Shown here piece by piece: positions 1-64,000 of a stretch of DNA of 64,000 bases; the stretch's first letter is position 1, and each line of letters begins with the position of its first letter. Below the pieces are notes generated by a model. That model was given only the letters and a program-made list of their open reading frames with translations, was not told where the DNA came from and did not search any database. The DNA comes from Chitinophagales bacterium. Lineage in GTDB: Bacteria; Bacteroidota; Bacteroidia; Chitinophagales; UBA10324. A program made the translations under genes and the position numbers. The DNA lies in NCBI GenBank assembly GCA_019694975.1, contig JAIBAY010000007.1, positions 1,283 to 65,282 on the forward strand. The letters are read 5' to 3'.

Positions 1-402
1 CGATCCCTTCATCGGTCCATGTGGCTCCGCCATCTACACTGTATGCAAAGCGCGTGAGTGCAGGGCCGGTTGAGCTCCGCCTCAATCCTACCCAAAATGT
101 CTGAATGTTGAGCTGATAACCGGTGTTGGGCATAACAGTAAACTCAACCGCTTTCAAACCGGTATTGAATACTGTGGCATTAGAGAATTTAGTAGCGGAA
201 AATCCGGAAGCACAAGGTGATGCCGGCACAATGGCCCCGTTTACCCTGGTTAGAGAGGATCCTGTTGCATTAACATCCACAACCGATGGCAATCCGTTTA
301 TGCTGTTGGTGTAAATATATATCTGAGCATGCGCAATAACCGGCAAAAGTGCATAGGCAAAGAACGCCATAGCGGCGACAGTTTTGTAAAAAGAGTATTT
401 CA
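1..402 (-). CDS. hypothetical secreted protein, N-terminal part only (gene runs off the left edge)
   Basis: Absent from the ORF track because no stop lies inside the window. The reverse complement from the ATG at 402..400 reads MKYSFYKTVAAMAFFAYALLPVIAHAQIYIYTNS..., which is signal-peptide-like, and stays open to position 1. Confidence 0.5.
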
Positions 403-531
403 TAGCGAGTGGGTTTAGAGATTAAATAATTCGCTGCTCAATATAATAAAATGAATATGTATTTAATGCGGCTTTCAAAAGCATGGAGCAGTTAAAGATG
501 CAGGCACGATAGCCTGATGGGAATTGCCGGA

Positions 532-876
532 TTACTTCCGTTTCGGAGATGCTTTTGCCGTTTTGTTAAACTCCAGCGCAAGGGAAATCCAATAAGCAAG
601 TTTCTTCCTGGTATTGAGGGCTTCTATATCTACAAAAACATAGCCCTTCATAATTCTACCGGTAAAGTCCATGGGCCGGCAACCCTCTTTTTGCATCACC
701 TCTTCATACTTTGCAGGATCGAGGCGAACCATCAGTCTTTCTTTTTCCACACCGACGCACATCTTGTCATTGACCATGAAACAGCGTCCGCCGAACATGC
801 TCTTCTCTTCTACATTGTCATGTGTTTCAGCAATAATTTCCCTTACACGGTCAGCTAATTTCTGGTTGTAAGCCAT
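532..876 (-). CDS. TfoX/Sxy N-terminal domain family protein
   Basis: The 114-aa ORF contains EKSMFGGRCFMVNDKMCVGVEKERLMVRLDP...PMDFTGRIMKGYVFV, which matches the TfoX_N pattern. Confidence 0.8.
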   Translation of the reverse strand: MAYNQKLADRVREIIAETHDNVEEKSMFGGRCFMVNDKMCVGVEKERLMVRLDPAKYEEVMQKEGCRPMDFTGRIMKGYVFVDIEALNTRKKLAYWISLALEFNKTAKASPKRK

Positions 877-939
877 AGATGTTTTTTAATGGGAACAAAA
901 TAAATGAACAAAGGGCAAAAGCAGCGCAAGTAATGTACA

Positions 940-1317
940 TCAATCAGTAAAAGTTCCAAAATGCCAGAGGATTCCGGAAGGATCATGCACAAAACATTCT
1001 TTGCCCCAAGGCATTTGCCTCACCGGTATGAGGCGCACGCCTTCATATCTGGCAGGTAAATCCAGCAACTGCAATTCCTGCCAGAACAAATCCACGTCAC
1101 TGACCTCCAAAAAAACCATGGTGTTGTCAATCCAGTCTTTCACATCGGCATCCTGCAGGTAAAATCCAAGGCTGCCGGTTTTGAAATAGGAAAGATTGTG
1201 GCTGATGATACTTTCTTCGAATCCAAGATCATGGTAAAATTTACGCGACAGGGTAAAATTCCTGGCGCCAATGAAGGGCCGGATGGACAATGCGCTATGT
1301 TTCATGTTGTTCGGCAC
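940..1317 (-). CDS. VOC (glyoxalase/bleomycin-resistance) family protein
   Basis: The 125-aa ORF contains SRKFYHDLGFEE ... WGKECFVHDPSGILWHF, typical of a glyoxalase-fold beta-alpha-beta-beta-beta module. Confidence 0.75.
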   Translation of the reverse strand: MPNNMKHSALSIRPFIGARNFTLSRKFYHDLGFEESIISHNLSYFKTGSLGFYLQDADVKDWIDNTMVFLEVSDVDLFWQELQLLDLPARYEGVRLIPVRQMPWGKECFVHDPSGILWHFGTFTD

Positions 1318-1444
1318 AGAGGATGATAAACATTTTCAATGCAAAGAAATACTACTGTTTCATAATACAAAATATTCTAAAAATCACTCCTTCTTTACGT
1401 TGTTTCAATTACGAATGAAACAACAGCCATGCCGGGCATGAAGC

Positions 1445-3724
1445 TTAATGCAATACCATCAGCTTTTGCATCTTTACCTCTTTGCCGGATTTTAATACAC
1501 AACCATAGCAGCCATCAGGTAACGCTTCTGTGTTTATGCGCACCTGCGTGACTGTTGCATCCATAGTTGCTGCGCCGCTTATCTCCTGCAGCACCCTGCC
1601 GGATAAATCGGTTATCAGCAGGGTAAAAGGCATATTGCCTGATGAAAATGTAACCAGTGTTTCGGATGATGCAGGATTGGGATAAAGGCGCATGATATCC
1701 GGAGCGTCCGTTTCATTTTCAGCTTCCTGCTGTGCAGTCATCAAACGAAGATCCGATGGATTGTATTTACTTATTGAACAGGTATTAATGTAACCGGTGA
1801 AGACCGATCCGGACTTTGCCGTAAAACCCGGCAGCAGGTTAATGTATTCGCTGCCTTTCACCGTCACATTCGCACCCGTATTGATGATTGTATTACAGGG
1901 TGCTGCATAGGAAGCGTTGAGTACAGTGGCATTGGAAACAGCTATAATGCCTTCTACTACCTGTGTAACCGGAAATGAATAGGTTCCACAGATGGAACCC
2001 AGTGCCGTCTGTGCATAATGCGCAATGCCAACCGCTTTAAAAGCCTCGCCAACAGTAATCACCGTGGGAGAGCAGCTGCCATAGAGATCAATCGCTGACT
2101 GGATAAAACAATTGCGCGTTGTAACAAAATCATCATCACCATCAATATAATGCATCATGGCCTGCCAGGCAATATCGTACACATCCCATTTTCCACCTTC
2201 CAGTGGTATTACCGCATAGGATTCACCTAAGTCGTTGGTGCCTGATCCACCTTCGGCCATCAGGTAAAAACAATAATCCAGCACGGTACAGTTGGTATGA
2301 ATGCCGCCATCATCACTGCTGCCGGTATACCAGTAGTCACCGAAATACGTGTCAGGATAGCCGTACAATTTTGGATTGTCGTAGTGCCGGACAGCGCCAT
2401 CCGATTTTTCCGCTCCAAGCTTCCAATCCACCAGCCCTGACAGGTTAGAAAATTCTCCGAAGAGATCGCAGAGCGCTTCATTGACTGCGCCGGCTTCGCC
2501 TTCCATGTCTAATGCATCAGGATGTGCATCGTTGATGATGCCATGGGTAAATTCATGGCCGACGATGTCAATCGTATTAAAATCATCCTGTGAGTTGAAG
2601 TAACTTGATCCCCTGCCAAGATTGATGTTATCCAGAAAACTGTTGAAAGACGCGGAAGTGGTATAAGGCTGATTATTCTGATCATAAAAAACCACTTCAT
2701 TGTAAACATCTACCACATCGCCCGTTCCGGAAAATCCTTCATGATCAAATGATATTTTGAAAGCATCCATCACCTGATCTACTGCATACAGTGAAGTGAA
2801 TCCCATCTGCATGCCATTATTCCATGGAAGCAGAATGCCACTGAAGCAATACGGATCGCCGGTAGCCGCATCACGGGAATACTCTTCGCTGTTGGTGAGC
2901 ACGCAGTCATCATAGCTTGCTTCTGAGACATAGCCGTCATAACAAGATTCATCGCTTACTTCGAGGAACTGCTCCCCGTTAAAGGTGGTTTCAAAATCCT
3001 CCCAATAGTTAACGCCTCCACATGCAAATACAAGATCCTGCGTACGCAGGACTTCACCGCTGATGGCATCCACATAAACAGCTTCCGTACGCACAGGCTC
3101 CTTTGCTGCAATCACCATTCGCCAGGCAAGCCGGTAGTCATTCATAGGTTGCCGTTTTGTCTTTACAAACAACAATTCAGGCTGCGGATAAAGTGTAGCG
3201 TTTTCGTCTCTTTTACGTAAACGGTAATGGCCTTCTGCAACAGGGTCTTCCCACAGGTAAACCTTAGCAGGCACCGCTTGTAAAGCATACTGAATAGCCT
3301 GCTCCGGCGAAACGGCGGGCAATATCTCTGCGGGAAGGTTTGTCGCTACCTGCCCGTTGACAAGTGAAACACTGCCATTTCGCTCATGTACTGAAAGTTC
3401 AATGCCTTCCACCCTGATGCCATGATGGTATTGCGTAAAGCGAAGGTGCCTGTTGCCTGCCTTATCAATCCGTGTATTCCACCGGCGCATTTCATCTGCT
3501 TCTGTTAAAGCAAACAACTGCGGGTGCATGCTGAAGATATGTTCAGCATCAACCGGTGCCTGATTCCTGAAGAGCCACCATCCCTCAGTGCTTCCCGGGT
3601 CGAGGAAATCAGCATATGCATCAGGGACCGTATATCCATCTGTTGATCCGGATGGCACCTGTGCTTCGCAGTGAAGCACGAAAACAATCGGTAGAAGCAG
3701 CAAAGTGGCGGAACAGTATTTCAT
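1445..3724 (-). CDS. M4 (thermolysin-like) zinc metalloprotease with T9SS C-terminal sorting domain
   Basis: HEXXH is present (VGHEFTHGI), with the downstream Glu motif GAVNEALCDLFGE. The C-terminus RLYPNPASSETLVTF...KLMVLH is a T9SS sorting domain. The start is taken at the internal MKYCSATLLLLPIVFVLHCEAQ signal peptide (ATG at 3724), although the ORF is open to 3811. Confidence 0.9.
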   Translation of the reverse strand: MKYCSATLLLLPIVFVLHCEAQVPSGSTDGYTVPDAYADFLDPGSTEGWWLFRNQAPVDAEHIFSMHPQLFALTEADEMRRWNTRIDKAGNRHLRFTQYHHGIRVEGIELSVHERNGSVSLVNGQVATNLPAEILPAVSPEQAIQYALQAVPAKVYLWEDPVAEGHYRLRKRDENATLYPQPELLFVKTKRQPMNDYRLAWRMVIAAKEPVRTEAVYVDAISGEVLRTQDLVFACGGVNYWEDFETTFNGEQFLEVSDESCYDGYVSEASYDDCVLTNSEEYSRDAATGDPYCFSGILLPWNNGMQMGFTSLYAVDQVMDAFKISFDHEGFSGTGDVVDVYNEVVFYDQNNQPYTTSASFNSFLDNINLGRGSSYFNSQDDFNTIDIVGHEFTHGIINDAHPDALDMEGEAGAVNEALCDLFGEFSNLSGLVDWKLGAEKSDGAVRHYDNPKLYGYPDTYFGDYWYTGSSDDGGIHTNCTVLDYCFYLMAEGGSGTNDLGESYAVIPLEGGKWDVYDIAWQAMMHYIDGDDDFVTTRNCFIQSAIDLYGSCSPTVITVGEAFKAVGIAHYAQTALGSICGTYSFPVTQVVEGIIAVSNATVLNASYAAPCNTIINTGANVTVKGSEYINLLPGFTAKSGSVFTGYINTCSISKYNPSDLRLMTAQQEAENETDAPDIMRLYPNPASSETLVTFSSGNMPFTLLITDLSGRVLQEISGAATMDATVTQVRINTEALPDGCYGCVLKSGKEVKMQKLMVLH

Positions 3725-3976
3725 GGGTGTTTTATTTTGAAAAAGAAAACATTCAGGCAGTTGCAACGTGAACAATTGTGTAATTGAATGCTGCCAATTT
3801 GCGCAAGTCATTTCCCGCTGCAGCAGGCATCCTTACCGTTGTGCATCCGAAGATCTCCATCCTGGCGGATGCCATGCAAAACCGTTTGGTGAACGGCGGG
3901 TTTCATTTGGTGAGCGTAGCATGCGGCATTTTAAAACAGCATTTTCTCAGCGATTATTTCTATCATGAAACTTGCT

Positions 3977-4015
3977 AAAAAAATAAACCTTCCGGTTTGA
4001 AGGCCGGAAGGTTTA
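3977..4015 (-). terminator. rho-independent terminator downstream of the 4047..6785 gene
   Basis: On the minus strand this reads TAAACCTTCCGG-CCTTCAAA-CCGGAAGGTTTA followed by TTTTTTT, about 30 nt after the stop codon. Confidence 0.75.
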
Positions 4016-4046
4016 CCCGTTCTACTGCCGGATTATACTGCTTTCT

Positions 4047-6785
4047 TTATTCTTTAATCATCGGTAGGCTGGTCATCATTCTGCCCGGCATTATTATTTG
4101 AACCGTATAAACACCAGACGCAACAGCATGCAGGTCAACTTCTTCCATATTCATTCCACTGCTGCATGTTTTCGTCAGCGAGTATATCAGCCTCGACTGC
4201 ATATCCAGCAACCGGATGCTTACCGAACCCTGATGTTCATTATTGAATGAAATATGCAGGATCTCTGATACAGGATTGGGATAGAGAACCGCATCACTCT
4301 TCGCGCTCATGCTGTTCAATTCACTCATGCGTGCTGATGTGGTGAATGACAGTTTCTTTGAATATTTGCCTGTTGACTTGTCATCATTCGCAGTATCAAC
4401 CATGGCAACCTGCCATTCGTACGTTTTGCCGGCTGTCAGGTTGTTGACCGTCATGCTGCCGATGTTGCCATTTGTTTTCTTTTTGGTCCATGGCGGAGTG
4501 TCTTTCAGGCGATACCGCACAGTGTAATATTTCGCGCACGGTAAAGTATTCCATGTGAACTGAGCGCTGCTTGCCGTGATATTGGCGGTGGCTGTATTTT
4601 TCGGGCCCGGCCCTATCTCCGATTCTTTGCTCGCACCAAAACAACTGCCCGTTGCGCCATCAGCGAATGCGGTAGCTGTGTAGAGTCCGGAAGTGAGGTT
4701 AGAGAAAGTAACTGCACCACTGCCATTGGTTAGTGCAGGAATGTTGAATGGCAATCCAAATCTGTATAGCTGCACCATATACGGTCCATTGCCTCCGTCG
4801 CACTGATAAGTGATACTGCTGTTGTTGCAATTACTTCCTATATCAGGATTGGCCGTTATGGTTGTATTGCAATTCACCTGTGTAAACGAATCTGTCAGCG
4901 AATAGGTGAAGAATTCATTTGTACCGGTGGAAAATATTTTAATGTAATAATAAGCCGGCGTAAGTCCGTTAAGGTCTACCGTCAAGGTTCCGGTTTGATA
5001 ATAATTGTAATAGATGGCTGCGGCAGCAGTATCCTTATAGATGGCAATGGTGAAATACCGCTGACAATTGCAGGCAAGGCCATTTGCTTCCGTCATCCTG
5101 ATTCTTAAAAACCCGCTTCCTGTATAGTTGATTTTCCACCAGTCAGGCTGATCATACTGGCCGTCGTAATAGAAATTAATATGGCCGGTTACAGTACCGT
5201 ATGAAGGCATCGTCCTCGCCTGAGCAGCATAATTGTTTGGTTCCGCATCTGCTGCATAAGCATAAGTGGAGAGTGTATTGGAAATAGTGTAGGTAGTGAA
5301 TTCACCATTGTAATTGGTGCAATATACTTTTACAATATAAGTGCCTGCCTTCAGGCCATCCGTTACCAAGGTGTTACTGTTCAGCCAGTAGTTAACTACC
5401 TGAATAGGTGTTGCTCCATTGTTATCATAGAGAATTACCGACAGGTAGGAACCTCCTGTGTTGAGCAGCGTAATATCAAGTTTTCCATCTTCGGCAGTGG
5501 TAATGGAATACCAATCTGCCGTATCCCTTGTGAGATTGAAATAATAACCCACATGCCCGGTCAGTGAACCTCCCTGCGGTAAAGTAACCGCGTTTGTTTT
5601 GCTTCCATTAGGTTCTGCATCATTAGCACCTGTTGCACTTACCAGTGCGGCGTTGATTGTATAGGGAGCAAATGCACTATTGTAGTCGGTGCAATAGACC
5701 TTAAAATAATAAGTACCTGCAGCAAGTCCGTTGGTTGTAAGTGTTTGTGTCGAATTGTTATAGTTGAATCCATTTAATTGCTTCGTACCGTTGTTATCAA
5801 AAAGAAAGAGGGAGAGATACTGATTGTTAACGGAGGCCAGTGTCAGGTTCAGTTGCCCGTCTGCAGCTGTAGTTACTTTATACCAATCCATAGTGTCTCT
5901 TGCCACATTATAATAATATCCGGCGTGGCCCGTTTTGGTTTCTCCGATATTGATTGATAATGCTGCCGACGGACTGTTATTCGGTTCAATATCATTGGCA
6001 ACGGTTGGAGTTATCAGGGTATCTTTAATGATGTATGGAGCAAAATCGTCTGGGTTGGTACAATAAATTCTAAAGTAATACGTGCCGGCTGCAAGCCCAT
6101 TGGTATTAAGTGTCTGCGTGGAATTGTCGTAGTTGAACCCATTCAAAACTGTTGTGCCATTTTTATCATACAGGAAGAGAGAAAGATAATGCGCATTGCC
6201 CGAGCTCAAAGTGAGGGAAAGTTGTCCGTCACTATTGGTGGTTACTTTATACCAATCTGCAGTATCGCGCTTCGCGTTAAAGTAATAACCCACATGCCCG
6301 TTTAATGTACTGTTTTGCGCCAGGGTGATAGCCTGTACGCTTGAACCATTAGGTTCCAAATCGTTTGATTGTGATGGTACGGTGAGCAAATCCGAGATGG
6401 TATAAGATGGTTGTTCACCGATATTTGTAGCATACACTTTAACGTAGTAGGTTCCCTGCGCCAGCCCGTCTGTATTCTGCGCTGTAGTGCCATTCACATA
6501 GTTCACAATATAATTGAGCCCCGTTGTTCCATTGTTGTCATAAAGCTGGTAACTGAGATAAACGCCATTAGTGGATGTGAGTGTGAGGCTGATCATGCCG
6601 TCTGCATTGGTGCTGATTTTCCACCAGTCCACATCACCGCCCGGCGTCACAGCGCCTGTATTGTTTCCATTCAGTGCCAGTTTATTGGCTTTCGACTTTG
6701 TATCGTTCGGTTCTGTTTCGGTTCCCGCTGCAGTAAACCAAAGCAAAGAACACAAAACAATAGCGAGTAATTTATTTGTTTTCAT
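4047..6785 (-). CDS. secreted repeat protein: about 5 PPC/pre-peptidase-like beta-sandwich repeats, a fibronectin-III domain and a T9SS sorting domain
   Basis: Signal peptide MKTNKLLAIVLCSLLWFTAAG. The module EPN(D/G)...A..L......G....(Y/F)....D..DWYK(V/I)TT..DG.L.LTL...N....L.L(Y/F)D.NG is repeated. An FN3-like ITASSAQFTWN...YTVRYR is followed by LYPNPVSEILHISF. It is a paralogue of 45427..47793. Confidence 0.85.
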   Translation of the reverse strand: MKTNKLLAIVLCSLLWFTAAGTETEPNDTKSKANKLALNGNNTGAVTPGGDVDWWKISTNADGMISLTLTSTNGVYLSYQLYDNNGTTGLNYIVNYVNGTTAQNTDGLAQGTYYVKVYATNIGEQPSYTISDLLTVPSQSNDLEPNGSSVQAITLAQNSTLNGHVGYYFNAKRDTADWYKVTTNSDGQLSLTLSSGNAHYLSLFLYDKNGTTVLNGFNYDNSTQTLNTNGLAAGTYYFRIYCTNPDDFAPYIIKDTLITPTVANDIEPNNSPSAALSINIGETKTGHAGYYYNVARDTMDWYKVTTAADGQLNLTLASVNNQYLSLFLFDNNGTKQLNGFNYNNSTQTLTTNGLAAGTYYFKVYCTDYNSAFAPYTINAALVSATGANDAEPNGSKTNAVTLPQGGSLTGHVGYYFNLTRDTADWYSITTAEDGKLDITLLNTGGSYLSVILYDNNGATPIQVVNYWLNSNTLVTDGLKAGTYIVKVYCTNYNGEFTTYTISNTLSTYAYAADAEPNNYAAQARTMPSYGTVTGHINFYYDGQYDQPDWWKINYTGSGFLRIRMTEANGLACNCQRYFTIAIYKDTAAAAIYYNYYQTGTLTVDLNGLTPAYYYIKIFSTGTNEFFTYSLTDSFTQVNCNTTITANPDIGSNCNNSSITYQCDGGNGPYMVQLYRFGLPFNIPALTNGSGAVTFSNLTSGLYTATAFADGATGSCFGASKESEIGPGPKNTATANITASSAQFTWNTLPCAKYYTVRYRLKDTPPWTKKKTNGNIGSMTVNNLTAGKTYEWQVAMVDTANDDKSTGKYSKKLSFTTSARMSELNSMSAKSDAVLYPNPVSEILHISFNNEHQGSVSIRLLDMQSRLIYSLTKTCSSGMNMEEVDLHAVASGVYTVQIIMPGRMMTSLPMIKE

Positions 6786-7012
6786 AACCTTGTATTTAGT
6801 CAATACAAAATTATGTTTGAACTGACCGGTCAAAAAATGATCTGCATCAGTTTATCTTTTTTCAGGCGGGCGTTTCAACAACTGTGCCCGGAGAAAACCA
6901 TGATGTGATTCAAAGCGATATGCTGGAGGGTTTTTATTTATATAGCATCTCGTGCAACGGCTCGTTTTATTCATCATCTGAGAAGGTATAACGGTAGTAC
7001 GATATAATGTAA

Positions 7013-8385
7013 TTGCGATCGCGTGGAGCCTTCATGAGATGCTGAAATAAATTCAGCATGACGTGTGGCAGATTCAGCATGACGTGTGGCAGATTCAACA
7101 TGACGTGCGGCAAATTCAGATTCACGTGCAGCAAGTGCAGCATAGTATGCAGCAATAACGATCGCGTGGAGCCTTCATGAGATGCTGAAATAAATTCAGC
7201 ATGACGTGTGGCAGATTCAACGTGACGCACGACAAATTCAGCATGAAGTGCGGCAAATTCAGATTCACGTGCAACAAGTGCAGCATGGTTTGCAGCAATA
7301 GCGATCGCGTGGAGCTTTCATGAGATGCTGAAATAAATTCAGCATGACGGGTCGCAGATTCAACGTTACGCACAGTAAATTCAGCGTGATGCACAGCATA
7401 TTCAACATGACGTGTGGCAAATTCAGATTCACGTGCAACAAATGAAGCATGGTATGCAGCTATAGCGATCGCGTGGAGCCTTCATGAGATGCTGAAATAA
7501 ATTCAGCATGACGAGTGGCAGACTCAACGTTACGCACGGTAAATTCAGCATGACGTGCGGCAAATTCAGATTGGCGTGCAACAAGTGCAGCATGGTATGC
7601 AGCAACAGCGATCGCATGGAGCTTTCATGAGATGCTGAAATAAATTCAGCATGACGGGTCGCAGATTCAACGTTACGCACAGTAAATTCAGCGTGATGCA
7701 CAGCTAATTCAGTATGACGTGTGGTAAATTCAGATTGGCGTGCAGCAAGTGCAGCATAGTATGCAGCAATAACGATCGCGTGGAGCCTTCATGAGATGCT
7801 GAAATAAATTCAGCATGACGGGTCGCAGATTCAACGTTACGCACAGTAAATTCAGCGTGATGCACAGCAAATTCAGTATGACGTGTGGCAAATTCAGATT
7901 CGTGTGCAACAAGTGCAGCATGGTATGCAGCAATAGCGATCGCATGGAGCCTTCATGAGATGCTGAAATAAATTTAGCATGACGTGTGGCAGATTCAACG
8001 TTACGCACAGTAAATTCAGCGTGATGCACAGCATATTCAGTATGACGTGTGGCAAATTCAGATTCGTGTGCAACAAGTGCAGCATGGTTTGCAGCAATAG
8101 TGATCGCGTGGAGCCTTCATGAGATGCTGAAATAAATTCAGCATGACGGGTCGCATATTCAACGTTACGCACAGTAAATTCAGCGTGATGCACAGCAAAT
8201 TCAGCGTGATGCACAGCAAATTCAGCATGACGTATGGCAAATTCAGATTCACGTGCAACAAGTGCAGCATGGTATGCAGCAATAGCGATCGCATGGAGCC
8301 TTCATGAGATGCTGAAATAAATTCAGCATGACGGGTCGCAGATTCAACATGACGCACGGTAAATTCAGCATGACGTGTGGCAGAT
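7013..8385. repeat. hierarchical tandem repeat array: 21-bp subrepeats organised into 9 higher-order units of 143/164/185 bp
   Basis: The junction GCGATCGC(G/A)TGGAGC(C/T)TTCATGAGATGCTGAAATAAATTCAGCATGACG recurs. Its TGA falls at 7035, 7178, 7321, 7485, 7628, 7792, 7956, 8120 and 8305, giving spacings of 143, 143, 164, 143, 164, 164, 164 and 185, that is 143 + n x 21. Between junctions lie 21-mers such as AAATTCAGCATGACGTG(T/C)GGC. Confidence 0.92.
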
Positions 8386-8496
8386 ACTTTAATGAAGCAT
8401 TAGCCGCATCCTGAGCGATGCAATTTTTATTTACACTCAAAAATGAACGCTAAGATTGCCGCGAATCTATCGCACCATGTCCTAAAGCAATTCATG

Positions 8497-9531
8497 TTAT
8501 GAAACTTCATCGCTGCAGCGGAGTTCCCATTGCCAGGCGGATCGCATCACCTCTTCCAAAGAACGGGATGGTTTCCAACCCAGCATTTTCTCTGCTTTCG
8601 TGATATCGGAATAGACTGCTATTGCATCACCTTCACGGCGGGGGCCAAGCCGGTATTTTAATGCAATGCCGGTAGCCTTTTCAAAGGCATGCACCATTTC
8701 CAAAACACTTACACCATTGCTTGTACCAAGGTTAATGATATCAAAAAAAGAAGGTGATTCCTGTTTTTTTCTTACCAGAAATTCAAGCGCCAGCACATGC
8801 GCATCTGCCACATCCATTACATGCGGATAATCACGGATACACGATCCATCCCGTGTAGGCAGGTCGCTTCCAAACACGACAAACTCCGGTTGTTTTCCAA
8901 TTGCGGTTTTCGTGATGGCAGGAACGATGTTCTGTGGCTTCTCTTCCATCGGCTCACCAAGCAGTGCAGATGCATGCGATCCCACCGGATTAAAATAGCG
9001 CAGCGCAAGGGCATAGCATGGGAATGCCTTCACAAAGTCTTCTATCATCATCTCGCCCCAGAATTTGGTTCTGCCGTAGGGTGATTCCTGCTTCACGACA
9101 GAGGTATCCTCCGTCACCGGCAGCCGTGCTATGTTTCCATACACTGAACTGGAGGAAGAAAAAATGAGATGCGGAATTTGGAATTGCCGCATACATTCCA
9201 TGATATGCACCTGTGAGAAAAGGTTGTTATGATAATACATCAGCGGATCAGCCACTGATTCACCCACCATTTTGTACGCGGCAAAGTGGATAATGCCTGC
9301 AATGTCTTTTTCCTGACTGAAGACGTTCGTCGTGACCTGCTGATCGCACAGATCCACTTCATAATTCCGGAAAGTTTTGCCGGTAATCTGTCTCACACGG
9401 TCGGGCACATAACTTCTGCCCCGTCGCATATTATCAATGCTGACCACATCAAACCCTTTGTTTAGCAGCGCCACAATAGTGTGCCCGCCGATGTAACCAC
9501 AGCCGCCTGTCACCAGAATTTTAATGCTCAT
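8497..9531 (-). CDS. galE: UDP-glucose 4-epimerase
   Basis: N-terminal Rossmann motif ILVTGGCGYIGGH, the SDR YxxxK region SPYGRTKFWGE, and full-length similarity to the GalE pattern. Confidence 0.9.
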   Translation of the reverse strand: MSIKILVTGGCGYIGGHTIVALLNKGFDVVSIDNMRRGRSYVPDRVRQITGKTFRNYEVDLCDQQVTTNVFSQEKDIAGIIHFAAYKMVGESVADPLMYYHNNLFSQVHIMECMRQFQIPHLIFSSSSSVYGNIARLPVTEDTSVVKQESPYGRTKFWGEMMIEDFVKAFPCYALALRYFNPVGSHASALLGEPMEEKPQNIVPAITKTAIGKQPEFVVFGSDLPTRDGSCIRDYPHVMDVADAHVLALEFLVRKKQESPSFFDIINLGTSNGVSVLEMVHAFEKATGIALKYRLGPRREGDAIAVYSDITKAEKMLGWKPSRSLEEVMRSAWQWELRCSDEVS

Positions 9532-9887
9532 GCTTCCTGTCTTTTGCCTTCAATGATACGGAGAAAATATATGGCATGAAATGATACGTCAACTCTTCAA
9601 AACAGATAATACTCCGCCGATGCTTGCAGGATGAAGCATTAATATGCAACCACTATCGATCAGTTAAATGCATGCGCTGCTTTGCTGGAGGAGAAGGTTT
9701 TACAATCAAAAAAAGAAAGAGTGGTGCAGGATGAGTGATATTTTTCCGCATATACCGGAATCTGAAAATGAAGCATCAATCGTGTAAGGTGCTAACAGGT
9801 AACATTAGTGGCATCACTAACAGCTTTTCCATAAATGGATCAAAGCGATTTGTCATACAGCTTAAGCATGCCATGATATCTGCTTCC

Positions 9888-10607
9888 TTATCTTTTCCGC
9901 AGCCATTCATAAAATGCCGGAAACATTTTACGCCAGCTGCTTTCAGTATGCGTGCCCTTTTCGCTGATGCTGACGACAACTTTGCAATGCATGTTTTTCC
10001 CGATGCTGTCGCTGACGGCTTCTACCAGTTCCACCATATTTTCGCCTTCATTTCTTCCGCCATAGAAATAGTAGCGCTGATGTTCATGGCCGTTGGGCGG
10101 CGTGGCATCAATCTGCGCCAGCAAATCCGGCACGAGCCAGAAGGAAGGAGAGATTACGCCTATCGAACCAAAAACTTTGGGATAATAAAGTCCCGCATAA
10201 AATGAAATCAGCCCGCCGAGTGAACTGCCGGCAATAGCCGTATTACCCGGCCCTGGCATAGTCCTGAAATTTTTATCGATGTATGGCTTCAGCACGGTAA
10301 CCAGAATATTCAGGTACACTCTTCCCAATCCAATGCCATGCTCCTCGGTGTTATTGGGATTATATTCATTGATGCGGTTTTCACCGCCATTGTCAATGCC
10401 AATCACTATGCCGGCAAAATTCACCGAATCAAGATATTCATCAATCTGCCATTCGCCGGAAAAGGATGTCTGCACATCAAAAAGATTCTGCCCGTCCTGC
10501 ATATATAACACCGGATATTTTTTTTCAGTAATGGCATAATCACCCGGCAGATAAACCCATATTCTCCTGTTGATATTAAGTTCAGTGATATAAAGTGACG
10601 TATACAT
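9888..10607 (-). CDS. alpha/beta-hydrolase, putative esterase family (esterase D / CE1-like)
   Basis: YPVLYMQDGQNLFD and the nucleophile elbow IAGSSLGGLISFY are present. The start is taken at MYTSLYITEL (ATG 10607) so the gene does not overlap the glgX stop at 10619. The ORF is open to 10682. Confidence 0.8.
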   Translation of the reverse strand: MYTSLYITELNINRRIWVYLPGDYAITEKKYPVLYMQDGQNLFDVQTSFSGEWQIDEYLDSVNFAGIVIGIDNGGENRINEYNPNNTEEHGIGLGRVYLNILVTVLKPYIDKNFRTMPGPGNTAIAGSSLGGLISFYAGLYYPKVFGSIGVISPSFWLVPDLLAQIDATPPNGHEHQRYYFYGGRNEGENMVELVEAVSDSIGKNMHCKVVVSISEKGTHTESSWRKMFPAFYEWLRKR

Positions 10608-10618
10608 AAAACGCTCAA

Positions 10619-12757
10619 TCAGGATGTTTTTACATTCCTCCTGGAAAACAAAATTACGATGGAATGCTGTTCCACACGACAAGTTTGCTGGTTATAGAAT
10701 GGCGCATCGTCCCATTCACAGATATCATTAGGAGAAGGCAGTGAAGTATCAATCCAGCGTCTCCATCCCTGCCCTGCTGTTTCATGTACCGGTGGAATCT
10801 CAAATTCAAGAGCTTCGTGGTAGGTATTAAACATATAGTGAATTTCAACCGATCCGCCGATGGACAAAGTTGTAACGGCAATGGAGTGCGAAGCATCGCT
10901 CCAGTCAGGCTGATGCAGTTTCACTCCATGCCAGGTTACCAGTGGCTTATCCAGCAACTCTTTCAGGCTGAGCTTGTATTTTTTTTGCGCGGAGTCGCGG
11001 TTGTTCCTCACATCATTCAGCATCTTCACAAAGCGGAGCACATCGGCATGCTTGTCCGGCAGGCGCCAGTCGAACCAGGTAAGTTCATTGTCGTGGCAGT
11101 ATGCATTGTTATTGCCGAATTGCGTCCTCCGCACTTCATCGCCCATCAGGATCATCGGAACACCCAGTGACAACAGGTTTATCGTAAGAAAATTTTTTAT
11201 CTGCCTGTTACGCAGCAATTCCACCTGCGGATCATCCGACGGACCTTCTGTGCCGCAGTTCCAGCTCAGATTATAGGTTGACCCATCCCTGCCTTGTTCT
11301 CCATTTGCTTCATTATGTTTCGTGTTGTAGCTCACTAGATCATTGAGTGTAAAGCCGTCATGGCAGGTAACGAAGTTGATGCTCTGTTCGGGGCCCCTGT
11401 CCTTTGGCAGGTAGATATCGGGGCTTCCAAGGAGCCGTGATGTGAGCCGCGGAATGGTTGCATTATCACCTCTCAGTGCTGAACGTACATCATCCCTGAA
11501 CTTCCCATTCCACTCCTTCCAGCTATCGCCGGTAAAAGTTCCTACCTGGTAGAGGCCGACAGCATCCCAAGCTTCCGCGATGAGTTTGACACCGGCGAGT
11601 ACAGGATCAGATTCAAGGTCCCAAAGCACGGGCGGATTCTCCAGCGGCATTCCGTTTTCATCCCTCGAGAGAATAGAAGCAAGATCGAAACGAAATCCAT
11701 CCACATGCATTTCTTCCACCCAGAAATGAATGGCATCAATAATCATACGCCGCACGATTGCATGATTTGCATTGAGTGTGTTGCCGGTGCCTGAATAGTT
11801 GGCATATTTTGATTTATCCTTGTCGAGGATATAATAAACACTGTTATCAATACAGCGAAAACTATAGGACGGTCCTTTCTCATCCACTTCCGCAGTATGA
11901 TTAAACACTACATCCAGGATCACTTCCAAACCTGCACGATGAAATGCTTTCACCATATCACGAAAATCATCCAATGCCTGCAACGGATCATCTCCGCCTG
12001 CATACGCCTGGTGCGGCGCGAAAAAACTCACCGGGCAATAACCCCAGTAATTCACTTTGCCGGGCGGGCAATCATCTTTGTCAAACTGAAAGACAGGGAG
12101 CAGTTCCACTGCGGTGATTCCCAAATCAACGAGGTATGGAATTTTTTCTATCAGCCCTTTATAGGTACCTCTTTTTCCGGCTGTAACTCCTGAACCGGGA
12201 TGTTTAGTGAATCCTGCCACATGCATCTCATAGATGATTGTTTGTGAGAATGGAAGTTCAAGTGGCTTGTCGCCTTCCCAGTCGTACCGTGACAGATCAG
12301 CCACAACGCTTTTCATGGATGGTACGCTCACCTTACCGCGTTTTTTACAGGCGGCGCGGCTGAACCCTTCCGGAACGGCTACCGCTTTGGCATACGGATC
12401 AAGTAATATTTTTTCACCATCAAACCGATGACCGTTGCCGGGATCAAACGGGCCATGGACCCTGTAACCATACAACTGTCCTGCCTTAATGCCATGCACA
12501 AACACATGCCAGTAGTGATAGGTTTTATGGTGCACGCTGTCGAGGTGAATTACCTGCGAAGGTTCCACATCATCCGCTTCGCGGAAAAACAATAACTCAA
12601 CTGCAAGGGCATTTTTTGAAAACAGGGAGAAGTTGGCGCCGCCCTCTGCCAGTGTGGCACCAATTGGATGCGATAGTCCTCTTTCGCAGGTAAACCCGCC
12701 AGCTATCTTCGCAGGCATCCCGTTCACATTTAATCTTTGCTCAGCTTCACGTTCCAT
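10619..12757 (-). CDS. glgX: glycogen debranching enzyme (GH13, GlgX type)
   Basis: N-terminal CBM48-like PIGATLAEGGANFSLFS, and GH13 catalytic regions VILDVVFNHT, VDGFRFDLAS, LIAEAWD and FVTCHDGFTLNDL. An alternative start at MPAKIAGG (12718) would remove the 28-nt overlap with glgP. Confidence 0.9.
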   Translation of the reverse strand: MEREAEQRLNVNGMPAKIAGGFTCERGLSHPIGATLAEGGANFSLFSKNALAVELLFFREADDVEPSQVIHLDSVHHKTYHYWHVFVHGIKAGQLYGYRVHGPFDPGNGHRFDGEKILLDPYAKAVAVPEGFSRAACKKRGKVSVPSMKSVVADLSRYDWEGDKPLELPFSQTIIYEMHVAGFTKHPGSGVTAGKRGTYKGLIEKIPYLVDLGITAVELLPVFQFDKDDCPPGKVNYWGYCPVSFFAPHQAYAGGDDPLQALDDFRDMVKAFHRAGLEVILDVVFNHTAEVDEKGPSYSFRCIDNSVYYILDKDKSKYANYSGTGNTLNANHAIVRRMIIDAIHFWVEEMHVDGFRFDLASILSRDENGMPLENPPVLWDLESDPVLAGVKLIAEAWDAVGLYQVGTFTGDSWKEWNGKFRDDVRSALRGDNATIPRLTSRLLGSPDIYLPKDRGPEQSINFVTCHDGFTLNDLVSYNTKHNEANGEQGRDGSTYNLSWNCGTEGPSDDPQVELLRNRQIKNFLTINLLSLGVPMILMGDEVRRTQFGNNNAYCHDNELTWFDWRLPDKHADVLRFVKMLNDVRNNRDSAQKKYKLSLKELLDKPLVTWHGVKLHQPDWSDASHSIAVTTLSIGGSVEIHYMFNTYHEALEFEIPPVHETAGQGWRRWIDTSLPSPNDICEWDDAPFYNQQTCRVEQHSIVILFSRRNVKTS

Positions 12758-15327
12758 ATTTTTTCACAGTATTCACGCACCGACCTGTCGGATGAAAAAT
12801 AACCCATCGCAGCTACATTGAGAATAGACATCATCAGCCACTTTTCCTGCTGCAGATAGATGGCATCAACATTTTCCTGGCATTTGACGAATGCTTCATA
12901 GTCGGCGAGCACCAGGTAAGGATCCTGGTTCAGCAATGAGTCCACCAACGGCTGAAATACCTTGCCATCACCGCCGGAGAAAATTCCTTGCTGAATGGTA
13001 TCGATCGCTTCCCTGAGTTCGGCATGCTGTTCATAGTAGTCGCGTGGCCGGTAACCCTTTGACTGCATAGCCGCTACCTCAGCGCTACTGAGGCCAAAGA
13101 GGAAAAAATTTTCATTCCCAACTGCTTCGCGCATTTCAACATTGGCGCCATCCAGTGTTCCGATCGTGAGTGCACCATTCATGGCAAACTTCATATTTCC
13201 CGTTCCTGATGCTTCTTTACCTGCTGTAGAAATCTGTACCGAAAGGTCAGCAGCACGGTAGATCCATTCACTGTTTTTTACATTGAAATCAGGATAGAAA
13301 ACAACCTTCATTCTGCCTGCCACATCAAAGTCGTTGTTGATGACAGCCGCAATCGCATTGATGAGTTTAATGATCATTCTTGCGAGGAAATATCCGGGCG
13401 CCGCTTTACCGCCGAAAATATACGTGCGCGGAACGACCTCCAACTTTGGGTTTTTCTTTATGCGGTTATAGCGCGTGATGATATGCAGCAGGCTCAGGTG
13501 TTGGCGCTTGTATTCATGAATGCGCTTTGCCTGAATTTCAAAGAGTGTATCAGGATTAACCAGTACGCCCGTCGTAACGATCAGCTGATCGGCAAGGGCG
13601 CGTTTGTTTTGGTGTTTGATTTCCTTCCACCTTTTTTGAAAGGCCGCATCATCCGCCAGCTTCGAAAGTTTTTCCAGGTTAGTTTCAAGATGGGTTACCC
13701 AGCTATCGCCGAGATGTTCCGTCAGCAAAGCACTGAGCCCCGGATTATACTGCAGGATCCATCGCCTTGGCGTCACGCCATTCGTGATATTCAGGAATTT
13801 TTCCGGCGTAATAGTATTGAAATCATGCAGTACTTCCTTTGTCAGCAGCGCTGTATGCAAAGCGGAAACACCATTGATATGATGGCTGCCCACGGATGCC
13901 AGGTGCGCCATACGTATGGCCTTGCCGCCGGTTTCATCGATGATGGAAAGCCGGGAGAGCAGCTCATTGTCGCCGGGAAATTGTTCTTTTACTGCATCAA
14001 GGAATCGCTGATTGATTTCAAAAATTATTTCCAGGTGGCGGGGCAACAAGGATTGAAACAGGTACATCGGCCATGTCTCCAGTGCTTCAGGCAGCAACGT
14101 ATGATTTGTGTAACTGAACACCTGTTGTGTAACCTGCCATGCTTCCACCCATTCAAACTGATGTTCATCCACGAGCAGCCGCATCAGTTCGGCAATAGCC
14201 ACGGAAGGATGTGTATCATTCAGCTGCAGGGCAACATGCTCGTGCAGCTTATTCACCGGATGGCCACGCAATTTTTGCATATGGATGGCATCCTGCAACG
14301 AACAGGACACAAAAAAATACTGTTGACTCAGGCGCAGCCGCTTGCCTGCCTCAGGCTCATCATTGGGATACAACACTTTCGAGATGCTCTCTGCTCTTAT
14401 CTTCTCATTTACTGCCGCCTCATAGTTGCCGCGGTTGAATTCACTGAAATCAAATGACTCCACGGCTTCCGATTTCCACAACCGCAGAAAGCTGATATGA
14501 TCATTCTTATAACCCGGCACCGGCGTATCATACGCAACACCTTTCACTTCATAATCCGGTAACCAGTTTACGTGGTAATTGCCATCATCATCTGTTATTG
14601 CTTCCGTATGTCCGCCGAATTTTACCGCGTACGCAACTTCCGTTTGAGGAAACTCCCATGGATTGCCAAACCGCAGCCATTTATCCGCCACTTCAACCTG
14701 TTCACCATGTTTAATCCGTTGTTCAAACATGCCGAATTCATAACGTATGCCATAGCCGATCGCCGGTACTTTAAGCGATGCGAGTGAATCAAGATAACAG
14801 GCTGCCAGCCGGCCCAGCCCTCCGTTGCCAAGCCCGGGTTCTTCTTCCTGATGAAGCAGCTTACTGAAATCAAGCCCGAGCGATTCAACGGCATGCTTCA
14901 CTGCATCATGAAGTCCAAGGTTGACCAATGCATTACCAAGGTGCGGGCCAACGAGAAATTCGGCGGAGAGGTAGCCAACCATTTTTTCTCCCGACCGGTG
15001 CAGTTTTTTTAAGGAAGGAATCCAGCCACTGAGCATCCTGCCGCGCAGCGTATAGGCAACCGCCATGTACCAGTCATTCAGGGTAGCAATTTCAGGCGAC
15101 CGTCCCTGTACGTAATATAAATTATCAAGAATTGCCTTTTTGATCTCACCGGATTCAATGGTGAAATGGTTTTGATCTATACCCTTAACCACATGATTTA
15201 CTTTAAACAGGATGGCTGCTAAATTATCTGTACCCGCTACGGACTTTTGATTTGCCAGGCCAACTAACAAGCCAAATATAAAAATGAATTCAGAATTCAA
15301 CTCGCTGTGATCAAAACAGGACGACAT
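12730..15327 (-). CDS. glgP: glycogen/maltodextrin phosphorylase (GT35)
   Basis: The pyridoxal-phosphate site EASGTGNMKFAMNGALTIGTLDGANVE is present and the length is right for the family. The first ~50 residues are atypical, so the true start is uncertain. Confidence 0.9.
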   Translation of the reverse strand: MSSCFDHSELNSEFIFIFGLLVGLANQKSVAGTDNLAAILFKVNHVVKGIDQNHFTIESGEIKKAILDNLYYVQGRSPEIATLNDWYMAVAYTLRGRMLSGWIPSLKKLHRSGEKMVGYLSAEFLVGPHLGNALVNLGLHDAVKHAVESLGLDFSKLLHQEEEPGLGNGGLGRLAACYLDSLASLKVPAIGYGIRYEFGMFEQRIKHGEQVEVADKWLRFGNPWEFPQTEVAYAVKFGGHTEAITDDDGNYHVNWLPDYEVKGVAYDTPVPGYKNDHISFLRLWKSEAVESFDFSEFNRGNYEAAVNEKIRAESISKVLYPNDEPEAGKRLRLSQQYFFVSCSLQDAIHMQKLRGHPVNKLHEHVALQLNDTHPSVAIAELMRLLVDEHQFEWVEAWQVTQQVFSYTNHTLLPEALETWPMYLFQSLLPRHLEIIFEINQRFLDAVKEQFPGDNELLSRLSIIDETGGKAIRMAHLASVGSHHINGVSALHTALLTKEVLHDFNTITPEKFLNITNGVTPRRWILQYNPGLSALLTEHLGDSWVTHLETNLEKLSKLADDAAFQKRWKEIKHQNKRALADQLIVTTGVLVNPDTLFEIQAKRIHEYKRQHLSLLHIITRYNRIKKNPKLEVVPRTYIFGGKAAPGYFLARMIIKLINAIAAVINNDFDVAGRMKVVFYPDFNVKNSEWIYRAADLSVQISTAGKEASGTGNMKFAMNGALTIGTLDGANVEMREAVGNENFFLFGLSSAEVAAMQSKGYRPRDYYEQHAELREAIDTIQQGIFSGGDGKVFQPLVDSLLNQDPYLVLADYEAFVKCQENVDAIYLQQEKWLMMSILNVAAMGYFSSDRSVREYCEKIWNVKLSKD

Positions 15328-15535
15328 TATCCTTGCTGCAATCTTTTCACCCGATTAAAATCGAATACAGGGGATAATCTTTTGTCATTGTATGAACTGA
15401 TTGCAATATTGTAAATTATGCTGTCGTGATCATTTTGAAATAAAATCAAAGAGAAAGATTGCCGTAATGCAAAAAGGTTGCCCCTTGCCGTTGATTTTAA
15501 TCAACGGCCAATATCTTCTCATCAACCCCATCATT

Positions 15536-16281
15536 TTACAGAAAAGCAACCCTTCCGGTTTTCACACCATAAAGTGCTCCAGCTATTTTTATCTCCCCTT
15601 GCTTCTCCATCTCACTCAGTATCTTGCTTCGGCTCCTGATGTTGCTTATGGTCAGTTCAACATTTTTTTGCAGACGGTATCCGGATATGCTTTGTTTTTT
15701 GCGTTTTTTTCACCGTCATACCATTGTGTGCTGTCAACAGCCGGTCTGATTTTCTTCACTAAAGCTGCGATGTTGCCAAGGCGCACATCTTCAACAGCAG
15801 ATTTGATTGCGCCACATTCGGAGTGACCCATCACAACAATCAGTTTTGCCCCTGCCACTTTACAAGCATATTCCATACTGCCTAAAATATCTTCATTGAC
15901 GATATTACCCGCTACCCTTGCCACGAAAATATCGCCGATCCCTTTATCGAAAACTTCTTCAACAGGAATTCTTGAATCGAGACAGGAAAGAATTACCGCT
16001 TCAGGAAATTGCCCGCTTGCAGCACTGTGCACCTGCGCCGAGTACAGCCTGGCCGTCAGTTTATCATTCAGGAACCTGGCATTCCCTTCGTTCCGCAGTT
16101 ACAGCACACTGTCTTGTGTCAGGGCTGCCTGTTCTTCTTTCGTCAGCACTTTTTCCACCAGCGGCTTTTCATTTACCTGCTGTACCGAAGCTGTGCCTGC
16201 TGGCGCAGGTTTTTGAGTACTGACATTGCTGCACGAATAAAATAGCAATATCATTGACTGGAAGAGCAGAATTTTTTTCAT
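15536..16281 (-). pseudogene. beta-class carbonic anhydrase with lipoprotein signal peptide, disrupted by an in-frame TAA and a homopolymer frameshift
   Basis: Three collinear pieces. (1) 16281..16102: MKKILLFQSMILLFYSC...LTQDSVL, then TAA at 16099..16101. (2) The same frame continues LRNEGNARFLNDKL...SCLDSR...GHSECG to 15652. (3) After the T7 run at 15663..15669 the C-terminus NVELTISNIRSRSKILSEMEKQGEIKIAGALYGVKTGRVAFL* reads in another frame, with its stop at 15536..15538. Confidence 0.75.
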
Positions 16282-16600
16282 GTTTTGTGAGATGAATGTT
16301 TGACTTGTATAATTGAATATTCATGGACAATGTAACCAATAACGGCATAAGATTTCTTCTGCAACATTTTGAAGGAAAATACACAGACTGCATTAAAACG
16401 TAAGCAGATGCATGGTATTTCCCTATTCCAATCATTCAATAAAAAATATCCGGTAGAGATTATTCTCCGGCCGCTTATTCCGTCGTCATCAATAAAGAAC
16501 TTTTCCTTAATGCACTTAAGATAAAATCATGAATAGTCCGGCCAGCTATAGACATAGCTGACGGAAGGAAGTTGTCATTAAACGGAATCTTCTAAATAAC

Positions 16601-16608
16601 TACTTTTG
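16601..16608 (+). promoter_or_regulatory. possible Bacteroidota -7 promoter element (TAnnTTTG)
   Basis: TACTTTTG lies 24 nt upstream of the ppk2-like ATG at 16632. This is a motif match only, with no convincing -33 element. Confidence 0.3.
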
Positions 16609-16631
16609 AGTTATTCAAACTATGCATTACC

Positions 16632-17537
16632 ATGAAACTGAAAGAAATCATTAAAGCATCACATGAGCTGTCATCACCTTACAGAATCACCGATGGTGAA
16701 AAGTTCAAACTGAAAGATGTTGATCCCGGCGACACCGGTTCATTAGGTTCGGAAGATAAGCCCCGGGCCAAGGAAGCACTGCAGATTGGCGTGGAAGCAC
16801 TTGCCACCTTACAGGACATGCTGTATGCGCAGGACCGCTGGAGTTTATTACTGATCTTCCAGGCCATGGATGCCGCCGGAAAAGATGGCGCCATCAAGCA
16901 TGTGATGAGCGGCGTGAATCCGCAGGGCTGCCAGGTTTCTTCTTTCAAAGCGCCCACTTCCACGGACCTCGATCATGACTACCTATGGAGATGCCAGCGG
17001 GAATTACCGGAACGGGGACGCATCGGGATTTTTAACCGCTCTTATTATGAAGAAGTGCTCGTAGTAAAGGTGCATCCCGAATTGCTGAAATATCAGAAAA
17101 TTCCACCGCACCTCATGGATAAGGATCTCTTTGACAATCGCTACAAGGAGTTACGCAACTTTGAAAAATACCTCTCCAGGAATGGGACCGTAACCGTAAA
17201 ATTCTTTCTGCATCTGTCGCGTAAAGAACAGAAAAAACGATTCCTCGAACGTTTTGACATTGCCGATAAGAACTGGAAAGTTTCGCCATCGGATATTAAA
17301 GAACGTGCCTACTGGGACGAATACATGGATGCATATGAAAAAATGATTCAGCAGACTGCCACCAAACATTCACCCTGGTACGTAATTCCCGCTGATAATA
17401 AATGGTACACCCGTGTCATAGTCGCCGCGTCAATTATTGATACCCTTGCTGGCATGGATCTGCACTATCCGAAAGTGGATGAAGCAAAAATGAAGGAGAT
17501 TGCCGCTGCCAAGGAACTATTGCTGGCCGAAAAATAA
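16632..17537 (+). CDS. polyphosphate kinase 2 (PPK2) family polyphosphate:nucleotide phosphotransferase
   Basis: The Walker-A-like FQAMDAAGKDGAIKHV, then LWRCQRELPERGRIGIFNRSYYEEVLV and WYVIPADNKW, match the PPK2 pattern. Confidence 0.88.
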   Translation: MKLKEIIKASHELSSPYRITDGEKFKLKDVDPGDTGSLGSEDKPRAKEALQIGVEALATLQDMLYAQDRWSLLLIFQAMDAAGKDGAIKHVMSGVNPQGCQVSSFKAPTSTDLDHDYLWRCQRELPERGRIGIFNRSYYEEVLVVKVHPELLKYQKIPPHLMDKDLFDNRYKELRNFEKYLSRNGTVTVKFFLHLSRKEQKKRFLERFDIADKNWKVSPSDIKERAYWDEYMDAYEKMIQQTATKHSPWYVIPADNKWYTRVIVAASIIDTLAGMDLHYPKVDEAKMKEIAAAKELLLAEK

Positions 17538-17687
17538 AGTCCATCAGCGGCGTGTCTTTCAACAGCACCGGCACTCATGGCAACAGTCAGCAAGATGTTT
17601 ACAGCCACCGCCAATTGCGAGTAACATGCAAAAGTCGATGATCAACTCTTCATTTATTAATGTCAATCGCTGTAGATATTATTTCCG

Positions 17688-19406
17688 ATGAACGAACATG
17701 CAACATTTAATGCTGAATCCGTACACCTGAAACACGGCCGTTTGCGTGCTGTAGTTCCCATCCTGGAGTGGCTTCCGCTGTATGATCGGAAATTTCTTTC
17801 CCGAGATCTGCTTGCCGGTATTACGCTTGCTTCTTTTGTTTTGCCAGAGTCGATGGCGTATGCAACACTTGCCGGGCTTCCGGTTCAGGCCGGTATTTAT
17901 TGTTGTCTGGGGGCAGGGTTGTTCTTTGCCCTCTTCACGACGGCCAGGCATGTTGCCGTCGGCCCAACCTCTGCGATATCGCTGATGGTTGGAACAACAG
18001 TTGCCGTTCTCTCCGGCGGCGACCTCAGCCGGTGGGCCGCTATTGCAGGTCTCACGGCACTGGTGATTGCAGCCTTTTGTGCAATTGCCTTCATTTTTAA
18101 ACTGAGCAGCCTGGTTAATTTCATCAGCGAAAGCATCCTGCTGGGATTTAAAGCAGGTGCCGCATTGTCTATTGCGGCCACACAGCTACCTAAAATCTTC
18201 GGAGTGAAAGGCGGAGGCTCCAATTTTTTTGAGCGAATCATGTTGCTCATGCAGCAACTTCCCCTCATCAACTGGACCGTTTTTGCTTTCGCAATCGCCG
18301 CGCTGGCCCTGCTGCTTACAGGTGATAAATTGTTTCCCGGAAAACCGGTTTCGCTTTTAGTAGTTATAGCTTCCATCGCTGTGGTATCAGTAACGCCGCT
18401 CTCATCACTGGGCATTCATATTACAGGTGCAATTCCGGGCGGATTGCCATCCATTGCGCGGCCCTCTTTGCGGATGCAGGATGTAGATGGCGTGCTCGAA
18501 CTGGCTTTTGCCTGCTTCCTGATGGGATACATTGAAACTGTTTCCGCCGCACGAACCTTTGCCATAAAACACAATTATAACATCAATCCGCGACAGGAAT
18601 TACTGGCGATGGGTGCTGCAAATTTTGCAGCGGCTTTCGCAGGTGGTTATCCTGTCGCCGGTGGCCTGTCACAATCAACGGTAAATGAAAAGTCAGGTGC
18701 TAAAACACCTATGTCGCTGATCATCTGTTCTGCTACACTCGCTGTGTTGTTGCTTTTCTGCACCGGTCTTCTGAAAAATCTGCCGGAAGTGCTGCTGGCA
18801 GTGATTGTGATACATGCTGTAGCTGGCCTGATTAAAGTGAAAGAACTTCGGCATCTGTTCCGGCTAAGCAAGCTTGAATTTACTGTTGCTATGATTGCTA
18901 TTGCCGGTGTATTGGTCTTCGGCATACTCAAAGGAGTGATGATTGCGGCCCTGATGTCTATTGCTTTCCTCTTACGACGAACAGCCACACCGAATGTGGC
19001 AGTGCTTGGCCGTATCAAAAACACTGATCGGTATTCCGATATCCGTCGGCATCCCGACAACCAGGAAATAGAAGGCATTAAAATATTCAGGGTGGAATCA
19101 TCCATTCTTTACTTCAATGCCGGCTATATTCAAACAGACATCTTACAGAAACTGGATAAAGAGACCAATCGTTGCAGGCTGCTAATCCTCGACTTGTCCG
19201 CCTCGCCTGCCGTTGATGTTTCCGGATCAAAAATGCTGCTGCAGCTGAGTAATGAGTTGAAGCAACGCGGCATCACCTTCAGAATTGTAGAAGCATTGTC
19301 TGATGTGCGCGACCTGCTTCGTTTACAAGGCATGGAAGAGATAACGGGACATATCAGCCGAAAGGTTTCAGTGCATAGTGTGGTAGAGGAATTTATTCCG
19401 GCATAG
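17688..19406 (+). CDS. SulP family inorganic anion (sulfate/bicarbonate) transporter with C-terminal STAS domain
   Basis: N-terminal LPILEWLPLYDRKFLSRDLLAGITLA, multiple TM segments, and a STAS-like tail LLILDLSASPAVDVSGSKMLLQL. Confidence 0.9.
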   Translation: MNEHATFNAESVHLKHGRLRAVVPILEWLPLYDRKFLSRDLLAGITLASFVLPESMAYATLAGLPVQAGIYCCLGAGLFFALFTTARHVAVGPTSAISLMVGTTVAVLSGGDLSRWAAIAGLTALVIAAFCAIAFIFKLSSLVNFISESILLGFKAGAALSIAATQLPKIFGVKGGGSNFFERIMLLMQQLPLINWTVFAFAIAALALLLTGDKLFPGKPVSLLVVIASIAVVSVTPLSSLGIHITGAIPGGLPSIARPSLRMQDVDGVLELAFACFLMGYIETVSAARTFAIKHNYNINPRQELLAMGAANFAAAFAGGYPVAGGLSQSTVNEKSGAKTPMSLIICSATLAVLLLFCTGLLKNLPEVLLAVIVIHAVAGLIKVKELRHLFRLSKLEFTVAMIAIAGVLVFGILKGVMIAALMSIAFLLRRTATPNVAVLGRIKNTDRYSDIRRHPDNQEIEGIKIFRVESSILYFNAGYIQTDILQKLDKETNRCRLLILDLSASPAVDVSGSKMLLQLSNELKQRGITFRIVEALSDVRDLLRLQGMEEITGHISRKVSVHSVVEEFIPA

Positions 19407-19669
19407 GACAGCCCCGGAATTCTGACTTCGAAGATGTATGCCTCCCCTGATGGTCAGCAGACTATTTACTTTCATCTTGCCAGCGCTGATTTACACAGTC
19501 CCGTTTCCTTTCAGATTAAAACACTGTGCTGAACAGCAACAATGCTGTGCCGATACAACGTTGCTACCTGCAGGTATAAGCTGCATTGGCTTCTTTGCCC
19601 TTTCCGGCAAAAATCATTATTACATACCACTCATTTTTTTAGCTTTAGACTTCATTCAACAGAAGCATC

Positions 19670-21157
19670 ATGCCACTGATTACAGCGGAACCCGCCATAA
19701 AACATTTCGAAAACTTCCGGAAACATATCATCGGCCTCGATTTTGAATTCGATGGACCATATGGTAAAAAAAAGCTGCTCTATGCAGACTGGATTGCCAG
19801 CGGACGCCTTTATCAGCCTATCGAAGAAAAAATAATGAATGGGTTCGGTCCGGTATTGGGAAATACACATACCGAAACCAACTTCACCGGCACAAGCATG
19901 ACACTGGCTTACCAGGAAGCAAAGAAGCGCATCAAGGCGCACGTTAATGCCTCCAACAATGATGCACTATTATCGGTGGGATCGGGCATGACAGGTGCTG
20001 TAACCAAACTGCAGCGTTTACTCGGCTTAAAAATACCGGAACAATGGGTGCCTTTTCTGCATGCGCCACCCGAGTTGAAACCTGTAGTCTTCATCACCCA
20101 CATGGAGCACCACTCAAACCAGACATCCTGGGAAGAATCGTATTGCGATGTGGTCATTGTTCCACCGGATGAAGAAGGCATGGTGGATATATCGCTGTTT
20201 GAAGAAGCCGTGCAGCGGCATAATCATCGTCCTATTAAGTATGCAGCGATCACGGCCTGCTCCAATGTAACCGGCATCGAGACGCCTTACTATCAAATAG
20301 CTGAAGTGATACATCGCCACGGCGGATGGTGTTTCGTTGATTTCGCCTGCTCCGCACCTTATGTATCCATCAATATGCATCCGGAAAATCCGTTACAACA
20401 GTTGGATGCCATTTATTTTTCGCCGCATAAATTTCTGGGAGGACCCGGAACGCCGGGCATTCTGATATTCAATGAAGCCATTTATCATAACAGGGTACCT
20501 GATCAACCTGGCGGCGGAACGGTGAAATGGACCAATCCCTGGGGCGGCCACAGCTTTCTTGATTCTATTGAAGACCGCGAAGACGGAGGTACACCGGCCT
20601 TTCTGCAAACCATCAAAGCAGCCTTGTGCATGGACCTGAAATTGCAGATGGATCCGAAGGCTATGTCTGCCCGTGAAGCCATCATCACGGAGCGCATTTG
20701 TAATGCATTATCCGCGATTCCTCACTTGCATATTTTGGCATCACATATCCGGAAACGACTCGGTGTTATCTCATTTTATATTGATGCGGTGCATTACAAC
20801 CTGGTGGTGAAACTACTCAACGATTTATATGGCATACAGGTACGGGGAGGCTGTTCCTGTGCGGGTACCTATGGACATTACCTGCTCCATGTTTCTCCGG
20901 ATGTGTCAAAAAGAATCACCGATAAGATAGACCATGGTGATTTTTCCGAAAAGCCGGGATGGGTGCGCCTGTCACTCCACCCGGTGATGAGTGATGAAGA
21001 AATAGATTACATCATTGCAGCCATTGAAAAGATTGCAACGGGCACTGCAAAATGGGAAAGTGACTACACTTACGATCATCATACCAATGAATATCACCAT
21101 CGCAGGGAATCACCGGGTAAAAGAAAAGCGGAGATCGAGCAGTTATTCAATAGCTGA
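19670..21157 (+). CDS. class V aminotransferase / cysteine desulfurase-like PLP enzyme
   Basis: AITACSNVTGIETPY and the PLP-lysine region YFSPHKFLGGPGTPGIL are present. Confidence 0.75.
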   Translation: MPLITAEPAIKHFENFRKHIIGLDFEFDGPYGKKKLLYADWIASGRLYQPIEEKIMNGFGPVLGNTHTETNFTGTSMTLAYQEAKKRIKAHVNASNNDALLSVGSGMTGAVTKLQRLLGLKIPEQWVPFLHAPPELKPVVFITHMEHHSNQTSWEESYCDVVIVPPDEEGMVDISLFEEAVQRHNHRPIKYAAITACSNVTGIETPYYQIAEVIHRHGGWCFVDFACSAPYVSINMHPENPLQQLDAIYFSPHKFLGGPGTPGILIFNEAIYHNRVPDQPGGGTVKWTNPWGGHSFLDSIEDREDGGTPAFLQTIKAALCMDLKLQMDPKAMSAREAIITERICNALSAIPHLHILASHIRKRLGVISFYIDAVHYNLVVKLLNDLYGIQVRGGCSCAGTYGHYLLHVSPDVSKRITDKIDHGDFSEKPGWVRLSLHPVMSDEEIDYIIAAIEKIATGTAKWESDYTYDHHTNEYHHRRESPGKRKAEIEQLFNS

Positions 21158-21207
21158 GAAAGCAGGCACTTTAGTGTGTATATTAATGGCAAACACAGCT
21201 GCTGAAA

Positions 21208-21927
21208 TTATTTCGGTTTGTCGTGTTCACTGACTTTGCCCGCACTTTTCCAGATGTAAATCGCCCAAAATAAGGCCGCAATATTCAGCAGCATATAACC
21301 GATAAAGGATATCACATCCATTAAGCTATACTCCCTGGAACCGCCGTAATACATTACAAGCGGGGCGATATAAAAGATACAACTAAACAGCGGCAGATAG
21401 CTCAGCCAGCGCGGGAAATCCTCATAAAAGGCAAGCAGCAGGCAGGAAGGAACAATCAGTGCTGTCGCGCTGGTGAAGATGTCATACACCTTTTCATATT
21501 CTTCAATGGTGAATTGCCGGATCTCAAAATAAATCACGAGGCTGATACCATTGGCTATCGCATACATGGTGAAACCGGCTGCCGCCAATGTCTTCTTTTC
21601 TTCTGTTAGCTTCAGCCCCATCAGCGTGGAGGAAAATATCACCAGGGCGACAGCAAGCGATTGTAGTATCAATACGATTTTAGGATAATAAGGCGGATTC
21701 TGCGACATATCCACCGGAAAGAACGGGGCTGTGCAATTCAGCAGGAAGCTCAGCACGAATCCCGCCGCAGTGATCTTTGAAACAAGTTTCATACTCTCGT
21801 GATGTTGCATGGGTTGCTTTGGGATGAATTGACTAATATAGAAATCTTTATTCTCTTCAATGAACCCCGACCGTAACAAATTCACAAGTTGCAATTGTGT
21901 ATGTTTTTTTGGACCGTACTCATACAA
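21208..21927 (-). CDS. hypothetical integral membrane protein
   Basis: A 239-aa ORF with about 6 hydrophobic segments. I recognise no family. Confidence 0.55.
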   Translation of the reverse strand: MYEYGPKKHTQLQLVNLLRSGFIEENKDFYISQFIPKQPMQHHESMKLVSKITAAGFVLSFLLNCTAPFFPVDMSQNPPYYPKIVLILQSLAVALVIFSSTLMGLKLTEEKKTLAAAGFTMYAIANGISLVIYFEIRQFTIEEYEKVYDIFTSATALIVPSCLLLAFYEDFPRWLSYLPLFSCIFYIAPLVMYYGGSREYSLMDVISFIGYMLLNIAALFWAIYIWKSAGKVSEHDKPK

Positions 21928-22482
21928 TCTGTTGTTGAGGCAATCCTTTTTACATAACCAATTTTATTTTCTCAGCTGATACGCATGAAGCACACGAAGA
22001 TATCATACAGCATACCTTTTTGAAAAACCTGTCAGTACCCGTTTCTGCCAACTTCCGGACACTCATCCCTCTGCATAAACTTAGTTTTAAGAATTGAATT
22101 ATCACTGTGATGGAACTTGCTTTTTTCTCCCATAAATCATAAACACAGCTTGCATGCAAATGAAAACAGATTTGTAATGCAGGATTTGCTTAAGGAGAAT
22201 CATGCATACATACGACTGATACAATATCCTGCTGCCTGAAAGCTGAAGCAGTTCTTTACCCGAAATCAATGCTTTGATTGACGCGACCAAATAAATTAAT
22301 CCTGAAGCAATGTCTTCACTCCTCAATTTGCTTTTATCCTGCCTGTTTATGGCCTGTTAGCAACACTGACAAGGCAAGTTTGTTTATGGCCTTCAGATCG
22401 CTGAATGTATCGGAATCAATGAACGGCATATCATTTTCAAAATACTTTTTATTTATATTCGACCACCTCAAACAATGCAACC

Positions 22483-23475
22483 ATGAAAACACTGCTTAAA
22501 ATTCTCAAATGGACGGGCATCGCACTGGGCGTTATTGTACTTGGCTTGTTCATTACCGGTTATTTTCTGTACAACAAAACCTATACGGCACCTTATCCTG
22601 ATCTGCATGCTTCCACCGACAGTGCTGTGATCGCACACGGCAAACACCTCGTGGTGGCAACGGCACATTGCGTGGAGTGTCATTTCAAACCCGGCGATTC
22701 TATGCTGGTGATGAATGGTGAGGAGGTACAGCTGGCCGGAGGAGGCTTTCCTTTTATCTTTCCCGGCGGAGCATTCTACTCCAAAAATATCAGCAGCGAT
22801 AAGGAAACCGGCATAGGCAGTTATACCGATCAGGAAATAGCGCGTGCCTTACGATATGGCGTAAAGCGCGATGGTACCGTCCTGATTCCTGCCATGGAAT
22901 TTCAGAATCTGAGCGACGAAGACCTAACTGCCATCATCTCCTATCTCCGGACCGTTCCAGCGGTTGCCCATAAGGTGCCGGAGAATGACTTTAACCTCTT
23001 CGGCAAAGCTATCATGGCATTTTTTATCCGCCCATCTGCACCGGAAAAGGCGCCACCAAAATCCATGATGCCCGATACCACCGTTGCCTATGGTGAATAC
23101 ATTGCGCAGTCGGTGAGCAACTGCAAAGGATGCCATACCTACCGTAACATGAATACCGGCGCATATGAAGGGGAACCGCTTGCCGGCGGACCGGTGGAGC
23201 CATTGCAGAGCGATCCATCGAAGATGCTCGTTTCGCCCAACCTGACACCTGACCCGGAGACGGGACACATCTATTATTGGACATACGACCTCTTCAAGAC
23301 ACGCTTCTCTCAGGGATATGTTATCAAAGAATCCATCATGCCATGGGGACAATTCAAACATCTGAACGATACGGAACTGAAAGCGATCTGGAAGTACCTG
23401 CATTCGGTGAAACCGGTTCATAAGGTGAGCAGTCCGGCCATACAGGATGCGAAGGAGCTGGCAAAACAATCATAA
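22483..23475 (+). CDS. membrane-anchored di-haem c-type cytochrome
   Basis: N-terminal TM WTGIALGVIVLGLFITGYFLY and two CxxCH haem-binding motifs (CVECH, CKGCH). Confidence 0.8.
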   Translation: MKTLLKILKWTGIALGVIVLGLFITGYFLYNKTYTAPYPDLHASTDSAVIAHGKHLVVATAHCVECHFKPGDSMLVMNGEEVQLAGGGFPFIFPGGAFYSKNISSDKETGIGSYTDQEIARALRYGVKRDGTVLIPAMEFQNLSDEDLTAIISYLRTVPAVAHKVPENDFNLFGKAIMAFFIRPSAPEKAPPKSMMPDTTVAYGEYIAQSVSNCKGCHTYRNMNTGAYEGEPLAGGPVEPLQSDPSKMLVSPNLTPDPETGHIYYWTYDLFKTRFSQGYVIKESIMPWGQFKHLNDTELKAIWKYLHSVKPVHKVSSPAIQDAKELAKQS

Positions 23476-23519
23476 TGGATCCATTCGTAACGGAAAGCAG
23501 CAGGCGATAGAGGGAGGCA

Positions 23520-25457
23520 TCAGTCATAGACCGGTAAATCAAACTGCTTCCTCACCTTTCGTATATACTCATCGTGCCAGATCGCTTTGCAGAAATCATC
23601 GCCATACATCTGCAGTGCATAGGTGGAGCGGGCTTCGATGCCTATGTCAAAATAATGATAGAAGCTTTGCAGATCACCCTGCAGCATGCACATGTAGCCG
23701 TAAAACAATCCGAAATCAGGTGTGGGTTGCTGATCGTAAATGGCTTTGAACTTTGCCATCACCACTTTTAACTTTTCAAGTTCGCCGGCATAGCCGTAGC
23801 AAGAGGCCAGGCCTGCCAGCACATACGGATGGTCACCGGCGATCTTTTGATTTTCTTCGAGAATACCGGTGCCTGCTGCGGTTTGTCCCATCTTCACTAA
23901 GGCATACCCTTTCAATTGCAGGGCAAGAAAGTTATGCGGGTTAAGTGCCAGCGACCGCTCCGCCATCTCCAGGGTTTTATCATTGTCGCCGATGCTCAGG
24001 AAAATTCTCCCTGATTCGGCAAGAGAGCGCGGGCTCATCGGATCCACTTCAGCAATGCGCATCGCTACGGCTGCCGCCTTCTTTTTGTCCAGGACCAGCA
24101 CATAATATTCCCCAAGCATAAAGTAACAGGAAGGCTCACTGGGATTGATCTGATTCGCTTTCATCAGCAGCGCATGGGCGCCTTGCCAGTCCCATTCATG
24201 AAACTTCACGCTTGCCATCGCCACGAGCGCTTTAGGATTGGCGGGCTGTGAACGGATGGCAGCTTCGGCATGCTCATGAAACCTCCTCACCACTTCCTCC
24301 GCCGGAACGTCACTCACATATCCCGGAAAGAGGTAGATGTTGGCGAGCACAGCATGTGCATTGGCAAAATCAGGATCCAGCGCAACCGCTTCATGCAGCA
24401 ATTGTAAGGAATGGCTGCGCACCTTTGGGTCGAGGTTATCCCAGTTGTAAGCACCTTCGAGGTATTTCTTATAAGCCTCGAGGCTCTTCGTGGGCGCTGT
24501 CGCCAGCGGCGACTCATGTTGCTCAGTGGCAAAGTTGGTTTTCAGTTTATTGGCGATGTTCCTGGCAATCTCATCCTGCACGGCAAAAATATCTTCCAGG
24601 TCGCGGTCATAATTGGCACTCCAGAAGTGATAACCGTCAGAAGCGTTGATGAGTTGCGCCGTGATGCGCACTTTGTTGCCCGCTTTGCGTACGCTGCCTT
24701 CAATCACTTTCTGTACATTCAGCCTCGCTGCAATTTCCCGCACATCTTCCTGCTTACCCTTAAAAGCAAATGCCGAGGTGCGCGATGTAACCTGGAGCCC
24801 ATCAACCTGCGCCAGCACATTGATCAGCTCTTCCGTGATGCCATCACAGAAGAATTCATTTTCCGGATCTGAACTCATATTGGCGAAAGGCAATACGGCG
24901 ATGCCGTTCAGCGCAGTTTTTGTTTTGCCGGTCATCTCCTCTCTCGAAGGCACCATGAGTCCCGGGTTGGTCACGGCATATACCTGAATCGGTTGTTTCA
25001 CATTCTTCAGCTCGAAATAACCCAGTGGCTTGGTAGTGATGCCTTCGGTATTTTTTACTTCATCATACAGTTTTTCGGAGATGAAAACACCGCCGGGCGT
25101 AGATAGTGATTCTATGCGTGAGGCAATATTTACGCTATCGCCATACACGCCGTTTTCATCTGTCATCACATCGCCGGTATGTATGCCGATCCTGACATCA
25201 ATCTTCGGCGCCGTCAGGAAGAGTGATTGCATTTCAACTGCGGCCCTCACGGCATTCACTCCGCTGTTGAACATACTCATTGTACCATCGCCATAAAACT
25301 GCAGCACTTTTCCGTCATACTTGGCAAGCATAGATTCAAAAATCTGCTTGCTGCGGTCTCTTTTCTGCACGGCCAGCTGTTCATTCTGCTGCATGAGTGC
25401 GGTATAGCCGACCATATCGGTGAACATGATAGCGGCAAGCTGACGGGTGGCTGGCAT
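23520..25457 (-). CDS. class III adenylate/guanylate cyclase fused to a TPR-repeat region
   Basis: The N-terminal catalytic domain reads AAIMFTDMVGYTALM...QFYGDGTMSMF...RIGIHTGDV...GVYGDSVNIASRIESL. The C-terminal half is TPR-like. Confidence 0.85.
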   Translation of the reverse strand: MPATRQLAAIMFTDMVGYTALMQQNEQLAVQKRDRSKQIFESMLAKYDGKVLQFYGDGTMSMFNSGVNAVRAAVEMQSLFLTAPKIDVRIGIHTGDVMTDENGVYGDSVNIASRIESLSTPGGVFISEKLYDEVKNTEGITTKPLGYFELKNVKQPIQVYAVTNPGLMVPSREEMTGKTKTALNGIAVLPFANMSSDPENEFFCDGITEELINVLAQVDGLQVTSRTSAFAFKGKQEDVREIAARLNVQKVIEGSVRKAGNKVRITAQLINASDGYHFWSANYDRDLEDIFAVQDEIARNIANKLKTNFATEQHESPLATAPTKSLEAYKKYLEGAYNWDNLDPKVRSHSLQLLHEAVALDPDFANAHAVLANIYLFPGYVSDVPAEEVVRRFHEHAEAAIRSQPANPKALVAMASVKFHEWDWQGAHALLMKANQINPSEPSCYFMLGEYYVLVLDKKKAAAVAMRIAEVDPMSPRSLAESGRIFLSIGDNDKTLEMAERSLALNPHNFLALQLKGYALVKMGQTAAGTGILEENQKIAGDHPYVLAGLASCYGYAGELEKLKVVMAKFKAIYDQQPTPDFGLFYGYMCMLQGDLQSFYHYFDIGIEARSTYALQMYGDDFCKAIWHDEYIRKVRKQFDLPVYD

Positions 25458-25608
25458 AGCATAACAAAAATGGAGAAAATAAATGAAGCGGATGCTGATA
25501 TCTGTCGCAGAAAAAAAATATGATTATGAAGCGGTACAAGAAGATTTTACCTGCACTCAGGATTACAGCTGATGTGAAAGCCGGTAGCTTGAGACGCACC
25601 GGAAAGCA

Positions 25609-25992
25609 TCACAGTTCGGTAATCATGGAAGATATCTTCTCAAAGGCTTCTTCATCCTTAATAACATATTGCTCCGCACCCTTGTAGATTGTTTCGAGGG
25701 CCACGGAATATCTCTCCAGGCTGGAAAGAATGATGATATGGATTCGCGGATAATGTTTCTTGATGGCCTGCAGGATTTCGAGTCCGCTCGCCGCATCTTT
25801 ATGTCTCGCGTTTAACTCATAATCGAGGATGACGACATCCGTGCTTTCATCAATATATTTCAGGGATTCTTCACCGGTATTGAACATTTGTACCTGGTGC
25901 TGAACATGGCGTGTCAGGTAATCCGACAATGCCTGGTTCAACCGGTCATCATCATCCACTATAATAATCTTTTTTGGCTTGCTGAAGTCCAT
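25609..25992 (-). CDS. stand-alone response-regulator receiver domain protein
   Basis: KIIIVDDDD...VVILDYEL...IIILSS is the CheY-like pattern. It lies 151 bp upstream of the cyclase and is co-directional with it. Confidence 0.85.
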   Translation of the reverse strand: MDFSKPKKIIIVDDDDRLNQALSDYLTRHVQHQVQMFNTGEESLKYIDESTDVVILDYELNARHKDAASGLEILQAIKKHYPRIHIIILSSLERYSVALETIYKGAEQYVIKDEEAFEKISSMITEL

Positions 25993-26452
25993 AATTTTAT
26001 GCTGAACCGTAAAAATAGGAATATGGTATTAATGAAGTAAAGTAATCATAAAAAAAGCAAGTATGAAAAACCGGGCACTGACTGCTGATCGGTTCAGCCA
26101 ATTGATCTGCCGGCATAAAATCAGCCGATAGTCTGCTTGCAGCATACGGGATTTACTATGGCCATTGAAATAAACATCCTTCAAAACCCGGCATGTTCAA
26201 AGGCATAAGCTGCTTCGGAAATTCCATCCTCGCCTATCTGCTGCAAGCCTGCCCTGCTCCACAGTTTAGTAGTGGAAAACAGTAGCCGGTGATTCAGCAC
26301 CGCAAAGCATAGTTAACAGAAACAACACGACAGCTGAAATGGCTGATCCATTCAATCAGCAAATTACTTCCCTGCATATTATGTATCCTGTTGCCTGTTG
26401 TTTTATCAGTTTTTATTCATCCGGTGCAAACCGCGCGATATATATTTGCCGG

Positions 26453-26986
26453 ATGAAAAAAATGTTTCCCGCATTGGCACTGATATGTGTTGTGGTCAAT
26501 GGTTGTCTCTTTTACGCTAATCCTTCCGAAAATCCGCCACGTACATTTATGAAAAGCCTGGCAAAGCATGACGGCAGCTGGACGCTAACGCAGCTTTCGC
26601 TTATAGCTTATGATACAGATCCGTTTATGCCCGGCGCAGCACCGGTTATTGATACGGTCTATTTAAATACCGGGACTTTTCATTTTGATAATTATAATGG
26701 CGATATCGATGGCACCGGATCATTTACCGTAACCAGTGGTACCGAAAGCAACTTCACTTTTAAGGTGCCTGATTTTGATGAAACGATGAAGCAGTCGCCG
26801 GAGATGAGTATCTTCTTCAACGGTTATCCCGTGATGATCTGTAATGGCAATGATTACAAAGAAGCGGATACCTATACGCTTACCGGACAGGTTACGGATG
26901 TTGTTACCACCTTTCCTTTGGTGCAATCCATTCCAGCAGGGGATTATCAACTCTTAGAATTCACGATACAGATAAAAAGGAATTAG
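26453..26986 (+). CDS. hypothetical lipoprotein
   Basis: The start is taken at MKKMFPALALICVVVNGC (signal peptide plus lipobox-like Cys). The ORF is open from 26339. Confidence 0.55.
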   Translation: MKKMFPALALICVVVNGCLFYANPSENPPRTFMKSLAKHDGSWTLTQLSLIAYDTDPFMPGAAPVIDTVYLNTGTFHFDNYNGDIDGTGSFTVTSGTESNFTFKVPDFDETMKQSPEMSIFFNGYPVMICNGNDYKEADTYTLTGQVTDVVTTFPLVQSIPAGDYQLLEFTIQIKRN

Positions 26987-27049
26987 CAACAGGATAATAA
27001 TTGAGAAGCTGCTAAGTGCATTGCTGCTGCAGGTAAGTACTTCCATTAA

Positions 27050-27616
27050 TCAACCAGCCTGACTCATCTCTTTCACTTTTGTATGCATGCTGCGGATACG
27101 CAGCGAAAGCATGATTTCGAAGAGTGCGAGCACAATCATCTGAATGCCAAAAAAGATCATGAGCGTCAGGTTGGAAATCAATGGGTTCATGCTGATATAC
27201 AAGCCCGCAACAATCGTCAGTGCTGCCAGTAACAGTCCGAGCCACCATTGATTGTGTCCTTTACGCTTGAATTCCAGTGCAGCCACCACGGCAATTGCAC
27301 CCGACATGATGGTCCAGAATCCAAAGATGATGGTGAAGATGATGAGCGATGACACAACGGCACGGAGCACCATCCAGCCAAACAGAATATCGAGCACACC
27401 GCGGGCCACTATCCATCCTTTATGATGCATCTCACTCCAGTGCCCGATTAACTCCACCAGGTAAAGTATGCCGGCGATGATGGCAAGATAACCCACCAGC
27501 ACTGTGAAACCCAAAGCAGATTCGAGCGGATTCACAATCATATAAATGCCTGCCGCAAGGAAAAGCAGTCCGCGTAACATCGGCAGGTACCAGTATTTCA
27601 AAAGGTGCTGTATCAT
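27050..27616 (-). CDS. HdeD/DUF308 family membrane protein
   Basis: Repeated DUF308-type TM hairpins, for example LRGLLFLAAGIYMIVNP and GVLDILFGWMVL. Confidence 0.75.
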   Translation of the reverse strand: MIQHLLKYWYLPMLRGLLFLAAGIYMIVNPLESALGFTVLVGYLAIIAGILYLVELIGHWSEMHHKGWIVARGVLDILFGWMVLRAVVSSLIIFTIIFGFWTIMSGAIAVVAALEFKRKGHNQWWLGLLLAALTIVAGLYISMNPLISNLTLMIFFGIQMIVLALFEIMLSLRIRSMHTKVKEMSQAG

Positions 27617-27841
27617 CTGATGATTCTTTTAGTGAATGATGGTGAAATCAAATCTCATATTCCTTCACAAAAAACGAAAAGTTGTTCAGAGTTACAAGCC
27701 GGTAACACGCCCATCACAATACACCACCTGATTGTATAAACTGCCTTCACTGTTATTGTGGTGAAAACTAACCAATATCATTGTTTTTGCTACAGGCATA
27801 ACTGAAACTTTGAATAGGTAATATCCTAAAAGTTATATACC

Positions 27842-28200
27842 ATGAAAACAAAACTAATAATAGTAGTAACCGGATTGCGGCAACCGGATTTTCGCTAAAT
27901 GACAAAGGTTATACCGGTACCTGCGAAGTGCCCTATCAGCACTATGAAACTGATTGGTGGGAATATATTCCTGCCCTCAATACCTGGACACAAAAAAGCG
28001 ATCTCGCAGGATCAGGACGCTATATGGCAGTTGCTTTTGCTATCGAAAACAAAGGTTATCTCGCGACAGGTATTACTCATGAAGGAATTTTACTTAAAGA
28101 TTACTGGTAATACATTCCAGCATCTGTTTCCACCTGTGCTGTTCCCGTCTCACTTAATACCGGTTGAGGTCTCAGCGAAGGCGGGCAATTAAAATCACTT
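27842..28200 (+). pseudogene. degraded N-terminal remnant of a Kelch-like-repeat T9SS cargo gene (paralogue of 37520..39919)
   Basis: MKTKLIIVVTGL runs into a stop. A shifted frame then reads GFSLNDKGYTGT...DWWEYIPALNTWTQKSDLAGSGRYMAVAFAIENKGYLATG, matching the repeats of the 37520 protein. A further stop is followed by an FN3-start-like CAVPVSLNT..VSAKAGN. Confidence 0.55.
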
Positions 28201-28303
28201 CACTGTCGCACCGCACCAATTTAATTAAAAACACAAACGGTTGAAGTTCCGACTGAACGTCCGCTCTTGCCAAGGTCATGTTACCGGATGCCCTTCTTCT
28301 TCC

Positions 28304-29380
28304 TTACATGAAGGAATCTATTTTGTTTCGACTTACTTCTTGCAGAAAGGGACTGTAAGTTGTTGTAATCAAATTTGTCAAAGCAGGTTCAGATTTTAAT
28401 AGTTCAATCATACGATACCTATCAATTAAAACAACATCATAAATGTCAAGTGGGTTAAACCATGCCAAGGATTCGTCTCTCAAATGTCGAGGAACAAAAT
28501 GATAAGTTAGGTAACCATTTTCAAATTGAACGTATTTGCTCCATTTAGATTCATGAGCATCAAATTCTTTAGTTATCCAATCAGTGCCACACGCACATTG
28601 GCCAAAAAATGTCGGTTGTGAAAATTGGTTGTCTGTGAAGTTGTAAACACCAACCCAGTCTAGACCACCATCGCCAACATTATGAAGTCCTGAATTCTCT
28701 TCTGTAAAATTTGTCCTTGGTGCCACATGAAGCAAATTGCACAATTCTAAAACTTTGTCATAGAATTTTCCCGAAATAGACGGAGTTAAATATTCTCCTG
28801 CTCCTGAACCAAAGAAAATATTTTGAGTATTATTTGGAGTCAATTTCTTAAACGCTGGTCCACATAATTCTTCAAAATGATGCCCAAGTCTGTTAAGTCC
28901 ACTTTTTGTCGCAAGTCTTAATAGGGATGAACAAAGTAATATCAAATAAAGTGTTTGACTAATTGTCAATTCTACTTTTATAGTTATGTCGTTATTTGAA
29001 ACAACAAATGGATAATCATCTCCAAAGTGCTTTTGACGAGATTTCAATAATGTGAAATAGTAATTTATTTTAGATGAAATCTTATCTCTCAAAGCAGGAT
29101 TGTCGCTTGTTTCATCAAAAACCTCATCTTCAATTAATTCGTCTGGAGAAGCAATAGAAGTGACCAGTTCTATTATTTCATCTTCGTCCGCTACATCTTC
29201 AATTGCAACTAGTGGATTATTTGAACTCTCATCTAAAAGTCTGTCCGCAATTTGTTGCTCGCTGATTTTCCCTTCCTGTGAAATGAAACAGAAGAATTCA
29301 ATATGGTCGGCCCAATGATTAGGTTCGGAATTTAGCTTGGGCAAACTAAGGTCTTGGTATTTTAAGTATGCCATAGCCAT
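28304..29380 (-). CDS. uncharacterised protein with an acidic N-terminal third and a C-terminal Mrr-like (PD-(D/E)xK-type) motif; second gene of the ParB-like cassette
   Basis: The 358-aa ORF starts inside TAATG, overlapping the upstream stop. An acidic run reads IEDVADEDEIIELVTSIASPDELIEDEVFDETSD. The C-terminal HNVGDGGLDWVGV...FFGQCACGTDWITK resembles the GDGGID...QxK nuclease core. Confidence 0.8.
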   Translation of the reverse strand: MAMAYLKYQDLSLPKLNSEPNHWADHIEFFCFISQEGKISEQQIADRLLDESSNNPLVAIEDVADEDEIIELVTSIASPDELIEDEVFDETSDNPALRDKISSKINYYFTLLKSRQKHFGDDYPFVVSNNDITIKVELTISQTLYLILLCSSLLRLATKSGLNRLGHHFEELCGPAFKKLTPNNTQNIFFGSGAGEYLTPSISGKFYDKVLELCNLLHVAPRTNFTEENSGLHNVGDGGLDWVGVYNFTDNQFSQPTFFGQCACGTDWITKEFDAHESKWSKYVQFENGYLTYHFVPRHLRDESLAWFNPLDIYDVVLIDRYRMIELLKSEPALTNLITTTYSPFLQEVSRNKIDSFM

Positions 29381-30477
29381 TAAATATTGTCTTTCTCTCT
29401 AATTTTTTTTGTAATCGTCCGACTTATGAGTTCAGCAGAATCAATTATTTCATCTGCGACTTTCTTGTCGTTTTTATCTGGGTTGGAACTTCTGTGAATA
29501 ATCTTTTGAGCTTCAACTAAATTTTGCAAGGCTTTTGTCAAATACAATCTAATATTTTCATCGGCTAAATCTGTTAACTCTGCTGCTTCTTTTAATGTTT
29601 TTTCTCCACTAATAAATGATTCTCTAGCTTCAATATTTTGAATTACTTTGTTTAAGACTCTAAGATTTCGATTATCTCCAATTCTTGTTTTACCGTTTGA
29701 TAATTTCTCGTAAAGCCAATGAGTTACTTCTTTTAATCTTTCTTGATTGATATCCGAAAATGGAGAATCTGACTCCATATTGATGCCCATAAATTCAGCT
29801 AATGCCGTATGCATTGTAATTGCATCGGTAATTAAAGATAAGTCAAAATTTTCTTCATCAAGTTCAGGAATATTGTAATATTTTCTGCTTTGAATTATTT
29901 CAAATGCTTCATATCCTGTGAGTAACCTTCTTACATAAGGTGCTTTACTTCCGATTTCTTTTGCTAATTCTTTATAAACGCTAGGGCCACCTGACTTTTT
30001 TTGTTGATAAAGATGGTTTAGATACCTTGCTTTAGAAATTACCGGCCATTGTTTCACGCCAGTCACATGTCGGAATGCAAGGTAATTTTCTACTTCCTTC
30101 CGTTCACTTACTACATAAACCCAAAGTTTATGTGGAATATGATTTTTCTCTTTTGCATCGTTGGATAAACTTTCAACTGCTTTGGGGCTAATTATTGCTA
30201 ACCCAGGGTTGGTAAGAAGTTTTATTGCTGCTAATCTTCGATTCCCTTCAATGACAATATATGTTTTGTTGTCAGGTATAACGATTATTGGCTCGCCTGA
30301 AAAAAAGCCATTCTCAGAAATTGATGCCATTAAGTCAATTAAAGTAGCATCAGACAGCATCCAATTTAACACTTCTTTATCAGAAGCCCCTTTTAAACGC
30401 TCTGGAAGTCGTGGATTACTATGGTCAAGCTTGAGATTTTCTATTTCAACCTCAACAAAATTTGTTTCAGATTTCAT
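29380..30477 (-). CDS. ParB/Srx N-terminal domain (ParB-like nuclease fold) protein; first gene of the cassette
   Basis: EVEIENLKLDHSNPRL ... PIIVIPDNKTYIVIEGNRRLAAIKLL is the ParBc arginine box. The start is taken at MKSETNF (30477); the ORF is open to 30537. The remaining ~250 aa are not assignable. Confidence 0.85.
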   Translation of the reverse strand: MKSETNFVEVEIENLKLDHSNPRLPERLKGASDKEVLNWMLSDATLIDLMASISENGFFSGEPIIVIPDNKTYIVIEGNRRLAAIKLLTNPGLAIISPKAVESLSNDAKEKNHIPHKLWVYVVSERKEVENYLAFRHVTGVKQWPVISKARYLNHLYQQKKSGGPSVYKELAKEIGSKAPYVRRLLTGYEAFEIIQSRKYYNIPELDEENFDLSLITDAITMHTALAEFMGINMESDSPFSDINQERLKEVTHWLYEKLSNGKTRIGDNRNLRVLNKVIQNIEARESFISGEKTLKEAAELTDLADENIRLYLTKALQNLVEAQKIIHRSSNPDKNDKKVADEIIDSAELISRTITKKIREKDNI

Positions 30478-30574
30478 TGCATAAATTAAATGAATCGTTT
30501 GCAAATATACTTGAATTAGACATTGAAATATTTTCAAAAAGTCTTTGAATAATTATACTGTCGATTGATATTAG

Positions 30575-31124
30575 CACGGTCGTTATAGAGTTTCCGGTAA
30601 CAACCTGATCACTGCATCTGCAGCGAAATTCAACTGGGCTGATGTAAACCGCGCAGCCGGCTACGTGATTCGCTACAAAGTTTCCGGAGAAAAAACTGGG
30701 TACTGAAGACGGCCACCACAAGTACAAAAAAGATTGGCGGGTTGCAGCCAGCAACGGAATATACCTGGAGTGTCAGAACATTTTGCGCCGTGACGCCGCC
30801 GCCGGTTACTTCGAAATGGTCGCCCAACCAAGTATTCACAACACCTGCGCTAAGATTGGAAACACCGGTTTCCGCTTCACTCGATGTCTACCCCAATCCG
30901 TTCCAACAAACCGCCATGATCACTTATACTACAGCAAGTGATGCACACGTGCAGATTACTTTGTACGACCTCAGCGGCAAGTTGATGAAGATGTTGCTTA
31001 ATGAAAATGCTTCCTCCGGCTGCACACGCTTTCACTCAGCAGTGAAGGACTTCATCGGGGAATTTATCTCCTGAAGTTTCAGGTCAATGATGTGTTGATG
31101 GTGAAGAAAGTGGTGATGGAATAG
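30575..31124 (+). pseudogene. C-terminal remnant (FN3 plus T9SS sorting domain) of a cargo gene, with at least two frameshifts
   Basis: ITASAAKFNWADVNRAAGYVIRYKVSGEK is followed by a shift at the A6 run (30690..30695), then NWVLKTATTSTKKIGGLQPATEYTWSVRTFC...LDVYPNPFQQTAMITY...LYDLSGK. After a second shift near 31010-31025 it reads GLHTLSLSSEGLHRGIYLLKFQVNDVLMVKKVVME*. Confidence 0.6.
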
Positions 31125-31137
31125 TTTTGACTTTTGC

Positions 31138-31177
31138 ATGAAGCCGTTCGTGCGCAACGGGCGGCTTCATTGTTTTT
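31138..31177 (+). terminator. probable rho-independent terminator
   Basis: ATGAAGCCG - 15-nt loop - CGGCTTCAT followed by TGTTTTT, 14 nt after the remnant's stop. Confidence 0.5.
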
Positions 31178-31482
31178 ATAGCAATCCTTGTCTGCCAGGA
31201 AGATCATGTTGCGATTCTTCGAAATGTAAAGCGCACTGCAAAATTTCCCAGATGCTGAAAAGAATAGCACCTGGCCTCTGCCTCGCTTCGCACCTGCACC
31301 CTTGTTCTTATGACGAATATCATTTTTTAGAAGCCTGCTACTTATGATTTTTGGCTTAGCTGAAAATGCGCCTGAAAATGTTGCATCATGCTGAAAGAAA
31401 GAATCAAATATTGGGCTGCTCTGTATATCCTGTTTAGCAATGAAATGTTAGGAAGTACAAACCAGGAGCTATTCAGTTACAG

Positions 31483-34400
31483 ATGTTTCCGGTTAAGCCG
31501 GAATATTCAGCCTCAGTTGCTATGAAAAAAATTTCCCACACGATATCGATAAGGCAGATTGCCGCAACAGCTAACACATTGAAGGCACTTACAATAACTA
31601 TTCAAAATATCTGCCATGGCAGGTTTTGGCTGCAGTTTTTTGTGCTTCTTCAAATCTATTGCCTTTCTCCCATAAACATTTTTGCCAATGTTACGATCTC
31701 CACCGGAGGTGTTGCCAGCAGTTCTTACACCTTAAGCAACCTTACCTACCCTTCCTATACTGCACTTGGCACAATCGCAATCATGGAAAACGCTTCAAAT
31801 GATATCTCACAGGCAGGTGGCACCTTAGTACTCAACTGCCCTGCCGGTTTTGAATTTCTTGCAGGTGCCGGTAGTGCCTACAGCACATTGGCCCCTGATA
31901 TTATCAGCGCCAACATAAGTACAGTGAGCACGTCGCAGATTACCATAACAATCGCAGGTAATGGCGGAGGAACAGCATGCTGCGATCAGATAACGATCAC
32001 AGGCATATTTGTAAGAGCAGCCGCGCTTTGTCCTGTTGCGGTGAACGGAATCATAACGAAAGATGCTTCGGGTTCACAAACAGTTACCGGAGTGGTGAAT
32101 GGTGTTACAAGCTTTGGAACCTTATCGCAGGCAAGCACGTCTTTGGCTACGAATACCATCACCGGATCTCCGCTCTGCCAGGGAGCAACCGTCAGCGTGC
32201 CTTTCACGGCCTGCGGATTTGCCGCCGGAAATATTTTCACGGCTGAGCTTTCAGATGCAGCCGGCTCCTTTGCTGCGCCCGTTGCCATCGGCACTTTAGC
32301 GGCTACATCTTCCGGTACTATCAGCGCCACACTTCCCGGCACCATAACTGCCGGCAGTGGTTACAGGATAAGGGTAAGTGCAAGCAATCCGGCGATTACC
32401 GGCAGCGACAATGGCATCAACTTAACAATCGTTTCGCCCATCAGCACAGGAGTCATTTCTTATGCACCTGCTTGCCCGGGCGGATCCATTATGGTTCCGT
32501 ACACAGTTAACGGCAGTTGTACGGCGTTTAATGCCGGAAATATTTTTACTGCTCAATTATCGGATGCAAACGGCAGCTTTGCCACGCCGGTGAATATCGG
32601 CTCGGTAGCATCCACATCAGGCGGAACAATCAATGCAGTGATTCCCGGAGGTATCAGCACCGGAACCGGTTATAGAATCAGGGTTGTCAGCTCCAATCCT
32701 TCTTTTACAGGCACCACGAACAGCAGCACCGCTACTGTAACTAAAAATCTATATGCGAGTCATTTAAACTGGCAAATCCTCTGGTCATCAGGCGATCAGT
32801 TTGATGCAGGTGACATTGGTTGCACTGTGCAGTTCGGTGCAGCTCCGCCATCCGGACAAAATGATATCATCACCACTGCTTACTGGCCTTTAACAAGCAC
32901 CTCGTGCGGTACATCATTCGGTTCAGGCACCTACATCACTTTTGGCGCCACACAGGCGCGCATTGTGAATTTCAACGGACCCGCCGCATTCACCATTGCT
33001 CCATTGGCCACTTTGCCATTGAGTACATCCACGGTTTGCAACGGCAGCACGGTGAATGTAAAATACAGCGTGCCGGCTTCCTGTAATACATTCAGTGCCG
33101 GAAATGTATTCACGGCAGAACTGTCTGATGCGACCGGATCATTTGCCACACCAACGGTGATCGGCTCCTTATCATCCACTGCATCCGGCACTATTGTCGC
33201 CACCCTACCAAGCTCGACGCCAATCGGCTCCGGTTACAGGATACGGGTTAAATCATCTTCTCCGGCCATAACCGGAAACGACAATGGCACCGATCTCTCC
33301 AATCAATCCATCACTGCCACCGTCACAGGATCACCGTTTTGTGCCAACAGCTCCATTGGTGTTTCTTATGTGGTTGCATGCACCTCATCTTTAAACGCAG
33401 GCAATATCTTCACTGTTGAATTATCAAATCCTTCCGGTGGATTCACTTCAGGCGTTACGGTGCTTGGTACGCTGACATCCACAGCAGGAAGTGGAACTAT
33501 ACTGGCTTCTATACCGAGCGGAGCAGTTGCATCGGGATATTACAGGGTTCGGATAAAGAGTTCTGCTGTCGCTTTCACAGGAACCGATAACGGAAGCGAT
33601 ATCACCATTACAGCACCGTGTAATTCAGCATCCACCTCCTTTATTCAAACTATTGGTGAAGCCAATCAGTCTGCAATCTATTCCGTGCAGCTCACACCGG
33701 CAGGCGGTTATACTGTCCTGGGGAATGCAGGAAGCAGCAATACCAATCCAGGCGATTATTACCCTTCTGTTGTCTATCTCAACACCGCTGATATCTTTTT
33801 AACCAATGTTAATCCTGATGGCAGCATACTTTGGCAGAAATCCTATGGGGTGATGCAATACAATGCTTATTATCATGTGCTCCGGCATGAGAATACTGCA
33901 GATGGCGGGTTCATTATCGCCGGCGGTGTCGACAATGGTTGCAGCCCTTCCGGTTCTTCATGTTATACACGTCCTATGCTTATTAAAACCACTTCAGATG
34001 GCACCATTCAATGGAGCAAGACGTATGATTGTTATGCCAGCATCTTTGCCTGGGGAGGATGGGCTTTTTCTGTTAAGCAAACCACTGATGGAGGTTACAT
34101 TGTATATGGGCCACAGATGGAAGGATATACAGTTCCTTATCTGATGAAACTCGATGCCAATGGCAATGTGACCTGGAAGTATTCTTATGGTTCCAATGGA
34201 GGAGCCATCTGCTGCACAGAAGAAGCAAGGGCTGTCCGGCAAACGAGCGACGGCGGCTATGCACTGCTGTCGCCGGGTGGCGATTACAATATGGGAGGTT
34301 CCTTTGACCTGATAAAAGTAAATGCATCCGGTGCCGTGCAGTGGTCAAATTCCTTTCATTACGGCACTGGCACAGGTGGTGGTTATGATTTACAAACTAC

Positions 34401-35487
34401 CACCGATGGTGGATTTATCATGACAGGTAACTCCACCACCAACGGGATTTTCCTGGTGAGGGCCAATGCCAGCGGTGCGGCACTGTGGGGCAAAACCTTC
34501 AGCTATAATGGTGGTATGAGTAATGCCGTCTGTCAGACAAGTGATGGCGGATTCGTCATTACCGGTACATCCAACGGAGATATCATTCTGATAAAGACCA
34601 ATAGTACGGGTTCGTTGCTATGGGCCAAAGCATTCAATCCCGGCACCACAGACCGTGGGATGGATGTTAAACAAACAGCTGACGGAGGTTACGTAATTGC
34701 AGGCTACACCGGCAGCTTTGGCAACAAAGGCATCCTGATCAAAACAGATGTTAACGGAAACAGTGTTTGCTGCGGTACAGATATAACATCTCTGATCACA
34801 ACAGGTTCTGGAGTAACCACCGGCAGTATCGCCTATGGAACTACTGCAACAGCATTGCCCACAGGTGCTGCCGCTCTGTCAATAGGAACAGGCGGAACTG
34901 TTACGGCAAATATTATCTGCAGTTCATTGACCACATCACTGCCGGTAGAATTAATTTCCTTCCATGCAAAACTGCTTTCAAATAAAACAGTGCTTGCTTC
35001 CTGGTCAACTGCTTCGGAAATGAACAACGATTACTTTATAGTTGAAAGAAGTGCTGATGCGGAAACATTTGATTCGGTTGGCAATGTGGAAGGTGCGGGT
35101 ATTTCTTTGCAGCAGCATGACTATTCTTTAGTGGATGAAAAACCATGTTCAGGCATCAGTTACTACCGGTTGAAGCAAATTGATTTTGACAGAACGGTTA
35201 CTTATTCAAACATTGTGGCAGTAAAAAATTTCGAACCCTTCTATGTCAATGTATATCCGAATCCGGCCAGCAGCGTTTTATACTATGATGTATTTTTTGA
35301 AGAAGATGAAAACATAACGGTGCAGGTAACAGACATGGCGGGAAGAATTTTAATCAGTCAGCAACAGCTTATGTTCAAAGGCAACTCCGGCGGCACGGTG
35401 GATATTTCATCATTAACACACGGAATTTATTTCTTCAGCATAAATGCTCCACCTACAAATTATCAGGCAAGGTTCATCAAACAATAA
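31483..35487 (+). CDS. very large secreted repeat protein (4 Cys-containing Ig-like modules, 6 or more DGG(F/Y) propeller-like repeats, T9SS sorting domain)
   Basis: The module C.G..V.V.(F/Y)....C..F.AGN(I/V)FTAELSDA.GSFA.P..IG.L.....GTI.A.LP.....GSGYRIRV.SS.PAITG.DNG occurs four times. Repeats of T(S/T/A)DGG(F/Y)(I/V)(I/V).G follow, and the tail reads VYPNPASSVLYYDV...ARFIKQ. The start is uncertain (31483 or MKKISHT at 31522). Confidence 0.85.
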   Translation: MFPVKPEYSASVAMKKISHTISIRQIAATANTLKALTITIQNICHGRFWLQFFVLLQIYCLSPINIFANVTISTGGVASSSYTLSNLTYPSYTALGTIAIMENASNDISQAGGTLVLNCPAGFEFLAGAGSAYSTLAPDIISANISTVSTSQITITIAGNGGGTACCDQITITGIFVRAAALCPVAVNGIITKDASGSQTVTGVVNGVTSFGTLSQASTSLATNTITGSPLCQGATVSVPFTACGFAAGNIFTAELSDAAGSFAAPVAIGTLAATSSGTISATLPGTITAGSGYRIRVSASNPAITGSDNGINLTIVSPISTGVISYAPACPGGSIMVPYTVNGSCTAFNAGNIFTAQLSDANGSFATPVNIGSVASTSGGTINAVIPGGISTGTGYRIRVVSSNPSFTGTTNSSTATVTKNLYASHLNWQILWSSGDQFDAGDIGCTVQFGAAPPSGQNDIITTAYWPLTSTSCGTSFGSGTYITFGATQARIVNFNGPAAFTIAPLATLPLSTSTVCNGSTVNVKYSVPASCNTFSAGNVFTAELSDATGSFATPTVIGSLSSTASGTIVATLPSSTPIGSGYRIRVKSSSPAITGNDNGTDLSNQSITATVTGSPFCANSSIGVSYVVACTSSLNAGNIFTVELSNPSGGFTSGVTVLGTLTSTAGSGTILASIPSGAVASGYYRVRIKSSAVAFTGTDNGSDITITAPCNSASTSFIQTIGEANQSAIYSVQLTPAGGYTVLGNAGSSNTNPGDYYPSVVYLNTADIFLTNVNPDGSILWQKSYGVMQYNAYYHVLRHENTADGGFIIAGGVDNGCSPSGSSCYTRPMLIKTTSDGTIQWSKTYDCYASIFAWGGWAFSVKQTTDGGYIVYGPQMEGYTVPYLMKLDANGNVTWKYSYGSNGGAICCTEEARAVRQTSDGGYALLSPGGDYNMGGSFDLIKVNASGAVQWSNSFHYGTGTGGGYDLQTTTDGGFIMTGNSTTNGIFLVRANASGAALWGKTFSYNGGMSNAVCQTSDGGFVITGTSNGDIILIKTNSTGSLLWAKAFNPGTTDRGMDVKQTADGGYVIAGYTGSFGNKGILIKTDVNGNSVCCGTDITSLITTGSGVTTGSIAYGTTATALPTGAAALSIGTGGTVTANIICSSLTTSLPVELISFHAKLLSNKTVLASWSTASEMNNDYFIVERSADAETFDSVGNVEGAGISLQQHDYSLVDEKPCSGISYYRLKQIDFDRTVTYSNIVAVKNFEPFYVNVYPNPASSVLYYDVFFEEDENITVQVTDMAGRILISQQQLMFKGNSGGTVDISSLTHGIYFFSINAPPTNYQARFIKQ

Positions 35488-35537
35488 AAAAGGATGCAAT
35501 CAAAAAGCTGATTCACATACTGTTATTTACCGGCTTA

Positions 35538-37172
35538 TTGATACACGGAAGTATTTGCCATGCGCAGATAATATCTACAGTTGCCGGAACAGGCATCGGT
35601 GGCTACAATGGTGATGGCATAGCTGCAGTTACTGCCAAATTGTATTACCCGGCAGGCGTAGCACTGGATGCGGCAGGAAATATTTATGTAGCCGATATGT
35701 CCAATGCCTGCGTTCGAAAAATAAATGCAGTCACAGGCATTATCAGTACTGTTGCAGGAAAACCGGGCATTGCACCCGGATTCTTTGCCGGTAGCGGAAC
35801 ACCAGCCACTTCGGCCACTTTCAGTTGGTATGTACTGGGAGTAGTTCCTGATGCAGCCGGCAATATTTATATCGCCGATGCAGGCAGCAACATCATTTGC
35901 AAAGTAGCAGCCGGCACCGGCATCATCACCATCTTCGCCGGCATCAACGGAAGTGCAGGCACAACAGGTGATGGCGGAAGTGCTGCAAGTGCCAGGTTAA
36001 ATTATCCGGCGGCCATGGCGTTTGATGTGACAGAAAGCAATTTATACATCGCCGATTGCTACAACCATAAGATCAGAAAGATCGCCATCAATACAGGCAT
36101 CATCAGCACCGTTGCTGGCACCGGCACTGCAGGTGCGACAGGCGATGGCGGTCCGGCCACTGCAGCAAAGCTGAATTATCCGGCAGGTATCGCCGTGGAC
36201 GCGGCAGGCAACATTTATGTAGGTGATGGCGGTAACAACAAAGTGCGAAAGATAACACTGAGCACAGGCATCATTTCTACGATTGCAGGCACCGGCACAG
36301 CAGGATTTTCCGGTGATCTTGGCGTTGCGACAGCAGCTAAATTTAACGGGCCGCAGGGATTAGCCGTTGATGAATCCGGAAATGTTTACATCGCTGATCA
36401 GGGTAACAACCGTATCCGGAAAATTACTGCCGGCACCAACATCATCAGTACTATTGCCGGATCAACGGCAGGCTTTTCGGGAGACGGTGGTCTTCCTGAA
36501 CTGGCCAAACTAAATGCACCCTGGTCGCTGGCTTTGCTGGCCAATTGCACTTTGATTATAGCAGACAACGTCAATAACCGTATCCGTAAAATCACAGGGC
36601 TGACAGCCTGCACATCGCTGCCCGTCGAAGTGATTGATTTTATTGCAACAAATCACGGCCATCAAAATCTTTTGCAATGGACAACAGCATCGGAACTGAA
36701 CAATGATTATTTCACAGTGGAAAGAAGCAGCGATGCGAAAACATTTGAATCCATCGCATTTATTGACGGTGCCGGCAATGCAACACATCAAAATTCATAT
36801 GCCTACACCGATGAAGATCCATATGACAACATCAGTTACTATCGCTTGCGACAAACAGATTTCAATGGAAGTTTTTCCTATTCCAAAACAATTTCAGTTA
36901 TCAAAATCACACCTGATTCCTGTTTCAATATCAGTCCCAATCCATTTCATTTTAGTACCACCATTTCCTATGCTATACCTGAAGCTGCAATCGTGCAGAT
37001 TGATATATTTGATGCTGCAGGGCATTTAGTACAGCGGGTAGTAGATGAAAATTGTTCTGCGGGGGTACACAACACAACACTCAATTGCAATCATATCTCA
37101 CCTGGTGTTTACCTTCTGAAGTTTCATGCCAATGATGAAATCCTTATCAGGAAGGTAGTTTTGCTGCAATAG
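35538..37172 (+). CDS. NHL-repeat beta-propeller protein with T9SS sorting domain
   Basis: The repeat IISTVAGTG.AG..GDGG.A..A.LN.P.G.AVD..GN(I/L)Y(V/I)AD..N..(I/V)RKI occurs six or more times, and the tail reads ISPNPFHFSTTISY. The ORF-track start is a TTG inside the signal peptide. An ATG at 35494 would be in frame if the A5 run at 35502..35506 were A6, giving MQSKKLIHILLFTGLLIHGSICHAQ. Confidence 0.85.
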   Translation: MIHGSICHAQIISTVAGTGIGGYNGDGIAAVTAKLYYPAGVALDAAGNIYVADMSNACVRKINAVTGIISTVAGKPGIAPGFFAGSGTPATSATFSWYVLGVVPDAAGNIYIADAGSNIICKVAAGTGIITIFAGINGSAGTTGDGGSAASARLNYPAAMAFDVTESNLYIADCYNHKIRKIAINTGIISTVAGTGTAGATGDGGPATAAKLNYPAGIAVDAAGNIYVGDGGNNKVRKITLSTGIISTIAGTGTAGFSGDLGVATAAKFNGPQGLAVDESGNVYIADQGNNRIRKITAGTNIISTIAGSTAGFSGDGGLPELAKLNAPWSLALLANCTLIIADNVNNRIRKITGLTACTSLPVEVIDFIATNHGHQNLLQWTTASELNNDYFTVERSSDAKTFESIAFIDGAGNATHQNSYAYTDEDPYDNISYYRLRQTDFNGSFSYSKTISVIKITPDSCFNISPNPFHFSTTISYAIPEAAIVQIDIFDAAGHLVQRVVDENCSAGVHNTTLNCNHISPGVYLLKFHANDEILIRKVVLLQ

Positions 37173-37210
37173 TTTATCGCTGATAGTATTTCAGCACTAT
37201 TCAGTTTCTA

Positions 37211-37249
37211 TGCACTGCCGTATTCGTCATAAGCGAATGCGGCAGTGCA
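37211..37249 (+). terminator. long stem-loop downstream of the NHL gene (terminator-like, no U-tract)
   Basis: TGCACTGCCG(TATTCG)-loop-(CGAATG)CGGCAGTGCA, 38 nt after the stop. Confidence 0.4.
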
Positions 37250-37519
37250 CTTTCGTGCAAATAGCTGTTTCTGCATGGCGCTGTTTTCCTTTCCTGAATT
37301 ACCATGAAAGTATTTACTAAAGCTAATGCAGATCATTTTTTTCAGACCTCCCGTATCTGACCTTTGTGCAGGCTGTTAATGAAAATTCCGGGCGATGAAA
37401 AGCCGTACAACAGTTTTTATTACCGCGGCGCTGACGATGATCATCTGGTACGTCTTCTATCATAAAATGAAAACAGCACCGTATCAGGAAATTACTTCAT
37501 GCAGTTAAATTCAAATACC

Positions 37520-39919
37520 ATGAAAACGAAAATAATTTTACTAACCATACTGCTTACAAGTTTGGTAACAGGGCTATCCGCGCAAGGCACCTGGATCCAA
37601 AAAGCAAACTTCGGCGGAACAGCAAGATACTATGCCATCGGATTCAGCATCGGCGATAAAGGCTACCTGGCAACAGGTATGAAGGATGATGGCATCTATC
37701 ATTTTTACAACGATCTGTGGGAATACAATCCTGCAACCAATGCCTGGGCGCAGAAAGCAGATGTTGGCGGCGCCATGCGCTGCATGGCCGTGGGTTTCAG
37801 TATTGCCGGCAAAGGATACATCGGAACAGGATGGAACGAAACCGCCGGTAACATGAATGACTTCTGGGAATACAGTCCCGAAAACAATATATGGATACAG
37901 AAATCTCCTTTCCCGGGAACCGCGCGCAGCTGTGCCATCGCTTTCAGTATCGGCAATAAAGGATATCTCGGTACCGGTTATGACGGAGGTTACCGGAATG
38001 ATTTATGGGAATATAATCCCTCTACTGATACATGGGCGGCAAAAGCATCGCTGCCGGCAGCAGGCAGAATGTCGGCTGTGGCATTCAGCATCGGCGAATA
38101 TGGTTATGTGACTACCGGCGCTGACTTTAGCTACGCTCAATACCTGAAAGATTGCTGGCAGTATAATCCTGCTACAGACAGCTGGCTGCAAAAAGCAGAC
38201 TTCGGCGGACAACAACGCTGGATTGCTGTCGGTTTTAAGATCGGCAATAAAGGATATGCTGGTACCGGAGCGCTTACTGCTTATATGAATGATTTCTGGG
38301 AATATGATCCGTCACTGAATACCTGGACACAAAAAACGGATGCGGGAAATGTTCAGCGGTGTGCTGCCGTTGGCTTTGGCATCGGCAACAAAGGTTACCT
38401 GGTTACCGGACTCGATTATGCATGGAACGAATACAATGACTGCTGGGAATATACCTTACCGGCCGACCCGACCTTTGACCTGCTGACCTTAACCGCAGGT
38501 GACGCCAATCTGAATGTTGATACGGTGGCAACCGGTATTGATCCTGCTTCCGCCATTACCGCTGTTTTCTCCACCGCCGTGGATGCCGCTTCCGCCAACA
38601 GTGAAAACATATGGCTGATCCGCAGCTATGACGGAAATACCGCTGCCTGCTCCATCCATGTTTCCGGCAATACCATCACTATTGATCCGCCGCATCTGCT
38701 GGCTTATGGAACCGGTTATCAGCTGCATTTTGAAACCGGGCTTACCGGCACTAATGGTACGCATTCGCCCCTCATCAACCGTTATTTTACAACTGCCGGA
38801 ACATTCGTGCCTGCCGGTGAAGTGGCTTACTGGAATTTCGAAAACAACACCGTGGAGCAGATAAGCGGCATGATGGCTTCAGCAGAGATTGACTTGCAGT
38901 ATGCCACCTCTTACAATCCTGAGGAAGGTACAGCGGCAAGCTTCAACGGCAATACCTCCATCGTGGAATTTCCCGCCACCGACACACTCATGAACTCCCA
39001 TGACTTTGCCATTTCATTTTGGGTGAATGCATCATCTGCCAATCATGAAGGGCGTAATCACTGGATCTTCGGGCTTGGCGCATACCATGGCTTCGATTTT
39101 GAAATCGCTGCACAGTTTAACTGGTGCAAGCTTGCTGCCAGCTATGAATTGGCAGACGGCACTACAGCGTCTGAAGACCTCTATTTCGCTGCAGATGGAA
39201 AAACCAAAGATAATGGCGGCTGGCAGGGCTGGATTTATTGCAAAGACCTCACCGCCAGCGGCGGCCTGGCATCGTTGCTGAAGGATAAATGGGCGCATAT
39301 TACCTGCGTCTATAACAGCCTGACAAAAGTAGGGTGCATGTTTATCAACGGTGAACTGATGTTTGCGCAGGACTTTGATCTCTGGCCTATAGCTGATCCC
39401 AAATCAACAACAGTAGGTTTGAAGTACGGCGGCCTGTTGCCTGACGTAACCAATGAATTCGCCCTTGGCTTCAATCAGTCAAGAGCCGGCACACTGTGGG
39501 ATGATGAAACGTGGGGAGGATATGATTTCAGCACAGCCTATCACTTTGAAGGATTGCTCGAAAATTTGCATATTTTTCATGAAGTGCTGACGGAGGCAGA
39601 TGTGGTCTTACTATATGATGCGGAAGGAGAAGTGATCAGTAACAGCCCTATGCTGCATAATGTCACCGGAGGCTTTATGGTATATCCTAACCCCTGCCAG
39701 TCAACGGCTACGGTCGATTTTACAGCAGCGTCAGCCGGTGCCCTGCAGATCATTTTATATGACGCCGCAGGAAAACAACTGAAAACATTGCTGCAGGAAA
39801 ATGTTTCGCAGGGACATCATGCAATCACTATAAACGTTGCTGATCTCACACCCGGCATTTACCTCCTGAAGGCATGGTTAAACAATGTGGTGATGATGAA
39901 AAAAATTGCTGTGGAATAG
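37520..39919 (+). CDS. secreted Kelch-like-repeat, Ig-like and LamG/concanavalin-like protein with T9SS sorting domain
   Basis: Signal peptide MKTKIILLTILLTSLVTGLSAQG. About 6 repeats of (A/C)(I/V)(G/A)FSIG.KGY(L/I/A).TG......NDLWEY(N/D)P..(N/D)(T/A/S)W.QKA. A LamG-like FNGNTSIVEFP...ISFWVNA follows, and the tail reads VYPNPCQSTATVDF. Confidence 0.85.
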   Translation: MKTKIILLTILLTSLVTGLSAQGTWIQKANFGGTARYYAIGFSIGDKGYLATGMKDDGIYHFYNDLWEYNPATNAWAQKADVGGAMRCMAVGFSIAGKGYIGTGWNETAGNMNDFWEYSPENNIWIQKSPFPGTARSCAIAFSIGNKGYLGTGYDGGYRNDLWEYNPSTDTWAAKASLPAAGRMSAVAFSIGEYGYVTTGADFSYAQYLKDCWQYNPATDSWLQKADFGGQQRWIAVGFKIGNKGYAGTGALTAYMNDFWEYDPSLNTWTQKTDAGNVQRCAAVGFGIGNKGYLVTGLDYAWNEYNDCWEYTLPADPTFDLLTLTAGDANLNVDTVATGIDPASAITAVFSTAVDAASANSENIWLIRSYDGNTAACSIHVSGNTITIDPPHLLAYGTGYQLHFETGLTGTNGTHSPLINRYFTTAGTFVPAGEVAYWNFENNTVEQISGMMASAEIDLQYATSYNPEEGTAASFNGNTSIVEFPATDTLMNSHDFAISFWVNASSANHEGRNHWIFGLGAYHGFDFEIAAQFNWCKLAASYELADGTTASEDLYFAADGKTKDNGGWQGWIYCKDLTASGGLASLLKDKWAHITCVYNSLTKVGCMFINGELMFAQDFDLWPIADPKSTTVGLKYGGLLPDVTNEFALGFNQSRAGTLWDDETWGGYDFSTAYHFEGLLENLHIFHEVLTEADVVLLYDAEGEVISNSPMLHNVTGGFMVYPNPCQSTATVDFTAASAGALQIILYDAAGKQLKTLLQENVSQGHHAITINVADLTPGIYLLKAWLNNVVMMKKIAVE

Positions 39920-40021
39920 CTTAACAGCTGCGGAAAAACAGTCATCGCATCTTTCAGCATGCTAACAAAGCATATCTCCGCAGCGTGAAAGTAATCCTGA
40001 ACCTGTTGGAGGATATTGTAT

Positions 40022-40051
40022 GTCCGGATACAAATGCATCCGGACTTTTTT
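40022..40051 (+). terminator. rho-independent terminator
   Basis: GTCCGGAT-ACAAATGC-ATCCGGAC followed by TTTTTT, about 100 nt after the 39919 stop. Confidence 0.7.
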
Positions 40052-40291
40052 AGTCATCACTATTCAGTGCGATTTGCCCCTTCTCTGTTTTAAGCTGAGA
40101 TATTAGCTGCCGCTCATGAGCTGAATGCCAGTTCATATAACCACATTTCCGGTCATTGAAACATGCGACGTTAACAATAGCTGTCTTTTGTCAGCGAAAA
40201 TCATAACTTCATTGCTTCACCGCCCGCAGCAGCATGGTACACGGTAATACAAAGGTTGATTAATCCTGCACCCTGCTTCCTGTAATAACAC

Positions 40292-43200
40292 ATGACCGAC
40301 TCACCTTCATCCACAGGAATGAAACAGCCACTCGATGAACTGATCAAAATGCTTCAGCAGGCAAACCCTTTGTCAGCCGGTGAGCGTGCCTTATTGGAGG
40401 ATACACTGAAGCAACAACAGCGGGAACTCGACATCGAAGCATCACTGGAAAAGGTCCGCGCCATTGCCTTAGGTATGAATCAACCTGCAGACATGCTCGA
40501 AATCTGCAAGACCATCAGTAAGGAACTGACAACCCTGGGCGTGAAAGCAATACGCAATGTGCAAACGGCGATTTTTCATGAAGAGAAAGAAATCTACCTC
40601 AACTTCGAATATTACTCAAAGCACGACAAGACTGTTTTTACAGAAACGGAATACCGGAATCATCCGCTGCACAATGAATTCGCCCAACAGATGCTGAAAG
40701 GCGCCGGTGAAGTATTCATTCGCACCATCAGCAAAAAAGAGTTGCCGGATTGGATTACATATCAGAAAACAACCAATGTATTCATTGATTCATTTCTCGA
40801 ATCGGCATCTTCACTCACCTATTACTGGCATTCTCTTGGTCCGGTTGCGCTGGGCATGTCAACGTATGAGCTGTTGCATGAGGAAGAGATTGCATTGTTC
40901 AGACGATTCAGGAACGTCTTTGAACTTTCTTATCGGCGCTATCTTGATATAGAGAAGGCCGAAACACAGGCACGTGAAGCGCAGATTGAAACATCCCTCG
41001 AACGCGTGCGCGCCGTTGCACTGGGTATGCGAACACCCGATGATCTGCTGAATATCTGCGAAACACTCTTTCATGAGTTGCTTGCACTCGGTTTTTCGGG
41101 GATGCGTAATGCCATGATCAACATACACAATGATGAGAAGAAATCATTCATCAACTATGATTTTTCTGATGAGATAGGAAGAAGCACGAATCACCTGACA
41201 TACACGATTCATCCGCTCGTTGAAAAGCAAATCAAAAAAATCCGCAGTGCGAATGATGCATTTTCAGAAACGTATTTCACCGGAAAAGATTTAGAGGAGT
41301 GGAAGAAATTCAGAAAGCTCATTGGAGAAAAAGATGATCCGCGGTTGAATCAAAACTCAGGACTCTATTACTATTTCTATTCAATCGGCATCGGTTCAAT
41401 CGGCATTTCCACATTCGGTGCCATCAGCGACGAAAAGATAGCCATGCTGAAACGGTTCAGAAACGTGTTTCATCTGTCGTATCAGCGATACACTGATATC
41501 GCAAAAGCGGAAGCGCAAGCCAAAGAAGCACGGCTCGAAGCATCACTCGAGAAAGTGCGGGCGCAGTCCATGGCTATGCATACGACAGCGGAACTGAAAA
41601 CTGTAGGCGAAACAATCTACCATGAACTGAGATCACTCGGCTTCGCTGATATCCGCAACACGGAGATCATCATTAATAAAGATGAGCAGGAAGCCATAGT
41701 TAGCTACTACTGCGACTACGGAGTTTGCGGCACGATCGAGATTGGATACAAAGCAAATCCCATTCTGCAACAATGGGCAAATGATCTGAAGAAAGCAAGC
41801 GATGCCTTTGTTCCCGTAGTCATCTCAGAAAAAGAAATGCCCGGCTGGAGAAAATTCAGAGAGGAAATCGGTTACCTGCCGGATGAAAAACTCAATGCCG
41901 CTGCTTCGGTTTATTACTACTCCTGGTCAACAGGGCTTGGTGCGCTGAGTGTTTCATCCTTTGCTCCGGTCAGCGAAGAGCAAATGAAAATGCTGGCTCG
42001 CTTCCGGAATGTGTTTGCACTCGCGTATCGAAGGTATGTGGATGTGGCGCTTGCAGAAACGCAGGCGCGTGAAGCGCAGATCGAACTCGCACTGGAGAGA
42101 GTTCGTGCAAGAACGATGGCCATGCAAAGAAGCGACGAACTGAGGGAGGTCATTCAGACTGTATACGAACAACTAGTTCATCTGTCTGTTGATACTGACC
42201 ATACAGGATTTATTCTGGATTACAAGGAAAGAGATGATTTCCATAGCTGGATAGCAGATCAGTTCGGAACTCCGTCAGAGGTAACGATTCCATATTTTGA
42301 TTGCATCTATTACAATCGTTTTAAAGAAGCAAAAGAAAAGGGAACAGATTTTTTTGCCACCACCCTTAACCTCGAAGAAAAAAACAGTTTTTACAGAGAG
42401 CTGTTTAAACATGTTCCCGGTTTTCCGGAGGAATCAAAAAAAATCATTTTCAGCCATCCGGGTTTTTCCATTTCCACTGTGTTACTGCAGGATGTTGCCC
42501 TGTATATCGAGAACTTTACCGGCATTCCCTATTCAGAGGACGATAATGACATCTTGAAGCGATTCGGAAAAGTTTTCCAGCAGACCTACACCCGTTTCCT
42601 CGACTTGCGAAAAGCAGAAGCACAGGCGCGCGAATCACAGATTGAATTAGCGCTTGAACGCGTCCGCGCAAGAACGATGGCCATGCAGCGCAGCGATGAG
42701 CTTATAGCAACCACTGCTGTTCTCTTTGAACAATTCAGGCAGCTGGGAGAAAACGTGGAACAGATATCAATCGGAATATTCGGCGAAGAAGAAAACACCA
42801 TCGAAGTATCAGCTACATATCATGCCAGTCCGTTGAAGCGGATTTTTAAAGCACATATCAATGACTGGCCGCTGTTTGAACAGATTTACACGTTATGGAA
42901 ATCAGGCGCAAAATCAGGAAGTGTGGAGTTAAAAGGAAAGGAGTTGCATGACTACAACCGTTATCGCAGTGAACTTTCCGGTACGCAGTTCGGCAACGAA
43001 AATGAATCACCTGATGATCGCTGGATCATCAACATAGCGAGCTTCTCAAAAGGCATCATCTCTTTTTCAAAAGATGAACCTGCGGAGGAAGAAACCATTC
43101 AATTACTGGAGCGCTTCGCCAAAGTTTTCGATCTAACCTACACCCGTTTCCTCGATCTGCAAAAAGCAGAGGCGCAGGCGCATGAGGCGCAGATTGAGGC

Positions 43201-44413
43201 ATCGCTGGAAAGAGTGAGAGCCAGCGCCATGGCCATGCATAACAGCGACGACCTCACCGGAGCGGCCGGCACTGTTTTTACAGAACTGAACAAGCTGGGC
43301 ATCCATACCATCCGGAGCGGATTTGTGTTGCTTACCAGGGAATCGCGCAGGGCGAAACTGTATCCTGCAACATCATTCGATAAAGCCATCACACTTTCTT
43401 TCACCGGCGAATTTGATTTTATCGGTCACCCGGTTTTTGAACAGCAATATGAAAGCTGGCTGAAGCAGGAGAACTATTTTCCGGTGCTCGAGGGAGAGAC
43501 GCTCGTTTCATATTACCGGATGCTTTCCGAAGCGCTGGCTGTTTCTTTTGATCAGTACCTGAAGACTGACAAGCAGTTCGGCAGTTTCCTTCCGTTCACA
43601 GACGGCTTCCTGTTTACGTGGGGTACGGTGCCGGCGTCCACAGCGGAAACCGCTATTCTCACTCGTTTCAAAACCATTCTTGACCTCACGATCCGGCGCT
43701 ATGCCGATCTGAAAAAGGCGGAAGCGCTGGTGGCGCAGTCGTTGATTGAAGAACGGAAGCTGCGCGAAGAGAAAGAGCGCGCCGACAAATTACTGCTGAA
43801 TATTCTCCCTGCAGAAATTGCGGAAGAACTAAAGCAGTTTGGAAAGTCCTATGCGCGTAAGCACGATGAAGTCACAATTCTCTTCGCCGACATCAAAGGA
43901 TTTTCTTCCATTGCCGAAACACTCTCCGCGCAGGAACTCGTCACGCAGCTTGATGAATGTTTCCGCGCCTTCGATCATATAGTTGACAAGCACGGCCTGG
44001 AAAAAATAAAAACGGTCGGTGATGCTTACGTCTGCGCCTGCGGTCTCCCGAATCCTGTAGCAGATCACGCCACAAAAACCATCCGCGCTGCACTTGACAT
44101 GATGAACTTCATCAGAGGATTTTCCATCACGCGCACTATACAGGATCTGCCGGCATTTGATTTCCGTATCGGCATTCACACCGGGCCTGTTGTTACGGGA
44201 GTAGTCGGTTTGAAAAAATTCACCTACGACATCTGGGGCGATGCCGTCAACATGGCCGCCCGCATGGAACAACATGGCGAAGCCGGAAAAATAAATATCT
44301 CGGAAAGCACGCATACGCTTGTGAAAGACAAATTCAAATGCACCGCGCGCGGCAAAATCCCGGCGAAGAACAAAGGGGAGGTGGAGATGTATTTTGTGGA
44401 AGATCTCCGTTAA
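40292..44413 (+). CDS. class III adenylate/guanylate cyclase preceded by six tandem ~185-aa sensor-like modules
   Basis: The C-terminal catalytic domain reads VTILFADIKGFSSIAE...KIKTVGDAYVCACGLP...RIGIHTGPVVTGVVG...YDIWGDAVNMAARMEQHG. Upstream there are six repeats, each bracketed by RF..VF.L.Y.R(Y/F).D..KAE(A/T)QA.EA(Q/R)(I/L)E..LE(R/K)VRA...(A/G)M. Confidence 0.88.
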   Translation: MTDSPSSTGMKQPLDELIKMLQQANPLSAGERALLEDTLKQQQRELDIEASLEKVRAIALGMNQPADMLEICKTISKELTTLGVKAIRNVQTAIFHEEKEIYLNFEYYSKHDKTVFTETEYRNHPLHNEFAQQMLKGAGEVFIRTISKKELPDWITYQKTTNVFIDSFLESASSLTYYWHSLGPVALGMSTYELLHEEEIALFRRFRNVFELSYRRYLDIEKAETQAREAQIETSLERVRAVALGMRTPDDLLNICETLFHELLALGFSGMRNAMINIHNDEKKSFINYDFSDEIGRSTNHLTYTIHPLVEKQIKKIRSANDAFSETYFTGKDLEEWKKFRKLIGEKDDPRLNQNSGLYYYFYSIGIGSIGISTFGAISDEKIAMLKRFRNVFHLSYQRYTDIAKAEAQAKEARLEASLEKVRAQSMAMHTTAELKTVGETIYHELRSLGFADIRNTEIIINKDEQEAIVSYYCDYGVCGTIEIGYKANPILQQWANDLKKASDAFVPVVISEKEMPGWRKFREEIGYLPDEKLNAAASVYYYSWSTGLGALSVSSFAPVSEEQMKMLARFRNVFALAYRRYVDVALAETQAREAQIELALERVRARTMAMQRSDELREVIQTVYEQLVHLSVDTDHTGFILDYKERDDFHSWIADQFGTPSEVTIPYFDCIYYNRFKEAKEKGTDFFATTLNLEEKNSFYRELFKHVPGFPEESKKIIFSHPGFSISTVLLQDVALYIENFTGIPYSEDDNDILKRFGKVFQQTYTRFLDLRKAEAQARESQIELALERVRARTMAMQRSDELIATTAVLFEQFRQLGENVEQISIGIFGEEENTIEVSATYHASPLKRIFKAHINDWPLFEQIYTLWKSGAKSGSVELKGKELHDYNRYRSELSGTQFGNENESPDDRWIINIASFSKGIISFSKDEPAEEETIQLLERFAKVFDLTYTRFLDLQKAEAQAHEAQIEASLERVRASAMAMHNSDDLTGAAGTVFTELNKLGIHTIRSGFVLLTRESRRAKLYPATSFDKAITLSFTGEFDFIGHPVFEQQYESWLKQENYFPVLEGETLVSYYRMLSEALAVSFDQYLKTDKQFGSFLPFTDGFLFTWGTVPASTAETAILTRFKTILDLTIRRYADLKKAEALVAQSLIEERKLREEKERADKLLLNILPAEIAEELKQFGKSYARKHDEVTILFADIKGFSSIAETLSAQELVTQLDECFRAFDHIVDKHGLEKIKTVGDAYVCACGLPNPVADHATKTIRAALDMMNFIRGFSITRTIQDLPAFDFRIGIHTGPVVTGVVGLKKFTYDIWGDAVNMAARMEQHGEAGKINISESTHTLVKDKFKCTARGKIPAKNKGEVEMYFVEDLR

Positions 44414-44569
44414 ACATACGCTCGTCATTCCAAGAATTCTCTCTGTTGCCGGTCTTCGCAAAACCTCATGAGTCATACAAACCAGCCACCCGTTAAGGGG
44501 TAAATAAAAAAGATGCAGGAGTGCACAGATTCCCGCGCATGAGGTTTGATACGTCTGCTCGCTCATTTG

Positions 44570-44830
44570 TTACCGCGACACGAAAAGTTGTCTTGTTGCT
44601 GCAGGTTGACCATCAATGAACAGCACGCATTGACAGATACCGGCGGCAAGCATGCGCGTCGGGATTTCCACGCGACCACTGCGAAGGCTGATTGGAAATA
44701 CATAAATCGCAACACCAAGAGCATCCCACAATTGAAGCTCAGCAGCACCGGCATTAACCGGTAATTCATAATGGATTGATGCGCTGTGTGAAGCCGGGTT
44801 AGGGATGCATTCACTGAGATATACTTTGGC
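44570..44830 (-). pseudogene. orphan T9SS C-terminal sorting domain remnant
   Basis: A minus-strand frame reads ...KVYLSECIPNPASHSASIHYELPVNAGAAELQLWDALGVAIYVFPISLRSGRVEIPTRMLAAGICQCVLFIDGQPAATRQLFVSR*. An in-frame stop lies just upstream, with no start codon or cargo domain. Confidence 0.55.
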
Positions 44831-45426
44831 GTTTGGGTCGGAAAAACTTCAGGTTTCTTCGTTCATGGATGGTGAAAGGCCTGCAGGAGCAAGCCTGGCT
44901 TCAATCGACGCCAGTCTTTGAAGCAGACCCGCGGCGCGCTCTCATGAGGTACCACTCTTTGGGCCTGCCTGAAAGAGAAGCTACCATGCCAGCAATATGC
45001 TTGGCGTAAATCAAACCTTATTACGAGCCATCCGTTTTAACCTGAGTATTCTATAACCTCGATATAACAGTACTCCTGCCGCTGCATCGCTGGAAATTAT
45101 TTCATCATTACCAGGATACCGCCGGCGTATATCCTCAACTTATTACCACATCATTACTTTCCGCTTGGTGGCCATGAAAAAATAACTTTAAAAACTGTTT
45201 TAAATCATTTTTTCCAAACCGGTGGTACAGGAACTTTACCTGCTCAATCAATGAATATGATTGACGGAAGCAATCTCCAACCGGTCGCTCAGCATATTAA
45301 GAATATATCCTGTGTTGTATCACCACTTACATCGGTGCTATCTGCTAAAAAATTAATGATGACTTCGGTGACCGGAAGGCTCCTTCCGCGGATGAATAAG
45401 TTTTTCTCACCTAAAAATCTCCGCTT

Positions 45427-47793
45427 ATGAAAAAGTTTCTATGGTTACTTATCGTCGCAATGCTGGCAACAGTGAATTTGCTTTTTGCAGAAACTGAACC
45501 TAACGATACAAAGTCACAGGCCAGCAAGATAAACCTCAACAGCAGTGCTACCGGCGCTATCAATCCAGCTGCAGATGGTGATTGGTGGAAGGTTGCCACC
45601 AATAAGGATGGTATACTCAGCCTTTCACTTACTTCCATTTCGGGTACTTACATCTGGGTATCGCTCTACGATAATGACGGCACCTCGCTGCTTACACAGG
45701 CATATTCTTATACCGTTGCCACCATCTCCATGGATGGCCTCTCACCGGGTACTTACTACGTTTACATTCATTGCTTCTACAATACGGACGTTTGTGACTA
45801 TTCGCTGTCCAATGCACTCACCCTTGCACCGCTCAGCAATGATCCGGAACCGAACGGCACATTCGCGCAGGCCATTCCCTTGTCCGTAAATGCAACCGTT
45901 ACAGGGCATATTGGCTATTACTTCAATCATGTAAGGGATACATCCGACTGGTACCAGGTCACCACCGCAGCAGACGGCAGGCTGACGCTTGCATTATCTG
46001 TATCCAACGGACAATATGTTTACTGGCAGTTATTTGATGGTAATGGAACTACTTACCTCAATGGTGCATATACCAGCACTTCCGGCGCGTACAGTACCGA
46101 CGGGCTGGCTGCTGGTAACTATTATGTGCGCATAATCTGCTTTTACAGCAGCTCATTCGCGCCATATACACTCACCGACAGCCTGTTCCTTCCCGCACAA
46201 CAACCGGATACCGAACCCAATGGCACGATAGGACAGGCCATAGGTTTTCCTCTCAACAGCACCCTGTCAGGCCATATCGGTTATTACCATAATACCGTCC
46301 GTGATACAGTTGACTGGTATAAGATCGTAACCAACGAGGATGGCATGATTACCCTTTCACTAAATATATATAATAGTCAATATGTTTGGTGGCAGTTGTT
46401 TGACACAGATGGCATCACCTTGTTAGCCAGCACCTTTACCAGTTCCAGCGGCGTCATTTCCAAGGATGGATTGGCAGCAGGAACGTACTATGCCAGAATC
46501 ATCTGCTATTACAATTCCGGCTTTGCACCCTACACGCTGAGCAATGGTTTATCGTTGTACCAGTATGCTGATGACGGGCTTTTTAATGAACATGCCCTGA
46601 ATGCCTCCACCTTACCGGCGAACTATGGTACAAGCGGACATGTTGGATTCAGGTCTAACGGAGGCGCGAAAGATCTCATCGACTGGTGGAAAATAAATTA
46701 CACCGGCAATGGCAATGCTACCATTACATTGAACTTCGAAAAAAGGTTAGATGCCGGTTATAGTCCATATACGTACATGCAGGTGTACAAGGATACGCTT
46801 ACCAGCCCGGTCTTCAGTAGCTACAACAGTTCCGGCACGGTTACTGCCAACTTAAGTAGTTTATCACAAGGAACTTACTACATCGCCGTATTCCTCTATT
46901 ACAATACGGAATGGGTTTCCTATCAGCTTACGCCGGCCTGGACGCAAACGAACTGTGTTACTGCGGTAACAGCCACCAAGGTACATTCAGGATCAACGTG
47001 TACCAACAGCTATATCACCTTCCAGGCAACAGGCGGATCAGGCCAGTTGTACCTGCAACTCTACCATTACGGCGAAGCAGTGGGAACACCTGTTGCAGCC
47101 GATGCCACCGGCTCTCATAAGTTTAATCAGCTTGAACCGGGCAGCTATACGTGCAGGGGATTTTCCGATGGTGCCACCGGCGATTGCTATGCAACAAGCG
47201 CCGTGAAGAAAGTGGTGCCGGTGGTTACCGGCTTGTCGGCAACCGACATTGGTAAAAAGAGTGTTGATCTCAGCTGGACCACTTTCAGCTGTGTTGATTA
47301 CTACCTGTTGCGCTACCGCGAAGCGGGCACCAGTAAATGGACGAAAAAAACCACGGATGGCAACGTGGGCACCTTCCATGTAACACAACTCACGCCCGGC
47401 ACTAACTATGAGTTCCGTGTAGCAGCGAATGATTCTGCCAACGGGCAAACAGCTAAAGGCGCCTATTCGGATTTCGGTTATTTTACCACGCTGTCATCAA
47501 CAGGAAAATCCACGGACCTGTTACAGGGTGATCAGGAGTTGTTGAGTATCTATCCTAATCCTGTTACCTCCGTTTTGGAAATCACATTCGTGAATGAGAC
47601 AGACGGTAATATTCTCCTGCGCCTGACCGATGTTAACGGGAAGGTTGTATTTTCCAACCGGCAAAATCTTGCAGCCGGCACGGTTCATCAGTCAGTTGAT
47701 CTTACCCGCTTTCAAAGCGGAATGTATCAGTTACAGATCATCACGGCAGGTGGCCGCGTCATGCATCAATCAATCGTGAAAGTAAATGAATGA
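45427..47793 (+). CDS. secreted PPC-repeat, FN3 and T9SS sorting domain protein (paralogue of 4047..6785)
   Basis: MKKFLWLLIVAMLATVNLLFAETEPNDTKSQASKI is near-identical in pattern to the mature N-terminus ETEPNDTKSKANKL of the other copy. It has the same repeat module, an FN3 (LSATDIGKKSVDLSWT...YLLRYREAG) and the tail IYPNPVTSVLEITF. Confidence 0.88.
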   Translation: MKKFLWLLIVAMLATVNLLFAETEPNDTKSQASKINLNSSATGAINPAADGDWWKVATNKDGILSLSLTSISGTYIWVSLYDNDGTSLLTQAYSYTVATISMDGLSPGTYYVYIHCFYNTDVCDYSLSNALTLAPLSNDPEPNGTFAQAIPLSVNATVTGHIGYYFNHVRDTSDWYQVTTAADGRLTLALSVSNGQYVYWQLFDGNGTTYLNGAYTSTSGAYSTDGLAAGNYYVRIICFYSSSFAPYTLTDSLFLPAQQPDTEPNGTIGQAIGFPLNSTLSGHIGYYHNTVRDTVDWYKIVTNEDGMITLSLNIYNSQYVWWQLFDTDGITLLASTFTSSSGVISKDGLAAGTYYARIICYYNSGFAPYTLSNGLSLYQYADDGLFNEHALNASTLPANYGTSGHVGFRSNGGAKDLIDWWKINYTGNGNATITLNFEKRLDAGYSPYTYMQVYKDTLTSPVFSSYNSSGTVTANLSSLSQGTYYIAVFLYYNTEWVSYQLTPAWTQTNCVTAVTATKVHSGSTCTNSYITFQATGGSGQLYLQLYHYGEAVGTPVAADATGSHKFNQLEPGSYTCRGFSDGATGDCYATSAVKKVVPVVTGLSATDIGKKSVDLSWTTFSCVDYYLLRYREAGTSKWTKKTTDGNVGTFHVTQLTPGTNYEFRVAANDSANGQTAKGAYSDFGYFTTLSSTGKSTDLLQGDQELLSIYPNPVTSVLEITFVNETDGNILLRLTDVNGKVVFSNRQNLAAGTVHQSVDLTRFQSGMYQLQIITAGGRVMHQSIVKVNE

Positions 47794-47818
47794 AAGATGA
47801 ATTGACACTTTAGTCACC

Positions 47819-47847
47819 GCAGCCTCCGTACATAATACGGGGGCTGC
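47819..47847 (+). terminator. stem-loop downstream of 45427..47793 (terminator-like, no U-tract)
   Basis: GCAGCCTCCGTA-CATAA-TACGGGGGCTGC, a 12-bp stem with one G-U pair, 26 nt after the stop. Confidence 0.4.
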
Positions 47848-48039
47848 ATCGTATCACCTGCTGAAAAGCCGCGCCGGCTATTGCAATATAATGGCTCTTG
47901 GTTTTCAGGGTGATACAGCTTTTGGGTAGAATCATCCATAAACTGATATATCTCACACCTTTACCTTTCCAAAATCATTGTTTCTTTTATCAGCCAACCC
48001 GAATTTTGGTTCCTCACTTTGAACACAAAATTTCCAGTC

Positions 48040-49557
48040 ATGAAAAGCGAAAAGAAGAAACTGACCTCTGCGTCGGGCATTCCATATACAGAACACGAAA
48101 ACTCCTTAACAGCCGGTCCGCGCGGTCCCATCCTGCTGCAGGATTATATGCTTCATGAGAAGATGGCACACTTCAACCGGGAACGTATTCCTGAAAGAGT
48201 GGTACATGCTAAAGGCACCGGCGCATTCGGCAAGTTCACTGTCACCCATGATATCACGCGTTTTACAAGGGCGAAACTCTTCGATAAACCGGGCAAGGAA
48301 ACAAAGGTGTTTGTCCGCTTCTCCACGGTGGGTGGTGAAAAAGGATCTGCTGATGCCGAACGTGATCCGCGTGGCTTCGCTGTAAAATTTTATACGGAAG
48401 ACGGCAACTGGGATCTCGCCGGCAACAACACACCGGTCTTCTTTATCAAAGACCCGAAAAAATTCAGCGACTTCATCCATACCCAAAAAAGAGATACGAA
48501 AACAAATTGCAAGAGCCCAACGATGATGTGGGATTTCTGGTCGTTGAATCCTGAATGCATGCACCAGTTACTCATCCTCATGAGCGACCGCGGAACACCG
48601 CAGAGCTATCGTTTCATGCATGGATTCGGCAGCCATACTTTTTCATTCATCAACAACCGGCACGAAAAGTTTTGGGTGAAATTCCATTTCATCTCACAAC
48701 AAGGCATTAAGAATTTCACGGATGCCGAAGCCGTGAACATGAAGGGTAAAGACCCTGACCATGCACAACGTGACCTGGTAACTGCGATTGAAAAAGGTGG
48801 TTTCCCAAGGTGGACCATGAAGGTGCAAATCATGACGGAACAGGAAGCAAAGAACTACCGGTGGAATCCTTTTGACGTCACCAAGGTTTGGCCGCATAAA
48901 GATTATCCGCTTGTGGATGTGGGCGTGCTCGAACTGAATGAGGTACCGGAAAACTATTTCCGCGATGTGGAACAAGTGGCATTCGCTCCGTCGAACGTAG
49001 TGGATGGTATCGGCTATTCACCGGATAAAATGCTGCAGGGCAGATTGCTGTCGTATCCCGATGCACAACGGTATCGCCTCGGTGTAAACTTCGAACAGAT
49101 TCCAGTCAACCGCTGCCCTTATGAAGTCAACAACTATCACCGCGACGGACAGATGCGCATCGATGAAAATGGTGGTAGCACGGCCAACTACTGGCCCAAC
49201 AGCTTTGATCCTTTGCCGGTTGATCATGATTACAAGCAATTACCCTTGCACCTCGACAGCACGCTGGCTGATTGGTACGACCGTAATGCACCCGGTGAAA
49301 ACGATCATTATACGCAGCCGGGCATCCTGTTCCGCGCTGTATTGGACAATGAGCAGAAACTGCATACCATCAATAACATTGTGGTCGCCATGAAAGGCAT
49401 CACCGGCCCGAAGAAAGAGGAAATCACGCATCGTATGCTGCACCACTGGTATATGGTCGATATAAACCTCGGATCTGCCATTGCAAAAGGGTTGGGCATG
49501 CACAATGCTCCGCTGGCTTTACCTGCAGAAAAAAAAGCGAACCTGGTTGTTGCTTAA
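48040..49557 (+). CDS. monofunctional haem catalase (small-subunit type)
   Basis: LTAGPRGPILLQDYMLHEKMAHFNRERIPERVVHAKGTGAFGKF, FSTVGGEKGSADAERDPRGFAVKFYTEDGNWDLAGNN and RLLSYPDAQRYRLG are present. The start is taken at ATG 48040 (MKSEKKK); the ORF-track start at 48019 is a TTG. Confidence 0.92.
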   Translation: MKSEKKKLTSASGIPYTEHENSLTAGPRGPILLQDYMLHEKMAHFNRERIPERVVHAKGTGAFGKFTVTHDITRFTRAKLFDKPGKETKVFVRFSTVGGEKGSADAERDPRGFAVKFYTEDGNWDLAGNNTPVFFIKDPKKFSDFIHTQKRDTKTNCKSPTMMWDFWSLNPECMHQLLILMSDRGTPQSYRFMHGFGSHTFSFINNRHEKFWVKFHFISQQGIKNFTDAEAVNMKGKDPDHAQRDLVTAIEKGGFPRWTMKVQIMTEQEAKNYRWNPFDVTKVWPHKDYPLVDVGVLELNEVPENYFRDVEQVAFAPSNVVDGIGYSPDKMLQGRLLSYPDAQRYRLGVNFEQIPVNRCPYEVNNYHRDGQMRIDENGGSTANYWPNSFDPLPVDHDYKQLPLHLDSTLADWYDRNAPGENDHYTQPGILFRAVLDNEQKLHTINNIVVAMKGITGPKKEEITHRMLHHWYMVDINLGSAIAKGLGMHNAPLALPAEKKANLVVA

Positions 49558-49801
49558 ATGTTGCGCCAGGTACGCAATGTCTGCCGGCATTTGCTGTAGC
49601 TTTCAACACCATACAGTGAGTGCCGGTAGCTCTTTTCAGCATGGAAACACAAGTTTCAATAGCACGAAGTGAATGCCTATTGCTTTTGCCGTCTTGAACT
49701 GTCGCTTGTCAACTTCATACAATAATCGCGTCTTCACCAGGCGCCACTCACTTCCCCAAGTCATAAACATCATCTCATGCACAACTTTCCTCATCATCAT
49801 C

Positions 49802-49826
49802 AAAAAAAAAGCGGGCACGGCCCGCT
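49802..49826 (-). terminator. rho-independent terminator for the 49851..50324 gene (convergent with catalase)
   Basis: On the minus strand this reads AGCGGGC-CGT-GCCCGCT followed by TTTTTTTTT, 25 nt after the stop. Confidence 0.75.
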
Positions 49827-49850
49827 CTTCATTAATAAATTCAATAAAGC

Positions 49851-50324
49851 TTACTTCATCCCACCCAACATTCCCAACGCTGATGTAATCGTAGCAGGGT
49901 CAAATCCGCTTTTAAAAATTTTCGGATCGAGGTTGGAAACAAGGGTAGATGCCATCGGCGCAATCTGCGAGATTGACGTTGCCTTCTTCAGGCTGTTCAT
50001 CATATCCATTGGCGGCGTCCATCCGTTCAGGAATGAAGTGGACTTCAAACCACCTGCAAGCTGCACCACCGAAGTGCCTGCCGCAGCCATGTCGGTAACA
50101 TTCATCGATTTCAGGCCACCGAGGTAGTCATCCAGCGATTTCTTAAAAGTTGGCGTAAACGCACTGGATTTGATGTTACCGGCCAGGTCAGACATGATGG
50201 TTCCAAAATTGGCCGAAGACACGGCCTGTCCTCCGATATTCTTTGCTGCATCCATTGGATTTTGCGCAGCTGCAATGCCGCTGATGAAAACCATCGCGAG
50301 CAGCAGGGAAACTATCTTTTTCAT
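49851..50324 (-). CDS. hypothetical secreted protein
   Basis: A 157-aa ORF with signal peptide MKKIVSLLLAMVFISGIAAAQ. I recognise no family. It has its own strong terminator. Confidence 0.6.
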   Translation of the reverse strand: MKKIVSLLLAMVFISGIAAAQNPMDAAKNIGGQAVSSANFGTIMSDLAGNIKSSAFTPTFKKSLDDYLGGLKSMNVTDMAAAGTSVVQLAGGLKSTSFLNGWTPPMDMMNSLKKATSISQIAPMASTLVSNLDPKIFKSGFDPATITSALGMLGGMK

Positions 50325-50464
50325 TTTGCTGATTTTTTTTCACAAAGATAATACACGGCACATGCAATTGCCGGTTTGATGAGTGGAACGGCAGAAAAAA
50401 TATGTGGTTTGTCCACAATGCGAGTGAACAGATTAAGAATGCGGCTTGCAGCTTATGGTAGCAA

Positions 50465-51040
50465 TCATCGCTTTTGCCTGATGAGGCGCCGGGCATTGTC
50501 CGAAGCACAAATCAACCCTGCACCCATCATAATTACATCTTTCAGAACTAATCTTCCGGCTGCGGATAAATAGGGAAAACCAAATTGCGGAGTGGGAAAG
50601 TCGCCGCCAAGGTTCGGCACAAACACCTCCGGTGTTGTGATCAAAAAAGTCAGCGTAACCATAGACATTCCAACGGTGAGCAGCGCTCCCGCCAGCCCCA
50701 TTTTATTGTACCGGATACCTGACAGCGTCAGCAATCCAATCAGCACAATAACTGCACCCAGGCCATAAGCGAAAGTATAAGTTCCGTTTTCCTTATGCCA
50801 TGCAATGTTTTTTGCTACCGTTTTCCCCTCCGGGTTTTTATACTGCTGATAATCCGGTGCAGGATGCGTGTAAAGGAAAGACATGAACGGACTGTTGGCA
50901 ACAAACGGTACTATGCCGTCCGCTTCATACTGAAATGCTTTAAGTCCGCCAATCCACGCCATGACGATAAAAATGGATAGTCTCGTAAAATGGATAAACC
51001 ATGATTGGCTTTCTGCCAGAAATTGGATAAGTGCTTTCAC
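50465..51040 (-). CDS. DUF417 family membrane protein (YkgB/RclC-like)
   Basis: IVMAWIGGLKAFQYEADGIVPFVANSPFMSFLY matches the DUF417 signature, and there are four TM segments. Confidence 0.75.
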   Translation of the reverse strand: MKALIQFLAESQSWFIHFTRLSIFIVMAWIGGLKAFQYEADGIVPFVANSPFMSFLYTHPAPDYQQYKNPEGKTVAKNIAWHKENGTYTFAYGLGAVIVLIGLLTLSGIRYNKMGLAGALLTVGMSMVTLTFLITTPEVFVPNLGGDFPTPQFGFPYLSAAGRLVLKDVIMMGAGLICASDNARRLIRQKR

Positions 51041-51121
51041 GGCATGAATTACTTTACAGGTTTAATGGAAATATGATTCCGGCTTTGCCTGATTCATGAC
51101 AGTCATTGCCAGGCATGCATT

Positions 51122-52816
51122 TTAGTTCTTTAATAGTGTTTTCAACTCCATGTTGTTTTGTTGCCTGATCGTAACGAAGTAAATGCCCGGCGCATAACCG
51201 GAAATATCAAAGTCCATTGATTGCAACGCATCGTCAGCTGGTATGGAAAACTGTTGCATCACCTGTCCCATCGTGTTGGTGATGGTGATGGTAGTGGCTT
51301 CACCGAACTCACCGGAAAATTTCACCGTTTCCGCCGCCGGATTCGGACTCATCCGCCAGGGTATCGTATCGCCGATGATGACGGAATGGATAGCATCAGG
51401 ATTGCACTTCACGAGATAGCATTCGCGTATTTTTTTGTCTTTCTTCAGCGTATCAAAATATTGAATCTTCAATGCCGCCAGCTCATCGCGGAGGTCATTC
51501 AGCACGCCCTGGTAATCGGGTTTGAATATCAGGTTGGTGGTTTCCAGCGGATCGGCATTGAGGTCGTACAACTCCTCGGTGAAATGATCGCACTGGCTTT
51601 TCACATATTTATAATCTTTGGTCACCACGCCGCGCATGGATGGGTTATCACTGTCCTCCACCGCATCACAGGTAGCATTTCCCAGCTTGATATTTTCAAA
51701 CAGGAAAGCATCGCGTGTCACCTGCCCCGAGATAAGTTTCTGCAGCGAAGTGCCCTGCGGATGATAGCTTTCATAACTGACTTTCGCTGCGGCTAAAATG
51801 GTGGGCATGATGTCAATATTCAGGCAAAAGAAATTACCGTCCACCACGGTATTCGATGCATACCACGACGGATACCGGATGAATAGCGGCAGGTGAATGG
51901 ATGGATCATACACCTTGCCCTTGCCTTTCAGCTCATGTTCGCCGTAATTGGCGCCATTGTCAGAAAGAAAAATAATCATCGTATTGTTGAGCAGGTTCCG
52001 GTTCTGCAGGATGTTGAAGATGTCGGTCACATTATCTTCCACCGCCAATATTCCTGCATAATAGTTTTTGTAATCCTTGATCAGTTCTTTGTCTTTGTCG
52101 TAGATATTGGTGCTGTCGCCATAAAGAAAGGATGGATACCAGGAAGTGAACTGGTAAAAGTTGCCAGGAATCGGCATGGTATCATTCTCAAAAATTCCAT
52201 CATACTGTGGTAATGGAACCACGGGCCGGTGCGGCGACGGATGGCCAATGGTGACAAAAAACGGCGTATCTACTTCACTCAGGTATTGATGAACGGAATC
52301 ATTAATGATATTTTCAACATGCCCCGTCATACTCAGTTCCGTATTGTTGAAGTAAAAAGTCGGATCCTCGTACTCAATCTTGCGTCCGGTGACAAACCAG
52401 TAATCCCAGCCATCCTGCTTCTTGGTGGTAATATGATATTTACCGATCATGCCCGTATGATATCCTTTCCCGTCTAATATCTCCGCCACGGTCTTGATGC
52501 TGGGCTTGATGAATGCACAATTATCCACGGCACCATGGCTGTGGGGATAAAGACCCGTCATCAGCGTGGCGCGCGCCGGAATGCATAAAGGATAAACACA
52601 GTAGAAATTATCAAACCTCGCTCCTTCATTGGCAATCCTATCGATGGACGGTGTATGCAGAAAAGACGGCCCGCCGGTCATGTTGAATGCATCATACCGC
52701 AGGTCATCGGCAATGATCATGATCACATTCGCGCGGCCGGTTTGTGCAGCAACCGGCAGGGCTGACAAAACCAAATACGGAAACAGGAGAAAAAAAACAT
52801 ACTTCATGAGTTGCAT
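51122..52816 (-). CDS. formylglycine-dependent sulfatase with T9SS sorting domain
   Basis: NVIMIIADDLRYD is followed by the sulfatase signature CIPARATLMTGLYPHSHG (C-x-P-x-R). The tail reads MSPNPAAETVKFSG...GIYFVTI. Confidence 0.88.
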   Translation of the reverse strand: MQLMKYVFFLLFPYLVLSALPVAAQTGRANVIMIIADDLRYDAFNMTGGPSFLHTPSIDRIANEGARFDNFYCVYPLCIPARATLMTGLYPHSHGAVDNCAFIKPSIKTVAEILDGKGYHTGMIGKYHITTKKQDGWDYWFVTGRKIEYEDPTFYFNNTELSMTGHVENIINDSVHQYLSEVDTPFFVTIGHPSPHRPVVPLPQYDGIFENDTMPIPGNFYQFTSWYPSFLYGDSTNIYDKDKELIKDYKNYYAGILAVEDNVTDIFNILQNRNLLNNTMIIFLSDNGANYGEHELKGKGKVYDPSIHLPLFIRYPSWYASNTVVDGNFFCLNIDIMPTILAAAKVSYESYHPQGTSLQKLISGQVTRDAFLFENIKLGNATCDAVEDSDNPSMRGVVTKDYKYVKSQCDHFTEELYDLNADPLETTNLIFKPDYQGVLNDLRDELAALKIQYFDTLKKDKKIRECYLVKCNPDAIHSVIIGDTIPWRMSPNPAAETVKFSGEFGEATTITITNTMGQVMQQFSIPADDALQSMDFDISGYAPGIYFVTIRQQNNMELKTLLKN

Positions 52817-52961
52817 ATTTCAGCAAATGTAGGAAGTCAGGCGCTAAGTATCAGCCACGAACCGCAAACGTCTCCGCTGACCCGAAAGAAAACATCCACC
52901 AGGCAGGTTGCTTAAAGCATGAAGCCAGCCGGGTGGATGCTGCAAAAGCACTATGAATATA

Positions 52962-55163
52962 TCAACGAATCACCTGGAATTTCGCGGTAGCATGTGTGGG
53001 CCCGTCCTGTAACACCACGAAGTACATTCCTTCCTTCAGCGATGATACATCTACAAGTTGCCGGTCAAGGCCTGCCGTCCATGATTGTTGCAACAATGTT
53101 CTTCCTGATAAGTCAATAATTTGTATGGCAGCGTTTGCGCTCTGCAATGGCTGATGTTCCAGCATGATGAAATTGCTGGCCGGATTAGGATACACGGTCC
53201 ATGCTGCGCCATCGGGTGAAGCGGGCGCAATGCCCACAATATAACTCGGCAGCAGCGTGCCGCCCTCATCGTGGTAACGCGCCACCCATTCCTGGTAATA
53301 CTGATTGGCGATGCTTGCATTGTGCACCACGACGGTGTTTTCATCATTCTTTGTTTGCGCGGAAGTACTCCAGTTATGTGAACCGGTCAGCACAGCCGGA
53401 TCCAGTCCGGGTGCATTGGCATCAACCAGCAGGTATTTATTATGCACGAGATAAGAGTGATTCGCTACAAACAAGGTACCCACCATGTCGCTTGCCAGGA
53501 TGCTGTAAGCAAAGGAACCGTTGCTTGTATCGTCAATCACACCGCCGCCCCAGACGCCGGCACTGGTGCGGTCATCTATCGCATAAGAAATACTGAATCT
53601 TGTATCAGCGAATACACACAGTTCGAGATCATGATCGGCCGATGTGGCGGTGCGTTTGATGGCTGACTCTGTATCATCACTGGGGCTGAAGTACAATTCA
53701 ACACGGTTACCTCCGATCACGAATTCCTTTGGTGTATTGTTAGACTTATCAGGGCCAAACAAGCCGCTCCACATCTCATTGAACTCCACGCCATAGGCCT
53801 TTGCAATACTTTGATCCTGGAAGATGATCACATTATTCGCATCCGAGTTAATCTGCTGATTGGTGAAGTTCATCGATCCAGTCCAGAGAAACACCTTGTC
53901 TGGGTCCGGGCTATTGGCATCCATGATCACAAACTTATTGTGCATGATGCCGTAATCAATGCCTGTGGGACTCAGTTTTTTATTGCCGGTGCCGATATTC
54001 AGCTGCGCCCATGCGGATGCGTCCATGTTATCGCCATCACCAATCACCCTCACATTTACACCACGGTTGTATGCCGCATTAATGGCATCCACGATACCAT
54101 TGTTATTATCCATGTTGTAAATGGCAATATCCATCGTGTACACCGTTCGGTTCATGTATGCAATCAATGTATCATCGGCTGTCTGTGCCAGGTTAACGGC
54201 ATTCGTCCCCTGCGCTACTGAATTATCTACCGAACGGGTGAAGTATGTTTTAATCACGCCCGATGAAAGCGACTGAGTAATCATGGTAGCCACAGCCGAA
54301 TAAGAGGTGTCGCCTGTACTGCTTACGGACACTCCTTTCAAATAATAAAGTGTTGCCGGAGTTAAACCGGTTATGCTGATGGTATGATCAGTTACCAGTG
54401 ATGCATAGCTCACTTCACTTCCTAAAGCAGGCGTTGTGCCGTAATAGATCACGGTAGTTCCCGGATTCAGTGTATTAAATGATACATCAAATGCCGTTGG
54501 TGTAATGTTACTCTGCGACAGTGCTGTGGTGAATACAGGAGGGTTGCCCGCGAGCACAAAATCATCGAGGTCGCGCGGTATAAGCTGATAGGTCGTTTGG
54601 TACTGACTCATAATGCCGACAATGTCGAGCGGTGTGGTTGGAATTGGAGTACCTGCTATATTGGAAGTGTGGATGGTGCGAACCTGCGCACTCGGTACAC
54701 TTCCGTCAGTGGCGTCGTAGTTAACATCACTGCTGGCGGAAAAACTGCCTGTGCTGATAAAGGTGGAATTATTGAATCGCACGAGCCTGGATTCATAAGC
54801 TTCGGCATAGCCAGCGGCCATATTCACCACAAAGGGTTCCGGCAGTGCATTGCCGGAACTGATGACAGTATAACTGCTGACCGGATTTAATTCAATCAGG
54901 TTATTGTAAAAGTCTATCACACCGGTTATTTCAACACTGTCGCCACGCTGAACAGCGGCCAGCGAAGTTGAATAGGCAGCTATGCCTCCGGTAGGATCCT
55001 GCAGATAGCGTATTGTTCCCAGTTCACCTGCATTGGTCACAATGCCACGAACGGTAACGGTTGATCCTTCTGCCATCGTTCTGGCTGTGGAGATGGGGAT
55101 TTCTGCCTGGGCAGCAACAAAAATGAAGAGGCAAAGAAAAACGGAGAGTAGCTTTTTTTCCAT
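52962..55163 (-). CDS. secreted phospholipase-D-superfamily (Nuc-like) protein with two HKD motifs, an FN3-like domain and a T9SS sorting domain
   Basis: The HKD motifs are IMHNKFVIMDANS...WTGSMNFT and LVHNKYLLVDAN...LTGSHNWSTSAQTKNDEN. Signal peptide MEKKLLSVFLCLFIFVAAQA, and the tail reads VYPNPASNFIMLEH. Confidence 0.85.
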   Translation of the reverse strand: MEKKLLSVFLCLFIFVAAQAEIPISTARTMAEGSTVTVRGIVTNAGELGTIRYLQDPTGGIAAYSTSLAAVQRGDSVEITGVIDFYNNLIELNPVSSYTVISSGNALPEPFVVNMAAGYAEAYESRLVRFNNSTFISTGSFSASSDVNYDATDGSVPSAQVRTIHTSNIAGTPIPTTPLDIVGIMSQYQTTYQLIPRDLDDFVLAGNPPVFTTALSQSNITPTAFDVSFNTLNPGTTVIYYGTTPALGSEVSYASLVTDHTISITGLTPATLYYLKGVSVSSTGDTSYSAVATMITQSLSSGVIKTYFTRSVDNSVAQGTNAVNLAQTADDTLIAYMNRTVYTMDIAIYNMDNNNGIVDAINAAYNRGVNVRVIGDGDNMDASAWAQLNIGTGNKKLSPTGIDYGIMHNKFVIMDANSPDPDKVFLWTGSMNFTNQQINSDANNVIIFQDQSIAKAYGVEFNEMWSGLFGPDKSNNTPKEFVIGGNRVELYFSPSDDTESAIKRTATSADHDLELCVFADTRFSISYAIDDRTSAGVWGGGVIDDTSNGSFAYSILASDMVGTLFVANHSYLVHNKYLLVDANAPGLDPAVLTGSHNWSTSAQTKNDENTVVVHNASIANQYYQEWVARYHDEGGTLLPSYIVGIAPASPDGAAWTVYPNPASNFIMLEHQPLQSANAAIQIIDLSGRTLLQQSWTAGLDRQLVDVSSLKEGMYFVVLQDGPTHATAKFQVIR

Positions 55164-55334
55164 GGGAGTTTTAATGAGGGCGCAAAGATATTCAAGGTTA
55201 AAGAGATAACCAGATTAATTTCGGTTTATGGTAAGAAAGACCGGGCGATTGTTCGGGGAGAAGTTGCGAGTAGCGGGAGGGCGGGAATCAGCGCGGTGAT
55301 CTTTGCATTATTTTCTGCCTGCAATCATTTCTGC

Positions 55335-57083
55335 TTATTCTACCAATAATTTCAGGTGTTGCTTTTCATGTATTGTTGCCACTTCAACCATGTATAAACC
55401 GGCTGCCAGCCATTCCGTATATTTCAGGACAGCTGTTCCTGCAGGAAAATTTTTTTTACTTACTAAAAATCCAGCCATGTTATAAAGCCGGACCGTCTTC
55501 TCTTCGTTCAGCAAATGACGGCTGAGCCGGATATAAAATATATCATGCGCCGGATTGGGAAAGCAGGAAGCGGAAGCAGTAACGGCGGATACACCGGGAA
55601 CGCCCGTTAATGCTGCCTCCGTCACTTCAATTTGCTGATTCACCGGCACATTGATCAGCACGGTATCATTGCCCGCAGGAAAATGAACTCTTACACTGTC
55701 AATAACCGTCGCATCACCTAATCCAAAATGCGCAGTTAAACTGTTCTGTGAACAGTAACCGGACTGCGCCGTAATTTCTCTCATTTGCCAGACGGAATTT
55801 CCATTAATCGTGGCTTTCACTTTTACCCTTGCACCAATGGCTGATTTATTTGATTGCGTTCCGGCCAGTTCAATTTTGATCCAGTTGTTGCCGTTGCCAT
55901 TGTTCATATAAAACAGATCAGGCGGATTGGTTCCGACGCCACTGTTCTTGCAGGTAGCAAACACGAGATCCATGAAACCATCATTGTTGGCATCGCCCCA
56001 GGCGCATCCATATGAGCATGGTGTAGTCAGATCATCAATACTGTTCAGATCCCGTTCGAAAACTCCGTTTCCATCGTTCAGGTATAAAAAATTAAGAATG
56101 GTTCCGTTGCAGAATCCATTACTCACGGCAAGATCAAGATCACCGTCGTTGTCATAATCGGCAAAGGATGAACTGAAGCTACAGCCGCCATCGGATACCG
56201 CATCACCACTTGAAATTTCAGTAAAGTTTCCGGCTCCATCATTGATGTATAACTGATTTTTTTGTGTGGCAAAAAATCCTGAATTGGCGGTGTAAACATC
56301 CAGGTCACCATCATTGTCAATGTCGCCCCAGCTCGCACTCATTGTGCTGCGGTTATCACTCACCAGCGGGCCGTTTGTAATTTTGGTAAACATTCCATCA
56401 TCGTTGCGGTAGAGGTTATTTTCTTCCGAACTTTCATTTACAACATAGATATCAGGATCACCGTCATTGTCATAATCGGCCCAGGTTACTCCACGTGATG
56501 TCTGCGCATCATTTACAACAACACCAGCGGTGATTTTTGTGAAGCTCCCGTCACCGTTGTTATGAAATAAAAAATTATGAAAATCACCTTCGCTGTTACT
56601 CACATAAGCGTCTAACCATCCATCGTTATCATAGTCACCCCAGCTGGCTGTTTCAGAATATCCGTTACTGGTGCCTAATGCATTATTGCCCGCTTTCACA
56701 AAAGTGCCGTCACCATTGTTTACAAAATAGTAATCCACCTTATCATACCACGTAACAGCCAGCACATCAGGGTCACCGTCATTGTCGGCATCAGCAATCG
56801 TTGCACCATCATAAGGAGCAATCGTCGTTACGATGTCATCTCCGGAAACCTTGGTAAAACTACCGTCTCCGTTGTTGAGATAAAGAAAAGACACGCCGAA
56901 GGCAGAAGGGCCATTCGTGATAAAAATATCGTCCCATCCATCATTGTTCAGATCCGTAAAATTTACGCTGCGGCTGTCTCCTCCGGTCGTTACAACAGGA
57001 CCGGCAGTCACAGCGGTAAATAATTGTCCATAGGATAAACAGTAATGAAAGATTATTGCTGTGGTGAGTATTCTTCTTTTCAT
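55335..57083 (-). CDS. FG-GAP/VCBS repeat plus ASPIC/UnbV domain (CRTAC1-like) protein with T9SS sorting domain
   Basis: There are many (D/N)YDNDG(D/W)(L/P)D(I/V/A) calcium-binding repeats. An ASPIC/UnbV-like NNWIKIELAGTQSNKSAIGARVKV...SGYCSQNSLTAHFGLG follows, and the tail reads CFPNPAHDIFYIRL. Confidence 0.88.
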   Translation of the reverse strand: MKRRILTTAIIFHYCLSYGQLFTAVTAGPVVTTGGDSRSVNFTDLNNDGWDDIFITNGPSAFGVSFLYLNNGDGSFTKVSGDDIVTTIAPYDGATIADADNDGDPDVLAVTWYDKVDYYFVNNGDGTFVKAGNNALGTSNGYSETASWGDYDNDGWLDAYVSNSEGDFHNFLFHNNGDGSFTKITAGVVVNDAQTSRGVTWADYDNDGDPDIYVVNESSEENNLYRNDDGMFTKITNGPLVSDNRSTMSASWGDIDNDGDLDVYTANSGFFATQKNQLYINDGAGNFTEISSGDAVSDGGCSFSSSFADYDNDGDLDLAVSNGFCNGTILNFLYLNDGNGVFERDLNSIDDLTTPCSYGCAWGDANNDGFMDLVFATCKNSGVGTNPPDLFYMNNGNGNNWIKIELAGTQSNKSAIGARVKVKATINGNSVWQMREITAQSGYCSQNSLTAHFGLGDATVIDSVRVHFPAGNDTVLINVPVNQQIEVTEAALTGVPGVSAVTASASCFPNPAHDIFYIRLSRHLLNEEKTVRLYNMAGFLVSKKNFPAGTAVLKYTEWLAAGLYMVEVATIHEKQHLKLLVE

Positions 57084-57282
57084 GCTTTATTAATTTTCCA
57101 CAAAACACGGCCGGATAAATGACAGGATTTGAAAAATGCGACGAAGCAGTGATGCTGGTTGACAGACAACCTTTTCATCAAAGACCTATTATTGACCGCT
57201 GTTAAATGGTTGTTTATCTTGCTAAAGCAGCTGTTGATCGCATTGCATCCGTTATTCACCAACTTACGCCGACCTTGCCAGC

Positions 57283-58362
57283 ATGAAAAACCGCCTCGGG
57301 CTTCATTTGCTTTTCTGGGGGACTTACCTGTTCCTGAAAACCTATGTGGATGTATTTCTGATCAATTACTCGTATTTCAATCTTGCCTGGGAAATCCGTC
57401 TCGCTAAAGCTTTGCTGCCGGAAGCCATTCTGCTGTTGCCTAAAATACTCTTCGCCTATTTCCTGATGTACTATTTAATTCCCCGGATGGGAAAAGAAAG
57501 CAGGTGGCGGTTGACTGCAACAGTAACAGGCGTGATGGCACTCTCCCTACTGCTGTATCATGGACTGATGCAGGTGATCATCATGCCCATGATTCATCAT
57601 GAAGTGCCTGAACAAAGCGCTGTTTCCGAAGGCATCTCGCGGTTCATCTGGCGCATGCTGGATATACTTACCGTGGCAGGAGCAGCCTGCACATTGTCGC
57701 TGATGCGCAAACAATTAAAGGATGCGAAACGTGAACAGCAGCTGATCAGGGAAAAACTGCAATCGGAATTAAATTTTTTACGGGCGCAGACCAATCCGCA
57801 TTTTTTATTCAATACATTAAACAGCATTTATGCGCTGGCGAGAAAACAGGCGCCTGAAACCGCACAGGTGGTGATGCAATTGTCAAAATTGTTGCGTTAC
57901 ATGCTGCATGAATGCAAAGAAACTTTTGTGCCGCTTGACAGGGAATGGAAAGTGATTGAGGATTATATTGAGCTTGAAAAAATACGCTATGGTGTGCGCG
58001 TGGAAGTTACCTGTCAAACTTTCGTTTCCAACCTGCAGGCACCGGTTGCCCCATTGCTGCTGTTGCCGGTAGTTGAAAACGCATTCAAACACGGAGCAGG
58101 CAATAACCGTGGCAAAACAAATATTTCCATCCATCTCGAAGAACAAAAAGGCCGCCTTACTTTCGAAGTAAAAAACAATATAGAAGCAGAAAGTGAATAC
58201 AAGGCCGCAGCAGCAGATTCAGGCATCGGGCTCAGCAATGTGAAACGGCAACTCGAATTGTTATATCCTGTTCATACCTTTGAATCTTCCGGGAACAATG
58301 GCATTTTTACCACGCTGCTAACCTTTCAATGGGATGACCAAACTGCATTGCCTGATCGTTGA
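57283..58362 (+). CDS. LytS/YehU-type sensor histidine kinase
   Basis: An N-terminal multi-TM region, then the His_kinase (PF06580-type) box FLRAQTNPHFLFNTLNSIYALA and the ATPase N-box VENAFKHG. Confidence 0.88.
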   Translation: MKNRLGLHLLFWGTYLFLKTYVDVFLINYSYFNLAWEIRLAKALLPEAILLLPKILFAYFLMYYLIPRMGKESRWRLTATVTGVMALSLLLYHGLMQVIIMPMIHHEVPEQSAVSEGISRFIWRMLDILTVAGAACTLSLMRKQLKDAKREQQLIREKLQSELNFLRAQTNPHFLFNTLNSIYALARKQAPETAQVVMQLSKLLRYMLHECKETFVPLDREWKVIEDYIELEKIRYGVRVEVTCQTFVSNLQAPVAPLLLLPVVENAFKHGAGNNRGKTNISIHLEEQKGRLTFEVKNNIEAESEYKAAAADSGIGLSNVKRQLELLYPVHTFESSGNNGIFTTLLTFQWDDQTALPDR

Positions 58363-59038
58363 AGATGAACCGCTGGCCGCAGAAGTGCTGACCGATTATG
58401 TGCGACAGGTTCCGTTCTTACATTTTTTGACCTGGTGCAGCGATGCGGTGCAGGCAATGCAGGTGCTTCGTGAACAACGGGTGGATGTAATTTTCCTCGA
58501 CCTGCATCTGCCGGCCATCAAAGGGTTTGAATTACTGAAGACACTTACACACAAACCCCAAATCATCATCACCACGGCTTATCATGAATATGCATTGCAG
58601 GGTTATGAATGGCAGGTGACCGATTACCTTGTAAAGCCGGTTGAGTTCAGTCGCTTTTTGCAGGCGGCCAATAAACTGGTTGCACCGGTTGAGCCGCAAC
58701 AACCTCTTTCAGGCTCCTTGGTAAATACTGCCGGACATATTTTTGTGACGGTTGATAAGAAGCACGTAAAAATCTTATTTGCGGAAATATTATTCATTGA
58801 AAGCCAGAAAGACTATTTAAAGCTTGTGATGAAAAACAAAACCTTGGTTATCCGTCAGACAATGTATGAGATGGAACAATTGCTTCCTGCCGGTCAGTTT
58901 ATCCGCATTCACCGCTCTTACCTCATATCAAAAGATGCCGTAGAAAAGTGGGATGCTGCTGAAGTTGAAATAAGCGGCCAGACCTTGCCGATTGGAAGAA
59001 ACTATCGCGGGCAGGTGCTGAAGCTGATGCGAGTCTGA
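58334..59038 (+). CDS. LytR/AlgR (LytTR DNA-binding) response regulator
   Basis: The receiver reads CLIVEDEPLAAEVL...VIFLDLHLP and the C-terminal LytTR domain reads FIRIHRSYLISKDAV. It overlaps the kinase gene by 29 nt. Confidence 0.88.
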   Translation: MTKLHCLIVEDEPLAAEVLTDYVRQVPFLHFLTWCSDAVQAMQVLREQRVDVIFLDLHLPAIKGFELLKTLTHKPQIIITTAYHEYALQGYEWQVTDYLVKPVEFSRFLQAANKLVAPVEPQQPLSGSLVNTAGHIFVTVDKKHVKILFAEILFIESQKDYLKLVMKNKTLVIRQTMYEMEQLLPAGQFIRIHRSYLISKDAVEKWDAAEVEISGQTLPIGRNYRGQVLKLMRV

Positions 59039-59512
59039 CATTTCAGCAATGACACCCGTGTTACCAAACGCACAAAATTCCTGAATGCAGGGATTGCTGA
59101 ATTGTGCTGCCAGGGCCATCTGCGAAAACTGCGATTACTGCCGGAGATAACATGCTGCTGCAATCTTGCGCCGAAAGATCAAAAAGCGGATTGCTCCAAT
59201 ACAGAACCTGGAAAAAAGAGATTATCATAATTGATAAAGCACGTCTCATCGAATTTTTTTGCACCAACAAATAGAAACAAATCCGTGCAGGAGTATTGTT
59301 GACATGGGTTTAAGAATCATAGATGAAAGGTTAAGCCGGCAGGAATGGATACAAGCAGTAATAGCTGACAAAAAACAACTGCACCAAATGCATGCTCTGC
59401 CGGTTTAGCCTCTTCGCCGACCGGTTGATAATGATGCTTGCGCTTACTCAGCTGTAATAATATTTGAAACATAATCTACCTTGGCCACCTTAAACCGAAT
59501 CAATACACCCAC

Positions 59513-59986
59513 ATGAATTTATCCAATCAAATCGCAAAAAACTACAGGGACGTTTATTACGGCGGCAACTGGACATGGGTCAACCTGAAAGATACGCTCG
59601 CGGGAATAACATGGGAGCAGGCAGTAGCGAAGGTGTATGATTTCAACACCATCGCTATGCTCGTTTACCATATGCACTACTATGTCCGCGTATCAGCAAA
59701 AGTATTGGAAGGCGGACCGCTTGATGGAAAGGACAGGGACAGTTTCGACGTACCAATCATCGGATCGCAGCAGGAATGGGAACAGTTGCTCCAAAACATG
59801 TGGAAGGACGTTGATCTTTACGCTGCGCTGATTGAACAATTGCCGGAGCAAAAACTATGGGAAACTTTTGTAGACGAGAAATATGGTAACTACTACCGGA
59901 ACCTGCACGGAATAATTGAGCATGTTCATTATCACCTGGGTCAGATTGTACTGATTAAAAAAATCTTATTGCAAAGTAAAGTTTAA
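59513..59986 (+). CDS. DinB-superfamily (four-helix bundle) protein
   Basis: A 157-aa ORF with histidines spaced as in DinB-like proteins (VYHMHYY...IIEHVHYHLGQIVLIKK). Confidence 0.65.
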   Translation: MNLSNQIAKNYRDVYYGGNWTWVNLKDTLAGITWEQAVAKVYDFNTIAMLVYHMHYYVRVSAKVLEGGPLDGKDRDSFDVPIIGSQQEWEQLLQNMWKDVDLYAALIEQLPEQKLWETFVDEKYGNYYRNLHGIIEHVHYHLGQIVLIKKILLQSKV

Positions 59987-60037
59987 GGCGGAGACACGGG
60001 GGCGGTGTAAATACCTTAGCTTGCACTTCAGCAATAA

Positions 60038-62077
60038 ATGAAATCACTTCCTCTTTTATTCCTGCTCCTTGTTTCAGCCGCTAAGTGCTTTGGGCAGTAC
60101 CAGTTTATCTCTCCAAAGCCCGGAGCAAAAAGTCTCCCTGTGCAACACAACATCATCATCCGGCAGGGAAATGTTTTGCTGCATGCCGATTCGCAATTGT
60201 TTTCCATCACAGGCATTAAGAGCGGAAAGGTCCCTTTCAGGATGATTATCTGCGACGATAAAAAAACCCTCAACCTCAACCCTTTGCTTCCCTTTGCCAC
60301 CAATGATACCATTACCGTGATTGCAGCCGAAGGTGCCGTTACCGTGGAAAACGCAGGAGCCATTCCTGTTTTGCAATTCACCTTTACAACCTCCAGCCAA
60401 AAGGCACTGGAAGAGCGGAGCGCAAATAGTCTTTGGGAAAATGAATGGGATGACGTAAATGAAATCGTGCAGAAAGATGCCGCAACCACCGATGATGATG
60501 ACAGCCTTAAACTGTTTACCATTACCACCAACCTGCAGCCTTCTCCGGGCAGTATCTTCTTCGATTGCAAGCCTGCAACCGTTCTACCGGGCGACAGTGG
60601 CCTGCATGTGATAGGCATCATCCAAAACAATGGTGATTCCGTTTATCAGCAATCATTTACCGGCTTGCCTTATGATTTTCATTTGGGCGACAATGGTTAT
60701 TTTATCACTTACCGGAGTGATCGTGGCTGTTACCATATGCTTGATTCCAACTTTCATGTGGTGGATTCTTTTGCCATTGTCAATGGATTTGCCATTGATC
60801 CTCATGACTGCCGGGTAACCGCTGATGGCTATGCATTTATCATCGGTGCGGAAGATCAGCCGGTAGGCGATGAAATGAGCCATGTTTACCGGGGTTCCGT
60901 AATCCAGGGATTCGACCCCCATCACAACATAATTTTCGAGTGGCGGAGCCTGGATTATGTTGATGTCAGCGAAGGCACGCACCTGAATGAGGATGCCAGC
61001 ACGCTCGATTATGTGCACACCAATTCGATCGAGATGGATTTTGATGGTAATATGATCACCTCCAACCGCAATCTCGACCAGGTAAATAAGATTGATATCA
61101 ATACCGGTGAATTCATCTGGCGAATGGGTGGTGTGAAGAATGAATTTACCTTCGTTAATGATCCCCAGAAATTTTCGCGCCAGCACGATTGCCGCCGCTT
61201 GCCCAATGGCAACATCACCCTGTATGACAATGGAAATTTCCATCCGCTGTCGCATTCTGCCGCGAAGGAATACAAACTGGATGAAGTGAATAAAACAGCT
61301 ACCCTGGTGTGGAGCTATAAACGTCCCATGGTGGATGGCATCATTCCCTACTACCTTGCAATGGGAAATGTGCAGCGGCTGGCGAATGGAAATACATTTA
61401 TCAACTGGGGCAAACGATACAACGCCAACCTGCCCAGCATGACAGAAGTTGACAGTGCCGGCAACATTGTTTGGGAAATGAAGCTGTCAGCCGATAAGCA
61501 ATACATCGCTTACCGGGCGCATAAATACGACTGGAATCCCTGTGCGCGCCCTTCTGCCGATTCCATGAAGGTGCGGGATATTACAGGCCACAGTGCAAAG
61601 CTCTCCTGGGAATGCGTGGCCAATGCCAACCAGTTGTATGAAGTGCAATACAAAATTAAGGAGGCGACCACCTGGGCAACACAGACCGTTCTTGCATCTG
61701 CTGATTACCTGGTGCTTTCGTTCCTTCAACCTTCCACTACATACGACTGGCGTGTGAAATCATGGTGCGACACCGTGGCAAATACCGCTTCCGGGTTGAG
61801 CGAAACGAAATCTTTCACTACCGCTTCGGATGCTGACAATACCGTATTGCAGCTTTATCCGAATCCTGCACAAGACGAAGTGATCATTCAATCACCGGGA
61901 ATGGAAACGGTGCAGGTTTTTAATATGCAGGGGCAGTTAATGAAGCAAGTTAACAACGCTCAAGGTGGCACATCAGCGATGGTGCTTTCGATCGCCGCTA
62001 TACCATCCGGGTTATATCTTGTAGTAGCAGGCAATCATGATTACAGGGTGGCGGGTATGCTTTCTGTTGTGAAGTGA
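60038..62077 (+). CDS. arylsulfotransferase (ASST) family beta-propeller protein with FN3 and T9SS sorting domain
   Basis: LDYVHTNSIEMDFDGNMITSNRNLDQVNKID..TGEFIWRMGG...FSRQHDCRRLPNGNITLYDNGN matches the ASST pattern. An FN3 (ITGHSAKLSWE...YEVQYK) follows, and the tail reads LYPNPAQDEVIIQS. Confidence 0.8.
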   Translation: MKSLPLLFLLLVSAAKCFGQYQFISPKPGAKSLPVQHNIIIRQGNVLLHADSQLFSITGIKSGKVPFRMIICDDKKTLNLNPLLPFATNDTITVIAAEGAVTVENAGAIPVLQFTFTTSSQKALEERSANSLWENEWDDVNEIVQKDAATTDDDDSLKLFTITTNLQPSPGSIFFDCKPATVLPGDSGLHVIGIIQNNGDSVYQQSFTGLPYDFHLGDNGYFITYRSDRGCYHMLDSNFHVVDSFAIVNGFAIDPHDCRVTADGYAFIIGAEDQPVGDEMSHVYRGSVIQGFDPHHNIIFEWRSLDYVDVSEGTHLNEDASTLDYVHTNSIEMDFDGNMITSNRNLDQVNKIDINTGEFIWRMGGVKNEFTFVNDPQKFSRQHDCRRLPNGNITLYDNGNFHPLSHSAAKEYKLDEVNKTATLVWSYKRPMVDGIIPYYLAMGNVQRLANGNTFINWGKRYNANLPSMTEVDSAGNIVWEMKLSADKQYIAYRAHKYDWNPCARPSADSMKVRDITGHSAKLSWECVANANQLYEVQYKIKEATTWATQTVLASADYLVLSFLQPSTTYDWRVKSWCDTVANTASGLSETKSFTTASDADNTVLQLYPNPAQDEVIIQSPGMETVQVFNMQGQLMKQVNNAQGGTSAMVLSIAAIPSGLYLVVAGNHDYRVAGMLSVVK

Positions 62078-62201
62078 TTAAAAAAATCTTTGCAGGTTCA
62101 TGATTTCATTAATCAGGCAGGTGCATTATAATCTGCTGTTAATGATGCGGCAAAAAATCCAATACCCGGTAGGCAGTGATTTTTAAATTCCGAACCACGA
62201 T

Positions 62202-62267
62202 CAGAGGATGTCTAGGAGGATTAAAAATCCTCTGCTCAATAAGTCCGGATTGAAATAAATCCGGACT
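62202..62267. repeat. pair of small palindromic hairpins immediately downstream of the DUF262-HNH gene
   Basis: GAGGATT-AAA-AATCCTC lies at 62216..62232, nested in CAGAGGAT...ATCCTCTG. AGTCCGGAT-N8-ATCCGGACT lies at 62242..62267. The latter stem sequence also forms the terminator at 40022. Confidence 0.6.
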
Positions 62268-62279
62268 AGCGTGGGGTCC

Positions 62280-63587
62280 TTATAATAACCGCTTTCCCTT
62301 CCTTGAATTACAACTCCTACACATAAGTGCAGCATTACTTAAAACACTTTTACCTCCTAATGCATAAGGTTTAATATGATCTATTGTAAAATTATCCCAG
62401 GTCAACTTCTCACCACATGATTTGCAATTCTTCGCTAATTCACTATTCCAAATTAACCTTCTTTGTTCGGTGTTGAATCCGCGTTTCTCATCTTTCCTTT
62501 CGAAGATGCCATTAAATAACTGTAAAAGAACCTGCGCTCTTCGATTTCTGGTAGTCGAACTATCGCTGTCCCCGCGTGTAGTAAATAGATAAGCTGCAAA
62601 TAATTGTTGGTCTGGTTTTGCCCCTTTTGCTTTTGAAATTTGAGTTCTGAGTTCGTCGACCCCGTTTGACATCCATTCCAGCAATTTCTGCGCTTGCCAA
62701 TTCCGATTTTTAACTGTTAAAATCATCTTGTCGTTGTTCAGTTGCCACACCATCATGAAAATTGAATACAATTCTGCGGAATTTCTAAACCGGGTTGAAC
62801 GAATATTTGGAAAGAGCCTTTTAACAAGATTCAAGGTGGTGACAAACTCTCTACGGCATCTCTTTAATGACCGGTCATCAATAGTTTTACCACTGATAAT
62901 CCTATCAAGAGCTGTTTTCTTATTCATTAATTGCTTTGTATGAAATGATGCCAATAATTCACAGATCAGCTCAATGTGCTTCATGCGTGATAAAAGGCCT
63001 GCCGATAACACCCTGTTTTCAAGAAAATATTTGTAATATCTGTTACCTAACTGCCCTGCAACTTTTAAAAACTGACTACTATAATACCGGGCATGCCTTT
63101 TTTCCTGGCCTGTAAGCCGCTTGCCAGTAGAATTAATCCTTACAAATAAATCAATTATATCAGTAAGGTCACCGCTGACTTCTACAGTTTGTAATTTATA
63201 ACCGGTAATTTTATGCTCTCTCCTGGATCTTTTAAGCTGCTGCCAATCCCATAATCTATAATTTTCCTCATCACTGAAGCTATATTTAACCTGAAACCAA
63301 TCTCTTTTAAACTGACGAATCCCAAGAAACATCAATATCGATTCAATTCTTTGTTTACCATCTAAAACATCATACTTTAACCTCCCTTTGTCATCCGCAC
63401 TTTTATAAAGAAAAATAGATGGCACCGGATAGTTTTGCAACAATGATTGAATCAATTTCTTTCGATCGTTAAGCGACCACACTGATTGCCTTTGAAAACC
63501 AGGTTCTAGGTTTAACCTTCCTTGATTAAATAGTGAAACAAAATCTTGAACATCTTTGCTTCCATAATCAAAATCCAATGTCTTCAT
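62280..63587 (-). CDS. DUF262 (GmrS/ParB-like) N-terminal domain fused to a C-terminal HNH endonuclease; GmrSD-like type IV restriction candidate
   Basis: N-terminal LEPGFQRQSVW...PVPSIFLY...YDVLDGKQRIESI gives the DUF262 FQR and DGQQR-type boxes. C-terminal CKSCGEKLTWDNFTIDHIKPYALGG...NAALMCRSCNSRKG gives the HNH with flanking Cys pairs. Confidence 0.85.
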   Translation of the reverse strand: MKTLDFDYGSKDVQDFVSLFNQGRLNLEPGFQRQSVWSLNDRKKLIQSLLQNYPVPSIFLYKSADDKGRLKYDVLDGKQRIESILMFLGIRQFKRDWFQVKYSFSDEENYRLWDWQQLKRSRREHKITGYKLQTVEVSGDLTDIIDLFVRINSTGKRLTGQEKRHARYYSSQFLKVAGQLGNRYYKYFLENRVLSAGLLSRMKHIELICELLASFHTKQLMNKKTALDRIISGKTIDDRSLKRCRREFVTTLNLVKRLFPNIRSTRFRNSAELYSIFMMVWQLNNDKMILTVKNRNWQAQKLLEWMSNGVDELRTQISKAKGAKPDQQLFAAYLFTTRGDSDSSTTRNRRAQVLLQLFNGIFERKDEKRGFNTEQRRLIWNSELAKNCKSCGEKLTWDNFTIDHIKPYALGGKSVLSNAALMCRSCNSRKGKRLL

Positions 63588-63666
63588 ATAAGTAAAAGGA
63601 TTTTAGTTGATTCAAGTTCTCTTATTTTTCTGGATATGGTACTGCGTTGCAGCTCGGTCTATTAAT

Positions 63667-63956
63667 CCCGTTGGCGCGGATTTGTAATCACAAGGTACTG
63701 TCTTCATTTCCACTTTTATAACATTAGTCCTCGCTAATCACAAATCGAATTTCGTTGAATTGCTGCACAAAGCTGAAACTTAAAGAAGGGTTCGAACAGC
63801 AGTGATTTGTAATCCGTGTCTATTGAGCAAAGGGATTTTTAATCCCTTTTTTAAAAAGTATCGGCAATGATTTATACGCTCACTTGTTCGCCTCCTGCAA
63901 TGCCCCGTTTGGCGCAAGCGTCCGCTTGTGCCTATAATCTGTAAGCGTCCGCTTAC
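63667..63956. repeat. cluster of short palindromes / REP-like elements upstream of the DUF262-HNH gene
   Basis: CGGATTTGTAATCAC lies at 63677..63691 and GTGATTTGTAATCCG at 63802..63816. AAAGGGATT-TTT-AATCCCTTT plus a T-run lies at 63829..63852. CAAGCG-TC-CGCTTG lies at 63915..63928 and GTAAGCG-TC-CGCTTAC at 63941..63956. CCCGTT(T)GGCGC occurs twice. Confidence 0.55.
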
Positions 63957-64000
63957 TATTAAAAGTAGGCAATTAAGATAACTTTTAATGGTCCCCTTTC

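Follow-up and report, generated by a model that had tools for sequence, protein, structure and literature searches.

What is the repeat array that lies between two minus-strand genes in this 64-kb stretch of DNA (the window), how could its nested periods have arisen, and does it encode or do anything? The closest relatives of the genome are Chitinophagales, and the flanking proteins carry T9SS sorting domains. An earlier note on this DNA had described nine junctions at exact spacings, with unit bodies made of 21-mers, and this description was reproduced exactly: the junctions start at 7017, 7160, 7303, 7467, 7610, 7774, 7938, 8102 and 8287, and the distances from one to the next are exactly 143, 143, 164, 143, 164, 164, 164 and 185 bp. 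The proposed two-level architecture, with unit lengths differing by whole 21-bp steps, is likewise borne out, TRF reporting periods of 21, 143, 164, 185, 307 and 328 and, at the unit periods, 0% indels. The window has nine copies of the 33-nt junction core, all within the array, against 0 expected from shuffles. The whole is a 1.4-kb (1.37-kb) higher-order tandem array of eight full units and one truncated unit, all head to tail; multi-level tandem arrays are uncommon in bacterial chromosomes. As the note had held, it is not a CRISPR array: the sequence between the hairpins is itself repeated in every unit, the window contains no cas domains, and Rfam returns 0 hits at the gathering threshold.

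The answer starts from the hairpin in each junction, which on the minus strand reads CGTC-ATGCTGAA-TTTAT-TTCAGCAT-CTC. The CGTC lies unpaired and directly 5' of the stem on that strand in all nine copies; the 8-bp stem (ATGCTGAA/TTCAGCAT) opens with A-T and T-A, the TTTAT loop measures 5 nt, and the 3-nt tail is CTC in nine of nine, starting with C and differing from the consensus given below. The stem had been called perfect in every junction, which is true of eight copies but not of the one at 7957-7984, where there is one mismatch; similarly, the junction palindrome GCGATCGC is intact in six of the nine but altered in the other three, with GATCGC present in all. To judge by its sequence, this hairpin is a CGTC-tagged REP (repetitive extragenic palindrome), since its unpaired tag, stem and loop and the length of its tail match the published definition: an unpaired CGTC at one end of the palindrome, a stem 8-9 bp long that begins with A-T and T-A pairs, a loop of 4-5 nt and a tail of 3 nt with consensus CCA (Di Nocera et al. 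2013). These REPs have been described as a family of putative miniature mobile elements (Di Nocera et al. 2013, BMC Genomics 14:522), and the earlier remark that no mobile element could be recognised here no longer stands. The DNA hairpin by itself is AT-rich and weak (dG ~-7 kcal/mol, z ~-5), and a literature search for its sequence gave no match.

Other genomes, among them Pedobacter, Tenacibaculum, Chitinophagales, Sphingobium and Treponema, carry the 25-nt core of this REP at more than 120 sites, mostly as inverted pairs, and in many of them this sequence type has multiple dispersed copies. Within 0.9 Mb of related loci, perfect hairpins follow directly after CGTC in 227 cases, as against 0-1 after permuted tags, and the stems covary; the tail of the same REP type in other genomes is mostly CTT or CTC, and its pairs are oriented HH in 54 cases, HT in 14 and TT in 12. 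Matches of the unit to other genomes are confined to the REP core, so that the possibility, raised in the note, of a unit present in many copies elsewhere holds for the ~30-nt core but not for the unit as a whole. No further REP copies were found in the window outside the array (62.6 kb), no transposase Pfam domains in its 64 kb, and no HUH...YxxxNP signature of a RAYT/IS200-like transposase when the window and 121 loci were translated in six frames. Set against the published survey, the nine-copy head-to-tail arrangement is atypical for the CGTC family, in which clusters are 'rare', head-to-tail pairs 'negligible' and HH inverted dimers predominant (Di Nocera et al. 2013); the hairpin nevertheless stays a member of the family, because HH pairing is its typical arrangement and not a strict defining feature.

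The array and its units are as follows.

7015..8385, minus strand: whole array, with the canonical REP orientation on the minus strand, in the same direction as both flanking genes
7017..7159, minus strand: unit 1, 143 bp, with a complete REP at 7036-7063 (in plus-strand coordinates, tail GAG 7036-7038, stem 7039-7046, loop 7047-7051, stem 7052-7059, tag 7060-7063) and five 21-mers, the first of which has a near-perfect duplicate among them
7160..7302, minus strand: unit 2, 143 bp, REP at 7179-7206, five 21-mers
7303..7466, minus strand: unit 3, 164 bp, REP at 7322-7349, six 21-mers
7467..7609, minus strand: unit 4, 143 bp, REP at 7486-7513, five 21-mers
7610..7773, minus strand: unit 5, 164 bp, REP at 7629-7656, six 21-mers
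7774..7937, minus strand: unit 6, 164 bp, REP at 7793-7820, six 21-mers
7938..8101, minus strand: unit 7, 164 bp, REP at 7957-7984 (the copy with the stem mismatch), six 21-mers
8102..8286, minus strand: unit 8, 185 bp, REP at 8121-8148, seven 21-mers, two of which form a perfect tandem duplicate (AAATTCAGCGTGATGCACAGC x2)
8287..8385, minus strand: unit 9, truncated, 99 bp, REP at 8306-8333 and three 21-mers, the array edge on the galE side

Each unit consists of a 32-nt head, a variable number of 21-mers and a 6-nt tail, and the complete REP is accompanied, across the nine units, by 115-157 bp of other sequence. The 21-mers in it are themselves REP-derived: what is conserved across all 49 is one block, the 11-nt GCTGAATTT arm and loop, and each 21-mer comprises the REP tag, the 5' arm and the start of the loop, plus 6 nt. 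On the minus strand a unit runs from a 27-nt spacer through four to six increasingly degenerate copies of 6 nt plus CGTCATGCTGAATTT, at a 21-nt period, to one complete REP; the 21-mer being a partial REP, a unit amounts to four to six decaying half-REPs followed by one complete REP. The nine unit copies are ~90% identical; individual units carry distinct substitutions, and some variants are common to non-adjacent units, a mosaic pattern of sharing.

The setting of the array is defined by four features.

8497..9531, minus strand: galE-like UDP-glucose 4-epimerase gene, the upstream flank; the array lies 111 nt past its stop codon
4047..6785, minus strand: gene for a T9SS-secreted protein with PPC, fn3 and Por_Secre_tail domains, the downstream flank; 912 aa from the ATG at 6785
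6806..6838, minus strand: Bacteroidota-type promoter of the PPC gene (TTTG, 21 nt, TAATTTTG), conserved in a sister species as TAACTTTG
8406..8431, plus strand: terminator-like hairpin and T-run immediately beyond the galE-side edge of the array, of low weight because such sites are no commoner than in shuffles

The array was correctly placed between two minus-strand genes but does not fill the whole intergenic space, as had been claimed: it takes up ~80% of the 1,711 bp, leaving the 111 nt on the galE side and 229 nt on the PPC-gene side. The latter contain that gene's own promoter, whose position downstream of the array means that the array forms no part of it. In the sister species the same galE-to-PPC-gene synteny is preserved with a spacer of ~190 nt and no REP, which marks the array as a recent lineage-specific expansion.

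We consider it probable that the array is a higher-order tandem repeat (a bacterial 'minisatellite') that is non-coding and specific to its lineage, which was seeded by one CGTC-tagged REP hairpin, arose by slippage or unequal recombination, and has probably been neutral. The run of 21-mers took shape and diverged before the block amplification, because the 21-mer types follow one another in identical order in all units; amplification of the whole ~143-bp block to nine head-to-tail copies came next, and single 21-mers were gained or lost afterwards to give 143, 164 and 185 bp. The perfect 21-mer duplicate in unit 8 probably reflects a recent one-step slippage. The likely mechanism combines slipped-strand mispairing with unequal recombination or gene conversion between direct repeats, and stalling at the hairpin may favor such rearrangements. 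No sequence-specific function would be needed to account for the array. Tandem amplification of REP-bearing units is also seen, on a smaller scale, in other genomes (L021, L041, L100, L106 and L120).

By analogy with known REP clusters, the array may nonetheless act as a hairpin barrier in a 3' UTR. If transcription of galE enters it, nine sense hairpins could protect the 3' end of the mRNA and bring about partial termination before the next gene. E. coli REP325, a series of 12 hairpins between yjdM and yjdN, is such an mRNA stabilizer and partial terminator, and REPs are generally enriched downstream of ORFs; here, too, the array sits between two co-directional genes with its REPs sense to both, no canonical galE terminator precedes it, and it is followed by a conserved promoter that belongs to the downstream gene. 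That the array is a functional REP cluster of this kind, transcribed from galE, protecting the galE mRNA 3' end and attenuating read-through into the PPC gene, is nevertheless rather unlikely: the sister species does without it, the weak, AT-rich hairpin comes with no extra structure, one hairpin would suffice, and the nested half-REPs would go unexplained. Such a role is compatible with the REP-seeded origin, from which it differs only in claiming a selected function. As for larger RNA structures, the array folds no better than shuffles (z +1.1 and +1.6), and the units contain no exact Bacteroidota or sigma-70 promoter and no terminator. A structured ncRNA family or an NsiR1-type tandem sRNA array was rejected on these grounds and on the lack of Rfam hits, and a reading of GCGATCGC as cyanobacterial HIP1 or of the locus as an NsiR1-like sRNA array is ruled out by the T9SS-bearing, Chitinophagales-like host and, again, by Rfam.

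It is also important to consider how far the assembly can be trusted. The edges of the array are 100% identical in at least eight independent short-read assemblies, and the repeat array itself is real. Those contigs, however, all end at window position 8319 or 7044, inside the outermost REPs, so that the internal copy number comes from the window's assembly alone. Every short-read assembly breaks at the array and nothing independent spans it, as would be expected if the number of units, though not the repeat, were an artefact of expansion or collapse. Against this, the units have distinct substitutions and mosaic variant patterns, and length differences that are exact multiples of 21 with 0% indels are unlike a collapsed or noisy long-read consensus; we regard a spurious unit number as distinctly unlikely.

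A different account of the origin would treat the array as a fossil of CGTC REP multiplication, its tag-side half copies arising through an enzyme that processes single-stranded DNA and that repeatedly nicks and recopies, or switches template, at the CGTC tag. Single orphan copies of tag plus 5' arm do stand beside REPs elsewhere (L034, L084, L087, L065/L124 and L130), three of them at the same 21-nt offset as in the array, all on the tag side and none on the tail side. A metagenome scan for 21-nt-phased half-REPs produced one case only, the unrelated and intragenic L130. We know of no transposase for CGTC REPs, and the directional build-up of tag-side half-REPs may, as a weak lead, bear on how such elements spread without a dedicated one; if true, tag-side copying would be the first mechanistic handle on the CGTC superfamily, but we hold it to be a long shot.

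Two functions had been named as conceivable in the earlier note. An iteron- or centromere-like array, which like sopC of the F plasmid would recruit a replication, partition or regulation protein, could draw on a 21-bp period of two helical turns, on about fifty sites phased at 21 bp with a conserved 11-nt block, and on an 8-bp inverted repeat in each unit. We find it very improbable, however: the 64-kb window yielded no Rep, Par or recombinase gene and no adjacent gene for a regulator, the locus is chromosomal with a syntenic sister species that lacks the array, and the conserved block is simply the REP arm.

As for a coding repeat, the array is non-coding on the evidence of its reading frames in six-frame translation and of protein searches. 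Unit lengths are all 2 mod 3, so it cannot be read in one frame across units; substitutions by codon position number 11/13/14, and an S/N test reveals no excess of synonymous changes in any frame. A Pfam scan had no hits, two indexed searches returned no homologues among 5.8 billion proteins, exact look-ups of the array ORFs in public gene calls found nothing on record, and an exhaustive search of 1.8 billion representatives gave only four weak hits and no true homologues. The half-REP heptad arrays in other proteins that these four hits suggested were discarded, both traced DNAs being coincidental, unrelated microsatellites: P0124 traces back to a 7-nt microsatellite on a contig of archaeal appearance, and P0121 to a GC-rich 21-mer in a eukaryotic assembly.

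An array of micro-genes, each unit encoding a plus-strand Cys-rich peptide of 40-54 aa (MTCGRFNVTHSKFS...CSNSDRVEPS), or on the minus strand His-rich 'ATRHAEF' heptads or 18-aa 'MKAPRDRYCCIPCCTCCT' peptides, likewise deserves hardly any credence. Each unit does hold one plus-strand ATG...TGA ORF whose size follows the 21-bp steps, Bacteroidota need no Shine-Dalgarno sequence, the minus 'AEF' frame stays open within every unit, and in the variable half of the 21-mer there is a weak dip at third positions of the 'ATRHAEF' frame. But two of the nine plus-strand ORFs contain in-frame stops, the 'AEF' frame lacks a start codon and meets a TGA before each unit, and the synonymous, Pfam and homology results just given speak equally against it. 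Programmed frameshifting that would keep the 'AEF' frame was dropped on account of the same TGA and of inspection, which showed no slippery site. It is the REP consensus that incidentally creates these start codons, stop codons and open frames: CGTCAT in reverse gives the plus-strand ATG (ATGACG), and the tail CTCATGA the TGA.

A mysterious array thus becomes recognizable as a REP-derived higher-order repeat, unusual in architecture and ordinary in element class, and the CGTC REP family is extended to an uncultured Chitinophagales lineage in the form of a long array whose copies stand head to tail with half-copies nested among them. At this locus every short-read assembly of the organism breaks, at the same two bases, and the locus is a natural VNTR-type strain marker. 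It also carries a warning for annotation, in that the REP consensus yields ATG...TGA micro-ORFs and a His-rich heptad frame that resemble genes and can lead to false gene calls.

Among known systems, the hairpin most resembles in its make-up the CGTC-2-like REPs (Di Nocera, De Gregorio & Rocco 2013, BMC Genomics 14:522), with which it shares the tag, the 8-bp stem, the 5-nt loop and the short unpaired tail, and which also occur in Bacteroidetes, also without an associated transposase. Unlike these, the array is clustered, contains nested half-REP 21-mers, ends its REPs in CTC instead of CCA and has no dispersed copies elsewhere in the window; in Pedobacter, Tenacibaculum, Sphingobium and others the identical 25-nt core makes up HH inverted pairs of the usual kind, whereas the array copies are all head to tail. 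The Rickettsia palindromic elements RPE-4 and RPE-6 (CGTC-4 and CGTC-1) and other intragenic REPs belong to the same CGTC superfamily and mimic coding sequence because REP sequence is open in several frames, the intragenic copy at L130 being an example, but the array is intergenic and no single frame runs through it. The E. coli BIME-2/REP325 clusters, with up to 12 palindromic units, share the tandem amplification of a REP and its flanking DNA between co-directional genes, yet they are GTAG-type, alternate in Z2-Y orientation, are RAYT-linked and have no nested sub-repeat. Finally, higher-order satellites and minisatellites (VNTRs) have in common with the array a two-level periodicity, here 21 bp within 143-185 bp, length steps of whole sub-repeats and the mosaic sharing of variants that is typical of unequal exchange, and what sets the array apart from them is that its seed is a recognizable REP hairpin.

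Nine junctions, located by regular-expression search at window positions 7017, 7160, 7303, 7467, 7610, 7774, 7938, 8102 and 8287, place the tandem array where the earlier note had put it and reproduce its spacings of 143, 143, 164, 143, 164, 164, 164 and 185 bp. The window has nine copies of the 33-nt junction core, as against zero in 100 shuffles, and the remaining 62.6 kb has none. Tandem Repeats Finder gives periods of 21, 143, 164, 185, 307 and 328 bp, those of the units showing 0% indels. Each unit opens with a 32-nt head, continues with five to seven 21-mers and closes with a 6-nt tail, the last unit of the array being truncated. Two details described for every junction hold only in part: the hairpin is perfect in eight of the nine, with a stem mismatch in the other, and the palindrome GCGATCGC is intact in six and not in the remaining three. 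The array was also said to fill the whole intergenic space but occupies ~80% of a 1,711-bp region, with the following features around it:

4047-6785, minus strand: flanking gene for a secreted protein of 912 aa with PPC, fn3 and Por_Secre_tail domains
6813-6806, minus strand: TAATTTTG of the canonical PPC-gene promoter (TTTG, 21 nt, TAATTTTG), between the array and the ATG
8497-9531, minus strand: flanking galE-like epimerase gene

The junction hairpin is, on sequence criteria, a member of the CGTC-tagged superfamily of repetitive extragenic palindromes (REPs). On the minus strand, the canonical orientation here, it reads CGTC-ATGCTGAA-TTTAT-TTCAGCAT-CTC. As defined by Di Nocera, De Gregorio and Rocco (2013), such REPs carry an unpaired CGTC at one end, stems of 8-9 bp opening with A-T and T-A pairs, 4-5-nt loops and a 3-nt tail; they occur in Proteobacteria, Chlorobi, Bacteroidetes, Spirochaetes and Thermotogae without an associated transposase, and mainly as head-to-head (HH) dimers, clusters being rare and head-to-tail (HT) pairs negligible. 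We tested this definition on perfect hairpins (8-bp stem, 5-nt loop) in 0.9 Mb of fetched loci: 227 directly follow CGTC versus 0-1 following seven permuted tags, 80 of the 227 have a stem different from the search stem, A always occupies stem position 1, C begins the tails, and HH pairs (54) outnumber HT (14) and tail-to-tail (12) ones. It is from these features together that the assignment follows. No RAYT-like signature was found in the window or the fetched loci, nor any transposase, Rep or Par gene in the window.

A scan of a single genome for each species, with the 25-nt core of the hairpin as query, returned at least 120 loci, and the matches listed include Pedobacter (several per genome), Tenacibaculum, Draconibacterium, Lutibacter, Chitinophagales and Prolixibacteraceae, as well as Sphingobium, Treponema, Saccharibacteria and Elusimicrobium. 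The flanks of matched loci hold a hairpin family, CGTCA-NNCTGAA-yTTrT-TTCAGNN-TC, with covarying stems and mostly in inverted pairs. REPs are thought to co-evolve with their hosts. Given that presumption, it is striking that among the matches listed an identical 25-nt core (ATGCTGAAATAAATTCAGCATGACG) is common to different phyla, its hosts being Bacteroidota, Sphingobium (Alphaproteobacteria), Treponema, Saccharibacteria, Elusimicrobium and a Gammaproteobacteria MAG; in Pedobacter it usually sits in HH heterodimers, 60-66 nt from a partner with a ACCCTGAA stem.

The 21-mer is in turn a half-REP. In canonical orientation it consists of six variable nucleotides and CGTCATGCTGAATTT, the latter being the tag and 5' arm of the REP with the first three bases of its loop, and among 49 21-mers the high-information block spans positions 11-21, corresponding to arm and loop, the rest decaying. 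A unit is a spacer, then four to six progressively degenerate half-REPs, then one complete REP, and its matches to the other 120 loci listed are confined to the ~30-nt REP core. Since the 21-mer types keep the same order in every unit, the 21-mer run formed and diverged first, and amplification of the ~143-bp block came second. Later events are also visible: unit 8 contains a perfect duplication of a 21-mer, unit 1 has one that is nearly perfect, and variants are common to non-adjacent units (with units 1 and 5, 2 and 7, and 6 and 7 as examples). These bear the signature of slippage with unequal exchange or gene conversion, the mechanism that we infer.

The closest available relative (galE 89%, PPC protein 79% identical) keeps the same gene order around a ~190-nt spacer with no REP and no array; the alignable part is the last ~80 nt before the PPC-gene ATG, -7 box included, and synteny is lost in more distant relatives. 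Such synteny without the repeat marks the array as a recent, lineage-specific insertion and expansion, dispensable for the neighbouring genes in that sister species. REP-bearing units are tandemly amplified in five other loci among the matches listed:

L021: 110 bp x 1.9
L041: 62 bp x 1.9
L100, 5-437: 153 bp x 2.4, same REP as the array, adjacent 14-nt sub-repeats
L106, 2394-3080: 140 bp x 3, five REP copies in ~700 bp
L120: 123 bp x 2.6

None of the five approaches nine units or has phased half-REPs. The L100 units are flanked by 7/14-nt repeat runs (TTCACTA/TTCATTA), making another small two-level REP-associated array, and each L106 unit holds an HH pair of ACCCTGAA-type and ATGCTGAA-type REPs, a BIME-like CGTC-REP cluster. 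Across metagenomes, scanning for half-REPs phased at 21 nt returned a single contig (L130), where a related REP within a 667-aa ORF (3100-5103, minus strand) has one half-REP duplicate, offset by 21 nt. On this unrelated contig, positions 4595-4745 hold three REP-type hairpins inside the ORF, one CGTC/ATGCTGAA-like with the half-REP duplicate and two of the form TGTC-ATCCTGAC-gcag-GTCAGGAT, intragenic insertions of the same kind as described for Rickettsia RPEs. Orphan tag-plus-5'-arm halves lie beside complete REPs in six cases, on the tag side only and at 21 nt in three; two of these loci share common flanks and so are not independent, leaving the tag-side pattern suggestive but thin.

Could the array be an assembly product? 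The identical galE gene is found on eight short-read contigs from separate sequencing runs, each 100% identical to the window and starting at window 8319, inside the outermost REP, and a contig from the opposite side stops at 7044, inside the first; because independent contigs break inside the outermost REPs, independent samples have a repeat at either edge. For the interior and copy number the window's assembly is the sole spanning sequence, the independent contigs reaching the edges only. Unit-specific substitutions and length differences in exact multiples of 21 disfavour a noisy or collapsed consensus.

Against a coding repeat, which the earlier note thought conceivable, the evidence is consistent. 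Four of six frames of the basic 21-mer are open, the plus strand offers ATG...TGA ORFs of 40, 47 and 54 aa, and the minus strand a stop-free, His-rich 'ATRHAEF' frame, yet these are by-products of the REP consensus, in which CGTCAT is ATGACG on the opposite strand and the stop comes from the tail CTCATGA. All unit lengths are 2 mod 3, so no frame runs on across units; two of the nine plus-strand ORFs have internal stops, and the minus-strand frame lacks a start codon and has a TGA ahead of it in each unit. Over the three codon positions the 38 substitutions between units are spread 11/13/14, with no synonymous excess in any frame (best uncorrected p = 0.09). Indexed searches of 5.8 billion proteins gave no match on either strand, nor did Pfam. 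Absence of a Shine-Dalgarno sequence is uninformative either way in a Bacteroidota genome. An exhaustive search of 1.8 billion representatives left four weak matches, two of which were traced to DNA and rejected, one as an unrelated GC-rich 21-mer in a eukaryote, the other as a 7-nt microsatellite on an archaeal-looking contig. The latter contig (L137, DP2 polymerase adjoining) has a GH57 gene built at both ends, 5' and 3', from 7-nt microsatellites translated as heptads (CATTCCG-type x ~51 and TCGTCAC x 13.6; listed coordinates 1-55, 187-545, 2394-2498), with a CGAAATA x 7.9 run upstream. HIP1 identity of GCGATCGC was rejected on the host, whose genome is that of a Bacteroidota member and not a cyanobacterium: at least eleven proteins of the window have the type IX sorting domain, and the closest named galE relatives are Chitinophagales MAGs at 67% identity.

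For RNA structure and regulatory signals the units were searched as well: Rfam at gathering thresholds gives no match, two-unit stretches of either strand fold no better than shuffles (z = +1.55 and +1.14), and the units contain no exact Bacteroidota (TTTG...TAnnTTTG) or sigma-70 promoter and no intrinsic terminator. On its own the REP hairpin reaches significance, though its stability is modest (-6.8 and -7.3 kcal/mol). At the galE end, a terminator-like hairpin with a T-run (window 8406-8431), correct on the plus strand alone, would end any antisense transcript that runs through the array; the count of such sites is not above shuffle expectation.

Type IX secretion cargo is unusually abundant in the window: between 1445 and 62077, at least 11 ORFs end in the Por_Secre_tail sorting domain, their other domains including M4 peptidase, PPC/fn3 (two ORFs), NHL, Kelch, sulfatase, PLD, FG-GAP and arylsulfotransferase, and one of 1,334 aa having no other recognised domain. 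It further encodes two large adenylate/guanylate cyclase-domain proteins (23520-25457, minus; 40292-44413, plus), one with TPR repeats and the other of 1,373 aa with the C-terminal cyclase domain alone recognised, and a GmrSD_N plus HNH protein (62280-63587, minus) resembling a modification-dependent (type IV) restriction endonuclease. Four sizeable ORFs (358, 385, 239 and 215 aa; location given as 28304-30537, minus, 21208-21927, minus, and 26339-26986, plus) have no Pfam match at E <= 0.001.

We consider the array most probably a non-coding, lineage-specific higher-order tandem repeat seeded by a CGTC-REP. The nearest functional parallel is REP325 of E. coli, a cluster between two co-directional genes that makes the upstream mRNA more stable and lowers read-through; where the array lies, and its sense orientation, are compatible by analogy with such an effect, against which stands the sister species that does without it. 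From described REP clusters the array differs in belonging to the CGTC rather than the GTAG superfamily, in its strictly head-to-tail order and in its nested half-REP sub-repeats.

Follow-up and report, generated by a model that had tools for sequence, protein, structure and literature searches.

A tightly coupled gene pair encoding a ParB/KorB-like protein and a divergent Mrr-like protein: a candidate two-protein restriction-type defence module

Within a 64-kb stretch of DNA (hereafter, the window), we analyzed a compact cassette of two minus-strand genes, A and B, which encode, respectively, a protein with a predicted ParB/KorB/Noc-like fold and a protein with a putative Mrr-like nuclease core. 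In our assessment, the cassette is probably, although by no means certainly, a restriction-type defence module of two proteins that stands on its own, was acquired horizontally and belongs to a large, unnamed family. The observations behind this reading are the gene pair itself, the folds and motifs of its products, the strict linkage of the two genes, purifying selection, foreign nucleotide composition, association with a methyltransferase in the wider family and the residence of relatives in a prophage hotspot. The computational tests proposed in the initial annotation, which had presented the cassette as a candidate defence module, support that reading, the function being one that we infer.

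Cassette layout and insertion site

Gene A (30477-29380) and gene B (29380-28304) were confirmed as two open reading frames that share base 29380 in a TAATG junction, as originally described. The cassette, its flanks and the interrupted gene comprise the following features:

29380..30477, minus strand: gene A, 365 aa, starting MKSETNF, with ParB N-domain, HTH DNA-binding domain and helical C-terminal region (predicted)
28304..29380, minus strand: gene B, 358 aa, or 356 aa from the ATG at 29374
29378..29382, minus strand: TAATG junction; base 29380 belongs both to the TAA of A and to an in-frame ATG of B
30478..30600, minus strand: 5' flank, probable promoter region; DNA homology with locus L012 reaches 30600
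28264..28303, minus strand: 3' flank common to close relatives, where the transferred unit ends; L016, L012 and L001 are homologous by blastn up to 28264-28294
27843..28165, plus strand: left remnant of a decayed surface-protein gene; Kelch-like translation (...DYWEYIPA...), followed by the start of an FN3 domain (CAVPVSLNTG)
30575..31074, plus strand: right-hand part of that decayed gene, with a frameshifted FN3 segment and a T9SS C-terminal sorting domain

The start of A at ATG 30477 agrees with the N-termini of its homologues. For B, the in-frame ATG of the junction is present as first reported, but the 358-aa product that was assumed to start there is not favoured by the homologues: MAYLKY is the N-terminus of all close homologues in the alignment and the database copy of the window protein is 356 aa long, so that translation most likely begins at the second ATG (29374-29372), which sits 5 nt past the stop codon of A, with the same spacing as in relatives. 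Whichever start is used, the two genes are tightly coupled.

The unit spanning 28264-30600 (~2.3 kb) has a GC content of 34.2% compared to 46.3% in the remaining window, and none of 286 same-sized windows elsewhere was as low (minimum 39.9%), which bears out the earlier impression of a compositionally foreign cassette. The 5' flank contains a TAnnTTTG motif of the Bacteroidota type (30502-30509), which shows no enrichment in the window and, being too short to serve as evidence, can be considered a lead. The terminator scan found no terminator-like site on the minus strand at the 3' flank; the sigma-70 promoter and terminator scans were uninformative for the window organism.

As the two plus-strand remnants show, the cassette interrupts a decayed surface-protein gene; a tblastn search with the intact paralogue located at 60038-62077 matched 30742-31020 (E 8e-7). 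DNA homology to relatives is confined to 28264-30600 and covers A and B alone. Among the close relatives of the pair (the window clade), insertion sites are unrelated between loci, lie outside defence islands and are mostly found amid housekeeping genes; A+B insertion sites are chromosomal and scattered, and the pair is more AT-rich than its own flanks in 46 of the 53 loci. The window clade is under strong purifying selection (pN 0.09-0.12 vs pS 0.65-0.72). Judging from these sequence comparisons, the window-clade pair is a functional mobile unit, probably acquired horizontally. Neither an empty insertion site nor allelic variants were found, all contigs that share the flanking gene carrying an identical cassette; the apparent difference of L072 proved to be a matter of gene calling only. 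No convincing terminal inverted repeats or target-site duplication were detected at the cassette. The window copy is surrounded by ordinary genes, and the adjacent ORFs are unrelated to it.

Predicted folds and motifs of the two proteins

The regions of the two proteins that are considered below map to the window as follows:

30235..30246, minus strand: box II arginine patch of A, codons G78-N79-R80-R81, putative nucleotide-phosphate-binding motif, invariant in 41 homologues
29887..29985, minus strand: predicted HTH of A, helices 165-175 and 179-197 (model secondary structure), with conserved AKEIGSK..YVRR
28496..28906, minus strand: residues 159-295 of B, predicted to form the nuclease core; a helix that contains F169-E170 precedes three strands, a second helix and a further strand
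28658..28675, minus strand: GDGGLD of B, codons G236-D241, apparent counterpart of the metal-binding GDGGID motif of Mrr
28568..28600, minus strand: codons Q261-C-A-C-G ... W268 ... K271 of B, the QxK position with Ala for Lys, and the candidate relocated lysine K271

Protein A has 491 homologues with conserved N-termini. In a Foldseek search, its AlphaFold model (pLDDT 89.9) aligned over 250-300 columns, which encompass the N-domain and the HTH domain, with KorB, ParB and Noc structures at E 4e-5 to 1e-3; the match probability was 1.00 for ParB, KorB, Noc and sulfiredoxin. The modelled structure is thus of the ParB/KorB/Noc type, in which a ParB N-domain is followed by an HTH domain and a helical tail, and the part of A beyond the N-terminal box, which had initially been deemed unassignable, is in part assignable. 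The ParB/sulfiredoxin box with its arginine motif, recognized from the start, held up: D18, N21-P22-R23 and E77-G78-N79-R80-R81-L82 are invariant among 41 homologues, and G78-N-R-R-L-A-A aligns with GERRLRA of the solved ParB structure 4umk (EGNRRL vs AGERRL). Box II of A contains Asn where ParB has Glu, the residue whose equivalent is mutated in the Foldseek entry for M. xanthus ParB E93A; given this Asn in place of the GERR Glu, nucleotide hydrolysis by A, if any, may differ. In the HTH, columns A172, I175, G176 and Y181 are conserved, and the Foldseek alignments run through the DNA-binding domain of ParB/KorB.

Profile matches of A were below the cut-offs for ParB_N (PF02195; 17.5 bits, cut-off 26.3), TIGR00180 (parB_part; 32.5, cut-off 58.45) and GmrSD_N (a weak match, E 0.011, 16 bits vs a 33-bit cut-off); PF02195 is precomputed for the protein cluster of A and for many homologues. 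The PADLOC PD-Lambda-5_A models matched A with E 2e-27, although only over the first 140-185 profile positions (A residues 1-160). For the candidate system PDC-M38, on which no literature was found, A aligned with positions ~60-330 of an A model that has 715 positions, but none of the PADLOC models was matched by B.

Protein B, labelled 'hypothetical protein' by PGAP, belongs to a family of 2,783 representative clusters (50% identity). Searches of Pfam, PADLOC and NCBIfam with the window protein, 42 close and 43 distant members and the separate sub-domains produced no match; in agreement with the initial annotation, which knew of no named two-gene system of this composition, none in these databases matches both proteins. 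The model of B (pLDDT 90.5, pTM 0.90) yielded no Foldseek match with E < 0.1, and no nuclease, in PDB and BFVD. In the predicted layout, an N-terminal part that is helical, resembles a winged helix and contains an acidic loop precedes a divergent PD-(D/E)xK core of the Mrr kind. The acidic N-terminal segment noted earlier was verified (18 D/E vs 4 K/R in residues 50-115); as a marker of the methyltransferase-less clade described below it was rejected, similar loops being present in methyltransferase-linked members.

The DSSP assignment for the model of B (H159-180, E186-189, E242-245, E257-262, H270-273, E291-295) places the predicted core elements in the PD-(D/E)xK order, with an acidic residue opening strand 2 and the QxK position in strand 3. 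D237 and D241 are invariant in more than 50 members; FE170 and Q261 are invariant as well, and the GDGGLD and QCACG...W..K stretches are invariant or nearly so. In the alignments, GDGGLD coincides with GDGGVD in MspJI and with GDGGID in Mrr_cat, and Q261 and A263 fall on the Q and K of QAK in Mrr, as expected from the original description of an Mrr-like core with Ala at the Lys position. Across the B family, this position is occupied by Ala, Gly or Ser, and K271, eight residues downstream, is present in all members but one; homologue L038 combines Q-C-K-C with K271->L, a reciprocal swap. This conservation, together with the single natural swap in L038, points to K271 as the catalytic lysine, which has thus probably moved rather than been lost with inactivation of the site. 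Cys262 and Cys264 are unlikely to be essential metal ligands, given that several members have Ser, Thr or Ala. The only profile match of B in an hmmsearch against PDB was the catalytic segment of MspJI (E 0.45, weak), and hhalign with the Mrr_cat alignment was colinear over four motifs to the C-terminal LID (E 0.031, probability 1.6%, likewise weak). Assignment of B as a divergent Mrr-like nuclease core is therefore supported by its motifs and by the order of its secondary-structure elements and is statistically weak.

Linkage of the pair and association with methyltransferases

The genome locus search, in which the tighter B-family alignment was used, showed a homologue of A directly upstream of B, on the same strand, in all 51 informative loci, so that the proposed linkage of B homologues to a ParB-fold gene holds throughout. 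These loci come from Bacteroidota, Riflebacteria, Acidobacteriota, Actinomycetota, Chloroflexota, Armatimonadota, Pseudomonadota, Campylobacterota and Bacillota. The divergence of A is correlated with that of B (rho 0.82), with a mean identity of 0.34 for A vs 0.28 for B; by these comparative data, A and B are obligate partners. A scan of viral contigs with strict search patterns returned one locus. Other than a C5 methyltransferase and Vsr, no third conserved partner gene was found in 52 loci. We found no paper on the A+B pair or on the function of orf96/orf98 of phage Wphi.

Several A records are annotated as 'ParB/RepB/Spo0J family partition protein', the window copy resides amid ordinary genes, and B is split in homologues L016, L024, L059 and L063, all of which would fit a pair without a role in defence, be it a ParB-family factor for segregation, regulation or repair that works with an accessory protein, or the inert remains of a restriction-modification system. 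We regard this as very improbable. Among 128 neighbouring genes, there is no ParA or other recurrent partition partner, which argues against the plasmid partition pair named at the outset as the alternative to a defence role; the pair lies on chromosomes, has a patchy distribution and is richer in AT than its hosts; relatives reside in a prophage defence hotspot, linked to a methyltransferase and Vsr; and the nuclease-type motifs are invariant. The strong purifying selection rules out an inert remnant.

In the wider family, a C5 DNA methyltransferase adjoins the pair in 30 of the 53 genome loci, often 0-14 nt after B, and Vsr is present in about 11; most of the divergent family members carry the methyltransferase. 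All 28 neighbouring methyltransferases retain the PC and ENV motifs, so these enzymes look active, and inactivity of the kind proposed for the neighbour of MspJI was dismissed. P2-like phages hold an A+B+methyltransferase trio between the portal gene and gpA, the defence hotspot next to the P2 portal gene having been described previously by Vassallo et al. (PMC9519451). The methyltransferase-linked version is present in 140 of 5,426 complete E. coli genomes; the Wphi prophage of E. coli W, a strain earlier described as restriction-minus, has such a trio. Other pair loci are convergent with dndCDE or lie between GmrSD and Mrr genes, and HipBA, HigB and HepT toxin-antitoxin modules are among the neighbours at some loci. 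The anticipated siting in defence islands is thus borne out for relatives, with the P2 hotspot and with GmrSD, Mrr, Dnd and toxin-antitoxin genes nearby, but not for the window clade with its housekeeping surroundings.

In the window clade, there is no C5 methyltransferase or Vsr within +-10 kb, and none in the 64-kb window; this methyltransferase-less clade comprises 13 or more distinct loci in two phyla. It nests within methyltransferase-linked lineages and, on this phylogenetic placement, is a derived branch that lost the methyltransferase. The invariant residues and the domain layout are identical in the two clades, so there is no sequence sign of a switch from modification-blocked to modification-dependent cutting. 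This identity, the physical linkage of most of the family to an active-looking C5 methyltransferase, the single methyltransferase subtype in sister lineages and the fact that the host genome was seen over 64 kb only would be compatible with a conventional modification-blocked restriction enzyme: A+B would cut unmethylated sites, with the chromosome protected by a host methyltransferase encoded elsewhere, such as a conserved orphan. We consider this unlikely. A methyltransferase is lacking within +-10 kb at 13 or more loci with unrelated sites in two phyla, the unit of DNA homology is A+B only, and a restriction enzyme that arrives without its methyltransferase is normally lethal to a naive host. 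In addition, the methyltransferase subtype is shared between sister lineages only, and methyltransferase divergence over deep branches is uncoupled from that of A and B (rho about -0.12).

Proposed mechanism and comparison with known systems

Under the restriction-type defence reading, A would bind DNA via its ParB/KorB-like nucleotide-binding N-domain and HTH, and a nucleotide-dependent switch in A (probably involving CTP or another NTP) would recruit or license B. Protein B would then act as an endonuclease that cuts DNA, with a predicted active site composed of E170, D241, Q261 and the relocated K271. In what would be the ancestral as well as the commonest form, the adjacent active C5 methyltransferase, often accompanied by Vsr, would provide the 'self' mark, in a restriction-modification-like arrangement. 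The window clade would have dropped the methyltransferase, with A+B travelling alone, even across phyla; having lost that enzyme, it must spare host DNA in another way. Most likely, the pair would attack only a feature of invading DNA, in a Type IV-like manner, paralleling the relationship between McrBC and LlaJI. A bolder generalization, which we put forward tentatively, holds that the family might represent an unrecognized restriction class in which a nucleotide-switch DNA clamp of the ParB/KorB type, not a helicase, AAA+ GTPase or methyltransferase subunit, locates or scans DNA and licenses a lysine-shifted Mrr-derived nuclease, with interchangeable m5C methyltransferase-linked, Dnd phosphorothioation-linked and modification-free flavours, the window clade being the stand-alone, Type IV-like one.

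A toxin-antitoxin or abortive-infection pair, in which A, an autoregulating HTH protein, would restrain the nuclease toxin B until infection or loss of the cassette, deserves consideration as well, although we assign it a low probability, similar to that of the unlinked methyltransferase. The two genes form an autonomous, translationally coupled unit that encodes the HTH protein first, the pair persists as a solitary insert without the methyltransferase, HipBA, HigB and HepT occur among the neighbours, and PD-λ-5, discussed below, was described as RM+Abi (PMC9519451). Thus, gene order and coupling are compatible with a type II toxin-antitoxin system, but 365 and 358 aa are large for such a pair, the higher conservation of A is atypical (antitoxins usually evolve faster than toxins), the family-wide links to m5C methyltransferase, Vsr and Dnd suggest sensing of the DNA state, and A has a full ParB nucleotide-switch domain, that is, more than a repressor fold.

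Among the known defence systems, the pair is best read as an architectural cousin of PD-λ-5 from E. coli ECOR7, for which broad protection was validated experimentally (Vassallo et al. 2022) and which is listed in the supplement as 'ParB/HEPN, methyltransferase' (PMC9519451). The N-terminal ParB domain of A is homologous to that of PD-λ-5, the apparent logic (ParB-fold module, nuclease effector, DNA methyltransferase) is shared, and the phage relatives of A+B occupy the same P2 hotspot beside the portal gene. However, membership in PD-λ-5 was rejected, since only the ParB-N part matches and the methyltransferase is absent from the window, whereas more distant family members have one. Protein A of PD-λ-5 is a fusion of ParB-N with HEPN, about 440-590 aa long, compared to 365 aa here, and the match is confined to positions 1-160 of a profile of about 470; our protein thus lacks the HEPN RNase part and has an HTH and a helical tail of its own, and the effector here is a separate Mrr-like, DNase-type protein for which PADLOC has no model.

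The with-or-without-methyltransferase split resembles that of LlaJI, which has methyltransferases and cuts unmodified DNA, and the homologous McrBC, which lacks them and is modification-dependent (PMC12707154). As in these systems, two proteins would combine an NTP-dependent DNA-binding subunit with a PD-(D/E)xK-type nuclease, and the gene content of the family shows a like split. The resemblance is functional only, without homology: McrB is an AAA+ GTPase whereas A has a ParB/Srx fold, and B is not McrC. The absence of a cognate methyltransferase from the window and from the +-10 kb neighbourhoods of its clade is a Type IV-like trait that sets the pair apart from classical Type II restriction-modification; even in the wider family, the adjacent methyltransferase does not co-diverge.

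Protein B shares with Mrr and MspJI the FE...GDGGxD...Qx(K) order and the combination of a DNA-binding-like N-terminal part with a C-terminal nuclease, both predicted. In contrast to these enzymes, it has no match to Pfam Mrr_cat, lacks the canonical lysine and is always accompanied by a ParB-like partner, and E170 is separated from D241 by about 70 residues compared to about 32 in Mrr. MspJI adjoins a C5 methyltransferase that is thought to be inactive, the enzyme having been misread as conventional for that reason (PMC3874153); unlike this one, the methyltransferases linked to the A+B family appear to be active by their motifs. The best structural matches of A are ParB/Spo0J, Noc and KorB, with which it would share the CTP-binding N-domain, the HTH and the box II arginine motif. 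From partition ParB, A differs in the lack of a ParA partner and of a plasmid or origin-region context, in the Asn of box II, in its C-terminal region and in being always coupled to a nuclease-like gene.

If the pair is indeed a restriction or defence system, a family of about 2,800 clusters without annotation, yet accompanied without exception by a ParB-like protein in many phyla, would supply a new effector partner for the ParB-fold sensors known from GmrSD, SspE, Menshen and PD-λ-5. It would provide the first link of the CTP-switch ParB/KorB architecture with DNA restriction, along with a natural case of catalytic-lysine relocation within an Mrr-type nuclease, and comparison of the Wphi trio with the window clade could show how a restriction module gains independence from its methyltransferase. 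In GmrSD, BrxU and SspE, marked DNA is restricted by a DNA nuclease that is coupled to a nucleotide-binding sensor of the ParB superfamily (PMC12065111). In contrast to these systems, A is an HTH-bearing member of the canonical ParB/KorB branch and not of DUF262, B is Mrr-like, not HNH or DUF1524 (no HNH domain was found in the pair), and the two putative activities reside on separate polypeptides. Elsewhere in the window, a gene encoding GmrSD_N and HNH domains is located at 62280-63587; it is unrelated to the A+B pair.

The AT-rich cassette and its insertion site

The cassette consists of two minus-strand open reading frames, A and B, both present at the positions read in the initial annotation, and splits a degenerate surface-protein gene of the plus strand, in which stops and frameshifts have accumulated:

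30477 to 29380, minus strand: gene A, 365 aa ORF
29380 to 28304, minus strand: gene B, 358 aa ORF (356 aa in the database copy)
27843-28165, plus strand: left remnant of the surface-protein gene, a Kelch-like segment and, after it, the first part of an FN3 domain
30575-31074, plus strand: right remnant of the surface-protein gene, a frameshifted FN3 segment and a T9SS sorting domain

As had been noted at the outset, base 29380 is common to the TAA stop of A and an in-frame ATG of B; the start of B that was read from this overlap is, however, not the one favoured by homology. Close homologues of B begin with MAYLKY and the database copy is 356 aa long, which supports the ATG at 29374, located 5 nt beyond the stop of A, with equal spacing in relatives. 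The two genes are tightly coupled whichever start applies.

The unusual composition of the cassette was borne out: the GC content of the A-B unit is 34.2%, compared to 46.3% in the remainder of the window, and is below that of all 286 same-sized windows taken elsewhere. DNA homology between the window and its relatives is restricted to positions 28264-30600. The right remnant of the interrupted gene matches an intact paralogue within the window (60038-62077, E = 8e-7), and the breakpoints of the cassette in this gene are placed to about ±100 bp only; neither terminal repeats nor a target-site duplication was found for the cassette, and no empty site.

Predicted folds and conserved residues of A and B

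The PADLOC models for PD-Lambda-5_A match residues 1-160 of protein A (E = 2e-27), covering only the first ~160 of their ~470 positions, and the ParB models of Pfam and NCBIfam match A under their cut-offs. The AlphaFold model of A (41 homologues as input, pLDDT 89.9) was aligned with the structures of KorB, ParB and Noc over 250-300 columns (E = 4e-5 to 1e-3), the matches taking in both the nucleotide-binding N-domain and the HTH domain. The residues D18, NPR21-23 and EGNRRL77-82 are invariant; the last of these motifs aligns with AGERRL of a solved ParB, in agreement with the ParB-type arginine box recognized in the initial annotation, and A has Asn at the position of the Glu altered in the E93A entry of ParB. 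Given these structural matches and the invariant box aligned with ParB, A is assigned to the ParB/KorB type, with an additional helical region at its C-terminus, and not to the DUF262/GmrS type.

Protein B produced no matches in searches against Pfam, PADLOC, NCBIfam and PDB sequences, including scans with 42 close and 43 distant family members or sub-domains, and Foldseek with the model of B (pLDDT 90.5, pTM 0.90) yielded nothing significant in PDB or BFVD. An exhaustive profile search delineated a family of 2,783 representative clusters at E ≤ 1e-3 (656 at the stricter E ≤ 1e-30), in which F169-E170, D237, D241 (inside GDGGLD), Q261 and D320-R321-x-R323 are invariant, and C262, C264, W268 and K271 nearly so. 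The order of secondary structure elements in the predicted model is that of the PD-(D/E)xK core: a helix with E170, then three strands, of which the second begins just past D241 and the third ends at Q261, then a helix with K271 and another strand. The sole match of the family profile in the PDB was MspJI (E = 0.45), with SGDGGVD...GQAKC of MspJI aligned to sGDgGLD...gQCaCg; a comparison of the family profile with that of a genuine Mrr_cat alignment was marginal (E = 0.031) and colinear over GDGGxD, Qx(K), the following strand and a C-terminal LID motif.

Both alignments place Ala263 at the position of the catalytic lysine, as the initial annotation had surmised. Across 50 family members, position 263 is occupied by Ala, Gly, Ser or Thr and K271 is retained, with a single exception, locus L038, which has Q-C-K-C and Leu in place of K271. 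This reciprocal change supports K271 as a putative relocated catalytic lysine, and the candidate active site of B is probably live rather than dead.

Linkage of the pair and its modification partners

The genomic context was analyzed for 53 loci encoding relatives of B, taken from species-representative genomes. Co-occurrence with a ParB-like gene, a check proposed with the initial annotation, was universal: an A homologue lies immediately 5' of B, on the same strand and abutting or overlapping it, in 51 of the 51 loci with enough upstream DNA. These loci span Bacteroidota, Riflebacteria, Acidobacteriota, Actinomycetota, Chloroflexota, Armatimonadota, Pseudomonadota, Campylobacterota and Bacillota. 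Together with the correlation between the pairwise identities of A and B (rho 0.82), this linkage argues that the two are obligate partners inherited as a unit. In the clade of the window, both genes are under strong purifying selection (pN 0.09-0.12 against pS 0.65-0.72, with dS saturated). In 46 of the 53 loci, the AT content of the pair exceeds that of its flanks. In four loci (L016, L024, L059 and L063), B is a pseudogene split by frameshifts or insertions, the fragments in L063 being 2.4 kb apart, so that decay sets in now and then within the family, which is typical for defence genes that are dispensable. One locus of Cellulomonas endophytica (L026) contains two divergent A-B pairs in tandem (6204-8179 and 8857-11095), which may represent a duplication or two stacked specificities; a methyltransferase is absent from the 21 kb fetched.

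Neighbour-gene clustering showed that 30 of the 53 genome loci have a C5 cytosine methyltransferase (PF00145) adjoining the pair, often 0-14 nt 3' of B and elsewhere upstream or convergent, and that about 11 contain a vsr gene. The catalytic PC and ENV motifs are retained in all 28 full-length methyltransferases. Sister lineages share the motif-IV subtype of the methyltransferase, and overall its divergence does not track that of A and B (rho about -0.12; Mantel test not significant), suggesting co-inheritance at short evolutionary distances and swapping at long ones. Three gammaproteobacterial loci (L044, L054 and L061, from Alteromonadales, Marinomonas and Thalassotalea) have dndC, dndD and dndE in convergent orientation to the pair; here, phosphorothioate modification genes stand in place of the C5 methyltransferase, which suggests that the nuclease pair can join different DNA-modification modules. 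A MAG of Candidatus Thiovulum (L050, 7158-11721) has Type IV-like restriction genes tightly clustered, with four same-strand genes in a row, GmrSD (overlapping the start of A), A, B and HARE-HTH + Mrr_cat; in a Helicobacter cetorum MAG, the pair comes after a 1,633-aa HerA-domain protein.

The trio of A, B and the C5 methyltransferase also occurs in P2-like phages, where it sits between the portal gene and gpA; the carriers are Wphi (gp98-gp96-mth), phage 12474III and a P2 variant. This position is the defence hotspot adjoining the P2 portal gene described by Vassallo et al. (PMC9519451):

L064, 96-3266: Wphi trio locus (other phage loci, L065 and L066; E. coli matches, H14-H21)

Of 5,426 complete E. 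coli genomes, 140 contain the Wphi trio, with B annotated by PGAP as 'hypothetical protein'. The pair has a tractable homologue in E. coli. Among the 140 carriers is E. coli W, a strain termed restriction-minus in its genome paper (PMC3032704).

The methyltransferase-less clade and the predicted defence role

In a combined tree of A and B, the deep branches are methyltransferase-linked loci, and the window belongs to a nested clade that includes several Bacteroidota orders and Riflebacteria. Neither a methyltransferase nor a vsr gene was detected within ±10 kb of the pair in this clade or anywhere in the 64-kb window. The nearest methyltransferase-bearing relative, L007, has the subtype found in loci where the methyltransferase is operonic with B, which suggests that the methyltransferase was lost in the lineage of the window. 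Between the C5 methyltransferase and vsr of L007, 3' of the A-B pair, there is a 317-aa ORF (10117-11070, plus strand) with no Pfam matches. This ORF may encode a separate restriction endonuclease of conventional type, and the allegiance of the L007 methyltransferase would then be ambiguous. Members of the clade are inserted at unrelated sites: by HipBA, within a polysaccharide cluster, between gdh and holB, and adjoining UbiD, BipA, a lipase or an outer-membrane protein.

The A-B pair fits a restriction-type defence module, in which the nuclease would be B, and A would bind DNA and act, under nucleotide gating, as sensor or licensing subunit. The spread of the window's clade across phyla as A and B alone implies that this form is intrinsically safe for a naive host, and we favour a Type IV-like mode, whereby the host would be spared through dependence on an invader-specific DNA feature. 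Alternatively, an unlinked host methyltransferase may protect the host DNA, or the pair may be gated in the manner of toxin-antitoxin or abortive infection systems; comparison of the methyltransferase-linked and methyltransferase-less clades revealed no residue or domain difference indicative of the switch. The split between these clades parallels that between LlaJI and McrBC, which are methyltransferase-linked and methyltransferase-less forms, respectively (PMC12707154). Mrr-like cores are found in modification-blocked and modification-dependent enzymes alike, and a neighbouring methyltransferase led to the misjudgement of MspJI (PMC3874153).

The validated system PD-λ-5, with the composition 'ParB/HEPN, methyltransferase' (PMC9519451), follows the same logic and occupies the same prophage hotspot, but its effector is of another kind and fused. 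No name for the A-B pair was found in the literature or in the tools that were run (PADLOC library of 2023). The prediction that the pair is a restriction or defence system combining a sensor of ParB fold with an effector nuclease is computationally well supported.

A second AT-rich stretch (about 37-39% GC) lies at 62-64 kb of the window and encodes a candidate Type IV restriction protein, which is GmrSD-like and has no relation to the A-B pair:

62280-63587, minus strand: 435-aa GmrSD_N (DUF262) + HNH protein (Pfam E = 1e-22 and 4e-12)
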